Below, one piece after another: positions 1-64,000 of a DNA stretch of 64,000 bases (position 1 is its first letter; every line of letters begins with the position of its first letter). Origin of the DNA: Basidiobolus meristosporus CBS 931.73. Taxonomy: Eukaryota > Fungi > Basidiobolomycota. The notes under the pieces were generated by a model. It was given only the letters and a program-made list of their open reading frames with translations, was not told the origin of the DNA and ran no database searches. The stretch lies in assembly GCA_002104905.1 (NCBI GenBank), contig MCFE01000324.1, forward strand, positions 30,910 through 94,909, in the 5' to 3' direction. Both the position numbers and the translations under genes were made by a program.

Positions 1-23
1 GCCTAGCTCCATTTCTCCCATAG

Positions 24-3000
24 GTGTTCGTACCTCCCGTTCCAACGATGGCCGACTCTCACAGGAACCAAACGTTGAAACAGACGCCTTGGATTGGGGT
101 GGTGACGTTTTGGAACGTAGAGTGGCGTATGACAACTTCACAACCATAGGTGGGGCATAGCTCTTACAGTAGTGCGATGCGACTCTAGATTACTGTTGCA
201 AGGAAGCTCATAGACCATTCTAAACAACTCTTTATAGATTGGATCCACGATTTTGCAAAGGAGCGTTCCCGCCTTAGGAAATTAAAGAAAAAGAAAGGAA
301 CCAGAGGAAAATGGTTACAAGTATCGGATGCTACTCAAGCGTGGATAATTGTCTTTGCTGTTGGTAATTGCGGTCTGTTCGCATTCCATTGATCTCCATC
401 TCACGCCTTTCTCTGTTCAGGGCTTGCTGCTGGGTTGATTGCTGCCCTTATTGATATATCTTCTGAATGGTTGAGTGATCTCCGAGAGGGATATTGCACC
501 ACTGGGTTCTATCTGAACAAGAAATTTTGTTGCTGGGAAATCGATGGTACTCATTGTTGGTTAGCTGAGCGCCTGTAATACACCACTCACCAGTTTTCAT
601 CAATGCAGATGGTGTTTCTTGTGATTATTGGCACAACTGGACCGGAAAATTCTGGGTTTCATACATCATCTACATAGTCACCGGGGTAACACTTCCCCTT
701 CTCATTTAATCGACACATCGTCTAACCCTTTTCTTTAGATCGGGTTTGCAGTAACCAGTGGTATCCTTGTCAAGCTTTATGCACCATACGCTATTTGGGA
801 CGGACTAGCTGAGGTGAAAACTATTCTTGGAGGGTTCATCATCAAAGGATTTCTAGGTGTTTGGACCTTAGTTATCAAGAGTCTTGGTTTGGTATGATCC
901 AGGCAGCGGCTGTTTTATTGAAATGTCCGATTAACAAGCTTTGCACTGTTAGATCCTTGCCGTAGCATCCGGACTGTCGCTTGGTAAAGAAGGTCCTCTG
1001 GTTCATATCACTTGCTGCTGCGGGAACGTGTTTCTTCGCCTTTTCCCTAAATACAGTCAAAATGAAGGTATAGGTAGCATGCATATACCGTCTAGCTCCG
1101 GTTTTTCTAATGGAAAATTTAGCGAAAAAAAGAGAGATTTTGTCGGCAGCTTCCGCAGGAGGAATTTCGGTTGCGTTCGGTGCACCTATCGGTGGAGTAC
1201 TTTTCAGTTTGGAGGTATGATTTCTTCCAGCCTGCTTGGCTCCAAGCATCTCACTTAGCCCAGATATTAGGAAGTGTCGTATTATTTCTCTGACTCAACA
1301 ATGTGGAGAAGTTTCTTTTGCGCGATGGTTGCTTCAGTCGTCCTCCAGGTATGGAACGCCAAGCATTGAAGTCGCACCGTTTTACCGATTCTCATATCTT
1401 CCTTAGATGGTGAACCCGTTCAGGACTGGAAAATTGGTTTTGTTCCAAGCCTCTTACAACCGCGATTGGCACGGTTTCGAAATGATCTTCTTCGTCTTCT
1501 TGGGGATTTTGGGTGGGCTGTTGGGTGCACTCATCATCCGGTTAAATCTACGCATTACACGCATTCGAAACACATCTTTTATTCGCCATTACCCTATCAC
1601 CGAAATTGTTATAGTGGCAGCGATTACTGCGCTAATAAGTTATTTGAATATCTTCATGAGAGTAGACTCTACCGAACTCATCTCCAATCTATTTCGTGAG
1701 TGTGAGGGGAACGACTACTATACACTATGTAATCATAACACCTTTGCCTCCAACGTGGGGCTACTGATCGTGGCAGCCATTCTCAAGATAGTACTCACCG
1801 TCCTAACGTTTGGTATTCAACTCCCTGCGGGTATTTTCATGCCTTCTATGGTTGTGGGGGCATGCTGTGGTAGAGCACTGGGCATTTTGGTGGAAGCATG
1901 GCAACGGTAAGAATAATACGTATGTCTCCATCGACCTTGTACTCAATTCGTTCCTTCGAAATGAACCAGATATTATCCAACATTCTGGCTTTTTGCAAGC
2001 TGCCCACCTGAAGGCTCATGCATCACTCCCGGAACGTACGCATTGGTCGGAGCAACAGCCGCGCTCGGTGGCGTTACTAGAATGACAGGTATGCATGCAC
2101 AAGCACTTGGACACCTATGAAGTCGCTAACATCCTTTCTTTAGTTTCTCTGGTCGTTATCATGTTCGAGTTGACTGGTGCACTGACATATGTGTTGCCTA
2201 TCATGATTGCAGGTATTGTGAGGGAACTTTGTGTGGGCCTACTAGCCTTCGAGCTAATCATCGCTTTTTAGTTATGCTGAGCAAATGGGTTGGTGATGCG
2301 TTCGGAAAAGGAGGGATTTACGATGGAGTCATCAAGCTTCAGGGATATCCGTTCCTGGATAATAAAGAAACCTACAATTATGACTTCATCGGGTCCCAGG
2401 TAATGACTCGGGTTGATGATCTCGTGGTGATACCTGCCAATTCCACCACCCTGGATAGTCTAGGTAATTCCTTATGATGAACTGGCCTGCAGAAGTGTCG
2501 CTTAAGTTGGAGCAAATTCTAGATGAAATCATGCAGTTTACCGACTACAAAGGGTTCCCGGTAGTGAGCTCACTGCGCGATATGATGCTGATCGGATTTA
2601 TCTCGCGTAACGAGCTTCGGTTTGCCATCGGTAAGTTTCATACGATCCACTACAAACAAGCGAATACCAAGGATCCATTCCTAACTCTACTTAAGATCAA
2701 GCCAAACGAGCAGATGGGATTTCTGGATCAAGCCCGTGCTACTTTGGTACGGCCTTGCCAGTTCTTGAGGCAACAGCGTATGTTGATCTCCGCCCGTGGA
2801 TGGATATGGTAATGTGGTGAAGATGGCTCCGTCAATGAGCAACCTATTGACATCGTTTGTGTTTAGACGCCGATCACCGCTTCGTACAAGCTTTCTATGG
2901 AGACAGTGATGGAGTTGTTCCGCAAAATGGTAAGCGGAAGAATGGTACTCGTGCTCTCCGTCGTCAGGAGTCGACTAACTGGTGTTCTCAGGGAATCCGC

Positions 3001-3153
3001 TACCTACTCTTCGTGCAAAACGGAAAGCTCCACGGGCTGCTTACGAAGAAAGACATCCTCCGGCACTTAGCCGTCGTCCACCGCATCCAACGAATGGACG
3101 GGGAAAACCGGTTTCATTCGCTAAATCTTCGACTCAACGAGTTCGACAGTTGA
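24..3153 (+). CDS. CLC-family chloride channel / Cl-/H+ antiporter (GEF1/ClC-3-like), multi-exon, 5' end lies upstream of the window
   Basis: Spliced frames give [55 protein letters not shown] and two CBS domains; stop TGA at 3151-3153. Confidence 0.93.
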
Positions 3154-3812
3154 CTTGGCCTGGCCCATTCCACATCCCACACCCCACGCCCCACACACAT
3201 ACACCCAACCGTACAAGTCAAACAACTGTAATATACCATCATGTCACCCCCACATAAAGAGAAGTTCGCTGAATTTTATTGACTGCAGTTAATGTGTGGT
3301 TTTTACATGGGATAGGAAGTAAAATACACGAGCGGACTCTTCGTTGGAGTCGGGTCGAGGATGTTCATGAGTCACAGAATACGCTGGTTGATAAAACTAC
3401 AAAAAAAAGCACGGAACGGGATGGGTGGAGTCACGGAGATAGGATAAGATATAGAGGGGATTTCGCTGGTGCATTAATGGATTTCAAGAAGGGGCATTAG
3501 CGTGGTGGATATATATTATGTAGGTTGGCTTTTCTAACTCTCGTCAATAGGGGGGGGGGAATGGTTTCGGTTGAATCGACTCTAGTGTGCTGTTTACATA
3601 CTCTCTACATACCCTATCACTTTCTCCTATTCCCTTGATTCAGTGTTATCCAAGAAATGGTCAAGCAACATGAGACGAGGATTATACACATTGGGATAGT
3701 TTTGTAAAGGTACAAGATTATTTACTCTGGCGATGGGGTTAGAAGATTGCCCGGGAAGGTTGCATGAGGGAGAATGTGAACCACTTACAGGATATATGTT
3801 GCTTCGAACAGG

Positions 3813-6800
3813 TTATATCTGAGTCAAGAAAGTCAAGCCCTACACAATGCCTGCCGTCAGTACCGGTCGGAATGGTGGACTATGCAATGGGTCACTTACA
3901 TTGGATTCCAAATACCCCGCCAGGCCATCCGAGTTCTGCTTACTGGCTGCCAGGAACTTCTTCAGGTCCACTTTCGATTGCTTGTACTCGGTTGCCAACT
4001 GCGCTTCGCCCTGCACAAGAACGTAAGGTTCAGCTTTCCCGAATGGGAACTCACTTGCACAGACCGGGACTTACCTGCTCATCTCTTCTTCGCTTGAGGA
4101 AAGACGCCACGACCTTGGACGCGGGCGGGTTCAGAGCCGACGACTTTGTCAACGGCTCCAGCACGCGTGGTAGATCGGCCAGCTCGATTCGGGCCCCCTC
4201 CATCATGATCCCCATGTACTCGAAGGCCTGTGGGACGTCTATCGAGATGTCCTCCAGTTCGGATGCGACCGCGACGACGCTATCCACGAAGGCATTCTTT
4301 TCGATGATGTGCTCGGTGGCCAAGGTGTTGAGGAGGTTACTGGTTTGCTTGACTTGGTCCGGCTTCTTGTCAAACGCCTCGAAGAAGAACTCGGTCACTA
4401 CGTGCTCATGGTATTCGGGACCACCGAGCTCCTGTATACACAGTTTCACCTCGTTCACGTCGCGGACCGAGAAATACTCCTCGATCATGGCCTTGATCTT
4501 AGCGTGGGCTTCATCCTTGCTCAGTTTGCCCTTTGCCGTCGGGGCGGAGTTGGCGAGGTTTCTCTCGGGGGTGGTAGGTTCCTTGGTCGAGTCGTCGGCC
4601 TTCTTGGATCTTTCCGAGGACATCAATGCGCTAAACATGTTCTTGCTGTTGCTGTGGTTCTTAGGCTTGGCATCATCCTTTCCCTTTGTGTCCGCACTCT
4701 TCCAGCCTTTAGAGCCTCCCCCGAGCACGCCAAATACGCCGCCACCTGGCCCGAGGCTGACCTGAGCCCCTGTCTTGCTACGTGTGAAGTTCCCGAAGCC
4801 AGAAAGATCCACCTTGCGAGAGGTGTTGCTGGCGGTGTTTCCAACTGTGTTCCAGCCGTCATGGGACATACCGCCAGAGCGTCGGTCTCTGCGTTCCGAG
4901 CCGGTACGAGAGAGATGATGGTGGTTCGGTCCATAGCCTCTGCCCCCGGAGCTAGTCGTTTTCCTCAGCATCTCCGCAGTCTCCTCCTTCTCCTTCTGTG
5001 CATCCTCGTGGATCTGAGAGATGGTCTTGGGGCCAGCGGCTTCCCTTCGAGGCACCCAGTTGTGAGCACGTAGCTCGATGATGTCGAGGAGCATGAAGCG
5101 GATGCGGCTGCTTAATTTACGGTTCACCGACATCTCCTTCACTCGGGCGAAGTAGGTGTCCATGTAAGCCTTCGCTTCTTTACGATCCAGCTGCTTTCCG
5201 ACGGTGGTCATCAGTTTGCACAGACTTTCCGTCTCTTCCTCCTCAGGAGATTGGACGTTGCTGAGCAAGCGTTTGATGCATTCGTGCATGATTCGCTCGG
5301 TCAACATCCCCAACTTGAACAGCTCCCCGATGAACATAATCAGGCCCAAGCCACGACGCTTGGCCTTTGCCGCTATGTAGTACTCATCACTGAGCAATGC
5401 ATCGGCGCCTTCGGCGGCGGGATCCAGGGGTGAGTTGACCTTCCAGCCTTTCTCGAACTCCTCCTGGCATCTGCTCAGCAGATATTTGCGGAACAGGGAG
5501 CCGCCGATGATGTACTTGCCGTCCTTGTTCTTGACGTTCTCGTCCTTGACCTCCGGACTGAGCTTGTCCATCATTCTCCGGCAGAGCGAGGCGTAAATGG
5601 ATACGAAGTTCGGCTCGTCGGTGGCCTTCTCGAACGTGATCTGGATCACGGTCTGGAGGGATTTCCCGTCGTTCTCCTGGGCGGAAAGGTTTCCGTACTC
5701 CGTAATCTTCTCGCTGATCGAGTCGAACTTCTCCAGGGTCAGCTTGTTGAGGAGTGACTTGACCTTGCGCACTATATCCTCGCTCCTGATCTCATCCTCG
5801 TGGTTGCTGGTCGGCTTTAAGGAGACGGGGACCCATCGGTTTTCGGAATGGTCCAGCGGGGCCACTTCGTCCAACGGAATGGTGGGCCCGCCGATTTGTG
5901 GTCGGTCATGCTTACGCTTGTCCCCACGACCAGAGCGAGAGCCACGGTTATCTCCTCGGGGACCCATGTTAAGGTGCATGCCCTGGTTTGATCCAATATT
6001 CAGGCCCATCCCCATAGGCATTGATGGCATGCCGCCACTCGCCGTTCTTGGACCCAACCCGCGGCCGAAGCCACCCATGCCATTCCGGTGCATATTCGGC
6101 CCTGGGAATCGCTCCTCGTTGTTGCGGGGTGTGTGCTTGAATGCCCCCATGTCATTGGGAAAGGCATTCGGTCCTTTAAAGCTTCCGCGGCCGGCACCCC
6201 CAGGTCTACGGCCCATACTGCTAGGCCTCCTCTCGGCACTCTCCTCGATTCCGAGGGATTCCAGGCTTGGCATGCTGGCCGGTTTCTCCCTGCACACCTC
6301 TGAGAACTGCAGCAAAAACGAGCGGTCGTACCGTAGTTTTCCCTCGGTGACCGAGGCGGGGCCTTGAATGTTGGGAGGATAAGGCACATGATTCAATTGG
6401 TCGTGGTTAAGAATGCTTGGTGTGGTCGGGTTGGCGTCGGGTTTGACCGAGTCTTCGCATTGCTCTTCCACATCCTCGTCAGCTTCGCTCTCACTGAGTG
6501 TCGCCTCACTGTTATCGATGGCTGTGGCATCGTCGACCGTCTTCTTGGCATCGTCGGTGGTCTTGAGAGCATCGTCTACCTCAGGCTCCGCGCTTACAGG
6601 TTCTACGGGTGCTTTCTCGGCTTCGACCAGTAGCTCTGATGCTTGCTCTGTAGAGCTAGCCTCAGCTGCCTTGGATTCTACGAGAGCTACATTACTGTGA
6701 GAGGGTTCGGCCAGCAGGCTGCCGGCTGCAGGGAGCTTGTCACTATCTACTGCTGGATGCTCTTCTGAGATTGCATCTACGGTTGCTTGGGCGTCATTAT

Positions 6801-8761
6801 TCTTGTGGGTCTCTTCGGAGACCTCGGGATGAGCCTGCAATACAGGAAGAATTTCAACTGCATCAGACTTGATCTCCTCCGACTTAGCACCAGTCACCCC
6901 AGATGGGAGAGTCTCTTCTGTCGCCGAATGGTGGCTCTCATCCTTCGCCGGCTCCGGAGCCACCTCGGCCTTGACAATCGGCACTGGGGCCTCTTTCTTG
7001 ATCTCCAACTCCTGGACGACACTCTTGACGTCCACCTTTTTATCGGGCTCCTCGTGGTGTTGCAGTTTGGTGGCAGGGTTGACGATTGGTATGGCCTTGG
7101 AGATCTTCTTCTGGGGCACGCTAAAGAACTCCGCATCGGAGTCTAGCGACTTGGGATCCCTATCCTTCTTCTCCGCCTGGCTTGCCGCAGCGGCGAGGGC
7201 CTCAGTGGATGAGGATTTCTTGGAAATGTCCACCACACCACCCGTCTCGGGATTCACAATCTTGATCGCCTTGCTCTGCTTCGGCTGCGGTGTCACGAAC
7301 CCACCGGAGCCGGAGGGCATCCGCTGCTGAGGAATCCCACCCGGCATGTGAGGAACCACCCCGTAAGGCATCTGGTACACTGGCCTATAGTACGCCTGCT
7401 GCGTCGAAGGATCGAACTGCGGGGGGTAGCTAGCATACTGGTACGGGTACTAAAAATACGAGAATCATCAATGTTTGCTTTCGGGGGGAAGTCTACAAGA
7501 TACATACATATGGCGCACCCCACGCTTGCACTGGAGTACCCGGAGGGATCGCTACCGACATGGGCGACATGCTTGGGGACAAGGTAACGTGTGGGATAGG
7601 TGGGGTGAGTGGGATTTGGGCCGGGCTGAGGCCTGGCTTTTCTCTACCTCTCTGCTGGGGTGACGTAAACTGGCCGTGAACGGCAGGGCCATTGGCGAGG
7701 ATGGGGGAAGCCATAGTCATAGAGATAGGAGACTGTGGGTATGGCGGCCGGATATGTGTTTGTAGTGGTGAGGGATGAGGCTGATGCATTTGTAAAGGGG
7801 ATTGCGGGTGAAAATGATGAGACGGTTGGTGTGCAGGTGGTGCGTGGTGTACAGTTGGGGAGGGGATACTTGGCGGTCTTGGCGAAGGTTGGGGCGTCCG
7901 ATGAGTAGGCTGGGCCTCCGGGTATCCATTCGGATGAGCAGTGTGGGGTTTCGACTTGGAGCCATCAGAAGCTGATGGGCCTCTGTAGTTCGGATTAGTA
8001 CTGCTTTTCGAATGGTAGCCGCCGTAAGATTTATTGGAGTTATCCTGGAGCCGGTTGTGGAGCTGAGGAGAGTGTGAACCGCCCCTAGAGCCATTTTGAT
8101 ATCTCGAACTGCCGCCTCCCACCGGCCGAACGGGTGTAGGGGGCCTTGGTGAGGATTTCAGAGGGAAGGACTGGGAAAGTTTTAGTGGTGGGGAGACATC
8201 ATCTAAACGACTTTGCCTTTTACTCACCGCGGCCTCTTTAGAGATCACGACTGGGGAAGTTGGATTTTTGCTGAAAGGTGGCTCGGTATTTAGCGAGCTC
8301 TGGCCCAAAGTTCCGAATTGAATCCCAGGCGCTGCAAAAATACCAGGGTAAGATGGTTGAAAAGTGGCCCGTGGGGAAGTGACTTGGTTACCTGTGGTGT
8401 TCGGGTTGGGCTGAGAGGGAGTGTCGGCCGATTTAGAAAAAGGTTTTTTCCCCCAAGCATTATTACTTGAGGTCAGATGTGAAGGGTTCCGTGGGCCGGA
8501 TCTAATAGGTGGATAGCAGTTAAGGAGAGCAAGTGGGACAAGTCAGCAATGGGCTGTTCAAAGCAAGTAAGGATACGAGTAATGTGGTGTCTTTCCCGAG
8601 GTGGAGGGAGCCCCATTTGTGTTTTTGTGTTGTGTGGATGGAATGGTTGATACTGGCTCAGAAGCGGTGGATTTCGATTGAGTGGACGGTTGCTGTCTAG
8701 TGGTTTGGGCATATGAGATAGGCGGTGCACCGTTACTAAAATGATTGGACTTGCGGTTCAT
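3813..8761 (-). CDS. TIF4631: Translation initiation factor eIF4G (eIF4E-binding motif, MIF4G and MA3 domains), multi-exon
   Basis: YDRSFLLQF (YxxxxL-phi), KVKSLLNKLT...FEKATDEPNF MIF4G, C-terminal MA3 (MIEEYFSVRD). Manual splicing gives terminal exons at 3813-3839 and 3900-4010; the start MNRKSNH at 8761 is approximate. Confidence 0.93.
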
Positions 8762-9284
8762 AACTAATGATGCTTGAGGACGCAAACCGTTAAGGTTTAA
8801 AGGCTTGAAACAATGGGTAGGCCAGGGTTTGATGGAGTGCACGTTTAGTTGCCAGCAGTCAGGGGGTATATTGAGGTCAGATTCAATTGAAATCAATTAA
8901 ATCCAGAGAAATGCTATCCTGCTATAATGTGAGCTGGATGAAATCCCGATAAATCTTTCAGGAACCCGATAGTTTTATAGGAGTGACGGGAGCAAGTCAT
9001 CGCTTGTTGAAATCAACGTTTATTGTCCGCAAATGCACTACTCTGACTACACAAATCAATCACGAATATCAAAACAAATGGCCAATCAAACCCATCACCA
9101 ACACTGTGGAAACAAGGAGAAGAACAGAGGGAACGTTGTTGACAAGAAGTGCAAAGCAAAGCATCGTGTGACGGCCTAGTTGTAAGGTGACGCAAGCGCC
9201 CAATCACAGTCAGCCATGAGTTTTGTACTTCGATTCATTCATTCATAAATTGGATTATATTTTGATTTGGCTGTATAACCTACT

Positions 9285-11114
9285 CTAGGCCCAGGCATGA
9301 ACCATCAGCTTTTGGACTGCAAGCAAAGCCTGATATCTAACATCGGAGCTTTCGTGAGCCATAAGCTCCATGATGCGTTGCTTGGCCCCAATGTCCTGTA
9401 CGACTTTCTTGCCATTCGCGAAGTGCTTGACGTACTGGCCAACATCGTGAGCGCCGACTGCAAGCACCAGTGGATCATTGGATGTGGCGAGAAGTCGACT
9501 TAGACGCCTGCAATCAACGTTAGACAACTCAATAAGCTAAACAGCTCGGCTCATGCGCTTACTTCAATAGCTCATAATCGTTCTCGTTGAGACGGCTGCT
9601 GTTTTGTGCCCAGAACTGCTCCGATTGATGGGCTGGCGACCATGACAGTTTTCCTGATTCCAGCTCGCTGACATATTCATCAAAAGTGCTGGAAATTCGA
9701 TGTTTAGCGACTGCTCTCCAAAGAACAGGCTTATGCGCTTACGTTAGGCTCTGGAAATTCTCCTCCAGCTCTGCTCTGATATATTCCAAGTCGTCAATAA
9801 TATCAGGATCTGACCACTTTCTGGTGGCAAGGTTCTTGGTGAAATTCAAGATCTTGTGAACCAGGAGAGCAGCCATATTTTCTTCGGGTGCCTTCTCTAA
9901 CAGATTCTGTCAAGTGTCTGTTAGCGCATGGTCGGAAAGAAAGAGGCAGCATGAGCTTACTCTATAAGTGGCAAAGACAACTCGGATCACCTTCTCCTTG
10001 ACAGAGGCTTTGGCCACATTGAGGAAGGCAGGAATGACGTCATATTTCCTTTGGAGAGGACGTCAGTTGTATATTCGACTGCTTAACATCATCACACTTA
10101 CGCATTGACCTCCTCAGCAATATGCTTCTCGAAGGTTAGAAGCCAGAAGCAGAAGATGATCTGGTATTGCATTTGAGAGTTACTGCCGCTTCGTTCAAGC
10201 AAATCTGCCAATCTATTGGCAATGCTTAGCTGCCGCACTGGATTAGGAAGCCGAGGATTACACTTACGAAGAGACCCCGTTACGGGTTTCATAGAATTGA
10301 ACCCTGTAGTTGGAAACACGCAAGAGTGACTCTAGATTCTGCACGGCAATATCGGCTACGTTGGCGTTTTTGCTTTGAAGTTGAGCGGCGATCCATTGGA
10401 AAAAGTCCTTGAGGTCAACCCCAGCAGGCTTCTTCGCAGTACTTCAGAGTTGGAGCACGGTTAGCGCATTTCTGCATAGGGATGATTCTGCTACTTACGA
10501 AAGGAGCGTTGTCAAAATTTTACTTGATTTTAGAGCAAGAAAATCATCATCCTTAGTGAGGCATCTAGAGAAATATTCCATTGTCACTATATAGATTTCC
10601 TGTTGCACTACATCTGCACTTACTTTAGCAACGGGGCATAAGGCAGCTTTGCATTCCCAACTGAGGTCTCATGGAAAAAGGCTGCATTGGTGTCTTTACC
10701 TTCCAGAATATCATCCATGAGTACCAACAGCCGTTGAAGGGTATCTGTGCGAGTGAGTTTATCGGTGAGATTGACCAAAGCTTGGGCCAACACTGCCCCT
10801 TCCTCCTTGTAAACATTCAGTTGTGTCAGTGGCTCATACACAAACCATTTTCGAGCAGTTATTCCCTGTACCTGAGAAACCTCTTGAAGCTTTACACCAG
10901 ACTTATCATAGATACTCAGTATACGTAGTTCTTCCTCGCTGATGAGTCCGAGCCCGCGGCATTCCTACAGGTGAGCAGTCAGTGAGGTGGGATAGTTGAC
11001 TATTTATTGCTAAGAGCAACTTGCCTCCCACAAGACTGGCTTTTGGCGGGCAGCAGAGGTGAGCTCCTCTAAATGAGGGTTTGAGACTAGTGAAGTAGGG
11101 AATATCTCGGCCAT
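9285..11114 (-). CDS. VMA13: V-type ATPase subunit H, multi-exon
   Basis: Q.QYQIIFCFWLLTF, VKEKVIR, LAVGAHDVGQYVK, VRYQALLAVQKLM motifs; first exon MAEIFPTSLVSNPHLEEL...LWE ends at a GC-AG intron. Confidence 0.92.
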
Positions 11115-11652
11115 AGCTAGGAAAAAGAGTTCAGTTTAATGGAGGTACCAAGCGTTTATGAGGAACGCCTTAATGTGAAGACAGCTGAGACTGGGAAATC
11201 CCACCCTGTCGATTTAAACTTGTCAAGCCTGGAACTTCAATGGATACTCCTCGGATTTCAACAGAAATCGCCCATTTTAGATTTGTATCTCACCGTAATT
11301 ATCCACTCCATTATGGCAACCAATGAGCAGTTGTCCTTGAAAGTTTATTTCACAGGTTTGAAGGTGGCGTTTCAATCTTTCTTAAACTAATGTACCAATC
11401 AGACCTACATAAATTAATTGCAGAATTTCTGCTGACGGGGGTATTGATCTTTACCACAGTGCTACTATATTGGGAAGAGGTAACAGCTGTATTCACAAAT
11501 GTTACTGATCAACGAGTTTATTCGAAAGCTGTTGTTTAGACAGTCTAGTCTGAATGGGTTGAATTGGCTGGATTTGGGGCAAAACGGCTTGTTCAAAGGT
11601 GTGACCTGCAGCACCATACGAACAGAGCATTCGCCAACACGGAACGCTTCGT

Positions 11653-14600
11653 CTACCCAGATGGCTTCCGCCGAGTCGTATCATAGGCACGAATCAGACT
11701 CGCCTGGCCGGTTTCTGTTTGAGAGAAAGCATATCCGCGGCTCATCTTCATTCTCTGGATGATTCGAACTTTGCGTACCACCTTGCGGAACCTTTCCATA
11801 CGTGGTCGATAGTCAGGAACGTTGAATTTCTGGATCTCTTGAACATGGTGATATGGCTTAGCAAAGTACATGCGTTTTACACTACCGTCGGTATATGTGG
11901 TTAGTTTGGGGTGGTTTACGGACATGTAGAAGTGCCTTACTATTTCCAGATGTAGTCGCGCAGAATGCAGATGACGGGAACTAAGACTATAGAGAACCAG
12001 AATATGGGGTTACCATACAGTACCGGCAATAACCCATCATATTCCTCTGCTATTCCAAGGGATGAAGCAGCTGTTGCATATATGGGAAAGAAGATTAGCC
12101 ATATAATAAACGATCCCGGAATCGCTAACCAGGTGTATTTAGTCCATAGGCTTGATGGTGGTGTTAGGTAGATACGTTTAAGGTTATGTAAACATAAACA
12201 CATACTTGGTGATGAGTGCTGCTTTCAAAAGCACGGTCAGTAGAACCGCGGTATAAAGCGTGGTTCCGAAAACCCACTGGCCTCCAATCTCACCATTCTT
12301 GAGGATTGTGTCGTTCCAAAAGATTCCCATGGTGAGGAAGTATAAGAGTAACGAATGATAAAACGCATTCATTGTCCAGCACCAGAAGGTTCTCACGTTG
12401 AACTAGATAACAAACGATCAGCAATCTTCGGTCCATGAGTCTCCCGTGGCAGCTTTCTACTCACGAATTCTTTGCTTTGTCCAAGTTTGTACATCTCGGG
12501 GTAGCGGTCAAGCATTCTTGCACAAACAAATTGATCGAATATGCCAATCACCATGGGCGGCATTACTGTAAACAGTACATTGTACAAGGTGATGGTCCAA
12601 GATTCGTAAGCGCTCTAATTCCAAAGAAGTAGAGTTAGAAAGAAAGATCGAGATCAGCAGCATTATATCCGAGTGGCTCTTACTTGGCCGGAAAACCCAT
12701 TGAAAAATGCAAACTAGACAATGAGTTAGATCGGTTTGGGTGCATTTTGCTTGGCACAACTTACCCAAAACTGTGTCATATACAACGTGATATTCTTGTA
12801 GAACGAGTACAGGATCAGCTTGCTTAGCCTTTGATAACTCCAAGCGCCGTGTACAAGTAGTAGCTTGGTAAGATAGCGGAATTGGCTTATTGCAAAATCG
12901 GCACTACGAGCTGCCTGCAACCCCTCTAGACCATTGATGCCGACGCCAATATGTGCAGCCTGTATCATACTTACGTCGTTGGCACCATCACCAATAGCCA
13001 AAAGAATTGACTTCAGATGCTTTTTCACTAATTTAACAACTAACGCCTTTTGCAGCGGAGAAACGCGACAACAAATCACTGCTTTACATCTGGTAGCGAG
13101 CTCCAGAAATTGGACTTCCAAGTCCTCGCCTAGTGCGTAAGTCAGTGCCGCTCCATTGATAACTAAGGCTAGCGGCTCACTCTCAAGAGTGCACTTTTTG
13201 GCACTCTGAATAGCATAAAGTCTCTCCGTCAGCTCTTTTTCAAAATCAACATGAGATTCTTGATCAAAGACCAGCAACCTCATATCTTCGGTCAACAACT
13301 TGCAACTGTAGCCGATATTGATGGCCGTCTCTTGCCTATCACCAGTTAAGATCCATATTTTGATTCCTGCCTGTTACAAAGCGGTCAGCAATATACCAGG
13401 AACATTCAAGAACCTCGCCGTCAACGAACCTGCGCAAGAGTATGAATGGTAGTGGGCACACCATCCTGTAGTTTATCTTCGATTGCGGTGGCTCCCAGTA
13501 GAAATAGATCTTTCTCGATTATCTCCGCCGCCTTGTCGAGTTCCTCCTGGCGATTTACCAGTGTGGTGGCCGCATTCTCATAGATTAACGACCAAGATTG
13601 ATACTCCTCTTCCGGTATTTCTCTCATAGAGATGCATAGCGTGCGCAATCCCTCGGTAGCATATTCCTGCTCATCACGTGTGAGAAATGGTCTCATTCTG
13701 CTTGATTACAAAACCTACCTCCAGGTGAGCCACGGTACTTGCTAGAAATGGATTTTGAGGCGCCAGCCTTTCCAAAATTACCGTATCTGCCCCCTTGCAG
13801 TATAACTTGATTTTGCCATCAGGTCCTCGGACTATGGCAGACATCCGTTTTCTGGTGCTATTGAATTCGCAAATATTCAGAATCTCAAACTCCTTGTCTT
13901 CTCCACGGATGTTAATAGTTACAGATTTAGGCCGGCGCGTCTATTTGAAACTGTAAGTACGGCGTCAGTTTTTGGTAGCTCAACTTCCTACCGTAAAGAC
14001 GTAGCCTAATAATGAGGCGCCTTTGACTAATGCACCTTCATCGGGAGAAGCAGCCTGATACGTAATATCTGATAACCCAAAGCATTAGCAGTTGTTGTTT
14101 CTGTTCGCTATTTTCATCTTATGTGTTACCATCAGGGTCACTCTCACTACGTTCAGGGATCACTGTGTGGCAAGTGGATAACAAGGTCAGAAACTCCTGG
14201 ATGACTACGGAGGTAGAATGCGAGTGGACATTCGAATGGATTCTATCAAAGTCATGTTGGCCGGCTGGTAGAGATCCCTCCACTGATTGAGTATGCTTAA
14301 TAGGGTCAACTTTGTCGGTATATCCGATCCCTCCTATCGAGCATTGACGAAATTCCATTTCATTGCACGTTAGCGTCCCAGTCTTGTCTGAGAAAATGTA
14401 TTCAATCTGTCGTAGCTCAGTGTAAGTCACAAGCTAAGCATCGGATTTGGTTTGATAATACCTGGCCAAGCTCCTCGACTAAGGAGCTAGTTCTAGCAAG
14501 AGCAGGCGTATCCGTTTTCTCCGAGTACATGTCCAAGTCAGAATTGATAAGCGCGGCCTGCTGATATTTGACGACCTCCATGGTAACAATCAAACTGAGT

Positions 14601-16128
14601 ATCCCAGAGTTAAAGGCAGAAATGAAGAAGAAGAATATTAGCGGGACTGTACCTGATAGGGATTAGATTGTTAAAAAGGATTAAAAACGTGAGGATATTC
14701 ATTCCGAACTCTGCCCATTTGTCAGTGGTATTTAGATATAAATAGTCCGTAGTGTCCGAGTAATATATCTATAAAACACTTATACTGTTAGGGCCTGCTC
14801 TTGATGGAAAGCACCACGAATACCATAGCTTACACGGCGAATCAGCGATCCAAGAGAACAAGCAACACTCAAGACAATGAGTATTCCGAACAGAAAGAGG
14901 ATTTGTTGGTTGGTCATTTTCTCCACACTGGTTCTTTTGATTGGAGTAGCACTGTTCAGGGAATATACATCAATAAGATCAGCTGTACAAGCACTCGTGC
15001 CAAACCGAGGAATTTACCTGGCGTTCCTCATCAACTTGGACTCATGACCTGTGAATACAACAACACCATAGATCCATTTCGTATTGCGTAGTTGCGCACC
15101 CTATTTGGAACCATTCAGCACCTTGGAGATCATTCATAGTCAAACTATGCCGAGCACTTACCCTCAACAAAACCTGATCAGGGTTGAGAGGAAAGGCTTT
15201 TTCGACCTTGTCTACAATGGTGAATAGAGTGCCATCGAAGGTATATAAGCTACTGTTGGGTAATTCAGATTTGATGTATCCTGGAATCGAATCGGTCACT
15301 TCACCATTTGTAAACTGTGAGTGTCTAAAGTGGAAATTACCTTGCAGCTCGCAAATCTCATCTGGGGAAGTTAGATTGCTGGTAACTTGCAGGCCCTGCT
15401 TGATCTTCAAATTGGTTTCACTGTAGATAGTTGAGGTCAGTAATATGTTGACAATGTGGTGAGGGAAAGCGGTCGTACCCATCGAGATTACTAGTTTCAA
15501 TGTAGCATAATGCCTCTGGCTCACTACTACTCAATAATACTATATCAGCTGGAAAGAACTCCTTATCAGCGATACGGACTATATCTCCAACTACAACATC
15601 CTTCCATCTTCTATCCTCGAAGCTCTTTCCAGCCAAGACCTTGCAGTGACTATTGTTCGCCTCAGCATCCGACTGGTGTCGCTTCTGCATTCGTGAAACC
15701 CTGCCATTAATTCAAGGCAACTTTTGAAGTGAAGCGAATGGAGATACCGAAAACTTACATAGTCCTCGAATATCTCTTTGAAGGAGGTTGCAACTAAAAC
15801 CACAATTAAAGGCACAAGAGTCGAGAATCTTGAGGTTGGTGAGATGTCCTTGATTTGCTGTATTGTGGTGAATGTGAGTGCAACCTTTGATGGAAAACTG
15901 CTTTTCAAAGCAGTAGTAGCAACTACCTACCTGAATGCAGGATATAAACAGGAAGAAAATGTTCGCATACTTTGAGAATTGCTCGTACAAAAACTTGGGC
16001 AAGAAGGATACAAAATTGTATTTTGCCGTAGATATGCTATTGTGAATATATTTGAATTGGCTGTTTCGTAAAGAGGAATTGAGATATACAAGGCGAAAGT
16101 CCGTATTTTGCGAATGTGTTGTGGTCAT
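11653..16128 (-). CDS. DRS2: P4-type ATPase phospholipid flippase (DRS2/ATP8A-like), many exons; 5' end may extend a few hundred bp further
   Basis: [33 protein letters not shown] (phosphorylation site), [34 protein letters not shown]-terminal motif. Confidence 0.93.
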
Positions 16129-17845
16129 TTCTGAAGCGTCACAAAGACCTAAGCGAATAGTGGAATATAAATCACTCCTGCAAACTCGATAGTGCGAAAT
16201 AGAACAGTGAAACACATACCATGCAAACAAGGTAGCTGTAGTCAACGGTCAGAATTTCAACGGAGAGAGAGGGGGTAAAGATAGACCTACTTGAGGAGAG
16301 TGGTGGCTTGTTAATGGGCACTGAAAAGGATCTCGATAGGAGTCGCTAGTTAGCGCTGTGCAACAAACTAGCTAGCAAAGGCTATATGCGCGGATTAATG
16401 AAGTGTATGAAAAGAACAGTCGTGGACAGATGAAACTGATATCGGAGGACCCTCAATAGGATTTGAAGTTCATCCATCGGTGGCTGTGACAATGCCCACC
16501 ACATCACACTCGCCCAGGATTCAGTGGAGGAATGCAATAAAGTAGATTTTGTGATAAATCGTCTTACCAATTAAGGCTACACTAATAGAAGGCTACACTC
16601 AAGGAGAATACGCCAATGAGAACGACTAGAAAGCCAAAACTAGATTCAAATAAGGAACCACCAAAATAGGACATATCAAAATCTCTTTATTCCGGGCGGA
16701 GCGCTTAGCCCAACTGGGAATATGCAACCACGGCGATTCATTGAATACGTAGCGCGTCCTAAGCACAATTCATTTTCGTACATGAACCGTTGCAGCGCAT
16801 ACGCAACGTAGCCCTCAATGCATGGAATGGAATGGAATGGACAACGAGCATCATCATTACAAAGTAGAATGGATGCAACGCCAATGAGTACCAGCATGAC
16901 AAAGTAGAATGGATGCAACGTCAATGAATATCAGCATTACAAATTACGCTCAGCATTATCGCCCAAACAAGCAAATCCATAGGTACATTGAAAATACGAC
17001 ACCAAAAAGGTTCGCCAATGTGCAAACCCGACCATGTGCATTGCTGGTCAATCTAACCTCCTTGAACTTGAATCCAATGAATCCTCGAAATCCCCCCGAT
17101 AATTAACGTAAAGTGGGACCAAATAAGAGAAAACTAGCGGGAAGTAAGACAAAGCATCGAGAAGTGGGACAGGTGAAGTAGGACAGACTATGAATAGATC
17201 ATGATGGTGAGAAGTAGGACACTGAGACACCAAGGGTATTAACTTCAAACCCAAGCTTAACAAATTCACCGCAATCAACGATCATTGGATCACCAAGCCA
17301 GGCAACCCCATGGGCAATACCAATGACATGATCATTAGTGTTATGTGGTCATCCCACCTATCATCAACCACCCTCCTTGCCTGGACCCCAACCAACATCG
17401 GGAATAGCTACGACTTATTCCTGGTACCTCGCTTCTGCGTTGGAAACCATCGAAATTTTTTCGTTCGTAAATATCCTTCCAAAAATATCCACCATATATG
17501 GAGCCCTTGCCTTATTGATGGTGGTGATTGGTAAAAAAACGAACCCGGGTTTTCTCTCATAAAAGGCGCGAATGCGCAGCCTTGGAAAAACTCATACTGC
17601 TTAGTACTTGTCCTTCAAGCCTTACAGTTGTCAGGATTACGATCAGCGCTCGCTCGTAGAGTACATCTCTCTAGGTTTCCCGTAATAGTCTGCTCAGTGA
17701 ATTGCTTTTCTAAAGCGATCTTAATATCTTCGGCTTTTCAACCCTCCCGTTAGTTGAGAAGTTATTTACCTGGTTTCCCTCGTGGTCTGAACTTTTGTTC
17801 CTGCACTTTTCCCGTACCTGGAGAAGTGCTTTTATCATCGCGACC

Positions 17846-17929
17846 ATTCTCGCAAATTTGTCAGTGACAGCAGTTAAGGATTTCCCTGAGCCACCTCCTT
17901 GGTTGCCTTGCTCTCTCGGCCTTGCCTGA
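17846..17929 (+). promoter_or_regulatory. Candidate non-AUG upstream conserved coding region (uCC-type uORF) with a PPW motif in the ODC leader
   Basis: GCGACC-ATT-C near-cognate start, frame ILANLSVTAVKDFPEPPPWLPCSLGLA*, no ATG between ~17575 and the ODC start at 18032. Confidence 0.65.
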
Positions 17930-18031
17930 CATCGTTTAACTCGATTCCACCAGTAGCTCCTTTTCTGCTGATCACTGTTTGTGAAAAGTACCTGACGTTT
18001 GAGCTCTCTTTGATTAACGAAACCCGATAAA

Positions 18032-19399
18032 ATGAAGAATCTTTTGGAAGCCACTCCTTTTGATGAGCTAGCCACCAGCTCTGTTAAATCCCTCATGAAG
18101 ACGAAGCTTTCTGCTGAAGAAAGTTACGAACCTTTGGAATCTGCTTCTATCGACGCCCTCCTCTCCCAGCGCGTGATGGTGGAGGATGGGCCGGAAGAGG
18201 CGTTTTTCGTTGCTGACCTTGGTGAAGTGTATCGCCAATTCGTTCAGTGGCACAATTTACTTCCCTCCGTTGAACCTTTCTATGCGGTCAAGTGCAACCC
18301 TGACCCCATGGTTTTGCGGTTCCTCGCCAGACTCGGCGTCAATTTCGATTGCGCTAGTTTGAAGGAGATGGAGATGGTCTTGAACTTGGGTGTGGATCCC
18401 TCCAGGATCATTTTCGCCAACCCATGCAAGCAGGCCTCCCATCTTCGCTATGCTCGTGACAACGGTGTCCTGATGATGACCTTCGACAATGCTGATGAGC
18501 TGCATAAGATCAAGCGCATCCATCCTGACGCCAAGTTGGTTCTTCGAGTTTTGACCGATGATTCCAAGGCATTGTGCAAATTGGGATTGAAGTTCGGTGC
18601 TTCCTTGGATGTCACCGGCTCCCTGCTCCAAACTGCCAAGGATTTGGACTTGAATGTCATTGGCGTCAGCTTCCATGTTGGTAGTGGTTGCTATGACGCC
18701 GGTGCCTTTGCCGACGCTGTCGGTCGCGCCCGATTTGTCTTCGACCAAGGTGAGGCGCTGGGATTCAGCTTTGACTTCCTCGATATTGGTGGCGGCTTCC
18801 CCAGCCCAATGATTCAAGATGGCCCCACCTTCCCGGAGATCGCCTCCATCTTGCGTACCGCTATGGCTCAACTCTTCCCCCCAGGCTGCGGAGTACGTAT
18901 CGTTGCTGAGCCTGGCCGTTACTTTGTCAGCTCTGCCTTTGTTCTTGCTTGCAACGTCATGGCGCGCCGTATGGTGACCCGCGACTCCAATGCTCAAACC
19001 GTTAACGCCGATGGGGAGATTGTTAACGACTCGGCTCCCACCATGGATGATCACCCCGCCTACATGTATTACATCAATGACGGTGTGTATGGGTCATTCA
19101 ATTGCATTATGTTTGATCATCAGGAGGTCACTCCCTTGATTCTGAAGCGCCGTGGTGTTTACACCTACGGAAGCGAAGTGAATGACATCACTTACGACTA
19201 CTCCATGTGGGGACCCACGTGCGATTCCATCGATTGCATTGTCAAAAGCAGCACTCTCCCCGAGCTGAACATCGGTGACTGGGTGTACTTCGAGAACATG
19301 GGCGCGTACACTATGTGCGCTGCCTCCCAGTTCAATGGTTTCCAGAAGAGTAGCGTTATGTACACCACCACCGAACCATGTGTTTTGGATCTCTTTTAA
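18032..19399 (+). CDS. SPE1: Ornithine decarboxylase, single exon
   Basis: PFYAVKCN (PLP lysine), FHVGS, DIGGGF, AEPGRY, WGPTCDSID, MGAYT. Confidence 0.97.
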   Translation: MKNLLEATPFDELATSSVKSLMKTKLSAEESYEPLESASIDALLSQRVMVEDGPEEAFFVADLGEVYRQFVQWHNLLPSVEPFYAVKCNPDPMVLRFLARLGVNFDCASLKEMEMVLNLGVDPSRIIFANPCKQASHLRYARDNGVLMMTFDNADELHKIKRIHPDAKLVLRVLTDDSKALCKLGLKFGASLDVTGSLLQTAKDLDLNVIGVSFHVGSGCYDAGAFADAVGRARFVFDQGEALGFSFDFLDIGGGFPSPMIQDGPTFPEIASILRTAMAQLFPPGCGVRIVAEPGRYFVSSAFVLACNVMARRMVTRDSNAQTVNADGEIVNDSAPTMDDHPAYMYYINDGVYGSFNCIMFDHQEVTPLILKRRGVYTYGSEVNDITYDYSMWGPTCDSIDCIVKSSTLPELNIGDWVYFENMGAYTMCAASQFNGFQKSSVMYTTTEPCVLDLF

Positions 19400-19654
19400 T
19401 CAATAAACTTCAATAGAACCCAATCTATTCACATCCATTGGTTCCCAACCGAACCTTGCTATGATAATCAATCCCGTTCAAGCGGACACTATTCCTGAAC
19501 ATCTGCATTCATGGCTAACCATCGAGATTTTTCTTCCATCGCACCAAGAATCTCGATTTTTTAGAATCATTCCCATTTATTTGAGTGTCAACGACACCGC
19601 ATCACTCATCAGAATTCTTTGACTCTTGGGAAGTTGCAAGCACCCCTAATCTAT

Positions 19655-21078
19655 ATGACCACTTCCCCCAACGACCAAGCGAACCCAGAAGCTGTGTTGG
19701 TTCAAAAGAAGGCCAAGAAAACCAAAAGAAAGCCCAGAGCTAAGAAAAGCAATAAACGTGTAGAGGGCCCTAAGACCAAGGTTGTCATTCGTCGATTGCC
19801 ACCAAATCTTCCGGAGGAATTGTTTTTCAAATCCATCCAGCCATATATAACCGATGAGAACATCGATTGGAAGCTTTACGTGCCAGGGAAAATCAGCACC
19901 AAGTAATTAAGCCTTTCCTTTCATCAGATCTTGCAACCCGCCGCCTCCACGAACTCCCTTGTTCATAGGGCCACAGCTTGGCAAGCAATTGACCCTGTTC
20001 TGTTGGCTAATCCGCTTCACTTCTCTTTGTAGTAAGAACAAGGAGAATCATTTCTCGAGGGGGTATTTGCATTTCAAAACCATCGATGATGTGATTTTAT
20101 TCCACCGTGGTTACGATGGGCATCTTTTCGTCGATTCTAAGGGTATTACGACATGCTATGATGGATCACGGTACTTTCGAAAGCTAACACGGAACTCATA
20201 TCGTGCTAGGTAACGAGAGTAGAGCCGTAGTAGAATTTGCTCCGTTCCAGAAAATCCCGAAAGAGAACCAGAAACCTGACCCAAGAGAGGGCACGCTCGA
20301 GGAGGGTATGTGTACTCTTTTCTGTTCGTTGAGGGTTGCCTGTTGACCTGATTCCTGTGCTTAGACCCCGACTATCTGGCATTTCTGGAAACCCTGAAGG
20401 AGGAGAAGGAGAATAAAGAGAGCAACGGTATCAGCGATGGCACCACGCAGTTAGAAAAGTTGGAGGCTAGGCTCTCTAAAGAATCAGGTAAAGTTCGCTA
20501 TTCTTGGGCTGCAGTAAAAGAGCTGTATTTTGACAAAGGCTGGCGCTTGCTTAGTTGTTCCACTCAGCACAAACTCGACTCCAAAATCAACCCCTCTGTT
20601 GGATTATCTCCGTGCTCAAAAGGCTGCCTCTAAATCAAAGAAGAAAAACCAGTCTGGCAAGCAAGCACCTGTTATGATTCTTACCAATCGCAAGAAGGGA
20701 GGAGCCGGAGGAAACGGGGGCAATGCCAATGGCACCTCTACCGGTGCCAAGACCGACTCCAAACCGAAAAAGCCCAGTAAAAAAGAGAGAGAGAGACGTC
20801 GCAAAGAACGTGCGAAGGAGAAGGGGGAAGCACCCGAAGCTCTGGCTAAACCTGCCAAGGACGTGCTTCCTCCTAAGCCTCCAAAATCCTCGAGGCCTAG
20901 AAAGGAGCGTGATCCAAATCCCGAGGGAGGGAACAAAGAGAAGCCGCCCAAGAAAAAAGGCAACAAGTCCAACAAACCCCCTAAAGAGGCAGGCAAGGGG
21001 CAGAAACCCAAAGACCTCGACAGTCCAGCACCCAAAATCATGCAAAAGCCAAACTCACAGCCCAAACTGGAGTCTTGA
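19655..21078 (+). CDS. UPF3: Nonsense-mediated decay factor UPF3 (Smg4/UPF3 RRM), multi-exon
   Basis: KVVIRRLPPNL, FSRGYLHF, FVDSKG, AVVEFAPFQKIP, DPREGT...DPDYLAFLE, Lys-rich tail. Confidence 0.88.
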
Positions 21079-21506
21079 ATGACACTGCTTGCTTCTCAAA
21101 TTAAGAAGGTTCAGTTCACTAGAGGAAGCATCATATGTGGCATTGTTGGGAAGGAGTATTCTCAATCGACAATATTCATGTTGATTTTTATATTGGAAAC
21201 TGGACTTCGCCTAACCAAAGAGGACTAGTTCTATGGTGTGTAATAGTAATGAACATGGACCCGACTTTTTTCACCCAAGCGTTGGATGTTGCCACACGAG
21301 TTTTGTCAATAAATCCAACGGAATTCCACTATTTTATCGAGCGTTTGATTTGAGTTTATGTTCCCCCAAACGAAGTCGCCAATCAGATCCACCGATCAAG
21401 TCATAATAAACGTAAACAAGCTTTATCATCCATTCTGGCATTTTGTTATTTACTTTACCCCTCTTTCCTACACACTTACTACCCTCCCACCCAGCCTAGC
21501 ACTATC

Positions 21507-22464
21507 ATGGATATTCCAAAAATTCAGGTGGATTCCAAGGAAGACATCAAATACCTCAAAAATGAATTCTCCCAGGCAAGTGAGAAAGCCTTCAAAGCCA
21601 ACGAAAAGCTATTCGTGAAGGGCAGGAAGAAGAATGTTGATCTGGAGGAACGCGCCCAAGGTTTGGTCAACAAGGTCAGGACAGGAGTTCTAATAGGATT
21701 GTCGTGTTTCTTCAACCTGTTTTTACTTACTTGATACGCGCTTTACGGATTTGTAGTGGATCGAACAGATGTTTAAGTTGGCTGGTAATAGCTTATCAGT
21801 GAATGGCATGGAGTATAAGGACGCGATGACTTCTGCTGAAGGTAGCCTATAACGCATTTCTATCCCTAATTTCTTGCTTGACGCGTTTTTCTACATATTA
21901 GAAATCGAACCTTTCGATGAAGCTCTACATCAAGAGGTGCTCAATCTCCAACTTACTACCGAGGAGCTCACTATGCGCGTGGTTGAGCGCAGAAAGAAGG
22001 TTCCGGAGCAAGTTCAATTTCTTGTTACCGATGCCCTCAAGAAAGGGTCTATGTTTGCAAGCAATATAGAGTGTCTTGATACAGAAGAGCCGGTAGAATG
22101 CACTGCCGAGGAAATTCCCACTCGCGTCAAGAAGTCTTATGAAGATACAGTTAAATTGATGAATGAACTTAAGGAGGTAAACCCAATGTCAATGTTGTAT
22201 TTGTTGCGCTTGCACAATACTGACATACATGTGTCGTTTCAGTCTATTCCAAACACCTTAGCTAAGCTAGAAAGAGCACAAGGGGTGCTTGAGCAAGAGA
22301 GCAAGGCCAAACCTCATGATGATACTCACCAGGTTATCCAAGGAATATTTGCAAAGGAATCGGCTGCGGATGAAGGCTCAACAAGTGGCGCCGCTACTTC
22401 CCTTAAGGCACGCTCGGTTCTTGCGCAAAAGTTGAAGCAGCGGGCCCACCAGAAACCGTACTAG
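21507..22464 (+). CDS. NSL1: Kinetochore MIND-complex subunit Mis14/Nsl1-like, multi-exon
   Basis: MDIPKIQVDSKEDIKYL, LSVNG, EIEPFDEALHQEV...RRKKVP pattern recognised as Mis14/Nsl1. Confidence 0.72.
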
Positions 22465-22810
22465 AGTATATCGCAGATGTTCAATTTGCTTTGGTCTATA
22501 TTTCTTCCACGTTGATCCGTTTTTTTGCTATTCTTTTTCATTTAGAGTAAATGTATCCCACGTCGATACTGTTGTAGAAAGTTCCTTCTCACTCCTATTG
22601 ATAGTTATTGTTTACTCCCAAAATAAAGTGTATATATTTTTATTCTCAGAATTAATCTTTGGGCTGGAATATCTTTGTTTCCGTGCAGGTCAAGCGTGTT
22701 CTAAATGTTCATTGGAAATTACGAAGTATAATTAAGTCGTTACAACTGACTACTTCACTCTAGAGTTCAAAACTGCATCTGATATGAACCGAGCTGCAGT
22801 ACACGGAGCA

Positions 22811-23925
22811 TTATTCGGCTGTCGCTGGAATGGATGAATCAGGTGCAGCGGTAAGTTCTTCACTCTTGTTGGCGTTCTTCTTCTTACGCTTACGAGGCTT
22901 CTTTTTTGGGAGATCCTCTTCAGCAGTTGGTGTGGCTTTTTCGTCCACATCATCTGATGTTTCTAACTTCCGTTTCTATTGTATGAAGATGGATTAGCGT
23001 ATGGCTCTTGTTGGCGCGTTTTAAGGATCCTTACCCCATTCTCATTGACTTGTTTATTCGCGGGCGTATCACTTTTATCAGTCGCAGCTTTATCCTTGGT
23101 ATCCTTCTTCTTTTTGCAAGACAGTGGGTTAGGTGCCTTCGCCTTCTTCTTTTTTGGCTTGGGAGGCTCCTTTGTTTGGGTGGTGGGGTTGGCTTTGTTC
23201 AAGAAAGCCAATTCTTGGGCACTGGGTAACGTCTTGGCCCTTTCAACCTGTGAAATAAGGTTAAACGATGTTCTACGGCAGTTGTACATTTTCTCGAAAA
23301 GGTTCACTTACTTGAGCTACTTTTTCAAGTGTTTTACCTGAGGGTGGCTCTAGAATCATGACACTTCTATTGAGATAAAGCAAAGGGACACCAGGAATCT
23401 GACGAAAGCTGCTTCGTAATTGTGTGTTCTGGGTTGCGATACAATAATTGTGCTGATTGTCCTTTCCAATGATCTCTGACAAGCATTCTGCCGAGGAGAT
23501 CGGCGTCTTGTGTGGACATCTTCTTTTCTCAAAACGTTTCATGGCAATCACAGTGCCCAGAAAATCCTCTCCTTTCTCACGCAGCTCTGCAAGACCACAA
23601 GTGGTATACACTTGACAGAGGCAGGTTAGCTCTAGGATATATGTATGTATGATCACAACATATCGCTTACTTGGTTTGGCTTGGCCAAGGAGCGTCTTAG
23701 GAACCTGCTCCTTAAGATTAATTCTGGAATCCAAAGCAGCCTGACAGAAATCCCCATCCACTATTCAAATAAATATGCAAAGCGAAAGAGTGAGTCAGGC
23801 GAGGCTCCGCGAAAGTGACTCAGTTAGTGGATATTACCTATGACTTGATACGGCTCACGGAAACCGAAGGTATTTTGGTACACTTGCATACATTTTTTGT
23901 ACTGCTTTTGACGTTTAGCCTTCAT
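22811..23925 (-). CDS. UTP23: rRNA-processing protein UTP23 (PIN-like), multi-exon
   Basis: MKAKRQKQYKKCMQVYQNTFGFREPYQVI-DGDF, RRCPH, YCIATQ, GVPLLYL, KAPNPLSCKKKK. Confidence 0.92.
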
Positions 23926-24147
23926 TCTGGATTGATACGCTGGGTTGACCCGCGGAGGGTGAGGTTCATTTCATCTAATAATTCGAAAATTTCAGTGGTC
24001 ACATTTTTTTTCTTTTTCCTTTGAACCCTCGTTTTGAATGTCTATCTGATTGAATGCTCTTTCTGAAACACATCGAAACGCGGTGTTTCAGGTCCAAAGC
24101 TCATTTAAAGCGACGATCCACGCAGGCGGGCCCAAGTGAAAGCGACC

Positions 24148-24645
24148 ATGGCGTTTCTCACTCGGATTGTGGTCTTGTTTTCTCTACTTCTCTTTGCGCA
24201 GGCGCGATTCTCTCAGTTCCACCTCCAAACGGTGAAGCGCCCAATCACGAACCGAGCCCAGCCGATCAATTGTCCCTCCAACCTTCCGCCACAGGGCTTT
24301 CTGAAGGATGCAGGCTGTAGCGCCATTCGCACGTTAGAAAATGGATTGTTCAGCCCATGCTGCGATTTGAAGGAGACGTGCTACTCTCGGTGTGGGGTCA
24401 CCAAGTTCGAGTGCGAGAATCAATTTCGCATGTGTATGCGTGGCTTTTGCCCTCAGATCACCCAGAACCCACCCAAGGACTGCAACACTGTCTGGGGCTT
24501 CCCGACCGGCAGCGGGTTTGCTGACATGAACCTGGACCGCGCCGAAGATTTCTCCTGTGATGCTTTCCTCAATGCGCAGTTAACCGCAAAGTGCCCCGGA
24601 GTCCTGCTGGGCTCACCTGTGGTAACTAACCCATATGTATATTAG
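24148..24645 (+). CDS. Secreted group XII-like phospholipase A2 homolog, predicted catalytically inactive
   Basis: Signal peptide; F.PCC....CY..CG..K..CE..F..CM...C cysteine pattern of PLA2G12; the His-Asp dyad position reads Lys-Glu. Confidence 0.7.
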   Translation: MAFLTRIVVLFSLLLFAQARFSQFHLQTVKRPITNRAQPINCPSNLPPQGFLKDAGCSAIRTLENGLFSPCCDLKETCYSRCGVTKFECENQFRMCMRGFCPQITQNPPKDCNTVWGFPTGSGFADMNLDRAEDFSCDAFLNAQLTAKCPGVLLGSPVVTNPYVY

Positions 24646-24770
24646 AGCATCCAAAATGCAATAAATTCATGGCAAGTTTATTTGATAAAAGTTGAATAGC
24701 ATTGATGAATTAGATTAGAATACATTAGGCGGTGGCATATATATAATTACAAGGTCAATTGGTGGGGAGA

Positions 24771-25160
24771 TTATCTTCGTTGACGTTTCTCAGGACCTGT
24801 GGAGGGGCCCGGCTCGCCATACCGCTTGTTGTTCTCATTGAGCTGATCTAGCGGATTTCTGCCTGTTGGTCTCTTGCTACGGATTTCTGGATATCTTTGG
24901 CTGGGATCTTCGGGCTCTTCATCGGAGTCGCCATGGATAATCGACTCCAGAAGACGAATTCTCCTTGCCTTGAAAGCTTCGGTATCTACATCATGTTCTA
25001 GAGGGGTGGTGACAGCAGGCACCTCAAAGGTGAAGTCGTAGTCGAAAAGAGGGATCTCATGAAATTTATCTAGCTGGTGACCTGGGAGATTCACCGGTGC
25101 ACTGTCGATGCTACGATGTAGCGACAATAGAGTGAGCAGGAGACTCAAGGGCAAACGCAT
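24771..25160 (-). CDS. Small secreted protein of unknown function with several dibasic sites
   Basis: 129-aa ORF, ATG start, hydrophobic signal peptide, TATA-like TATATA upstream (~25205). Confidence 0.6.
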   Translation of the reverse strand: MRLPLSLLLTLLSLHRSIDSAPVNLPGHQLDKFHEIPLFDYDFTFEVPAVTTPLEHDVDTEAFKARRIRLLESIIHGDSDEEPEDPSQRYPEIRSKRPTGRNPLDQLNENNKRYGEPGPSTGPEKRQRR

Positions 25161-25586
25161 GATTAAGGTGGATAGTACGGTAGGCTGTTGATGACAGGCA
25201 GCGGTATATATAATTACAAAATAGGGATCATCTGAGGTCTTGGCAAGCCCTTACACACCAAACCACGTTTAGATCCTCTGAATGGTTCAAATGTTCTGCG
25301 GAATCTTGAAATTATTCTAGAACCTTACTTGGCTAGACACTCCTGAATTATCACATGGTATTTGATGAGCTAGGGTTAGGGTTGGGGATGCGTGGATGCG
25401 GGAATGCCTCCGATGATGAATTGGTGCAAACAGAATGTTCCAATCGTTTTCGCAAGAGTTAATCGGAGGTTTTCTGTTGATGTTGCTACAATGTTGGCTT
25501 CTGAGTCATAAATAATGGCGAGGCGGGTGGATTTTCGAGGCTCCCGCACAACCCCCTTAACCCTTTAACCTAACCGCCTAACCTTC

Positions 25587-26577
25587 ATGTACTTGGCGCT
25601 TTTTATATTGCTGGCCACTGCCCATGCCAACACCGAAATCGCCCAATTGATTACCGAGCGTCTGTCGATGCCACGTAGCGACGACTTTCATATCACCAAT
25701 ATGGTAAACTCCCACCACTCTCTGTCCGATGAGGGGACATTAACGCTTCAAGCCAATCGGCTTGAAGGCATCCTACGGACTGAAGTGAATGGCTTTGCAA
25801 TCACACTGGAATATGACGTGAAACTTGATGCCTTGACTCCTGGCTTCTTGCCAGGCCTCTTCGGCGGCAATGATGAGTGTGGGCCCTTGGGCTACGGAAA
25901 AGACTGCTTCATCATCAGGTAAATCCATTCGTCCAGTTTCTCCCCAACTTGGGGTTGGCTGATCATCCTGTTGCTTTAGTCCCAGGTTTCTGCAGAATGG
26001 TGTTGGCGAGGTTTTTGCAGGCATTCCAGATAAGCCACAGCTACCAAGCCTATGCTCCGCTGGCGAAGAAGCCGTCTCCGTACCACCGAAACTTGGGGAG
26101 ATTGTTTCCATTTGTCGGGATACTGGAGTCTCGCTTTATCGTGGCACCTATCAGCTACAAACAGATCGTTGGCATCACTTTAAGCTCTCCGTCCAGTTAA
26201 ACACAATCGGAGAGCCAGATGGAATATTATTATTAGATGTAGATCAAATCAACGTAATTTATACTCGCAATCTATTGTACAGAGAAAGTCCCGATTTGAT
26301 CCTTGATGGGATCTCCTTCAACTTGACCACTTCTGGAGCTGGTATGCAGTTCAGAAATATCCACATCGATTATGAGATAAAGGAGCCCTTCAATTCTACG
26401 TTTGCTCCGTACTCGGACGTCCCAGTGGAGAGTTGCAACGAGGACGAGTACAGATGCGAGGTGGAGGGTGGCCCGTTCTTCTTTCAATGCGTTGACGAAA
26501 CCTTCATTAAAAGGACCTGCGGGAGAGGCACTCAGTGCCATCAAATCGACTCCGAGATAGAATGTGTATTCCCTTAG
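25587..26577 (+). CDS. Secreted polysaccharide lyase family 14-like protein with a C-terminal CBM19-like chitin-binding module; one intron (25919-25979)
   Basis: Signal peptide; LPGLFGG; WHHFKLSVQLNTIGEPDG...LLYRE (PL14-like); C-terminal CNEDEYRC...FFQC...TCGRGTQC...C. Confidence 0.65.
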
Positions 26578-27620
26578 TACAGCACCACTTGACTCTATGA
26601 TAATCTATTAGATCCTCGTTCACCACCAACTACATTACCCACATAAATTTGCTTGAAACTGGGATAGGGGGATGGCTTGCCAGTGCTTTCCTAATGCTTC
26701 TCTATTGCTTCCACCCTCTGGACAGCTGCCGTGCTTGCTGCTTAAATGAACGTATATGGGTGGGTCATTCAACATATTGGGCAATTAATGATTCGAGCAC
26801 CCATTTAGAACCTGAAATCACCGAGTCCAGATCATTGGTCCGTATGCATAATGAAACGTATCCCAACATCCATCTATCCTTGTTGCTAAATGGATGAATC
26901 AAGATAAAGAAATATTAATCAATACACTAAACTCACCCTTGCCTTCGACCTCTTTGCCGATTAGTAACTGGCATTAAGCTGTGGCCAATGGGCCTGCCTC
27001 ACTCTTTCACAGAGCACGCCTGATTGGCTGGAAGCTTATCACGCGAGTCTCCTTAACATCAACTCTTTTCCTATTTGAAGCGTGGCTGGAGAAGCTGGGG
27101 GTTTCAGATGGTGTGGCGATTAAGCGACGGAAGTGAACAAATTATCATGCTTTATCGCATTAATGTGGCTTGGTTCATCGTCAAGCTGATACTTGGGCCT
27201 TTATTTGGCGATTGTGTATCACAACGCTGACAACTCTACGCATGGTTGTTGTGGTGGAATTATCTTGGATCTGATTAATCTATGGCTGGTGTTCATCAAC
27301 GACTGGTCTGTTGGATGCACCCTTCCCAAGTAAACTCCACAATTGTTGCGGTTTGATCCGATATGGTATCACCAATCTCCTGATAGCTACAAATCCAATC
27401 CTATCAAGAGATAGCTTCTCAAGCCCCTCAATTTTCGATTGCTGTTATCATCCAAGTGGTGATCCAATGTGCTAATCTCAAGGAATCGTTACACTGGAAA
27501 GACCTTTAAATAGACACGGCTGACTACTCTGAATAGCACTGCCCTTTGCTTTCAAACTTCGATCGGATTGTCGAAAGCCTCTCTGTATAGCCCTTTCGTT
27601 CGTATCACTATAATAAACTA

Positions 27621-30600
27621 ATGTCTGCCAAGGCCATTCGCGAATTCGATGGAAAGCACCTGCTTGCCCACTGGCTGTTGAACTCTCCAGCCCTACCCGG
27701 TGCCTCAGCTACCACTTCCGCTTTTGTTCCACCAGCCACAAAATTGGCCCAGGTTAAGATTGATACTTCCAAAGTTCAAGAAGATGCTGCTACCTTTGCT
27801 GCTCTCGTTGAGGCCACTCTTGATAACATCGAGGCCACTCAACCATGGGTTCTCACCGAGAAGTTGGTTGCCAAGCCCGACCAGTTGATCAAGCGTCGCG
27901 GTAAGAGCGGCCTTTTGTTGCTCAACGCAGATTGGGCTGATGTCAGAAAGTGGATTGTCGAGCATGCTGGCAAGGAAGTAAAGGTGTGTATATTTAGAGC
28001 CGTGTCCATTCGCTGGATTGAGACTAACTAGCTTTAAGGTTGACAGCGTTGAAGGCGTTCTTAAAACCTTCCTTGTCGAGCCATTCATTCCTCACTCCCA
28101 GGACACCGAATACTACATCTGTATTCAATCCGTTCGCGAGGGAGATATCATCCTTTTCCACCACGAAGGTGGTATTGATGTTGGAGATGTTGACTCCAAG
28201 GCCGTCAAATACACTGTGAAGGTCAACGCTGACTTTGCCTCTGCCGAGGAAATCAAGAATAACCTTCTTGTAAACGTCCCCAAGGAGAAGCAAGACGTAT
28301 TGGTTGACTTCATCACCCGTCTCTACTCTGTCTACGTTGACCTTCATTTCACCTACCTCGAAATCAACCCGCTCGTTGTTGTCGATGGTCAGGATGGTAA
28401 GCCCCCTCAGGTTTACTACTTGGATCTCGCCGCCAAGCTTGATCAGACTGGTGAGTTTGAGGCCGGTTCTAAGTGGGCCATTGCTCGCAAAGGAACTGGG
28501 GAGAGCGAACAACAAAACATCGATCAAGGCCCACCAATGGAATTCCCCGCTCCTTTCGGCCGTGATCTCACCAAAGAAGAAGCATACATCCAGGAATTGG
28601 ACGCCAAGACTGGTGCCAGCTTGAAATTGACCATCCTCAACAAGGACGGTCGCATCTGGACCATGGTTGCTGGTGGTGGTGCCTCTGTAGTGTACAGTGA
28701 TGCCATTGCCGCCCTTGGCTATGCCAACGAGCTTGCCAACTACGGTGAATATTCTGGTGCTCCAACTGAGACCCAAACCTACGAATACGCCAAAACCATC
28801 TTGGATTTGATGACCCGTGGTGCTGAGCCTCATCCTGAAGGCAAGGTCCTCATCATCGGTGGAGGTATTGCCAACTTCACCAATGTAGCCACCACATTCA
28901 AGGGCATCATCCGTGCCCTCAAGGAATTCCAACAAAAGCTGATCTTCCACAATGTCAAGATCTTCATTCGCCGTGCTGGTCCTAATTACCAGGAAGGCCT
29001 TCGTGCTATGCGCGAATTAGGTCAAACTTTGGGTGTGGAGATTAAGGTTTTCGGTCCTGAAACCCATGTTACCGCGATCGTGCCAATGGCCTTGAAGGGA
29101 GTGGATCCCTCGAAGGCATCCACTAAGAGCACCGCCCCTGCAACCCCCAGCCAAGGAGCTTCTGCTCAATCCTCTGCTCTTCCTTCTCCCACCAAGGAGT
29201 CTCCTTCCGCTGCTCAGGAGAATACTAGCTATTTCACCGAGTCAAAATCCGAGGAAAACCCTTGGTACAGACCCTTCTCCAGCACCACCCGTGCCATTAT
29301 CTACGGTCTTCAAACTCGTGCAGTTCAAGGCATGCTCGACTTTGACTTCATCTGTGGCCGTAAAACTCCCTCCGTTGCTGCTATGGTGTATCCATTTGGT
29401 GGCAACCACAACCAGAAATTCTACTGGGGAACGAAGGAGACCCTGGTCCCCGTGTACAAATCTCTTGATGAAGCCATCCACAAGCACGCCGATGTCGATA
29501 CCATCATCAACTTTGCCTCTAGCCGCTCAGTATACTCCTCTACTGTAGAGATTATGGAGTACTCTGAGCAAATCAAGTCCATCTCGATCATTGCTGAGGG
29601 TGTTCCTGAAAGAAGAGCTCGTCAGATCCTGCACTTGGCTGAACAGAAGGGAGTGCTCATCATTGGTCCCGCTACTGTTGGTGGCATCAAACCCGGATGC
29701 TTCAAGATTGGTAACACTGGAGGTATGATGGATAACATTGTTTCCTCCAAACTCTACCGCCCTGGCTCCGTTGGCTATGTTTCCAAGTCTGGAGGTATGT
29801 CCAATGAGCTGAACAACATCATTAGTAGATCCACCAACGGTGTCTACGAGGGCGTTGCTATCGGCGGTGATCGTTATCCAGGATCTACCTTCATTGATCA
29901 CTTGTTGAGATATGAGGCCGATCCTGACTGCAAAATGCTGGTTTTGCTTGGTGAAGTTGGTGGCGTTGAAGAATACAAGGTCGCCGAAGCCGTCAAATCC
30001 GGAAAGATCACCAAACCCGTTGTTGCTTGGTGTATTGGTACTTGTGCTAGCATGTTCCAGACTGAGGTCCAATTCGGACATGCTGGTGCATGTGCTAACT
30101 CTGACGGCGAAACCGCTGATGCTAAAAACAGAGGTCTGCGCGCCGCTGGTGTTATTGTCCCTGACACCTTCGAGGAGCTGCCCTTGGTCTTGAACCAAAC
30201 CTACCAGAAGTTGGTCGACAGCGGAGTTATTGTGCCCGCTGCTGAGCCCGAGCCACCCAAGATCCCCATTGATTACAACTGGGCCATGGAACTTGGATTG
30301 GTGCGTAAGCCTGCCTCCTTCGTGTCTACCATCTGTGATGACCGTGGCCAAGAACTTCTCTATGCCGGTATGAGAATTAGTGAAGTCTTCGAGCAGGATG
30401 TCGGTGTTGGTGGTGTTCTTAGCTTGCTTTGGTTCAAGCGTCGCCTTCCCGATTATGCATCCAAATTCATTGAGATGGTTTTGATGCTGACTGCTGATCA
30501 CGGACCTGCCGTGTCTGGCGCACACAATACCATTGTAACTGCTCGTGCTGGCAAAGACCTTGTCAGCTCATTGGTCTCTGGTTTGTTGACCATTGGTGAT

Positions 30601-31146
30601 AGATTCGGTGGAGCCCTTGACGGTGCTGCCCAAACCTTCTCTAACGCATATGACCAGAACTTGACTCCCCGTGAGTTTGTCGACACCATGCGCAAGCAGA
30701 ACAAGTTGATTTTGGGTATTGGCCACAAGATCAAGTCTCGCAACAACCCTGATTTGCGTGTCACCTTGGTAACTGAGTATGCCAAGAAGCACTTCCCCTC
30801 CACCCCAGTCTTGGATTACGCACTCGCCGTCGAGCAAATCACCACCTCCAAGAAGGACAACCTGATTCTAAACGTTGATGGCGCTATTGGCGTTCTCTTT
30901 GTTGATCTTCTTCGCAACAGCGGTGCATTCTCCCGCGAGGAGGCCGATGAATATGTCCGCATCGGAACCCTTAACGGCCTCTTCGTTCTCGGTAGAAGCA
31001 TTGGTTTCATTGGTCACTACATCGATCAGAAGCGCCTCAAGCAAGGTCTCTACAGACACCCTTGGGATGATATCTCCTATATTCTCCCCGAAAGCGAATC
31101 CGCTCGCGCATTTGTTAGTGCCAAGAAAGTCTCCAAATCATCCTAA
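27621..31146 (+). CDS. ACL1: ATP-citrate lyase, fused single-chain form; one intron near 27963-28038
   Basis: [70 protein letters not shown]. Confidence 0.97.
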
Positions 31147-31749
31147 ATACCACATTCACCATCCAGTTGTGTCTCAATAGTGACGACAGTCTCCAAGCAT
31201 TTATCTTCACATACGCATATTAAATTACCACTTATCACATTCAATCATAACAATTCGATAAATTAAGTCAATCTTTTTGATTAACTCATTTTGTGGGGTG
31301 GATTGCATTGTGAGTAACAAGTGCTTTTGTAGAGGCGTTGAAGGCATCGCATTTCCCGTGCTTTCATCACCGAATGGTTGTCGTGCAGCAGCCACCAAAT
31401 CCCACAATACTTCAAGCCCAGCGGCTACTCCGATAGGTCAACCACTGTAGATCAAGCGAAGCCATTTTACCGTTGCCGGAAGACTTGCTTTTCAGAGAAA
31501 TACTGAGGAGCTGTCCTAGGAGCTGTCCTACCATACTTACTCACACTCAATCAAATCATGTGTCGATTTCTAAATTAAGCTTACCTTAAAGCGAGTCCAC
31601 GTTCACATACGACCATTATAGATAGTAAATTGGGGTCCCAACCGGAATGGGGTGTTGGGTTTCAATGACAGCTAGGTTAGACAAAACTAGCCATCGCCAT
31701 TTCTTTGCCAGGTCACCGCTCTCTATCTTTCGTAACAATACACCCCAAT

Positions 31750-32152
31750 ATGCAGCCTACTTTTGTGAGATTAGCTGTAACTGTACCCAAGAAACACGTC
31801 CCCTTGATCAAGTTCCTGGGGCCTCGCAAGAAGCTTAATTTACAAAACACCTATGGTAGGGAGTCGAAATGTGCCATCACACTCCATTTAGTCTAATCCA
31901 TTATTTACTCTTCCCCCATCTCTAGCTACCCAAAATACCATCTCCAATACCAATAGTGTCTCTCAAAAGGCTGCTGAAAAGAGCAGTGTCACCTACAACG
32001 AACTTCCCGCTCGTTTCAAGAGAATTCCATTAACACCCGAAGAGATCGAAGCAGTCGAGGTACCTATAGATATAAGTTTTAGCGTTATTGATGGAGCAAT
32101 GCCACTGACCATTTTTCGTCGTTAGATGGGTGGAGCTGGATTCGTTTATTGA
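31750..32152 (+). CDS. KGD4: Alpha-ketoglutarate dehydrogenase subunit 4 (KGD4/YMR31/MRPS36 family), three exons
   Basis: Manual splicing: MQPTFVRLAVTVPKKHVPLIKFLGPR ... ELPARFKRIPLTPEEIEAVE-MGGAG. Confidence 0.8.
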
Positions 32153-32689
32153 AGCTTGCGTGTCTTGGGTTAGCATGACATGAGCAATAACACTGTAATT
32201 TACCCTGATTTCCAAACATTGTATGCACTCTACTCACTAAATTATGTGCTCAGCACTAAAGTCCTGATAGTCTTCATTTTATCAATCAAATCCTAATAAT
32301 TGCATTATTCTCGCGTATCCAGTACCATCAGACTGGAAAGTGGATGCTGATAATTATCATCTTCAGTATTCGCGGTGGTAATATAACTTATTTGGGTCCA
32401 AGTTTTAGTGGATACACATGATATTTAAGCCAAGCTGCTGACTTGACGATTATATTGATGTTTAACACGATCTTTTTCTTCGAATAAAACATCCGGAAAT
32501 ATTAAATAGACAAATATTAAGATAATCTGAGGTTTGGAAGATTATGGATCTGTCGAGGTAACTAATTGATCGTGGCGGGGAAGCGATGACGGGTAAGCTA
32601 AAAATTTTACTATAGAACGGGTATTCCGGTTAGCTCACACCACTCAGTTTCCACTTCTTCAAACCACTTTCTTTTGAATAACGTTCAAT

Positions 32690-33800
32690 ATGGCTCAGCA
32701 AGCTGCTAACTTCATGAGAGGCAATGGTAAGTCCCTTTTCACCGGGGCTGGTGCCTTGATTACTTTGGGTGCCCTTGGTTATGGTATCAACGCTTCCTTG
32801 TTCAACGGTAGGTGCTGTTTGATTTTGAGTTGTTGGAGACGCACAACTTAACTCTTTTTACAGTCGATGGTGGTCACAGAGCCGTCAAGTACTCGAGAAT
32901 TTTTGGTGTCCAGAAGGAGATTTACCAAGAAGGTACCCACATCGTTATTCCTTGGTTGGAAACCCCAATCATCTATGATGTCCGTGCCAAGCCCAGAAAC
33001 ATTGCCTCCTTGACCGGTACCAAGGGTAAGTCGTCACGAGTCATGATAATTTCGGACATGTATCCTTAGTCACGCATATTATTCAGATCTTCAAATGGTC
33101 AACATCACTGTTCGTGTCCTCTCCAAGCCTCAACCCGAAGCTTTGGACACTATTTATAGAACCTTGGGCACCGACTACGATGAGAGAGTGTTGCCTTCCA
33201 TTGTTAACGAAGTTTTGAAGAGTGTTGTTGCCCAATTCAACGCTTCCCAGATCATCACTCAGCGTGAGCGTGTCAGTAGACTAGTTCGTGAGAACTTGGT
33301 TCGCCGTGCTCTTCGTTTCAACATTGTGTTGGACGATGTTTCTATCACCCATGTTGCCTTCTCACCCGAGTTCTCCAGCGCCGTTGAAGCCAAGCAAATT
33401 GCCCAGCAGGAGGCCCAAAGAGCTTTCTTCATTGTCGAACGTGCCAAGCAAGACAAGCAATCTACTATCATCAAGGCTGATGGTGAAGCCCGTTCTGCTG
33501 AGCTCATTGGTGAGGCTATCCGCAACAAGCCTGGTTTCATTGCTCTTAGAAAGATTGAAGCTGCTCGCGAGATCGCCCACATCATCGCCAACTCTAACAA
33601 CCGTGTTATGTTGGATGCTGACACACTTTTGCTCAATGTCCAAACCAACATGTAACTATCCTCATTTCTTAAGCAATCAGCTGTTTCGAGTGCTAATTGA
33701 AATTCTTAGTCCTCCCTCCACCACAATTTTCTCCGAAACCTCCGCTCCTGCTCCTGCTCCTGCTGCCGCACCAGTCGAGGTCGCCGTGGATTCCGAGTAG
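32690..33800 (+). CDS. PHB2: Prohibitin-2, multi-exon
   Basis: [70 protein letters not shown]. Confidence 0.95.
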
Positions 33801-34099
33801 ATAATCCAAACATGCATCACTTTACGTAGTAAATTCTTCTATATTAGACTCTACATGCCCCTCCCCAATACCAGTGTCTTATACATTTTTACACAATTAA
33901 ATGGAACATCAGCCCATAACTCAACTCAATATTTCAATTGCTTCCATGATTTGCATTTATTTTAAACAAGAATTAAGCCCATGATCAGATTTTTCTTGCT
34001 GATTTTGCCATTGACACGGGTCTTGGTGCAATAAAAGATTCCGGCCAAAGCAGTAGCAATCTTCCTCTTTCCATTTTCCCGTAGGGATATTCAGTCGAC

Positions 34100-34763
34100 A
34101 TGGTTAGTATTAGTATTTTTCTGGAGTAGATCGGCACTGATTTCAATGGATGAATGCTGCCCACGCTTGGATATTGCAGTTGAGACTCACCACGATTCAT
34201 CTTCCTAGGGTATTGACATCAAGAAACATCACGTAAAGAAGGGCAACAGAACCGAGCCCCGTAGCCAAGATGTCTACCTCAGATTGTTGGTGAAGTTGTA
34301 CAGATTCCTTGCCCGTCGTACCGACGCCAGCTTCAACAAGGTTATCCTCAAGCGTCTCTTTATGTCTCGCATCAACAGACCCCCTCTCTCCATCTCTCGC
34401 TTGGCCCGCTATGTCAAGGGTAAGGAGGGCAAGATCGCCGTTGTTGTTGGTACCATCACCGATGACGAGCGTCTCTTGGAAGTCCCCAAGCTCTCTGTCT
34501 GCGCTCTTCGTGTCACCAAGACCGCTCGTGCCAGAATCTTGAAGGCCGGTGGTGAGATCATCACTTTCGATCAATTGGCTCTTCGTGCCCCTACCGGTGC
34601 CAACACTGTTCTCTTGAGAGGTCCCAAGAACTCTCGTGAGGCCGTCAAGCACTTCGGAGCTGCCGGTGTTCCCAAGAGCCACGCTAAGCCTTATGTTCGC
34701 TCCAAGGGCCGCAAGTTCGAGCGTGCCAGAGGTCGCCGTGCCAGCCGTGGTTACAAGAACTAA
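34100..34763 (+). CDS. RPL18: 60S ribosomal protein eL18; intron directly after the ATG
   Basis: [25 protein letters not shown]..., [15 protein letters not shown]. Confidence 0.97.
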
Positions 34764-35283
34764 ACACGTACACCAGGATTCATGGACTATCTCTCCCATT
34801 CAATCCAACAATAAACTTGCTTATACATCAATCATATCGTTTCATGCTTATAAAGGTGGTTAATTTCGCATTACCCGCTATTTCCCCGCTATTTCCCCTA
34901 ACCCTTAATCACCCTGTGTCCTTAATCATCGTACTTTGAAAGAGTATTAGCTTCGTGATTAACCAAGGTCCTCCAATGCACTCATGTTGAGTCAGAGGAT
35001 CCGATAAGATAAGACAAATGGATCCTACACCAAGAATATGCCAGAAGATCCGTTTATGGTTGAGTAACTTTTGTCCTACACAAAGTTGCCATTTGCTTGA
35101 CGCTCATCTCCAGATTAAAATTTTATCTCTTTTATCAAGACTGATTACGATCACTCTAAGCGCTTCTATTGGTTATCCCGAGCAAGGGTTTTCTCGAGCA
35201 GCATTACAAAAGCTTACTGGAGGCGTAATGGCTCGTCAGTTGCTACAGCAGCCTCATAACACTTCTTTTTGAATACAATCAGC

Positions 35284-37118
35284 ATGGTCCAACAAGGTAT
35301 CCTGTCTACATGACATCGAAACTTCTCCCGTTCCCCACAATTAAACGTTGATTTGTAGCTCTTCTTTCCGTCTATGACAAGACCGACTTGCTTGAGTTAG
35401 CTCGTGCATTTAACGAGCTTGATATCAAGATCCTGGCTTCTGGCGGCACTGCCAAGATGATCAGAGAGGCTGGTCTTCCGGTGAGCGATGTTTCCGATAT
35501 CACCAAGGCCCCGGAAATGTTGGGCGGTCGTGTAAAGACCCTTCATCCCGCTGTTCATGGTGGTATTCTCGCTCGTGACATTGAAAGCGACAATGCCGAC
35601 CTTGCTGCTCAAGGCATCAACAAGATTGATATTGTTGTCTGTAACTTGTACCCATTCAAGAAGACTGTTGCTCGTGAAGGTGTCACTATTCCTGAGGCCG
35701 TTGAGGAGATCGATATCGGTGGTGTCACCCTGTTAAGAGCCGCTGCCAAGAACCATGACCGTGTTTCCATCCTCTCAGACCCCAGTGACTACCCAGCTTT
35801 CATCGAGGAGCTCAAGGCCTCCACTGGTGAACGTAAAACCGTCGCCGCCGAGACCCGCCAGAAACTTGCTTTGAAGGCGTTCAATCACACTGCTGATTAT
35901 GATGATGCCATCTCCAACTACTTCCGTCAGGAGTACGGCAAGGGTGAATCCCAGATGACCCTCCGCTATGGTGCCAACCCTCACCAAAAGCCTGCCCAAG
36001 TCTTCAACAAAGACGGGAAGCTACCCATTGAGGTCCTGTCTGGCTCTCCAGGCTACATCAACCTTCTTGATGCCCTTAACTCTTGGCCATTGGTCAAGGA
36101 GCTGAAGGCTGCTCTCGGCCTGCCCGCTGCTGCCTCTTTTAAGCATGTTTCTCCCGCTGGCGCCGCTGTTGGACAGCCATTGACCGATGTTGAGAAGAAG
36201 GTGTACATGGTAGAGGGCATGGAGCTTACTCCGTTGGCCAGTGCGTATGCTCGTGCCAGAGGTGCCGACAGAATGTCCTCTTTCGGCGATTGGATTGCCC
36301 TCTCTGATAAGTGTGACGTTGCTACTGCCAAAATCATCTCCAGAGAGGTCTCTGATGGTGTTATTGCCCCTGACTACGAGCCTGAAGCTTTGGAGATTCT
36401 TCGCAAGAAGAAGTCTGGCAAATACACTGTCTTGAAGATGGATCCTGCTTACGAGCCATCGGACATTGAAACCCGCCAAGTATACGGACTTCATCTTCAA
36501 CAACGCCGCAACGATATCCAAATCGAGAAATCCCTCTTCGACAACATTGTCTCCAAAAACCAACAACTTCCCGAAAGCGCCGTCACAGATTTGATTGTCG
36601 CCACCATTGCTCTCAAGTACACTCAATCCAACTCCGTATGCTATGCCAAGAACGGTATGGTTGTTGGTCTAGGAGCTGGTCAGCAATCCAGAATCCATTG
36701 CACCAGACTCGCTGGTGACAAGGCTGATAACTGGTGGCTCCGTCATCACCCCAAGATCTTGGCCTTCGATTTCAAGAAAGAAGTCAAGCGTGCCGATAAA
36801 TCCAATGCTATTGATCTGTACATCTTGGATAAAATTGGGGAAGGTGCTGAGCGCACCGCTTGGGAATCCATGTTCAACACTGTTCCTGAGCCATTGAGCG
36901 CTGAAGAACGCAAGGCCCATGCCGACTCACTTACCGGAGTCTCCATCTCATCCGACGCCTTCTTCCCCTTCTCTGATAACGTGCACCGTGCCCGCCAAAC
37001 CGGGGTTCAATACATCGCTGCTCCCAGCGGCAGTATTCAAGACAAGGTGGTCATTGAAGCAGCCGACAACTACGACATGGTTCTGTGCCACACCAATCTT
37101 CGTCTCTTCCATCATTAA
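35284..37118 (+). CDS. ADE16: Bifunctional AICAR transformylase/IMP cyclohydrolase (ATIC/PurH)
   Basis: [56 protein letters not shown]. Confidence 0.97.
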
Positions 37119-37586
37119 ATTCAGTACATAGACATTGCTAAACACCACTGATAGCACCAGCTCATTCTACATCGCACCTCTTGTAAATTCTTTTATAAAG
37201 AAACAATAAAATCATTGATCGATTACCTCAGGATTAGCATAACTTCCATCTTATTTTTAGGGATCAATCATTATTTTGTTTCCATCTGGGGATCAGTCAT
37301 TATTTTGTTTCCATCTGAGCAATTGATTTAGATGTTATGCCATCAATGTTTAGCAAATCGAAAAATGGAATCACGACCCCACCCACGAAATCGGAATCCA
37401 AATCGAATTCAAAATTTCGCTTGCTGAATAGCGAAGTGATTGAGGATTGAGATTTGTTTGGAATCAAAATTACGTGATTGGAATGGTTGACGCGTTCCAA
37501 TTTCAAATCAGCACGCGGTGTCGGAATATATATAAGAGTCCGAGTGCGCTTCCGGTCCATCATCAATTTGTAAAATCCAAATCATC

Positions 37587-37928
37587 ATGGCTCCTAAAGA
37601 CGTTCCCAGCTCCGACAAGAAGGAAACCAAGCAAAAGAAGGCCTCCCGCAAGGAGACCTACGCATCTTACATTTACAAGGTCTTGAAGCAAGTCCACCCC
37701 GATACCGGTATCTCCAACAAAGCCATGTCCATCATGAACTCTTTCGTCGTTGATATCTTCGAGCGCGTCGCCGAAGAGGCTTCCAAACTCGCCGCTTACA
37801 ACAAGAAGAGCACCATCTCTTCTCGCGAAATTCAAACCGCCGTTAGACTGTTGCTCCCTGGTGAATTGGCCAAGCACGCTGTTTCCGAAGGTACCAAGGC
37901 AGTGACCAAATACACTTCTGCCAAATAA
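37587..37928 (+). CDS. HTB1: Histone H2B
   Basis: [20 protein letters not shown]...[21 protein letters not shown]; TATA at ~37529. Confidence 0.97.
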
Positions 37929-38056
37929 GCTCCTTCAATTTTCTTGTTACATCCAATTACACTCTGTACGATAATTTAGTTATTTTGTTAATAAAGAATT
38001 TCTCAAGGGAACGTGATGAGGGTTATTTTGTTCTATTCATTGATACTAGTACAGTA

Positions 38057-39861
38057 TTACTGATTCTTGATTTTCTTGGTTTTGGAGAACATGCGTAGCC
38101 CAATGTAGAGGCCTACGGAAATGACAATCACGATGGTCAGAAGATTGACGATCCAGACCACGCGGAAGATGAGATGGTCGTAGTATGGACAGTCCGAGAA
38201 ATGATAGTCCCAAGCTGCATCGAAGTTAGCCTTAATCTAGCATAAAGCGCTCAAAATCACTTACCACCGGTCGATGTCTCGAATATTTCTAGCAACCCGA
38301 GATTGCCGCCGTAGTCGCCCATGATCGATCGAATAGTGAATTCCAATGTGGCGTTTCTTTCAATATTCTCTAGGTACTCTGAACGACTATACGGAAGCGC
38401 GACGAAGGTAAAGCCTGAGGCGATTGAGAAGTCAGGAACCCCATCGTCCTCAAGCTGCTGTTCATGATCCACATATGTTTGTTCGTCTATGTCACAAAAG
38501 TCTTTGAAAACACGCCCAATGCTACGGTCTGCATTGGCGCACTTTTCGTCTGATTTCTGGGTGAATTCTGTTTCTTGTGATTGAGTAGCGACAATCTCAG
38601 TTTCGAGTGGATTTTCTTTTGTTTCACTGTCACTTGGCAATGAGTCAACAATATGAATGGTTGCACATCCATGATGATCGTGCCCAGTTACAATGATACG
38701 CGGCTTCAGCTGAGTCAGAATATAGGTGCTTGCTTCTATTGACAACATATTCTGCTCAACGATATAGCCGAATCTATGTGCTTTAGTTTAGTATACGTTC
38801 GATTTCTGCAAGCTAGATAGGCACACTTACCCATCAGTTCGTGTCATAGGCTTGTCTACGCACCACTGCACTTCTTTGTGGAGTGGCACATGGGTCAATA
38901 AGATTAGAGGAATCGGGTTCTTCTCCTGTTCGTCTATTACTGATTTAAGGAAGGTCCATGTTTCTCGGCGTAGGTCCTGGCGTAGGCATGAGTGGAGTTG
39001 CCCTCAAAGTACCTGATGTAGTACACAGCATACCTTGTCTGCAGTGGAGTCCAAGTTCATGGAGTTGAGGATAACCACTCGGTGATGCTCGACGCCCTCC
39101 TTGTCGTACAAGAAAAACCAGTAGTTTACCTCTCCAAATGCTCGCGCGAACCTGTCAACACGGCGCCGAGTCATGTCCGAGCCATAACCAATATCATGAT
39201 TTCCCGGCAAATAGATCGTCTTATATTTGTCACTCTGCTATAATCGCATTCAGGTGAGCAGTTGAGGGAAGAGGAGAAATTTTAGAAGATATAATCGAGT
39301 GGTCAGTGGTTGTGTGGACAACTTTAGCCAAACTATTCTTTAGTTAAAAAGAAGTGAGCGATTTCACCAGTTGTGGCTCACCTCAGGAAACATCTTCTGG
39401 AATCTCTCTACTCGCTTCTCGAACTCGACATCATCGATCCACTGACTGGAGAATAAATCACCAAGTATGACCGAGTAAGTAGGCTGCAGCCGTTCAATCG
39501 CTCTACCATAAATAAATCCAAGGTATTTGGAATTAACCCACAAGTCTAATGCGCCTATTCGATGGGCAAAGTACTGTATTTAACCCAGGTTCATTGTGAA
39601 AAATACTATCCCGCACGCTTACCAGTGTATGGCTCTCTGTTAATTTTCGCGTCACCTTCGATCTGTGGGTCTCCCACTAATAGAAATTTGTAGTCGGATG
39701 CTTGGAGTGCAGTGTTAGACGGTTATCCTTCTATTCACTGAGCTTACCATCGGCTTACCCCCACTCCAATGGCATTTCGGGACATTGAAGAATAAGTACT
39801 TATTTATGGTAAGCAGCGAGAGCAAAAACAAAAGCACAACAGAGTAAACTGGTTTGTTCAT
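38057..39861 (-). CDS. TED1: Metallophosphoesterase of GPI-anchor remodelling (Ted1/Cdc1/MPPE1 family), multi-exon
   Basis: N-terminal TM; GDPQIEG, GDLFSSQWI, PGNHDIG, HVPLHK, TGHDHHGC; C-terminal TM followed by a KxKxx ER-retrieval tail (KKIKNQ*). Confidence 0.8.
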
Positions 39862-40219
39862 CTCCCTGGTAAAGGCAATATATTTACTATACAGATATGC
39901 TGCTGGAACAAGATCGCTTGCTCACCTACACCCGTTGATACTCTTAAGGAGAGTCCATTAGTTATACTAGCAGGGATACAAATATTTACATTCACCAATT
40001 TGTCAAAAAAGGGTAAATTGATTGGAGATTGTGCCATCATGTTCGGCACTAAAATCTTTTCAATCGTCAAGAATGACTATTCACATCTTGCTGGTTTGCC
40101 TGAACGTGTTGTGGAGCTGAAATATGCCAAAATATAGAAACACCAAGCAAGCAGCGATAAAATATTTATTTAACTGGAGTACATCAATAAAGCAACCTTA
40201 TTCTACAAAGTTTCACCGT

Positions 40220-41194
40220 TTAGCCTTCCCAATGAACTAGTGAATCAACAATAAGTAAGGCGAGGCTTCAACACATGTAATGGGATAAAATGCCTACCAG
40301 GAAGTTGGTCTCCAGGGACAAAGATACGCTCCACACCCTCCTCTGTGATAATAGCCATTCTGATAACACCACCGGAGGAACCATCTCTTGACATTGCGAG
40401 CGAGACAGCTATTGATGTCAGTTCAACATTGGTTAATATTATCTCTTATCTGGGTGACAAAATCTTCAACTTACCATTGCGCACAAACTCGAGACACTCG
40501 TCCTTGGTCATACCTCTTTTGTAGACGGAGTCACAATAACCGTAAATGTAGGTAGAGCCAGAACCTATTACATATATTTGTTAGATTGGGGGTATCGCTT
40601 GAAAAGCCTGTTTTGCAAATAGATACCTCCGATGGCAAAGGGCTCACGGTGCAACGAGCCTCCAAGGGGAATGTTGTATACACAACCGCCATCCTTCTTA
40701 TCCCAACCACCAACAATGATACCTGCCATTAACGCATCCTTATTTGTATAGCATAATTCCTGGAACAAAGAGGCGGCTGCTCGAGTGGTTGGTGCTTCAC
40801 CATGTTGCACGCTGCGATGTTGAGAGTAATGAATATGAATGGTAATCTCAAATACAAGCTCAGGAGACAATGCTTACGAATACATCTGAAGATAGTAATG
40901 TACTATGTCAGCTACAGCTTGGGTATCAGCAGCACTGCCGGAACGACAGCACCAAATTCTGTCGTGAACGGGTGTCAACTTGTCTGTGACTCTATTGGCA
41001 ATATAAGAGCCGGTGGTGGTGCGTGAATCAGCTCCAATGATGACACCTTTATCAAACTCCACGGCCATAATGGTGGTCTACAAATAAAAACAGCAATGAG
41101 ATTGGGCTATTGCAACAAATCACACACTTTAGCACATAATCGAGCCAGAAGAACCTACACCAAGATTAACTTCCCCAGGTTTTAAACTCGCCAT
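40220..41194 (-). CDS. PRE3: 20S proteasome subunit beta1, multi-exon
   Basis: [60 protein letters not shown]. Confidence 0.96.
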
Positions 41195-41560
41195 GCTTTA
41201 GAAGAAACTTTAGGATAACGTTATGAAGTAAAGAATACTGCTTGGATGGGCCTCGTAATTATGTAACACTTAATTTCCTCACAACTGTCGCCTTATTCTG
41301 AACAAAAATCAATCGCTTGCGTCACTGGTATACGAGAACCTTACGATATCTGCTGTGGCATACGAATTTGTGATGTCTTAATTTAATCAGGATCAACAAG
41401 CTAATCAACAGACATAGACAAGTTGTGTTGTCAGTTGATAGAGAATCAATGCTCACTGCCTGATTCCGGAAAAAAAAGGGAAAAAAATCAAGTTGCATTA
41501 GTAGGTGGTGGAGTTACCTTTAAAAGTATACAGTGTAAAGAGCATACAATTTAAAGAAAC

Positions 41561-44476
41561 ATGGAGCATCCACCCATTCAATTTGCTTGTATGTATTCCA
41601 AAGATCTGCCCTCTACCTGAGGAAGTACTAACCGCTTCTTCCCGGACATTTCCAGATCGTTCTATCAGCGAACTTGGGATCACCAACGGTCCACCCAACG
41701 TTCAGCCTTTTGAGGCGTTCGAAAAGTAATTGAGCCCACACTAAAACAATCACGCTCGTACATAATCTTATAGCATTTACGGATTATTCTAGGCAACAAG
41801 GAAGTATTCGTAACTTCAAATACAGCAAGGACGGAAAATTCCTTGTTTGGGCCACTACCGACTCGTGAGTGTCGTCATTAATATACTTTGGTAAGAAAAT
41901 TACTAATTAATTGCAGAGTGAGGGTTGTGAACACCGAGAACGGGGAAAAAGTGTGTGAAATCCCCCAGAAGAATATTATCGAAGTGGCGCTTTCTCCAAA
42001 AGGAACCTATCTTACTACTTGGGAAAGATATGGTATGGATTTAATGAGAGAACTCTTCCTTGAAATTGCTGCCTTATATTTAATGCGACTTATTATTCTT
42101 AGCCAAACAGCCCGATGATTCTGTTCATAAAAATTTGATTTTATGGGAGGTTGAATCTGCTAAACAAGTGGCTTCCTTTACTCAGAAGAGCCAGTCCAAC
42201 TGGTAATAGATTGTTTGGTTGTTCAAGATTATACGCGGCATATGCCTAACGAAACCTGAAATAGGGATTTACAATGGACTGATGATGAGCTTTTTTGCGC
42301 CAGAATGGTTACCAACGAGATCCATTTCTTCATGACAAAGTCCTTGTCGAAAGGTATCCACTCGAAGCTTCGCTTAGAAGGGATGGCTGATTTCTCCATC
42401 TCTCCCGGAAAATCGCCTGCTGTTGCTGTATTTATTGCCGAGAAAAAGGGTGCCCCGGCCATTGTTAGAATGTACGGTATCACCAACTTCAATGTCCCTC
42501 TAGCCCAGAAGACCTTCTTCAAGGCGGACAAAGTTCAATTCATGTGGAACAACTTGGGTAACTCGGGTGTGGTATTATCCTTTGCATTTACAATTACTCA
42601 TCCCTTTGATTTTAGGCACTAATCTCCTTGTCCTCACTCAAACCGAAGTGGACAAAACTGGCAAATCATACTACGGAGGTTTGATTTGTACTTCTTTCTA
42701 TTTGCAATTCTTCTCAAGCCACTAACATCAACGAACCTGTTTAGAAACCAATCTTTATTTCATGTCTGTCGCCGGTAACTACGATTGCCGTGTCGCTTTA
42801 GGTAAGACTCTATGAAGTTGATCTCCGCACCTCTACGAAAACCCTAATACATTGCATTTTCCTAGACAAGGAAGGCCCTATTCATGATGTTGCTTGGAGC
42901 CCTAACGCCAAGGAATTCATCGTTATCTACGGCTGTAGGTTTTACGCAGATAATAACATACACATAACTAGAGTAATAACCACGAACTTTCGATTAGACA
43001 TGCCTGCAAAGGCCACTTTGTTTGATCACAGAGCAAATCCGGTTCACCAATTTGGCGCTTTACCCAGAAATTTTGTCAAGTTCAATCCACACGGAAGAAA
43101 TATCCTTTTACATTGTGTATTTGGTTCAAAACTGATGCCCCCATTTTCAAAATACCCTCCTTAACTTATGTTACTCATCTGTATCGCTGGTTTCGGTAAC
43201 TTGGCTGGTACTATGGTAGGTGTTAGACATGTATCTTTCGTTTTTGTTCTGCCACTAATGAAGTTCTGTTGCAGGATTTATGGGATCGTAAAACCTTAAA
43301 AAAGATCGCTACGATCGAAGCCAGTGGTGCCGCTTTCTGTGATTGGAGTCCGGATGGCCGTCACATTATGACTGCTGTTCTTTCTCCTCGCCTTCGCGTT
43401 GATAACGGCATCAAAATTTGGCATCACACTGGCGTTCTTGTATATAATCAAGATATGAAGGAACTTTACCAGGTATAGTGACTTGGTGCGCTATTCAAAT
43501 CTGTAGCATTCCACTAATGTACGAGACTAGGTTGGCTGGCGCCCAGATCCTATCCACTGGTATCCCGAGCGTTCTGCTTTATCCCCCGCACCCAAAGGAA
43601 TCGAATTGCCCGCTGCTGCTGCAAAACCAGTTGGTATGTAAAACGAAGTACCCTACTTTCTTTAAATCTTAGCTAATGTATAACATGTTGGTAGTTAAGG
43701 CCATGGGCGCTTATAGACCTCCACATGCCCGTGGCACCTCTACTCCCAAATTATTCAAGGTACACTCTTTCCGGCAAAACACAATCCTACTTCATTCCGT
43801 TACTTATCTCAATGGTATCACTAGCGTGAAGATGAGGCACCACAAGTGAATAGTTCTGCAAGAAACGGATCCTTGGAGCATTCTAATGCTGAATGTATGT
43901 ATGATTTTTTGTCCAATTTGGCGGTATCTTCTGGCTAATGTGGACGTCATTCAGTGAGCAAAGCTGCTTTGAAAAACAAGAAGAAGCGCGAGGCCAAAAA
44001 GAAGCAACAAGAGGTATGGTATAGTCAAGAATCAAGTGTGCCATATCCAGCGACTCTAATCATGGTTTAAATATCTTCCCACTATTTTGTTTATTCATTC
44101 CCAGGATGAAGGTTTGATTTATTTTGGAACATTATCTGCACTCGGTAGCATTAACGTTGTTTGCTGTTCAAACACATAGTCACAACACCAGTGGTTTCTC
44201 AAGAGGGAGCACTGAAATCTGCAGCCTCCGCACTGGATGGAAACGAGAAGAAAATCCGTACCCTTACAAAGAAGCTCCGACAAATCACCGACTTAAAAGA
44301 GCGCCAAGCCAAGGGAGAAAGCCTTGAAGCAACTCAGGTACTTTTCAGGCTACATCTAACAAGTTTTATACATCAGATTTTCTAAGCAAGTACAATCTAC
44401 GTACAAATCGCTATAGCTTGAGAAGATCAAGACAGAGGCTGCTTTGTTGAAGGAGTTGGAGGCACTCAAGTTGTAA
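41561..44476 (+). CDS. Translation initiation factor eIF2A (WD40), many exons
   Basis: SPKGTYL.TWER, WTDDELF, FFKADK, DKTGKSYYGE, LDKEGPIHDV.WSP, AGFGNLAG, SPRLRVDNG, C-terminal KKIRTLTKKLRQI. Confidence 0.92.
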
Positions 44477-44828
44477 CCCTCCATGTTTCTTTATTGTTGC
44501 CCACACCCCATCATATTCCTTTCTTCCATCTCGTCCTAGATGCATAATGGGTTGACTTAGACCTATGAATAAAGTTATCATCCTATTATTGTCTGATCTG
44601 ATAACAAAACGCAATGCCAGGTGGGGGAAATCATCCACTTTTGTCAGGTGACCTTGAGGTTAGATTAACACTCCACCTCGGTGGCATTTATTGGTGGATG
44701 AGGTTGTTTACATTTGAGCGTTATATATTGTGATTAGTATTTTTGTTTTGATTTCCAGTCCATTTATCATTCCTCAAGACTACTGCCCATCAATCCTAAT
44801 CCCTCCCAAATTCCCGTTCACTTGAATC

Positions 44829-45895
44829 ATGCTTGGACAAACGAACCTTGTTGCCAGCAACTCCGACCTTCCCTTACCCAATCTCAATTTTGCTGCTGAT
44901 GGACTCCGTGCCTCTCTGCAGTCCTTCTTGAGGCAGTTTGACACCTTCGTAAAGAATGGAAAAGAGGAGGTGATAAGTAAGCGTAAGGAATGGCAGAAGA
45001 ATCTGGCCGAGTTGAATGGTTAGTGAGCAAGTATAACTTAAAGATGTTCCATCAAGACTTTCTCAAAATTGGCTTACTTAACAACCTTGTTCTCCGTAGA
45101 AACTTCCAGTAAGCTGAAGTCAGAAACCGAGTATTATCAAAGTGAGGAAGCCAACCTATCCAGGAGTAAGTACCTCGCCCACATGCTGTCTTGACGAGTA
45201 TCTCGGTCCTTTGGTCCTAACTGCTTGTGTCTACTCCAGCATTGGACAAAGAGAAGCGTCGCATTGCTGAATTGAAGAGTGAGATCCTGAACCTACAAAA
45301 CGGTAACAAGGAGTCGAAAGACAAGGAGGAAAAGATCCTTCAGCAAATCAGCCTTGTCCGTGAGGAGATTCGCAAGAAGAGAGAGGGTAAGTTGATTAAG
45401 GTCGGATTTTCTATATTGGGCGTTTGCTCACTCACTCTCGGTCTGTATACAGAGCGTGCATTGCAAGTCAAAGCACTCAAGTCGCAACAAGTGTTGAACG
45501 AACCTGAGCTGAACTTTTATGAGGATAAATTGGCTCTAAACATTATCGGTGATGAGGGTATGTTGCCTCCCATAGTGTTACATCAAAGCATTCCACTGAC
45601 AGTCCGCCTTCTTCACAGAGGATCGAATCACTTTCCTGTTTACCAATATCGATGCTAAACTTCCAGCACGCGAGTTCAAATTCACAGTAGATGTCAGCCA
45701 GCGCACCTATAAAGGTAACATCACATGATGGCATAGAGCTCCATTTGCGAAGCTTCTACTTACACCATTGCTTCAGTACCAGTATGCCAGCCCATGGTGC
45801 CCCAACTGGGAAGCCTGCTTCAGTCGTTGAATGAAAGCCGAGACTTCTACTCATTCGTCAAGAAGATGCGACAGGAGTTTGTCAAGAGTTCTTGA
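44829..45895 (+). CDS. SPC25: Kinetochore NDC80-complex subunit Spc25, multi-exon; last housekeeping gene before the subtelomere
   Basis: N-terminal coiled coil; ELNFYEDKLAL.I...DRITFLFTNID...F.FTVD..., L...LNESRDF..FVKKMR..F. Confidence 0.82.
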
Positions 45896-46276
45896 GCCAT
45901 ACAGTTTCTCGTTGAGCGATCGTACTTTTAATTGTTTTATATCGTGATTTTTGTTCTTGTACAATGTGGTTGAAATAAACTTGATTGGTACTGAGTTACC
46001 CAGATCAAAGTACTTCTATCTAATCTTGATTACTACTTCTCAGCTTTGGGTCAGAAGGATTTCTCATCAGATGCTCATTTTTTGAGTGTTTTCAAGTTGT
46101 TCACATGACAGGGCAAGCCATATTCATGATCTCACTGCTGCAAATACATCTTGGAGCATTGCTCATAAATGATGTCTGTGCTTAGATGCTCATTTGTTAG
46201 GCAGTTCTCAATTTATTCATATGCAAACTAATTTCTCAAACATTTCTCAAAGGCTCACTAGTCTGACCATTCTAGC

Positions 46277-47101
46277 TCAGCAAGCACCTAAATCAGCCCA
46301 TGCGTCAGTGCTACCAGGGGCCTGACCTTGCGTCCACCACTTGGCCTGCCACAAGTGGTCACCATAAATAACCTTGGCGGATTCGGAGTAGGCAGTGTCT
46401 GGGCTCCAGGCCAGCACCCCGTCACAGATACCAGGGTTAGGAGTAGAAGTGGGGCTGACGCTCGATGTAGGGGAAGTCACCTCTGGGCGAATGGTGATGG
46501 TTGGTCGAGCATCAAGCAAGTCCATGCCATCGTACTGGCCTTGGTTTGGGAACTCAGGGATTGTAGGGTATCCTGGCAGGTTTGCGACCAAGAGTTTCGG
46601 GCCACTTATGTAGCCCTCGTCTGAGCCCTTGATCTCGATATCGGCACAGTTCATGTAGTATTCACGGTTGCCCACCTTGTTGATCCAAGCCCAAGCGAAG
46701 ACGACATTCTTGCTGGTGCCAGCGGACTTGGGGATAGGCACCGAATAGTCCAGGCTGCCGATCAGACAATCATCGTAGACAGTCTTCAGAACGGCAAAAG
46801 TCTTCCCTTCGTCGTAGGACACGGCAAACTGGCAGTGGCCACCGCTGTGGGTCGCGACTCCGCCAAGCTTGACCTGGATCTCCTTGCCAGCCTCGACAGT
46901 CTGGACAACCTTTCCTTGCTCGTAGCCCTTGCATGGATAGATGCCCAGAGGATCGACCATGTTGTAGTCAGGAATGCCGGTGAACGTGGGGTTGTATTTT
47001 GAGTGACGCGGAGGCGGCTGGATCATTTCCATGTGGGCTGTGACCACTGCAGCAAGACTGGCCAAGGCAGCGCCGGATTGGAGAAATTTGGAGAAAATCA
47101 T
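46277..47101 (-). CDS. Secreted AA11-type lytic polysaccharide monooxygenase with C-terminal CBM5/12, copy 1 (274 aa)
   Basis: Signal peptide followed by His1 (TA|HMEM), YPCKG, THSGGHCQ, FAWAWINKVGNREYYMNCAD; AW...Y....VIY....WQAKWWTQG CBM5/12. Confidence 0.88.
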   Translation of the reverse strand: MIFSKFLQSGAALASLAAVVTAHMEMIQPPPRHSKYNPTFTGIPDYNMVDPLGIYPCKGYEQGKVVQTVEAGKEIQVKLGGVATHSGGHCQFAVSYDEGKTFAVLKTVYDDCLIGSLDYSVPIPKSAGTSKNVVFAWAWINKVGNREYYMNCADIEIKGSDEGYISGPKLLVANLPGYPTIPEFPNQGQYDGMDLLDARPTITIRPEVTSPTSSVSPTSTPNPGICDGVLAWSPDTAYSESAKVIYGDHLWQAKWWTQGQAPGSTDAWADLGAC

Positions 47102-49901
47102 ACTGGAGGTCAACTCGTTGATGGGGTACACAAGAGAGTAGCCCAAGTATTTATACACACAGTCTGGCCACCCGAGGCTCTCAGCATCACCACGGCGACC
47201 AGTGGGTATGGGCATATCCACACACAACCACCCATTGTGAATGTTACACCGAACTTTACTTATTCCAATAAGTCAGAGTTCTACACTAAGCCTCGAGAAG
47301 GTACCACTCAATTTACCTAGAGAAAATACCGTACTGGCCAAGCCACTTCAGATCAAAGGAGCGATCTATACTTAACAGTGAGAGTCAGATGAACGGCCTA
47401 GAGCGAGCGAAGATCCATCACTATATCTAGAATGTGTAACTATCTCCCTTGGGAGCGTGCTAAACTGGAGTAGGGCTTCCGCAAATGGAAAACGCCTTGG
47501 AGTAAATGCCCAGGACAATCGGCCGAAAATAGCTAAAGAGTTCGGCACTTCGGACCCCGAAAATTCTTCTCCATCCACACTTGCCGCACTTCCAGTCGAT
47601 TCGGTAGCCTGGTATTACTTTGTAGCTTAGAATTTTATGACCCACGCGTGAACTAAACTGATATAGATTATTCATTCAATCATTGAAAAGGTAAATGGGA
47701 TTGTATAAAGCATGGTGTATGTTAACATATTGTTTCAAGTGATTGGTTACGAATCCTGTACAAAATGTTGGTTCCATTTACTCAGGTACAATCAATGGCA
47801 GTACGCCGCTTTTGGACCGCAGAAAAGTCTCCAAGATCGCCAGACCTGCACGGAATCGCTGGACAACAGGAAAATACCCAAATTTTTTGGTAATTTTTAC
47901 AACTCAGATTCAAGGGCTGAATTGATTGGAAGCAAAACCGATATATACTAATCACCACTAATTTGTTGCAAAATAGATATGGTACATTATTCTTATTATG
48001 CCCTGAAGAAAGTGTCGTGGTGATACGAAATAGACCCCATCGGATGCATCCCGATTTCATCTAAACTTTATTTAGCACACCGTCATTTGTGTAACATAGG
48101 ATATTTGATTTCCCAAATCCATTCCAGTAACCGACACAGTTCTGTCAGTATTGGACATGCCAATGATTCCCCTCGTTGAGATAGAAATTCCCTGTATTTG
48201 AGACCCAGTACCTCTGCCCGTTGGAGGTTCTGCTAGGGCTTCTCATATTTTTCTCAATATAGTTAGTAGCAAGCTTTCATTCTGAGGTCGACTGCTTGTG
48301 CCAAGGCATGGAAAGAAGTCTTGCCATGGGGGTAGATTTCGGCGGCTCCGATGACTACCATGGGAAACCCACTGCCTAGCATGTTTTGAAGGCAAACTAA
48401 AGCATTCACGGTGGACACTTCCATTCCGGCCAAGCAAGTTTGGTCGACATTTGCGTTGCGGTCTTTGCAACTAAGGCTCACCGAAATACCGCTTCTCGAA
48501 TGTTCCTGGGCTCTTGCCCGTTAGTGTACCGAGCGATGGGCTGGTGGCGGGGGTTCCACTCAAAGGTCTTAGTTGTGCCAATGAATCCGAGGAGGAGGGT
48601 GGAGATAACGGCTCTTATTGTGAAGTTCAGTCGGTGGTGCTAAACAATCAAGCGACCTGTATGAATTTATAGTAATGTAAGCAATAAGATTCAGGGTACT
48701 TTCGAAACTCCCCACTGTTGTAATTTTATTCATCGCATGACTCAACTGCGTACTTATAGCGTTCCCCCTCTAAGAGATGGTTGCAGAAAATGATTCTGCG
48801 TAGCTTGAGCTGGTTATTCATAAATGCCATAAATTCTGAGGTAATCCACTCCGAGGACAGCGAAGCGGTAACTTGATGAGCCCAATGACTGCGAGCTTCC
48901 CAGGTACACATGCGTAACTTGTATTTTCATCTACCTGATCTGCAGCGCGGGAAGTTTATCGGGTCGAGTGCTGAATCTAGGGCAGGCACACTTAACTTTG
49001 TCTTGAATTGTCCGTCTACTTCGTGAATAACCCCGTATGCTGATCGAAAGTAAGATAGCCATTTAGATGGGTCGCTTCGCGTATATTTCTCATCATCGAT
49101 TGAACAATATTTCGGAGTTCGGGATTCCCCGTTTGAAGAATGATCATCGTATAATAACTCTGTGTCGAATTTTGGAATACCAAGATACACAATAAGGCTA
49201 TAGGAAAGAAGCAATGTCCCAACGCTCCTCTTCCTACATCATAAACATCTAGTTAAGTATAACCCTTATTGGGGTCAACCCTAACTACAAAAAGATTGCT
49301 AAGTCGCTTTTTATATTTGATTGGTTGAATGAAAATTTGTGCCCCAGAAGTGAGTTCAACCCTCACTTTACTACTTGAATGAAATCAAATAATTCCACAA
49401 CACTCTCCTAGTCTGCTGTTGGGAGATATACCTGAGCGCACTATGAGGGGCGATATACCCAAAGTAAGGGCAAGCGGTTAGCAAATCTATTTATACATTT
49501 ATGGGCTTAGAATCGCTGAATCTTAAGAAAACCAGTACTTGCTACGAAGTTGCTGGAAAACACCTGTCCTCTACGTACGAACAGTGTATTTGTGAATATG
49601 TATTAGCGCTAAGCATCATCGCTTTTAGGATATTTCATTTTCTATGTTGCCACAAAAAATTGTTCTGTGAGTACACCAGGCTCTTGATATTGATAGCAAG
49701 TTAAATCAGCTTCTTTCCAGTCCAAACTCACCGTTATTAACCAGAAACTTCATAACTATAAAAATAGTAAGTCATGTGCATTCTACCACCGCCTGAAATA
49801 CATCAAAAATGATATTTGTGTCAATATCTAGGTGTTCATTTGTTTGCTAGTTTTAATTCATTCACATGTAAACTATATGCTTGAAAATGTTGATTTCCGG
49901 C

Positions 49902-50726
49902 TCAACAAGCACCTAAGTCAGCCCATGCGTCAGTGCTACCAGGGGCCTGGCCTTGCGTCCACCACTTGGCCTGCCACAAGTGGTCACCATAAATAACCTT
50001 GGCAGATTCGGAGTAGGCAGTGTCTGGGCTCCAGGCCAGCACCCCGTCACAGATACCAGGGTTAGGAGTAGAAGTGGGGCTGACGCTCGATGTAGGGGAA
50101 GTCACCTCTGGGCGAATGGTGATGGTTGGTCGAGCATCAAGCAAGTCCATGCCATCGTACTGGCCTTGGTTTGGGAACTCAGGGATTGTAGGGTATCCTG
50201 GCAGGTTTGCGACCAAGAGTTTCGGGCCACTTATGTAGCCCTCGTCTGAGCCCTTGATCTCGATATCGGCACAGTTCATGTAGTATTCACGGTTGCCCAC
50301 CTTGTTGATCCAAGCCCAAGCGAAGACGACATTCTTGCTGGTGCCAGCGGACTTGGGGATAGGCACCGAATAGTCCAGGCTGCCGATCAGACAATCATCG
50401 TAGACAGTCTTCAGAACGGCAAAAGTCTTCCCTTCGTCGTAGGACACGGCAAACTGGCAGTGGCCACCGCTGTGGGTCGCGACTCCGCCAAGCTTGACCT
50501 GGATCTCCTTGCCAGCCTCGACAGTCTGGACAACCTTTCCTTGCTCGTAGCCCTTGCATGGATAGATGCCCAGAGGATCGACCATGTTGTAGTCAGGAAT
50601 GCCGGTGAACGTGGGGTTGTATTTTGAGTGACGCGGAGGCGGCTGGATCATTTCCATGTGGGCTGTGACCACTGCAGCAAGACTGGCCAAGGCAGCGCCG
50701 GATTGGAGAAATTTGGAGAAAATCAT
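49902..50726 (-). CDS. Secreted AA11-type LPMO with CBM5/12, copy 2 (protein identical to copy 1)
   Basis: Same motifs; translation from MIFSKF is identical to copy 1. Confidence 0.88.
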   Translation of the reverse strand: MIFSKFLQSGAALASLAAVVTAHMEMIQPPPRHSKYNPTFTGIPDYNMVDPLGIYPCKGYEQGKVVQTVEAGKEIQVKLGGVATHSGGHCQFAVSYDEGKTFAVLKTVYDDCLIGSLDYSVPIPKSAGTSKNVVFAWAWINKVGNREYYMNCADIEIKGSDEGYISGPKLLVANLPGYPTIPEFPNQGQYDGMDLLDARPTITIRPEVTSPTSSVSPTSTPNPGICDGVLAWSPDTAYSESAKVIYGDHLWQAKWWTQGQAPGSTDAWADLGAC

Positions 50727-51775
50727 ACTGGAGGTCAACTCGTTGATGGGGTACACAAGAGAGTAGCCCAAGTATTTATACACACAGTCTGGCCACCCGA
50801 GGCTCTCAGCACCACCACGGCGACCAGTGGGTATGAGCATATCCACGCACAACCACCCATTGTGAATGTTACACCGAACTTTACTTATTCTAATAAGTCA
50901 GAGCTCCACTCTAAGCCGCTAGAAGACCCTATTCAATTCAATAAGAAAAAATACTGCGTAAATTACTTCAGTTCAGAAAAGGGAGCAAAATATACATGGC
51001 AGAGTCAAATGAATGGTCTAGAGTGCGGGAAAACTCACCACTATACCCAGAAAGTGTATATATCTCCCTTTGGTGGAGGGGGGGGGGAAGGGCTACTTAG
51101 CTTCCAAAAAGATTGGACTCGTTGGAGTAAATGTCCAGGACAATCGGCCGAAAATAGCTAAAGAGATCGGCACTTCGGACTCCGAATATTCTTCTATTTC
51201 TGTGTACACCCATACTTCACACTCCATCCTACCAGTGGCTTGCTATTTTGCTCGTATAAATCAGTATCCTTTTTGCCACCATATGTGGAGTAGCTTATTC
51301 CGGAATAGAGATCGTCAGGGAATTAGGGTCGGCAGTTAGAGTTGTTGAACCCACCAAAACCACCATTATAAACGTTTGCGAGTGTAAATATTAGCAGCAT
51401 ATCTTGTCAGTGATAAGATCTGAGGTAACCGGGAGACATGGTGCTCGTAAAGCCACTTAGATTATACATTTACCACCAAGAGGTCTTTCACGAAAGCGGC
51501 GTACCATGTAATTTGGCACTTGGTGTGAATGAATTTACATTCTCGGAGTACGATTGAAAATCCGAACCTTCGACCGCGGTAGGTATATGTTTACAATATA
51601 CACATCAAACACTATGCTACCCCCCAGAGAAAAGTGCAAAGACATCACAGCAACCTATCTACCAGAGAAACCACTCGCTTGAGTCACTCTTTTCACCTAA
51701 ATATTCATCGCTTCTCGTGTATAAATTTAAGTTTCCAATTGTTAAATATTTATTTCCGCTTGTAGTTTGTAGCTC

Positions 51776-51943
51776 TTAACGACATGCGCGCATGGGGTTG
51801 GAGCTGCTGACTGCGGCACACTTGTTGGAGCAACACTGGCTGTTGCTGGTGCAAGAATAGCCTACCTTCTTACAAGCGGCTTCGGACTGGCTGGCCAGGA
51901 GAACGGTCATGAGAGCACCGAGGAGGAATGGCTTGAAGTTCAT
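51776..51943 (-). CDS. Secreted inhibitor-cystine-knot (conotoxin-like) peptide, copy 1, 55 aa
   Basis: Hand translation MNFKPFLLGALMTVLLASQSEA-ACKKVGYSCTSNSQCCSNKCAAVSSSNPMRACR*; C-x6-C-x5-CC-x3-C-x11-C; TATATAAA at 52008-52015. Confidence 0.85.
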   Translation of the reverse strand: MNFKPFLLGALMTVLLASQSEAACKKVGYSCTSNSQCCSNKCAAVSSSNPMRACR

Positions 51944-53217
51944 TGCGGATGTCTTTGAGAGTGGAGTGATTTTTCTTTTGATGGGGAGTTTACTAGCATT
52001 AAGGTCATTTATATAGTAATCTCAAGGGGCAATGGATCCTGAGTTGGTAACCAATATGCAGTTCGGGTGGGAATGGATACTGCTTGATTTGGTTGTTCTA
52101 CGTTACGCGTGAATGCGTGTGTTCAGGTTAAAGGCGAATTTAAGCCTTGTGGACGATAGAAAGAAGAAAAACGGCCCTTGGCGTGTGTAGACCATCATCA
52201 TGTATTAATGTAAGAATCTAGTACAGTATTTCACAAACGGCTGATATAGAGAATGTAGCTAACCTCACCCACCAGTGAAAGAATGGGTTAAATTGCGGAG
52301 CACAACGACAAGGTCTTTGTAGTAATTAGGGATATGACACAAGGCTTTGAAATGAGTCAGCAGTTGGAAATTGCTGCATACGATAGTAGTACAAGGTGCA
52401 ACCCTTATCGGATTGAAATCGTTTCTTGAGATGTATCAAGATTGTTTACTAGTTCCCATGAGTCATACGGCCCTAGATGATTCTTACTTCCACAAAGAAT
52501 AGCTTAAATTCCCATGTGCAAAAGGAGTCTCCATGTTCTTTACTGGGATTAGGATATAGCCATTACATATATAATATTTAGTATCTATCCTTCATCTTCT
52601 CAGCATATTCGAATAGCCTCTATTAAGCACAGTAATCGATTATTTTCAAAGCAAGCGCATACTTTTATTTTGAGATGTCCACAAAGGCAACTATTGAGCT
52701 GATTCCCGCATTAAACTTGTTCTTTGTTGGGGTATATAATATATAATCACATTCTAAGTCACTTGACTTGTTGTCGAACGTAATGGGGCTATCGTAGGAA
52801 GGACACTGTGGGAAAAAAATAAGAATTAAGGGAAGCTTCATGGCAGCATCAGTTTTCCGAAGTAGCGGAACAATAAATGGTACGACGCATGATACTGCCT
52901 ATTCATAACGGTATCGACATTGCGAGGTAGTGATTATCAAGTAGTGGCACAACACACAGATGGATTGATCCTCAGTGACCGAGGATGGTGATCATTTTAT
53001 ATTTAAGTTAGTTTCTATGGTTATTAAATGTAGCTACTATTAAGCACGGCAGTCCCATATTTTCATAATGCATAATCATGAACAAGCAAGAAAACTTCAA
53101 CAGTAATGGGTGCAATGCGTCTTTTCTACCACTTTATTTTGACGAAGGCAAGTAGATTTATTACTCTGAAAAATGGTAGAATATAGTTGAAGGGAAGACT
53201 TCTGTAGGATTTCCAGT

Positions 53218-53385
53218 CTAACGACAAGCACGCATGGGGTTGGAGCTGCTGACTGCGGCACACTTGTTGGAGCAACACTGGCTGTTGCTGGTGCAAGAAT
53301 AGCCTACCTTCTTACAAGCGGCTTCGGACTGGCTGGCCAGGAGAACGGTCATGAGAGCACCGAGGAGGAATGGCTTGAAGTTCAT
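53218..53385 (-). CDS. Secreted inhibitor-cystine-knot peptide, copy 2 (identical peptide)
   Basis: 168-nt CDS differing from copy 1 at three silent positions near the stop; TATAAAA at 53448-53454. Confidence 0.85.
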   Translation of the reverse strand: MNFKPFLLGALMTVLLASQSEAACKKVGYSCTSNSQCCSNKCAAVSSSNPMRACR

Positions 53386-54283
53386 TGTTGAGGACCTGGA
53401 AAGTAAGTTTTTTCTGGTGTTGAAAAACTCACCAGCCTTGAGGCCACTTTTATAGCAATTGAGGTGAGAAAATCCAGCGTGAGAGCCATCTGCATTGTGA
53501 TTTCACTCTGTATCACAGGCCGTTGGTAAGCAGCAAAGTGTACAGCGGGGACGCGACTAGCTGAGCTTGCTACAAGTACATTGGACAAAGGCAATGGAAT
53601 GCTCAAGGATCCTGAAAGTATACAGGCTGCGTTTTATTTTAATACTTAGTATCTCCAATATCCTTGTCCTCCTTGACTGAAAGATAGTATTCTCGTTTAT
53701 AGTCGGCTCTGTTCCACCAATATCACACACCAAGTGAAGTTAAGCGGTAAAATGCATATTCATATACGACGAGTTTTGCCAGGGAGTAACATACTTTGCT
53801 GATGGTAATAGTATTGGTCTGTGTGGCTTTAGATGGAGGAGAGAACGGCTAATATTGTAAACACAATAGTAGGAATCGTTGTTTTAGGATATATCAGCGT
53901 AACAAAATACAATCAATAAGTAGTATTAAGTATTGACTAACCCTATCTATCAACGACCAAGAGGATTGCACTAATAATATCAACGATTAAGACGATTGCA
54001 ATAAGAGTTTATTGGGAATTAGGGGAACATATTACCGCAAACCATCAGAGGTAGCCACAATCCTAGGTTTGCAAAGGCAATTCCGTAAATCTGGCGCTTC
54101 TGCTTTGGTTCGACTAATTTTCCCTTGAACTGGTGGGAGTCTCGGAAAAATCATGTCGGCTAAATGTCTGTACCACACGAGTTCAACGTGGCTTAATGTT
54201 TCAATCTCTTGGTTCTACCCAATATTGCATTATTTGTCCCCATATCAGGTAACTCACACTATTTCTGGATCCAAATGTATACC

Positions 54284-54350
54284 ATGGCTCTGTAAGCTGC
54301 GTGATGATGGCTCTGTAAGCTGCGTGATGATGGCTCTGTAAGATGCGTGA
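54284..54350. repeat. Minisatellite, ~2.9 x 23 bp (ATGGCTCTGTAAGCTGCGTGATG)
   Basis: Adjacent direct repeats with no spacers. Confidence 0.9.
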
Positions 54351-55256
54351 CCATATCAGCTTTGATCCACATCAGACTTGACTCATCCATCAAAGAAACT
54401 AAAATATCATTCAGATCTGCAGATAACATCCAGGATATTCGACACATATGACAACACTCAAATAAGGACTTTGTGAATGATGCACATTTCCGCTATTTAG
54501 CTATAAAAGTGCAATTATCCTGGGAAAATTCTCAGCCTTCGTATGGAAGTGGGACCAGAGCTCTAAGACAAGACTCTCATTACAGACAATGTATCTTGAG
54601 AGCTGTATTGACTCTGCGTGATATTAGTGGAGTTACGCGGTGCATGCGTTAGGTATGACCATCCAACACATGCTTGGATGTTTTGCCTGATGATCATTCT
54701 ATGGTGAGTTAGAGAAACCGGCGGTCAAGAAAAATCAAAAGGATAAAACACTACTAGCACACCGTCGTCAAGCTAAAACAGGTAGTTTTTGATTCTCTTT
54801 ATATTTCCATAACCTCTCGAATTTCACTTCATTTTCTTCCGCTAGGGCTCATAATGACGATCATCGCTGTCAATACACTAGCCGCATCCCTTGAATTTTA
54901 AGGCTACCGGAGCTAGTACTCTCTACAGGAAATGAAGCCACTCAACTGTTATCTTAACTGTGATTGGTGAAGACCGACTTTTGTTGTGACACAGACATAT
55001 TTGGTGGCTGGTGCTACCTGAACTCTGACTGTAAGTGCAAGAATATAGTTAAAGTAGCTGTTGATAGGTACATTGATTCCCGCAAGCTTTACGCTAATAA
55101 CTTGATTCCTGACTGGTAAAGAAAATAATATGCCCAATTTATATTATAAAACCATTCATTTGTACCTTGACATGAATTCTTACAGACATATGTAAAAGAT
55201 ATTGCATTTGCTCTATTGGAATGAGCCTCATAATTCTTGTGGTGACTAAGAGTGCC

Positions 55257-56180
55257 TAGGGTTAGGGGGGGGGAGACAGTCACCAACAGGTGAAATCTTT
55301 ATTTCAGTTGAAACAAAGAAGCCAGCACTACTGTTGTAGCTTTAATACAATAGTGTGTAACTGAGGGGAATTTGTAGGTAAGTGAATAAGGAGAGATGAT
55401 AGTTCTTCAGTGCCCAAGATATTGTTCAGTGGGAAGGTGGGTAGCAAGAGGGGTAAGAATGATTTGTGAACAATATTAAAGAGGGGAATATGATAAGGAT
55501 TGGTATTCATTATAAAGGGAGTGTGCTGCTTCAGATATTGCTGCCAAAGGTCTGTCAAGTACTTCTGGTAGGCCAGCTTGGGTTTTTCTGACTGCAGAAT
55601 ATAGTGAGCAAATTTCTTGACTTCAGGATCTCCAAGTATAGTTCTCCAGCAGGAGCCAGGTGTAGTGTGGTGTGTTCTCTTCCAGGCCTTAATCAATGGG
55701 TTGTTGCAGTGGTGAAGTCTGAGATATAATCTGGTTCTAAGGTATAGAAGTCTAATCTTATAGAGCATAAGCCCAAAAGCACCAAGAATAGCATGTCTGT
55801 AGGGGCATTCAGGTAAATGAGGCACCAAGGAGGTAATGCACCATACTGCAAAGTTGTCAAGCTTAGTGCAGTCTCTAGAAGTAAGAGAGAGAAGTGGTAA
55901 GCCAAATTCCAGGACAGGGAAGACAAACTGCTTGAGTAGAAGGAGGCAGTTGGGAGCTGAAGTTGTAGGAGGAGTAACAGCCAGTAGCTTGTGGAGTGCC
56001 TGTCTTGCCAGGATAATTCTCTTCTTCAGGTGTGCTCCAGAGTCTAGTCCAGTAGGAAGGAAAGGAAAGCCAAGATATGTAGCAGAAACCTGAGCAGGTA
56101 GAGTGGAGTTCTCCAAGTTGATGGGAGAGCCCAAAGGTACTGTCTTTGCAATGGAAAGCTGGAGATTATTCTTCTGCAGA
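55257..56180 (-). mobile_element. Telomere-associated LINE family A, copy A1 (5'-truncated, ~0.9 kb); innermost array unit
   Basis: C-terminal ORF 55328-56134 matches the 61566-63746 RT ORF; shared 3' motif; joined to unique DNA through TAGGGTTAGGG. Confidence 0.88.
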
Positions 56181-56830
56181 TAGGGTTAGGGAAGGGAAAT
56201 TCACCAAGGTGGGTGAAATCTTTATTTGATTTCATACAAGTCTAACTACAAATAAAGAAGCCAGCTGGGAATAGAAAATTCCCAAAGTAAACAATAAGGT
56301 AAATATGAATAATTCTAAGCTAAAGTTAAAGCAGTATCCCAGAGTACACTGGAGTTCAGGTTCATGGGGGAGTGAAGTAGATAAGCTTGAGAGATATAAT
56401 AATCTTTTAAGAAGTGGGTAACCACAGGTGAAGGGGTGTTTTTGATAAGTGAAGTGAATCTTGAGAGCAGAGATTCCTCTAATGAGAAGGTCTTGTAAAC
56501 TGGAGAATCAAGACACTCTTTAAAGACATGGTCAGTAGGTTCCCAGGAAAACTGGTCAGAGACATTTTGAGAGAATTGTTTAGCAATACTTTTGTCAAGT
56601 ACTACCTCCAGAGTGTGATGGTTGATAAATCTCATGTTAACAATCTTGGATAAGTTGTAACCTTATTGCTTGAGAAACATTCTATGCTCAGACATAGGAA
56701 TAAATTTCACATTGGCTAAGTAGCAGACAGCCCAGTCAGTAGCAGGAGGCAAATCAGAAGTGGCAGGAAACTTTCTTTCAGTCTTGGGAGGAGCAGCAGG
56801 ATGTCTTGAGGAAGCAGGAACAGATTTTTT
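56181..56830 (-). mobile_element. Telomere-associated RT-less coding unit (family C), 5'-truncated, one in-frame stop
   Basis: Frame open from 56830 to the stop at 56315 except TAA at 56663-56665; unrelated to the RT ORFs; ends in the shared 3' motif plus TAGGGTTAGGG. Confidence 0.72.
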
Positions 56831-57130
56831 GGGTTAGGGGGGGGAGACAGTTGCCAACAGGTGAAATCTTTATTTCAGTTGAAACAAAGAAGCCAGCGCT
56901 ACTGTTGTAGCTTTGATACAAGAGTGTGTAGCTGAGGGGAATTTGTAGGTAAGTTAATAAGAAGTGATGATAGCTCTTCAGTGCTCAAGACTCTGTTCAG
57001 TGGGAAGGGGGGTAGCAAGAGAGGTAAGAATGACTTGTGAACAACATTAATGAGAGGAATGTGATAAGGATTGATATTCATCATAAAGGGAGTGTGCTGC
57101 TGCAGATATTGCTGCCAAAGGTCTGTCAAG
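56831..57130 (-). mobile_element. LINE family A, copy A2 (3'-terminal ~300 bp)
   Basis: Near-identical to the 3' end of A3; begins GGGTTAGGGGGGGG-AGACAG. Confidence 0.88.
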
Positions 57131-59246
57131 TAGGGTAGGGGAGGGAAAGTCACTAAGTTGGTGAAATCTTTATTTGAGTTAAGAACTAATCTAAGTACAA
57201 ATAAAGAAGCCAATTAAGAGGTCTAGAACCTCTCTAATAAGTAATCTAATTTATGTTTTGTTTCATCTCTAATGTTTGTTTCAATAAAGTAAAGCTCATC
57301 AGGGGTAAATATAAAATTCAGGGGTTTTGGGGGAAGTACAAATTGTAGATGTTTCTGATCAATATAATCCTAGACTGGAACCCAGCCTGGGATTAGGTGT
57401 AGTAGGAAAGGTGTGTGGACTTGTAAGTAGCTCTGCCACATAGATCTTAGATGGTCCTGAGCCAGTAGTCTTGGTTTCTCAGCTTTTTGAAGTTTTGAAG
57501 CAAGCTCTGTTACTACAGCAGAGCCAACCAGGGTGTGCCAGCAAGAAGATTTCAGGGAGGAGTTAGATTGAAGCCATTGTTTGATGGAGGGGTTATGTGA
57601 TTTCTGAAGTTTGACTAGGAAGGAAGCCCGGAGATAGATCATTTGGATTTGGTATGGGTAGAACCCAAAGGCTCCATTAGTTGCATGGATATAGGGAGAT
57701 ACTGGAAGATAAGGTACCAAGGATCTGATACACTGATGGAGAAATTTATCCAGGCGGTGAAGTTCTCTGGAGGTTAGGGGTATAATGTGGAGACCAAATT
57801 CAAGTACCGGCAGTACATACTGCTTCAGAAGTATAGGGATCTTTTGAATTGGAGTGTCTGGAGTGACTACTACCAGAAGCTTTTTGAGAGCCTGTTGGGC
57901 GAGACGGATCCTATTACTCAGGTGGAGCTTTGAGTCAATCCCATGTTGACAAAACGGCAGACCTAGATATATTGCAGTTTGTTGTGGCAGAATGCTAGTG
58001 TTCTGTATAGTTGTAGTGCATCCAATTGGGACTGTCTTGGAAATTGAGAGTGAGAGGTTGTTGGCAGCCAAGTACTTCTCAATGATGGCAGTGTCTGCTA
58101 TGGGATTAGGAGTAGCAATCTTGATATCATCCACATAAAGAGTCAGTAGTGGATAGGGAGAGTCTGGTGAGGGGCCTTTTGGAAATAAAGGAAAGTCATG
58201 TAGGAATATCACAAATAGTAAGGGACCTAGTACAGATCCTTGGACTACTCCATTTGGAACCTCATAAGTCTCTGATGTACAACTTGGATGCAAAATTTTG
58301 GCTGAGTTCTCACAAAATAGAGAACGTACTAGAACGGTCATTGGTAGTGTGGTAACTGCTAATAGCTTTCTCCAAAGCAGAGCTCTGTCCACAGAGTCAA
58401 AGGCTTTAGTAATGTCAAACAGAATGGTTGGCAATGAGAATTGAAGTGAATGATCATGGCTTAGCACTACAGCCATATCCAAGGAGAGTTTGGGCAAGAA
58501 GCCAAACTGAGAAGGATGGAATGGATATAGTTGAGATTGCAAGGATCTTGCTATTATAAGCTCAAAGATTTTCCGGCAGGTTGGTAGGAGTGAAACTGGC
58601 CGGTAGGAACCTGGGAGTGAGTGTTTCCCCTTCCCTTTGTATAAGGGTATTACATTTGCCTGTGACCAGGCCTTTGGGGTAGTCAATTGTTGGGCACAGA
58701 TAGAGTAGAATGGGAGAAGTAAGTGACTCATTTTGGAGTAGCACACCCGGAGTAGATTGTAGGTAATCAAGTCATGTCCAGGTGCAGTATTTGCAGAAAG
58801 CTTCTTTAAAATTTTCTCCAGAAGCTTTGCTGAAACAAAAATTGGAGATGTTGGACTGCTGGATATGTTACCAGTATGGTAGAAAGGAGGAGTGGGATGC
58901 ACGGTTGAATCAAAGAATATAGGGGCCAGTTTGTCTGGTGATGGTATACTCCTTGCTTGGGATCTCATGGCTTTGTATACTCTTGATATGGACCATGTGG
59001 TGGCATTCATATTTACTAAGGGCAAGGTATCCATGATATGAGCCCATAATCTAGTATGCTCAGTGATCTGTAGTGACTTGGAGTAGGAGATTGCGCTTTC
59101 CAGGAGGTTCTGTGTTTTTGGGTTAGGGAAACATAGGTAGCTGGAATTCAAGGCAGAAATGATGGATTTCCATATAAGTTGGTTTGCAGATGGCTTTTGG
59201 TTGGACTTGGTGGGCAGGGCCCAACTGCCAGTGATTATGATTATGA
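57131..59246 (-). mobile_element. Telomere-associated LINE family B, copy B1 (5'-truncated, ~2.1 kb, complete RT core, premature stop at 57370)
   Basis: TAPGHD, YRPVSLL, QFGF, FDITKAFDSV, GVVQGSVLGP, LYVDD; TAG at 57370-57372 corresponds to TTG in B2. Confidence 0.9.
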
Positions 59247-60420
59247 TTAGGGTCAGGGGAGGGAAAGTCACCAGGTTGGTGAAATCTTTATTTGAGTTAA
59301 GAACTAATCTAAGTACAAATAAAGAAGCCAATTAAGAGGTCTAGAATCTCTCTAATAAGTAATCTAATTTATGTTTTGTTTCATCTCTAATGTTTGTTTC
59401 AATAAAGTAAAGTTCATCAGGGGTAAATATAAAATTCAGGGGTTTTGGGGGAAGTACAAATTGTAGATGTTTCTGATCAATATAATCCAAGACTGGAACC
59501 CAGCCTGGGATTAGGTGTAGTAGGAAAGGTGTGTGGACTTGCAAGTAGCTCTGCCACATAGATCTTAGATGGTCCTGAGCCAGTAGTCTTGGTTTCTCAG
59601 CTTTTTGAAGTTTTGAAGCAAGCTCTGTTACTACAGCAGAGCCAACCAGGGTGTGCCAGCAAGAAGATTTCAGGGAGGAGTTAGATTGAAGCCATTGTTT
59701 GATGGAGGGGTTATGTGATTTCTGAAGTTTGACTAGGAAGGAAGCCCGGAGATAGATCATTTGGATTTGGTATGGGTAGAACCCAAAGACTCCATTAGTT
59801 GCATGGATTTAGGGAGATACTGGAAGATAAGGTACCAAGGATCTGATACACTGATGGAGAAATTTATCCAGGCGGTGAAGTTCTCTGGAGGTTAGGGGTA
59901 TAATGTGGAGACCAAATTCAAGTACCGGCAGTACATACTGCTTCAGAAGTATAGGGATCTTTTGAATTGGAGTGTCTGGAGTGACTACTACCAGAAGCTT
60001 TTTGAGAGCCTGTTGGGCAAGACGGATCCTATTACTCAGGTGGAGCTTTGAGTCAATCCCATGTTGACAAAACGGCAGACCTAGATATATTGCAGTTTGT
60101 TGTGGCAGAATGCTAGTGTTCTGTATAGTTGTAGTGCATCCAATTGGGACTGTCTTGGAAATTGAGAGTGAGAGGTTGTTGGCAGCCAAGTACTTCTCAA
60201 TGATGGCAGTGTCTGCTATGGGATTAGGAGTAGCAATCTTGATATCATCCGCATAGAGAGTTAGTAGTGGATAGGGAGAGTCTGGTGAGGGGCCTTTTGG
60301 AAATAAAGGAAAGTCATGTAGGAATATCACAAATAGTAAGGGACCTAGTACAGATCCTTGGACTACTCCATTTGGAACCTCATAAGTCTCTGATGTACAA
60401 CTTGGATGCAAAATTTTGGC
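59247..60420 (-). mobile_element. LINE family B, copy B2 (5'-truncated, ~1.2 kb, nonsense mutation at 59809)
   Basis: Near-identical to the 3' half of B1; LYADD; TAT>TAA relative to B1; junction TTAGGGTCAGGGG. Confidence 0.9.
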
Positions 60421-60944
60421 TTAGGGGATGAAAGTCACCAAGTGGTGAAATCTTTATTTACTTATGACAAGTATCTAAAGAAGCCAAGTTAATCTGAAGT
60501 TATTCCTAGAAAGCTAGGTCTGAGAGATATCTTCCTGGTAAGCCAGGTCTGAGAGTTGAGAGGCTGAGTGGTACTATATTTCCTAGTTAGCTAGGTCTGC
60601 AAGAGGTTTCCTGGAAAGCCAGGCCTGAGAAGTGAGAATCTGAATATATCTGAGCTAAGTTATACTGGTTTGCGGTAGCTGAATTGTGGCCGGAATGGCC
60701 AGTAGACTGGGGGAACTAAGATGAATTTCTGGGTAATCACTGGCCAAATTTACTGGGCAAATCTGGCCAATTAGCATTTCAAGGATCTCAGCCAATCAGA
60801 GCCTTTACTTTGCCCGATGGTTGATCAAGCCATCTCCCAATGAGCACACATCAATTTATTAATCAAATTTTGCTGGATCCAGGATTTGAACCCACAACCA
60901 TGGGTATGGAAGGGTTAGGGATAACCACAAGGCTAAGTGTTCTT
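60421..60944 (-). mobile_element. tRNA-headed SINE-like unit (family D), copy D1, ~525 bp
   Basis: A box TAGCCTTGTGG (60935-60925) and B box GGTTCAAATCC (60892-60882) at tRNA spacing; non-coding; shared 3' motif. Confidence 0.78.
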
Positions 60945-61470
60945 GGTAGGGGGAGGAAAGTCACCAAGTGGTGAAATCTTTATTTACTTATGACAAGTAT
61001 CTAAAGAAGCCATGTTAATCTGAAGTTATTCCTAGATAGCTAGGTCTGAGAGATATCTTCCTGGTAAGCCAGGTCTGAGAGTTGAGAAGCTGAGTGGTAC
61101 TATATTTCCTAGTTAGCTAGGTCTGAGTGAGGTTTCCTGGAAAGCCAGGCCTAAGAAGTGAGAATCTGAATATATCTGAGCTAAGTTATACTGGTTTGCG
61201 GTAGCTGAATTGTGGCCGGAATGGCCAGTAGACTGGGGGAACTGAGATGAATTTCTGGGCGATCACTGGCCAAATTTACTAGGCAAATCTGGCCAATTAG
61301 CATTTCAAGGATTTCAGCCAATCAGAGCCTTTACTTTGCCCAATGGTTGATCAAGCCATCTCCCAATGAGCACACATCAATTTATTAATCAAATTTTGCT
61401 GGATCCAGGATTTGAACCCACAACCATGGGTATTGAAGGGTTAGGGATAACCACAAAGCTAAGTGTTCTT
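60945..61470 (-). mobile_element. tRNA-headed SINE-like unit (family D), copy D2
   Basis: Near-identical to D1 with the same 5' end; A box 61461-61451, B box 61418-61408. Confidence 0.78.
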
Positions 61471-61511
61471 GGTTAGGGTTAGGGTTTAGGGTTAGGGCTA
61501 GGGTAGGGGGG
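61471..61511 (+). repeat. Interstitial degenerate telomeric tract between D2 and A3
   Basis: GGTTAGGGTTAGGGTTTAGGGTTAGGGCTAGGGTAGGGGGG. Confidence 0.9.
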
Positions 61512-63767
61512 AGACAGTCACCAACAGGTGAAATCTTTATTTCAGTTGAAACAAAGAAGCCAGCGCTACTGTTGTAGCTTTGATACAAGAGTGTGTAGCT
61601 GAGGGGAATTTGTAGGTAAGTTAATAAGAAGTGATGATAGTTCTTCAGTGCTCAAGACACTGTTCAGTGGGAAGGGGGGTAGCAAGAGAGGTAAGAATGA
61701 CTTGTGAACAACATTAGTGAGGGGAATGTGATAAGGATTGATATTCATCTTAAAGGGAGTGTGCTGCTGCAGATATTGCTGCCAAAGGTCTGTCAAGTAC
61801 TTCAGGTAGGCCAGCTTGGGTTTTTCTGACTGCAGAATAAATTCAGCAAACTTCTTGACTTCAGGATCTCCAAGTATAGTTCTCCAGCAGGAGCCAGGTG
61901 TTGTGTGGTGTGTTCTCTTCCAGGCCTTAATCAGTGGATTGTTGCAGTTGTGAAGTCTGAGGTATAATCTGGTTCTAAGGTAGAGAAGTCTGATTTTATA
62001 GGGCATAAACCCAAAAGCACCAAGAATAGCATGTCTGTAGGGGCATTCAGGCAAATGAGGCACCAAGGAGGTAATGCACCATACTGCAAAGTTGTCAAGC
62101 TTAGTGCAGTCTCTAGAAGTAAGAGAGAGAAGTGGTAAGCCAAATTCCAGGACAGGGAAGACAAACTGCTTGAGTAGAAGGAGGCAGCTGGGAGCTGAAG
62201 TTGTAGGAGGAGTAACAGCCAGTAGCTTGTGAAGTGCCTGTCTTGCCAGGATAATTCTCTTCTTCAGGTGTGCTCCAGAGTCTAGTCCAGTAGGAAGGAA
62301 AGGAAAGCCAAGATATGTAGCAGAAACCTGAGCAGGTAGAGTGGAGTTCTCCAAGTTGATGGGAGAGCCCAAAGGTACTGTCTTTGCAATGGAAAGCTGG
62401 AGATTATTCATCTGCAGATACTGGTGGATGGTCTGGGAGTCTTGTTGCACATTGGAGGAGGATATTCTGATGTCATCAGCAAAGAGAGTAACCAGGCAGT
62501 CAGCTGAGAGTCTTGGGAAGTCATTCAGGAAGATGGCAAACAGTATAGGACCAAGCACAGAGCCTTGAACCACTCCATTAGGAACGGAGAACACAGCTGA
62601 TTGCTCACTTGGGTGCAGAATTCTTGCTTGTGGATCCAGAAACAGAGACCTGACAAGGAGGGTGAGAGAGGTACTGGAGAAGCATTGCAACTTGGACCAA
62701 AGCAGATTTCTGTCAACTGAATCAAAGGCCTTAGTAATATCAAACAGAACTGAGGGATACTTGCACTGGAGAGAGTGATCTTGGCTAAGTATGACTGCAT
62801 ATTCCAAGGAGAGGCCAGGAACAAAGCCAAACTGTGCAGGATGAAACTTGAGGGAGTCAGAGTAGAGCTCCTGAGCAAGCAGAAGCTCAAACACCTTTCT
62901 GCAGGTGGGCAGCAGAGATATTGGCCTGTAGGAGCTAGGATCCAGGTGCTTTCCTTTACCCTTGTACAGTGGCAGAACATTTGCAAAGGACCATTCCTCA
63001 GGAGTAGAAAGCTGGGCTGAGCATTGCTGAAACAGTGGAAGCAGAGGTGCAGACATGGCCTTGGTACTAGTCTTCAGAAGCTCATAGGAGATTGTGTCCA
63101 CACCTGGAGCAGTAGAGTTGGGAAGCCTCTTGAGCACATTATGAATTCTCCTTTGATCAAGTGCAAGTGGGATGGGCAGAGTCTTGAAGTCAGGATGAAA
63201 GCCAGGAGTTGAGTACTGCTTTGTAGAGAAGAAGATGTTAGCCAGCTGTTCTGTTGAAGGTAACTTCCTGGAAGAGGGCCTCATTGCCCTGTAGAGTCTT
63301 GATACTGTTCTTGTTATAGAGTTGGAAGATTGCAGAGGCAAGGAACTCATAATATGATCCCAGAGCTGAGTATGCAGAGTGTGGTGAATTGCCTTGGAGT
63401 GGTGTATTGCTGTCAGGAGGAGTTTCTCTGTTTTTGGGTTAGGGAAACTCAGGTAGCTTTGTTGCAGGGCTGAAACAATGGATTCCCATTTTCTTGAGGT
63501 AACAGCAGTAGTCTTGCATGGCAGTGAGAGGGAGGCAGACACCAGAATCAGATGCTTCACAAAGAGCCAGGCATAGTTGAGATCATCTGGCAGAGAAAGT
63601 AGTAAACTGGCAAGCTTCAAGTAGTTCCCAAAGTCTTTCTTCTGATTCTTGGTAGCTTTGTGGGTGAGCACAGTAAGTTTTGGCAGCTTCTTCTTCACAA
63701 CTGGTTGCATAGAAAGGGACCAGGCTGGGTGGTCAGAGGCTCTCAAGGATCCTAGCTCAGCTCCGGA
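61501..63767 (-). mobile_element. LINE family A, terminal copy A3 (~2.27 kb), 5'-truncated and capped directly by the telomere
   Basis: Shared 3' motif at 61506-61561; reading frame runs uninterrupted into the telomeric repeats. Confidence 0.92.
61566..63767 (-). CDS. Non-LTR (LINE-type) reverse transcriptase ORF2, N-terminally truncated, no internal stops
   Basis: STAPGVD, YRPISLL, QFGF, FDITKAFDSV, GVVQGSVLGP, LFADD; N-terminal SDH motif suggests the last strand of an APE endonuclease. Confidence 0.92.
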   Translation of the reverse strand, partial: SGAELGSLRASDHPAWSLSMQPVVKKKLPKLTVLTHKATKNQKKDFGNYLKLASLLLSLPDDLNYAWLFVKHLILVSASLSLPCKTTAVTSRKWESIVSALQQSYLSFPNPKTEKLLLTAIHHSKAIHHTLHTQLWDHIMSSLPLQSSNSITRTVSRLYRAMRPSSRKLPSTEQLANIFFSTKQYSTPGFHPDFKTLPIPLALDQRRIHNVLKRLPNSTAPGVDTISYELLKTSTKAMSAPLLPLFQQCSAQLSTPEEWSFANVLPLYKGKGKHLDPSSYRPISLLPTCRKVFELLLAQELYSDSLKFHPAQFGFVPGLSLEYAVILSQDHSLQCKYPSVLFDITKAFDSVDRNLLWSKLQCFSSTSLTLLVRSLFLDPQARILHPSEQSAVFSVPNGVVQGSVLGPILFAIFLNDFPRLSADCLVTLFADDIRISSSNVQQDSQTIHQYLQMNNLQLSIAKTVPLGSPINLENSTLPAQVSATYLGFPFLPTGLDSGAHLKKRIILARQALHKLLAVTPPTTSAPSCLLLLKQFVFPVLEFGLPLLSLTSRDCTKLDNFAVWCITSLVPHLPECPYRHAILGAFGFMPYKIRLLYLRTRLYLRLHNCNNPLIKAWKRTHHTTPGSCWRTILGDPEVKKFAEFILQSEKPKLAYLKYLTDLWQQYLQQHTPFKMNINPYHIPLTNVVHKSFLPLLLPPFPLNSVLSTEELSSLLINLPTNSPQLHTLVSKLQQ

Positions 63768-64000
63768 GGGTTAGGGTTAGGGTTAGGGTTAGGGTTAGGG
63801 TTAGGGTTAGGGTTAGGTTAGGGTTAGGGTTAGGGTTAGGTTAGGGTTAGGGTTAGGGTTAGGGTTAGGGTTAGGGTTAGGGTTAGGGTTAGGGTTAGGG
63901 TTAGGGTTAGGGTTAGGGTTAGGGTTAGGGTTAGGGTTAGGGTTAGGGTTAGGGTTAGGGTTAGGGTTAGGGTTAGGGTTAGGGTTAGGGTTAGGGTTAG
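63768..64000 (+). repeat. Telomere (TTAGGG)n, about 39 repeats visible, with one TTAGG variant near 63813
   Basis: Direct reading; G-rich strand runs 5'->3' toward the window end. Confidence 0.99.

Follow-up and report, generated by a model that had tools for sequence, protein, structure and literature searches.

MoTeRs are CRE-like retroelements that encode a restriction-like endonuclease and have telomere-like repeats at their 5′ end. The telomeric retrotransposons listed in PMC10088271 include only MoTeR1 and MoTeR2 of Pyricularia oryzae from fungi. Attachment of EN-minus PLEs to G-overhangs occurs via reverse-complement telomere repeats (PMC8557442), and stringent LINEs require 3′ stem-loops that are common to their SINEs (PMC5135761). 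SART1 and TRAS1 of Bombyx (R1 clade) are APE-type LINEs dedicated to telomere repeats; SART/TRAS elements use one fixed nucleotide inside long tracts, at least three repeats, and have a poly(A) end (PMC7265360).

We analysed a 64 kb window of Basidiobolus meristosporus DNA, the final 8.7 kb of which form the tip of a chromosome, with eight retroelement copies below a (TTAGGG)n telomere. Like MoTeRs, these retroelements occur in a fungal host with TTAGGG telomeres and are interleaved with telomere repeats; unlike MoTeRs, they have an APE-like domain, the telomere unit is 3′, and a structured 3′ tag is common to SINE-like and ORF1-only partners. The resemblance to SART1 and TRAS1 lies in the presence of APE-type LINEs dedicated to telomere repeats. 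Unlike SART/TRAS, there is no poly(A), the spacers are of 0–2.5 telomere units, and ends adjoin truncated elements.

Like the Basidiobolus elements, Athena and Coprina (Gladyshev and Arkhipova 2007, as cited in PMC8557442) are 5′-truncated and stacked at chromosome termini alongside telomerase; their 3′ ends carry telomere repeats in reverse complement, and short telomere stretches lie between elements. They differ in having an endonuclease-free PLE RT, where the Basidiobolus ORF2 combines a LINE-type RT with an N-terminal APE fold, and a hammerhead ribozyme, of which an Rfam search found none here; neither a tag of two hairpins nor partners of the SINE and ORF1-only kinds are known from Athena. 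With Drosophila HeT-A, TART and TAHRE (PMC5537684) the stack shares a consortium of related LINEs that includes a candidate RT-less, Gag-only-type member, a head-to-tail arrangement at the extreme end with 3′ ends centromere-ward, variable 5′ truncation, and an ORF2 with an APE domain. Unlike in Drosophila, the host keeps a canonical TTAGGG telomere, with a (TTAGGG)38+ cap, the junctions contain a telomere unit in place of oligo(A), there is a SINE-like partner, and the common tag is a short structured module instead of a long shared 3′ UTR. The tag itself recalls eel UnaL2/UnaSINE1 and zebrafish ZfL2 (PMC5135761), in which a LINE and a short non-coding partner have a common conserved 3′ end, a stem-loop is followed by a short repeat-like tail without poly(A), and stems and loops are under different constraint. 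Unlike those of the fish, the Basidiobolus tag has two (possibly three) hairpins and closes on a terminal repeat that is the telomere unit of the host; an ORF1-only element carries it too, and all copies seen lie at chromosome ends.

The element stack and its 3′ module

All eight copies are arranged head-to-tail on the minus strand, with their 3′ ends towards the centromere, and 5′ truncation affects every copy except the full-length D1 and D2 (six of eight; Table 1). The innermost unit, A1, meets unique subtelomeric DNA via about two telomere units; about six irregular telomere units (61473–61509) precede the A3 module on the plus strand, and A3 is capped directly by the telomere. The plus-strand order of TTAGGG, antisense 3′ end and antisense 5′ end is the pattern expected from priming at the G-strand 3′ OH.

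In the sense RNA, the module consists of a GGCU box, a first hairpin (SL1, 10 bp), UU, a second hairpin (SL2, 5 bp) and a pyrimidine-rich tail, ∼65–85 nt in all. An invariant AAUAAA sits in the 3′ arm of SL1, at a roughly constant distance from the end of the tail. The tail is unpaired and ends in a C-run followed by UA(A), its last stretch being one C-strand telomere unit. The initial annotation had described this order for every unit, with SL2 as UCACC-N4–6-GGUGA and with distinct SL1 variants for A, B/C and D, including a loop-closing C-G/G-C swap and a G.U pair in A; all of this was confirmed, and each unit closes on CCCTA(A), a single telomere-complementary unit. The 16-mer GGTGAAATCTTTATTT, reported at plus-strand positions 55289, 56212, 56860, 57160, 59278, 60444, 60970 and 61527, lies exactly there. 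It occurs eight times on one strand only, as compared with 0.08 expected, none of 100 shuffles reached eight, and no other site in the window matches with two or fewer mismatches. A covariance model (CM) made from the module was searched against the window, where its only hits were the 3′ ends of the eight elements, on the minus strand in every case; matches on the reverse strand scored 20 bits at most. GGCU, the 16-mer, SL2 and the tail are common to the LINEs A and C and the SINE-like D. SL2 had been described as damaged in A2 and B1. It is indeed changed in A2 (GGCAA), while that of B1 is intact, with a sixth pair, and the damaged copy is instead C1 (AGUGA). The minimum free energy (MFE) fold of A1 contains SL1 and SL2 with the tail unpaired.

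Table 1. Elements, 3′ modules and telomere tract at the chromosome tip (window coordinates)
Feature	Position	Strand	Description	Scores
Unit A1	55256–56182	−	5′-truncated lineage-1 LINE: C-terminal ORF2 part and module	
A1 module	55265–55327	−	GGCU, SL1 10 bp with 4-nt loop, UU, SL2, C9 tail	CM 73.5 bits; fold z −3.7
Unit B1	56183–56830	−	ORF1-only element, 5′-truncated; one in-frame stop, module directly after ORF	
B1 module	56186–56266	−	Long-loop SL1, SL2 intact, 6 bp	CM 74.8 bits; fold z −3.4
Unit A2	56831–57132	−	3′ stub of A LINE, 300 bp	
A2 module	56836–56898	−	SL2 3′ arm changed to GGCAA	CM 57.2 bits (window minimum)
Unit C1	57133–59246	−	Lineage-2 LINE, 5′-truncated, RT ORF 653 aa	RVT_1 E 2.5e-20
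C1 module	57135–57215	−	SL2 closing pair broken, AGUGA	CM 69.9 bits
Unit C2	59247–60421	−	C copy, 5′-truncated, shorter than C1	
C2 module	59253–59333	−		CM 77.2 bits; fold
Units D1 and D2	60422–61472	−	SINE-like, ∼525 bp each, both full-length	
D1 module	60420–60489	−	SL1 of 6 bp, internal loop, 5–6 bp	CM 70.7 bits
D2 module	60946–61015	−		CM 75.5 bits; fold
Unit A3	61473–63770	−	Outermost, 5′-truncated A LINE, 726-aa ORF including RT	RVT_1 E 1.1e-24
A3 module	61503–61565	−		CM 75.5 bits
Terminal (TTAGGG)n tract	63771–64000	+	At least 38 units, runs past window end	

The bodies of the units had been taken to be unrelated. As sister LINEs of the APE type, A and C have ORF2s that are 50% identical over 619 aa, and the ORF of B shows homology to the C-terminal part of the ORF1 proteins of this LINE clade (E 3e-13 to 4e-17). 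The premise of sharing among unrelated families was wrong: the type of module goes with the lineage of the RT. The ORF1-homologous ORF of B leads straight into the module, and every B copy seen is 5′-truncated. D1 and D2 have the same 5′ end, and in each of them 43 nt separate an A-box-like motif from a B-box motif; no tRNA was called in D by ARAGORN or Rfam. Pieces of D were present in very many contig fragments in DNA run X1.

The N-terminal 210 residues of ORF2 match ExoIII/APE1 structures, and the whole ORF2 (a model compared by Foldseek) matches jockey, BS, X-element, R1 and L1 ORF2s over APE and RT. Its closest Swiss-Prot structural matches are of the jockey group with R1 nearly tied, as judged from Foldseek ranks only. 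The APE motifs N, GDxN, D and SDH are conserved across the clade, and all its members have Asp in place of the catalytic Glu of the QET motif.

Conservation and covariation of the module

The module was found six times at a B. meristosporus contig end, with the same A, B and C families, and in Logan/ENA contigs of other samples, where it is carried by five further lineages (E, F, G, I and J) and by a further module, K. The ORF2s of these relatives are 48–80% identical to that of A. SL1 has a short loop in A, I, E and G and a long apical extension in C and the P0006 family (66% identical); B is likewise of the long type. The tracking of RT lineage by module subtype indicates vertical inheritance together with capture by dependents.

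In all 10 distinct variants, the MFE fold comprised SL1, SL2 and an unpaired tail, with z from −1.7 to −4.05. Mean pairwise identity among them was 0.80–0.91 for stems and boxes and 0.19–0.24 for loops; over the 100 nt upstream it was 0.53. Stem positions were paired in 96.7% of cases, as compared with 90–91% in shuffles, and both-sided, compensatory changes occurred at four of the 15 pairs. The covariation score was 0.17–0.21, from an alignment that was derived from the CM and is hence biased towards structure, as compared with 0.07 in shuffles, none of 500 of which reached the observed value; with partners slid it was 0.06 at most. Few compensatory events are independent of one another: three pairs show a single event each, and one pair shows several.

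The earlier claim that both hairpins covary is half right. SL1 covaries clearly, at three pairs, and five pair types are found at its closing pair. Two SL1 pairs include G.U, the antisense equivalents of which would be A.C mismatches, and K has a G × A mismatch within SL1. SL2 is mostly invariant, and was scored as fully invariant in the window; the relatives show one compensatory swap and two mismatches of the outer pair (A × G, in F and G). AAUAAA is kept in all 10 variants, even where adjacent stem positions changed on both sides. The keeping of pairing by compensatory and G.U changes, with conserved stems and free loops, supports the view of the module as a structured element of the sense-strand RNA on which selection acts. 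It is retained by lineages whose RTs are only 48–80% identical.

Junctions between elements

Nearly all tails end in CCCUA(A), often joined directly to a truncated element, and spacers between elements measure 0–2.5 telomere units in most junctions, as compared with at least 38 units in the live telomere. An exact C-run and TAA followed by a truncated element body was seen in D1, one L002 B copy, K and J, and TA(A) is missing altogether from one junction (L002 near 7877). No A-run was present at any of ∼24 junctions examined. As several junctions were formed on non-telomeric ends of truncated elements, with 0–1 unit between, pairing with a G-overhang is not obligatory; the CCCTAA unit could come from the chromosome instead of the RNA. 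A fixed insertion point within telomere tracts, with repeats on both sides, was not found; 5′ sides adjoin the next tail with 0–2.5 units, and several 3′ ends adjoin truncated bodies.

Candidate roles of the module at chromosome ends

We consider it somewhat probable that the module is an RT-recognition tag of the stringent type whose tail primes at the end of the chromosome, RT binding and priming both being predicted from the comparisons above. The module would be a cis-acting tag by which the ORF2 protein of the clade, with its APE-like domain and RT, selects its template. The CCCUA(A) end, where we presume the RNA to finish, would place it on the G-strand 3′ end, or merely on an eroded chromosome 3′ end. 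Synthesis of cDNA would begin at this chromosome 3′ end, extending the chromosome, and telomerase would re-cap the new end. Most likely, we infer, one RT copies both LINE lineages and the two dependents onto worn chromosome ends through the shared tag. Such a template tag would account for the module being kept by the autonomous A and C and acquired or retained by B and D; LINEs, an ORF1-only unit and a SINE-like unit with a common module form the pattern of stringent LINE/SINE partnerships. A stringent LINE with a SINE partner has a common 3′-terminal sequence and a comparatively supported 3′ stem-loop, both of which were found here, RT binding being putative.

The invariance of AAUAAA means that conservation may partly serve 3′-end formation and not RT binding, and the 3′-end or poly(A) signal named as the alternative in the initial annotation is on that account still conceivable, if unlikely. 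In its fuller form, which we judge similarly improbable, the module would be mainly a 3′-end formation signal, with AAUAAA as positioning element and cleavage of the Py(A)n type ∼35 nt downstream, at the C-run+UAA; each stacked element would end its own transcript, and the hairpins would only present or mask the hexamer. The hexamer is invariant in 10 of 10 variants and lies at an about constant distance from the tail end, elements placed head-to-tail need terminators, and no Rfam family, ribozymes and the hammerhead included, matched within 55000–64000 at E up to 1. However, a plain poly(A) signal needs no conserved SL1 5′ arm, SL2, GGCU box or compensatory changes, the hexamer is sequestered within a 10-bp stem, and the lack of A-runs at junctions implies that a poly(A) tail, if any, is never copied. 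A 3′-end signal is compatible with RT recognition, and would play the part of the Athena hammerhead by exposing a telomere-complementary 3′ end.

Because ORF2 keeps the APE fold and most catalytic motifs, a nick-dependent route is also possible. If the elements inserted by the usual endonuclease-dependent, target-primed reverse transcription, with duplex telomere repeats as the target, as in SART/TRAS, the post-tail telomere unit would be target DNA and the module an RT tag, without priming of the tail on a free end. The structural matches of ORF2 to ExoIII/APE1 and to jockey, BS, X-element and R1 ORF2s, the N, GDxN, D and SDH motifs conserved across the clade, and the telomere units that flank most 3′ ends are as expected from such a route. 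Yet Drosophila TART adds to ends while keeping its APE domain, and the QET Glu is Asp in every member. Random nicks in a tract of at least 38 units should trap long tracts, whereas the spacers are mostly of 0–2.5 units; many 3′ ends adjoin truncated bodies with one unit or less, that of L002 near 7877 with none. SART1 requires at least three repeats (PMC7265360). We therefore regard this route as quite unlikely.

That the module is a DNA-level promoter driving the next (proximal) element, or owes its identity to functionless subtelomeric gene conversion, is very improbable: each module does immediately precede, in the same orientation, the 5′ end of the next element and contains an A/T-rich, TATA-like block, and subtelomeres often recombine, but the compensatory changes and sense-only G.U pairs suggest folded RNA and not duplex DNA, conservation among samples and among lineages with 48–66% identical RTs goes beyond recent conversion, and the downstream neighbours are mostly 5′-truncated stubs. 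In Drosophila HeT-A, a promoter in the 3′ end does drive the next element.

The recognition tag that we favour may also serve a second purpose. AAUAAA in SL1 would direct cleavage at the C-run+UA|A, and the hairpins would then recruit the RT of the clade; we put this forward tentatively, as a possible but doubtful extension. If it is true, each transcript would end in one telomere-complementary unit, the module would be a protein-dependent counterpart of the Athena hammerhead, and the RT would copy RNA onto chromosome ends that are critically short or bare. The fungus would then have, beside telomerase, an RNA-tagged back-up for chromosome-end repair that is open to any tagged RNA, be it that of a LINE, an ORF1-only element or a SINE.

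An array of retroelements with a common 3' module

The 16-mer GGTGAAATCTTTATTT was recovered at all eight plus-strand positions reported in the initial annotation, and the 64-kb window held no extra site at up to two mismatches. Chance expectation was 0.08, and eight occurrences were reached in no shuffle. All eight copies lie in the last 8.7 kb of the window, which terminates in a true telomere. The sense of all eight units is the minus strand, with 3' ends towards the centromere, and they have a common layout: a GGCU box, the hairpin SL1, UU, the hairpin SL2, a pyrimidine-rich tail with a C-run, TA(A) and zero to six telomere units.

Coordinates of units and of further features in the window and in relatives' contigs (L handles)
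Feature	Coordinates	Strand	Remark
Unit A1	55256-56182	minus
Unit B1	56183-56830	minus
Unit A2	56831-57132	minus
Unit C1	57133-59246	minus
Unit C2	59247-60421	minus
Units D1, D2	60422-61472	minus
Unit A3	61473-63770	minus	outermost copy, capped directly by telomerase repeats
Terminal telomere	63771-64000
Irregular inter-element tract	61473-61509		TTTAGGG, CTAGGG, TAGGG, TCAGGGG
CCCTAACCC in D head	60893-60925, 61419-61451	minus
GATTAT repeats, C1 5' end/C2 tail	59229-59252	plus
Hairpin SL0	55328-55372, 56267-56290, 57216-57240, 61016-61045	minus	also in L004, L009, L010, just upstream of each module
Isolated telomere-like 12-mers	25370-25387, 34896-34907		one mismatch each
Non-LINE DNA in L002	6186-7060
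Adapter in L003	3840-3852
Long 5' UTRs	L004 520-1170, L005 1-700, L001 1-800

The families carrying the module had been described as four unrelated ones, a view that we reject. Both A and C have an ORF for a LINE-type reverse transcriptase (RVT_1, E = 1e-24 for A and 2.5e-20 for C); with 50% identity over 619 residues, the two are sister lineages. The B copies, all 5'-truncated, contain no RT; the B ORF and the C-terminal domain of the clade's ORF1 are homologous (24-28% identity, E = 3e-13 to 4e-17), and the module lies directly 3' of the B stop codon. The ORF2 of P0006, a family carrying the module variant K, is 66% identical to that of C and 48% to that of A. D, which is non-coding and 525 bp long, occurs in two full-length copies that share their 5' end, and its A-box-like motif and B box are separated by 43 nt. 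A tRNA origin was considered for D; because neither ARAGORN nor Rfam called a tRNA in it, it was kept only as an A/B-box-bearing, SINE-like unit. Between the two motifs, roughly where an anticodon arm would lie, the D head carries CCCTAACCC, which amounts to 1.5 telomere units. An Rfam search (E-value mode) of 55000-64000 matched no known ribozyme, tRNA or other family. In a 114-Mb contig set of one DNA run (X1), more than 3000 contig pieces matched the 700 nt at 60900-61600, so that both the module and the D unit are extremely repetitive there.

Fold and conservation of the module

Minimum free energy folds of ten distinct variants (about 100 nt each) gave SL1, two unpaired U, SL2 and an unpaired tail in all ten, with z-scores from -1.7 to -4.05. 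The blocks CUU, UUU, AAUAAA, AUU, CACC and UGGUG are invariant in their alignment. Conservation, expressed as mean pairwise identity, is 0.80 in the GGCU box and SL1 5' arm, and 0.91 both from the SL1 3' arm to the SL2 5' arm and in UGGUG and its flank (SL2 3' arm). The value is 0.19 in the SL1 loop, 0.24 in the SL2 loop and 0.53 in the 100 nt upstream of the module.

At the 15 proposed pairs, 96.7% of cells are standard pairs as compared with 90% after shuffling (observed value reached in 0 of 500 shuffles), and four pairs show changes on both sides. The covariation score was 0.206, as against 0.075 in shuffled alignments and at most 0.061 with partners slid by one to three columns. A covariance model from the ten-variant alignment found 23 full copies at E < 1e-9, across which the pairing and compensatory counts hold, in an alignment that, being model-derived, is biased towards the structure.

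The versions of SL1 quoted in the initial annotation were correct, but its proposal of two covarying hairpins stood only for SL1. G-C, C-G, A-U, U.G and G.U all occur at the SL1 loop-closing pair, pair 2 changes from C-G to A-U in variant J, and pair 9 from U-A to A-U in variant G; the SL1 of K contains a G x A mismatch. SL2 is invariant except at its outer pair, which is swapped from U-A to A-U in J and is an A x G mismatch in F and G. Independent compensatory events are few. Damage to SL2, previously assigned to A2 and B1, is present in A2 (GGCAA) and in C1 (AGUGA), B1 being intact. The G.U pairs at two SL1 positions correspond to A.C mismatches on the opposite strand, and reverse-strand matches to the model reached at most 20 bits, both of which argue that the folded species is the sense RNA.

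A third hairpin, SL0, lies 5' of the GGCU box in nine of the ten variants, wholly different in sequence in each family, and ends within 5 nt of the box in seven; the A version overlaps the stop codon of ORF2. Taken singly, the SL0 hairpins rank in the top 6-28% of body windows, and the fractions, from lineages that are not independent, combine by Fisher's method to about 0.03.

Relatives, other chromosome ends and encoded proteins

Among proteins with a named source, the best match comes from Basidiobolus meristosporus CBS 931.73. The end of its contig MCFE01000090.1 (L002) carries the A, B and C families at 93-98% identity to those of the window, with one nearly full-length C copy and six modules, five of which have the exact 16-mer. 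Its unique flank is unlike that of the window, and it is therefore another chromosome end. A stretch of about 880 bp of non-LINE DNA separates a C copy from an A copy in this array; it includes an element of about 150 bp (ACCTGTTGGGGTATGG...) that is repeated twice, and it lacks a module.

Only six close protein relatives were present in a collection of 5.8 billion proteins, and a second search with the C ORF2 as query returned the same six and no new module variants. Further lineages were recovered from their contigs (Logan and ENA assemblies), and every one has a module version of its own. ORF2 identity to A is 80% for variant I, 63% for E and 60% for G, while F and J belong to short truncated elements with no body to classify. 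Several contigs have head-to-tail junctions via one or two CCCTAA units. The P0006 Logan contig (L003) ends in the Illumina adapter AGATCGGAAGAGC in mid-SL1, which truncates its module artificially. Full-length relatives have long 5' UTRs with conserved blocks and a site that resembles a GTAAGT-type splice donor, and full-length 5' ends start near a CATCCATCCATCC motif, directly after the CCCTAACCCT of the preceding element. A metagenome scan with a loose pattern for the module core gave at least 120 loci, and among the matches listed none was real after a stricter local filter.

Lineage 1 (A, I, E and G) has a short-loop SL1, and lineage 2 (C and the P0006 family) a long apical SL1 extension starting UASUUAG. 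B carries the lineage-2 type, and UACUU is common to D and C. Because module type follows RT lineage, the tag's history would fit vertical inheritance with the RT plus capture by dependents; convergence in unrelated families does not fit this pattern. Conservation by recent gene conversion only was also rejected, since the module is kept across samples. We conclude that the module is a real, selected, structured sense-RNA element that, at Basidiobolus chromosome ends, a small clade of LINEs has in common with its dependents.

Full-length relatives encode ORF2 and an ORF1 with a coiled-coil region and a conserved C-terminal domain that belongs to no Pfam family. The APE signal of ORF2 is weak in Pfam, a phmmer search of the EN region against PDB sequences gave nothing useful, and the APE fold was recognized only after structure prediction. 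The AlphaFold model of one relative's ORF2 (L001, 923 aa, mean pLDDT 86.7) matches the jockey, BS, X-element and R1 ORF2s over residues 1-825 (E about 1e-33), with L1 and Tx1 ranked just behind them; these Foldseek ranks are only suggestive of clade. The first 210 residues of the predicted structure match ExoIII/APE1 folds. The N, GDxN, D and SDH motifs are kept within the clade, and all members have Asp in place of the Glu of the QET motif; the domain thus looks maintained, which gives a nick-dependent route some probability. Drosophila TART keeps its APE domain while adding to ends.

Junctions, attachment to chromosome ends and known systems

The telomere-complementary tail proposed earlier was borne out, as a C-run followed by TA or TAA ends nearly every copy. 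The A tail reads CUGUCU and then C6-C9, while B, C and D tails begin CUUUC (AUUUC in the window's B1) and have C-runs interrupted by U or A; the L002 A copy near 7877 has no TA at all. A single telomere unit is followed by the body of a 5'-truncated element in D1 on C2 and in one L002 B copy on an A body, by an E 5' UTR in K, and by other non-telomeric DNA in J and the L002 C copy. Other junctions have 1.5-2.5 units, that of A3 on D2 about six irregular ones, and in the DNA contigs of run X1 a truncated copy is joined to the tail that follows it through 2-15 telomere-like letters. The live telomere tract, in contrast to these short spacers, has at least 38 TTAGGG units. Such a pattern would be expected of addition to very short or bare chromosome ends with CCCUA(A) carried by the RNA, and appears unlike random nicking within a long tract. 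The plus-strand order is TTAGGG, extra G's and the antisense element from its 3' end to its 5' end, an orientation that matches G-strand 3' end extension.

The terminal tract, nearly perfect, contains two variant TTAGG units (near 63813 and 63836); the irregularity of the inter-element tract could come from age, or from low-fidelity copying or slippage by the element RT. Where the C1 5' end meets the C2 tail, GATTAT (sense TAATCA) occurs three times before TTAGGG, and once in the L002 C copy, which suggests stuttering, or template jumps through microhomology with the tail's TAA. Two isolated telomere-like 12-mers lie far inside the window, and the covariance-model search found no module near them.

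On balance, we lean towards the view that the clade's ORF2p recognizes the module as a tag of the stringent type, and that the telomere-complementary end positions the RNA at the 3' end of the chromosome. ORF2p would pick its RNA template by the module, and the tail would set that RNA on the chromosome 3' end; RT binding, the RNA 3' end and tail priming are what we infer here. A signal for 3'-end formation, the main rival or complement, is somewhat unlikely as the explanation, even with AAUAAA invariant about 35 nt upstream of the tail end and with every stacked element needing its own terminator. Cleavage between UA and A, if it occurs, would stand in for the hammerhead that exposes a telomere-complementary end in Athena (PMC8557442). 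The APE domain agrees with endonuclease-dependent insertion into duplex repeats, but the spacers do not, and we hold this route to be unlikely. That the module is a DNA-level promoter, or the product of mere gene conversion, is very improbable, being hard to square with the compensatory changes and with conservation across samples.

By analogy, the favoured recognition tag would work like the 3' tails that stringent LINEs have in common with their SINEs (UnaL2/UnaSINE1, ZfL2) and like the SART1 3' UTR (PMC5135761). The array resembles the stacks of Athena and Coprina (PMC8557442), but its RT is of another type than that of PLEs and comes with an APE fold, and the Rfam search found no ribozyme. 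The HeT-A/TART/TAHRE array of Drosophila is similar and includes a Gag-only partner, of which B would be the counterpart (PMC5537684), although the Basidiobolus host, unlike Drosophila, keeps telomerase repeats. Unlike SART/TRAS, these elements show no poly(A) at their junctions and no fixed insertion site in long tracts (PMC7265360). Few lineages are known to have telomere-dedicated retroelements (Drosophila HTT, Bombyx SART/TRAS, Giardia GilM/GilT, Chlorella Zepp, rotifer Athena and Pyricularia MoTeR), MoTeR being the only fungal one in a 2023 survey (PMC10088271). The Basidiobolus system belongs to none of the stringent-pair, Athena, HeT-A or SART/TRAS systems. MoTeR has a different endonuclease type, and telomere-like repeats at its 5' end. 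A full-text literature search for Basidiobolus, telomere and retrotransposon returned nothing relevant, and a literature search gave no report of a SINE-like partner of a telomere-dedicated LINE; to our knowledge, D would be the first. We know of no system other than SART1 in which RNA choice and placement on the chromosome end are understood experimentally.

The module and array join two known themes, stringent 3' tags and end-adding telomeric retroelements. The tag is compact (about 70 nt) and alignable, has natural compensatory variants to hand, and is common to autonomous LINEs, a putative ORF1-only element and a highly abundant SINE-like unit, all in a culturable host with telomerase. The system thereby makes testable template recognition by LINE RTs, priming by a telomere-complementary tail on G-overhangs versus bare ends, and the back-up of telomerase by retroelements.

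Follow-up and report, generated by a model that had tools for sequence, protein, structure and literature searches.

A one-way array of LINE-type retroelements and tail-sharing passengers beneath a telomere of Basidiobolus meristosporus CBS 931.73

Retroelements that occupy chromosome ends are known from several lineages. In Bombyx mori, the R1-clade LINEs TRAS1 and SART1 are specific for telomeric repeats, need their 3' UTR for recognition, and reside in a genome that has kept telomerase. Drosophila HeT-A, TART, and TAHRE, of the Jockey clade, occur where telomerase and short repeats are lacking and join one another through oligo(A). The Penelope-like elements Athena and Coprina, the latter found in fungi, are endonuclease-deficient and encode a PLE/telomerase-like reverse transcriptase (RT). 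The eel elements UnaL2 and UnaSINE1 combine unrelated bodies with a common conserved 3' stem-loop tail and short terminal repeats, the accepted basis of trans-mobilization. TRAS/SART elements end in poly(A), are full-length for the most part, and are inserted within long TTAGG tracts (PMC4700185). Known fungal telomere elements belong to the CRE clade and carry a REL endonuclease (PMC12857005), which supports the contrast with MoTeR drawn in a preliminary description of the present locus, and MoTeR arrays in telomerase knockouts were amplified by recombination at interstitial telomere tracts (PMC8381367). The system described here is of a kind already represented by TRAS/SART, HeT-A/TART, MoTeR, and Athena, and the one in Basidiobolus is a variant.

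The window, i.e., the whole 64-kb stretch of DNA that was analyzed, derives from Basidiobolus meristosporus CBS 931.73. Sequence reading and a repeat finder resolved eight units lying head-to-tail at 55257-63768, in the order A1-C-A2-B1-B2-D1-D2-A3 (Table 1). The minus strand is the sense strand of all eight units, with 5' ends facing the (TTAGGG)n telomere at 63769-64000, and the array, a one-way stack of LINE-type elements and passengers, makes up the final 8.5 kb of the assembled chromosome end. Units are linked to their neighbors by 1-6 TTAGGG-like units plus a G-run; the array proposed in the preliminary description is real, with all eight junctions within a few bases of the positions given there. 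It should be noted that G-run lengths may carry long-read homopolymer error. According to the repeat finder, the three family A copies (starting at 55268, 56839, and 61506) are 90-93% alike, the two of family B (57137 and 59255) are 98-99% identical, and the two of family D (60424 and 60950) are 97% identical. A conserved tail motif, GGTGAAATCTTTATTT, occurs eight times on the plus strand at 55289-61527, and a search of both strands of the 64-kb window found no further occurrence outside the array. Ordered by identity to other copies at loci picked by similarity to A3, the A units, few in number, become younger toward the telomere: A1 is about 96% identical to all other A copies, with no closer copy in the genome, followed by A2 (98.2%) and A3, which is 99% identical to about 50 others. 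In A3 the frame is open over 61566-63768 (735 codons; RVT_1 E 1e-24) and the 3' UTR, at just about 55 nt, is the shared tail; the open frame of B1 matches RVT_1 at E 2e-20.

Table 1. Units, junctions, and terminal tract of the array, in window coordinates
Feature	Position	Strand	Description
Array base	55257-55273	+	TAGGGTTAGGG plus G-run; links apparently unique subtelomeric DNA (ending 55256) to the A1 3' tail
A1	55274-56180	-	LINE family A, 5'-truncated, 3' ~0.9 kb; oldest A copy of the array
Spacer before C	56181-56191		Telomeric-type junction
C	56192-56830	-	Non-autonomous ORF1-only element of ~1 kb, 5'-truncated in this copy; one stop in ORF
Spacer before A2	56831-56844		Telomeric-type junction
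A2	56845-57132	-	LINE family A, 3' fragment, 0.29 kb; identity to other copies 98.2%
Spacer before B1	57131-57143		Telomeric-type junction
B1	57144-59247	-	LINE family B, 5'-truncated; 625-codon open ORF2 remnant; RVT_1 ~58024-58626
Spacer before B2	59248-59260		Telomeric-type junction
B2	59261-60421	-	LINE family B, 5'-truncated, 1.16 kb
Spacer before D1	60422-60427		Telomeric-type junction
D1	60428-60944	-	SINE by layout, full-length, ~0.52 kb; 3' tail of B/C type
Spacer before D2	60945-60953		Telomeric-type junction
D2	60954-61470	-	Second copy of the SINE, full-length
Longest internal spacer	61471-61511	+	About six telomeric units incl. variants TTTAGGG, CTAGGG, and TAGGG, then G-run
A3	61512-63768	-	Terminal, youngest A copy; 5'-truncated inside ORF2; RVT_1 ~62301-62939
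Terminal tract	63769-64000	+	(TTAGGG)n, ~38 repeats, G-strand 5'->3' to contig end; A3 abuts at 63768/63769

Families A (about 4.55 kb) and B (about 3.95 kb) are autonomous LINEs; their ORF2s share 50% identity and each has an RVT_1 match, which bears out the earlier reading of two LINE-type RT lineages. Full-length copies elsewhere in the genome comprise ORF1, an in-frame UGA-CUA stop, and an ORF2 with a divergent, conserved APE endonuclease and an RT. ORF2 is open across 922 codons in 15 copies and ends about 55 nt short of the 3' end of the element; some 50 A copies are 99% alike, most with ORF2 open. In five lineages ORF1 and ORF2 are separated by an in-frame UGA-CUA or UGA-CUC, and the ORF2 product is probably translated as a fusion with ORF1 through readthrough of the conserved UGA-CUA stop. 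In profile searches ORF2 matched RVT_1 (E 2.6e-25) and, under the Pfam cut-off, Exo_endo_phos_2 (E 3.5e-4). The AlphaFold2 model of the endonuclease (pLDDT 82) was matched by Foldseek to the APE/ExoIII family with a probability of 1.0, the best TM-score of the predicted structure (0.70) being to the TRAS1 endonuclease, and an alignment of five lineages retains the catalytic residues N, D (replacing E), Y, D-x-N, D, and D-H. Values of pN are far below pS in the endonuclease and likewise in the RT, for which L1 ORF2p is the best match of solved structure (E 6e-13); the nearest proteins outside the family are unnamed LINE RTs, only about 30% identical. Copies of A, between 36 nt and about 4.55 kb long, all begin at one tail and thus have a common 3' end and variable 5' truncation. 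With their N-terminal APE domain, RT, and variable 5' truncation, A and B are APE-type non-LTR retrotransposons (LINEs). Every LINE copy in the window is 5'-truncated and therefore the endonuclease is not seen there; the elements nonetheless do encode one, as the conserved APE domain of full-length copies shows. The LINE-type RVT_1 together with the constrained N-terminal APE domain rules out an endonuclease-deficient Penelope-like identity. Membership in the CRE clade (MoTeR/FoTeR/Cnl1) is likewise rejected, since Pfam searches of the 917-922-aa ORF2 found APE and RVT_1 only, with no restriction-enzyme-like endonuclease C-terminal to the RT.

The sole ORF of the ~1-kb element C is an ORF1 homolog and no RT is encoded, in agreement with the RT-less coding partner proposed previously. 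A family likewise limited to ORF1, E, was also identified, such that the four families originally recognized (A-D) stand, but not as a total, which is at least five; in both C and E the ORF is an ORF1 homolog that evolves under constraint. The 0.52-kb D has Pol III A and B boxes and only its 3' tail in common with the LINEs, consistent with the SINE of the preliminary description. In the 5' head of D1, box A (TAGCCTTGTGG) and box B (GGTTCAAATCC) lie 50 nt apart and match the consensus at 10/11 and 11/11 positions, respectively, and the 5' ends of D are precise in about 14 copies. ARAGORN detected no tRNA in D, and no Rfam match was found at E<=1; D may be called a SINE by layout only, and its tRNA origin is putative.

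What unites these families is a 3' tail of about 60 nt with two predicted hairpins (10 bp and 5 bp by RNAalifold), a C-run, and CCCTAA-type units. Within it, GGCTTCTTT, AATAAAGATTYCACC, and GGTG do not vary among the five families A-E or in a relative that is 59% identical at the amino-acid level, the latter represented by a 4512-nt contig ending in CCCCCTAACCCTAACC. The C-run and CCCTAA-type units end all of the ~100 junctions examined, none of which has poly(A) or an A-tract on its 3' side, and the 3' end of the elements is complementary to the telomeric G-strand. Since C, E, and D carry the LINE tail, they are proposed to borrow the LINE machinery.

A single tail pattern recovered at least 1,280 tails in the genome, 1182 forward and 98 reverse, so that 92% run the same way as the telomeres of the contigs (telomere pattern: 5967 forward, 62 reverse). 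All 20 further A/B copies lie less than 9 kb from a right contig end, and many such contigs finish in TTAGGG tracts. The eight tails in the window point in the same direction as their neighbors, as do all of the ~100 tails at 50 other loci, which were picked by similarity to A3. Taken with the CCCTAA-type tail, this polarity and location agree with the single telomere-directed mechanism suggested in the preliminary description. Some copies are nevertheless non-terminal, given the interstitial arrays carried by contigs C613 and C781. The assembly is fragmented (1366 contigs), and telomeres are found almost only at right-hand contig ends; the contigs are therefore oriented or partial.

Telomeric units at junctions (n = 95) number 0 in 5 cases, 1 in 50, 2 in 27, 3 in 7, and 4-7 in 6, a median of one, versus perfect terminal (TTAGGG) tracts of 150-240 bp (25-40 repeats). 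Nine of nine arrays based on apparently unique DNA, as judged against ~50 loci only, begin through just 1-4 units. Full-length A and D adjoin the telomeric units at their 5' ends in a fixed GGTTAGGG register. A short-read unitig from the same sample bridges the junction of unique DNA with A1 (55106-55289) at a depth of 242, compared with 251 in the flank, and other unitigs hold many further joints of truncated unit, telomeric spacer, and tail, mostly near single-copy depth (roughly 100-700 versus ~250-290 for unique DNA). As for telomerase, two matches to Telomerase_RBD, the TERT RNA-binding domain, exceeded the cut-off of 25 bits, at 40.5 and 34.7 bits; with the terminal tracts, they are consistent with telomerase coexisting with the elements. 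The earlier proposal of alternation with telomerase is upheld as far as coexistence goes, and actual alternation is a step that we infer.

Among the described systems, the Basidiobolus elements resemble TRAS1/SART1 in having APE and RT in ORF2, an ORF1, canonical short repeats, and a genome that keeps telomerase, and resemble TRAS1 in orientation and in modeled endonuclease structure. Unlike TRAS/SART, they end on the 3' side in the telomeric repeat, occur mostly as 5'-truncated copies, are spaced by 0-7 units, and have SINE and ORF1-only partners. With Drosophila they share terminal arrays in which head-to-tail units all run one way, their 5' ends facing outward and truncated to varying extents; there, the Gag-only HeT-A parallels C and E, and the APE-retaining, RT-encoding TART and TAHRE parallel A and B, and no fly counterpart of D is known. 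The Basidiobolus arrays differ in being TTAGGG-capped, in junctions made of telomeric units, and in the accompanying TERT RNA-binding-domain match, and the terminal (TTAGGG)25-40 tracts and Telomerase_RBD matches oppose a replacement of telomerase repeats as in the fly. Similarly, the 3' ends of Athena/Coprina bear telomeric repeats in reverse complement that can pair with the G-overhang, and these elements also lie at chromosome termini, are 5'-truncated, and have short stretches of telomeric sequence separating their copies. UnaL2 and UnaSINE1 offer the parallel of a LINE/SINE pair whose common 3' tail ends in short repeats; theirs are dispersed elements with non-telomeric repeats, whereas in Basidiobolus the repeat is identical to the telomere unit and the partners as a group are restricted to chromosome ends. 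MoTeR1/MoTeR2, FoTeR, and Cnl1 are likewise fungal and telomere-restricted, forming arrays in which a few TTAGGG units at the 3' side separate the copies, and a non-autonomous partner (MoTeR2) and internalized relics are also known (PMC12857005, PMC8381367). Those elements, however, have a restriction-enzyme-like endonuclease and group with SLACS/CRE/CZAR, and MoTeR has 5' variant telomere-like repeats; the elements of Basidiobolus, an early-diverging fungus, have APE, ORF1-UGA-ORF2, and SINE and ORF1-only partners, and have no 5' variant repeats. The one-way stacking of units that end in the telomeric repeat in place of poly(A) points to a fly-like arrangement, in which elements are copied onto worn tips while telomerase is still at work, and no report of such an arrangement in fungi, or of the system in Basidiobolus, was found in the literature.

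It is probable that these elements form a community of telomere-specialized non-LTR retroelements, added mostly at short or bare ends by RNA 3'-end priming and subsequently capped by telomerase. The autonomous A and B would supply ORF1 protein and endonuclease-RT, and the passengers, namely the ORF1-only families C and E together with D, the Pol III SINE, would use this machinery through the common tail, recognized by the RT. Pairing of a CCCUAA-type RNA 3' end with the 3' end of the G-strand would prime reverse transcription; because the cDNA would prolong the G-strand, the 5' end of the element would face outward and poly(A) would not be copied. Addition would occur mostly where repeats are few or absent, as on tips that have eroded or broken, or on the end of a newly synthesized cDNA, and telomerase would then cap the new tip. 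Pure end-priming needs no endonuclease, and yet the endonuclease is conserved and constrained; it may provide a nick where a free end is absent. These same features, namely catalytic residues kept in five lineages under purifying selection and a top structural match to the TRAS1 endonuclease, together with the TRAS1-like placement of the sense strand on the C-strand and at least a partial telomeric unit at every junction, could also be explained by TRAS/SART-type insertion, in which target-primed reverse transcription within telomeres or spacers starts from an endonuclease nick at one fixed position in the G-strand of duplex TTAGGG and requires no free end. This appears unlikely: the shortness of the spacers, even at unique-DNA bases, relative to the 25-40-repeat tracts favors short or bare ends as the priming site rather than random insertion within telomeres, random nicks in a normal telomere being expected to yield such a base with a probability of ~0.16 per array, or roughly 1e-7 jointly for all nine, and the mostly 5'-truncated copies without poly(A) are unlike TRAS/SART (PMC4700185). 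Insertion into short interstitial spacers would produce a pattern identical to that of end-priming and is opposed only by the age order and by the uninterrupted internal TTAGGG of D, whose single GGGTTAGGG is the site of none of the sampled junctions.

Recombination, in which eroded ends invade interstitial TTAGGG spacers elsewhere and copy the distal array by break- or telomere-attrition-induced replication, with retrotransposition rare, is an improbable main route. The short tracts between units are the substrate reported for MoTeR array amplification (PMC8381367), one locus (L027) has three tandem 120-nt A fragments with one common truncation point, and an identical joint of full-length A and D recurs at several ends. 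Truncation points and neighbor orders nonetheless vary between ends, joints are near single-copy depth, the ~50 nearly identical A copies mostly keep ORF2 open, and RNA-defined precise 5' ends, as well as unrelated bodies with only the 3' tail in common, are signatures of reverse transcription. A fragmented assembly with telomeres nearly all at right-hand ends might instead suggest an assembly artifact, a concern raised with the preliminary description, or ordinary dispersed LINEs and SINEs that happen to cluster where subtelomeres are rich in repeats. The independent short-read unitigs across the joints, including that between unique DNA and A1, the absence of the tail motif from the rest of the window, the strict polarity, and the telomeric unit on every 3' end make either exceedingly improbable.

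Beyond end-priming followed by capping, a hybrid mode of end maintenance in Basidiobolus can be envisaged, tentatively and as a rather doubtful extension, in which the LINE RT, primed at the G-strand or at bare 3' ends, would copy whole CCCUAA-ended RNAs as giant telomerase-like templates, healing broken or critically short ends before telomerase caps them. If so, routine break healing by the consortium could explain tolerance of very many chromosome ends, the system would represent a living intermediate between end extension by retrotransposons and that by telomerase, and D would be the first SINE specialized for telomeres. The genome contains at least about 240 assembled telomere tracts.

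The TTAGGG tract reads 5' to 3' up to the final base of the 94,909-bp contig, thus in true chromosome-end orientation, and eight units lie directly inside it (see the table). The 3' end of each unit is joined to the 5' end of the previous one by a G-run and one to six TTAGGG-like units. A repeat finder recovered the A, B, and D copies of the window with 90-98% identity, and a 16-nt motif of the tail, the 3' end shared by these families, has exactly eight matches, all on a single strand and none elsewhere in the 64 kb. Sequence, repeat finder, and tail motif together bear out the coordinates and makeup of the array reported in the preliminary description. The G-strand side of the array is 27.7% G and 15.7% C. 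The sense strands of the elements are G-poor (13-18% G vs. 24-30% C in 55257-63768, coding regions included), so that the array carries on the high G content of the telomeric strand (GC skew of about +0.3). G-quadruplex enrichment was rejected, the six-unit spacer being the sole scoring site.

Features of the array and of loci sampled outside the window (locations are window positions unless a locus, L, is named)
Feature	Location	Strand	Remark
A1	55274-56180	-	
C	56192-56830	-	
A2	56845-57132	-	
B1	57144-59247	-	
B2	59261-60421	-	
D1	60428-60944	-	
D2	60954-61470	-	
A3	61512-63768	-	
Terminal telomere	63769-64000	+	~38 TTAGGG repeats
Internal CCCTAACCC of D1	60895-60915		GGGTTAGGG on + strand
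Internal CCCTAACCC of D2	61421-61441		GGGTTAGGG on + strand
ORF1/ORF2 UGA, family A	L016:4327-4335		
ORF1/ORF2 UGA, family B	L031:996-1004		
ORF1/ORF2 UGA, relatives	L052:~2112; L053:~905; L054:~1666		
Tandem A tail fragments	L027:280-640		
Facing arrays, contig C781	L055 (G000:C781:52000-61999), ~7249-9297		
Interstitial array, contig C613	L056 (G000:C613:90000-99999), ~5390-9646		
316-aa ORFs (two)	46280-47227; 49905-50852	-	CBM_5_12

The joint between unique DNA and A1 is spanned by unitigs (short-read assemblies) from the same sample at a depth of 242 vs. 251, that is, at single-copy depth. Dozens more joints of truncated unit, short telomeric spacer, and tail occur in these unitigs at roughly single-copy depth. 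An assembly artefact, which the preliminary description had named among the outcomes that would refute its reading, is thereby ruled out. Most joints are individual events and not block duplicates.

All families share about 60 nt of 3' end with one another and with a relative at 59% amino-acid identity, a 4512-nt contig of which begins CCCTCTTTT... and finishes ...CCCCCTAACCCTAACC. This tail consists, in order, of GGCTTCTTT, a variable loop, AATAAAGATTYCACC, a 4-7-nt loop, GGTGA, a C-run, and CCCTAA-type units. RNAalifold predicts that GGCTTCTTT pairs with AATAAAGATTYCACC over 10 bp, with compensatory changes in two pairs, and that TCACC pairs with GGTGA; the AAUAAA motif of the tail, considered as a candidate poly(A) signal, sits within a predicted stem, and the tail was also weighed as a candidate promoter of its downstream neighbour. 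The 3' UTR of the LINEs is essentially the tail alone, and poly(A) was absent from all of the approximately 100 junctions examined. In run X5, from a second isolate that bears this species name, about 35 nt of the tail alone match at 95% or more, at a depth of about 5000 vs. about 20 for long contigs, and tail matches terminate contigs of 8 kb and 13 kb. Since the element bodies have diverged in this isolate while the tail still matches, the tail is the most conserved part.

The anatomy of the families was read from complete copies that lie outside the window. In family A (~4.55 kb), ORF1 encodes at least 309 aa and is followed by one in-frame UGA and then by an ORF2 of 917-922 codons with matches to RVT_1 (E 2.6e-25) and, weakly, Exo_endo_phos_2 (E 3.5e-4). 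Family B (~3.95 kb) encodes an ORF1 of 265 aa followed by an in-frame stop as in A, and its ORF2 is 50% identical to that of A within the part that the window copies retain. A, B, and three relatives found in other public assemblies make up five lineages at 48-63% identity in which ORF1 ends in UGA plus CUA or CUC and ORF2 continues without a change of frame. UGA followed by CUA/CUC is a leaky stop context, which makes a readthrough fusion of ORF1 and ORF2 likely and suggests that such a fusion would be made by programmed stop-codon readthrough, an arrangement that is unusual for LINEs. All 922 ORF2 codons are open in 15 sampled copies and about 50 copies of A are 99% alike, which indicates that family A has been active recently.

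A search of PDB sequences with the endonuclease part alone returned no match at E<=10, and its fold was therefore established through structure prediction. The AlphaFold2 model (pLDDT 82) has an APE/ExoIII fold (Foldseek probability 1.0), and the TRAS1 endonuclease gave the top target-normalised TM-score (0.70). When aligned with distant LINE endonucleases, the five lineages retain the catalytic Asn, Tyr, Asp-x-Asn, and Asp-His, Asp takes the place of the usual Glu, and, as the authors read the alignment, an R-x-x-D-W motif may supply a further catalytic Asp. In the endonuclease pN is far lower than pS, as it is in the RT (dN/dS ~0.15, dS saturated). Matches of the RT among PDB sequences are limited to L1 ORF2p and a group II intron RT; in the protein database, five close unnamed relatives are followed by unnamed LINEs at about 30%, and the ESM Atlas returned generic RVT_1/APE clusters and nothing else. 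An identity as endonuclease-free Penelope-like elements is ruled out by the conserved APE domain and the LINE-type RT of full-length copies.

The remaining families lack this machinery. The sole ORF of C (~1 kb) encodes a 243-aa homologue of ORF1 that is 33% identical to that of A. A second ORF1-only element, E (266 aa), has no copy in the window and was for that reason missed in the preliminary description, whose four families thus become at least five. In both C and E, divergence is far greater at synonymous than at non-synonymous sites. The ORF1 family had no match in Pfam. The model of the C ORF (pLDDT 74.5) has a beta-alpha-beta-beta-alpha-beta domain between a long N-terminal helix and a helical end; its fold matches are weak and RRM-like only (Prp24 Z 6.2; Foldseek E>0.04), L1 ORF1p was not among them, and an RRM-like core may be taken as a lead only. 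The SINE D (0.52 kb) is mostly full-length with a precise 5' end and carries motifs for box A and box B of Pol III promoters, separated by 50 nt. An identity of D as a tRNA was rejected, as neither ARAGORN nor Rfam recognised a tRNA in it and the promoter boxes are all that speaks for one.

A single tail pattern has at least 1,280 matches in the genome (89.5 Mb, 1366 contigs), 92% of them forward. The (TTAGGG)8 pattern has 5967 forward and 62 reverse matches, from which about 240 telomere tracts are estimated. This 99% forward bias reflects telomeres lying mostly at the right end of contigs, and hence either contigs that mostly have one telomere and are oriented or chromosomes that are half assembled. 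All 20 further A and B copies with a measured distance lie less than 9 kb from the right contig end, and many of the contigs that bear them terminate in TTAGGG tracts of 150-240 bp. On contig C1034, copies occur at both ends and are correctly opposed. The expectation that copies would map to chromosome ends in one polarity held in location for these 20 copies and in orientation for 92% of tails; it failed for interstitial arrays on two contigs, which are reminiscent of the internalised relics known from MoTeR (PMC8381367). One, in the middle of the 218-kb contig C613, is a one-way, six-tail degenerate array with CCCTAA units and may be an old chromosome-end relic, through fusion or internalisation. 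The other, on C781, comprises two arrays whose 3' (proximal) sides face each other about 300 nt apart, and is a very small structure with two ends, an ancient rearrangement, or else a mis-join. Additionally, at L027 three tandem family-A tail fragments of about 120 nt share an identical 5' truncation point, with a telomeric unit after each, and could reflect either a tandem duplication at this site or template switching that recurred at a single position.

How the units reach the end can be considered from spacers and ages, statistics that rest on about 55 loci. Among 95 junctions, 5 have no telomeric unit, 50 have one, 27 have two, 7 have three, and 6 have four to seven, as opposed to the 25-40 repeats of terminal tracts. 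In all nine arrays that start on DNA unrepeated among the sampled loci, the first unit is joined via one to four telomeric units. A serious rival is nicking of the telomere by a TRAS-like endonuclease, and the conserved endonuclease, which counts against pure end-priming, keeps it so. Random nicking in a normal telomere would leave long proximal tracts, however, and spacers of mostly one or two units instead fit ends with few or no repeats. Addition at ends is also favoured by the fixed GGTTAGGG register after the 5' ends of full-length A and D, by the single GGGTTAGGG in the tRNA-like head of D, and by age order. None of the sampled junctions lies at that internal GGGTTAGGG, an observation that speaks against insertion wherever TTAGGG occurs. 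A1, the proximal copy, has 96% identity to every other copy, and the genome contains none that is closer to it; the values are 98.2% for A2 and 99% for terminal A3. In this small and biased sample, the outermost copies thus appear youngest, as expected of terminal addition. Recombinational amplification via interstitial spacers (PMC8381367) probably contributes; it could not create RNA-defined ends or families that share a tail.

It follows from the polarity of the arrays that the first cDNA strand prolongs the telomeric G-strand, with which the predicted CCCUAA-type end of the RNA could pair much like a telomerase template. Ends with few or no repeats might be tips that have eroded or broken, or a fresh 3' end left once a cDNA is complete. 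As for TERT, whose presence the preliminary description had raised, a Telomerase_RBD match exceeds the family cut-off, and this match and the perfect terminal tracts fit the coexistence of telomerase with the elements. The proposal that LINEs, a coding partner without RT, and a SINE share one telomere-directed mechanism is supported, with two corrections, the presence of an endonuclease and the larger number of families.

Telomere-specialised retroelements have been described from only a few lineages (flies, silkworm, Giardia, Chlorella, rotifers, and Magnaporthe/Fusarium). The system of Basidiobolus has APE-LINE machinery in common with TRAS (silkworm) and TART (flies), a telomere-complementary 3' end with the endonuclease-less Penelope-like Athena/Coprina, a Gag-only partner with HeT-A (flies), and short-spacer arrays with MoTeR, yet it misses defining features of each. 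Telomere-associated retroelements named in reviews are TRAS/SART, HeT-A/TART/TAHRE, GilM/GilT, Zepp, MoTeR, Tx1-1_ACar, and Athena (PMC10088271, PMC4700185), and the known fungal ones (MoTeR, FoTeR, and Cnl1) belong to the CRE clade and have a restriction-like endonuclease (PMC12857005). Within the literature searched, no description of such a system for Basidiobolus and no telomere-specific SINE was found. An APE-type LINE, a telomere-complementary 3' end, and Gag-only and SINE partners, features so far separate, here occur together in an early-diverging fungus that is telomerase-positive, has hundreds of chromosome ends, and holds over 1000 copies. This is a natural system for asking how an RNA 3' end selects a chromosome tip, what role a retained endonuclease has in end-targeting elements (a question shared with TART/TAHRE), and whether end-healing by retroelements can drive karyotype fragmentation.

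Elsewhere, the window encodes an AICARFT/IMP cyclohydrolase with 100% identity to the protein of B. meristosporus CBS 931.73. Two 316-aa ORFs 3.6 kb apart have identical CBM_5_12 scores, and the pair resembles the product of a recent tandem duplication, close to the chromosome end, of a gene for a carbohydrate-binding protein.
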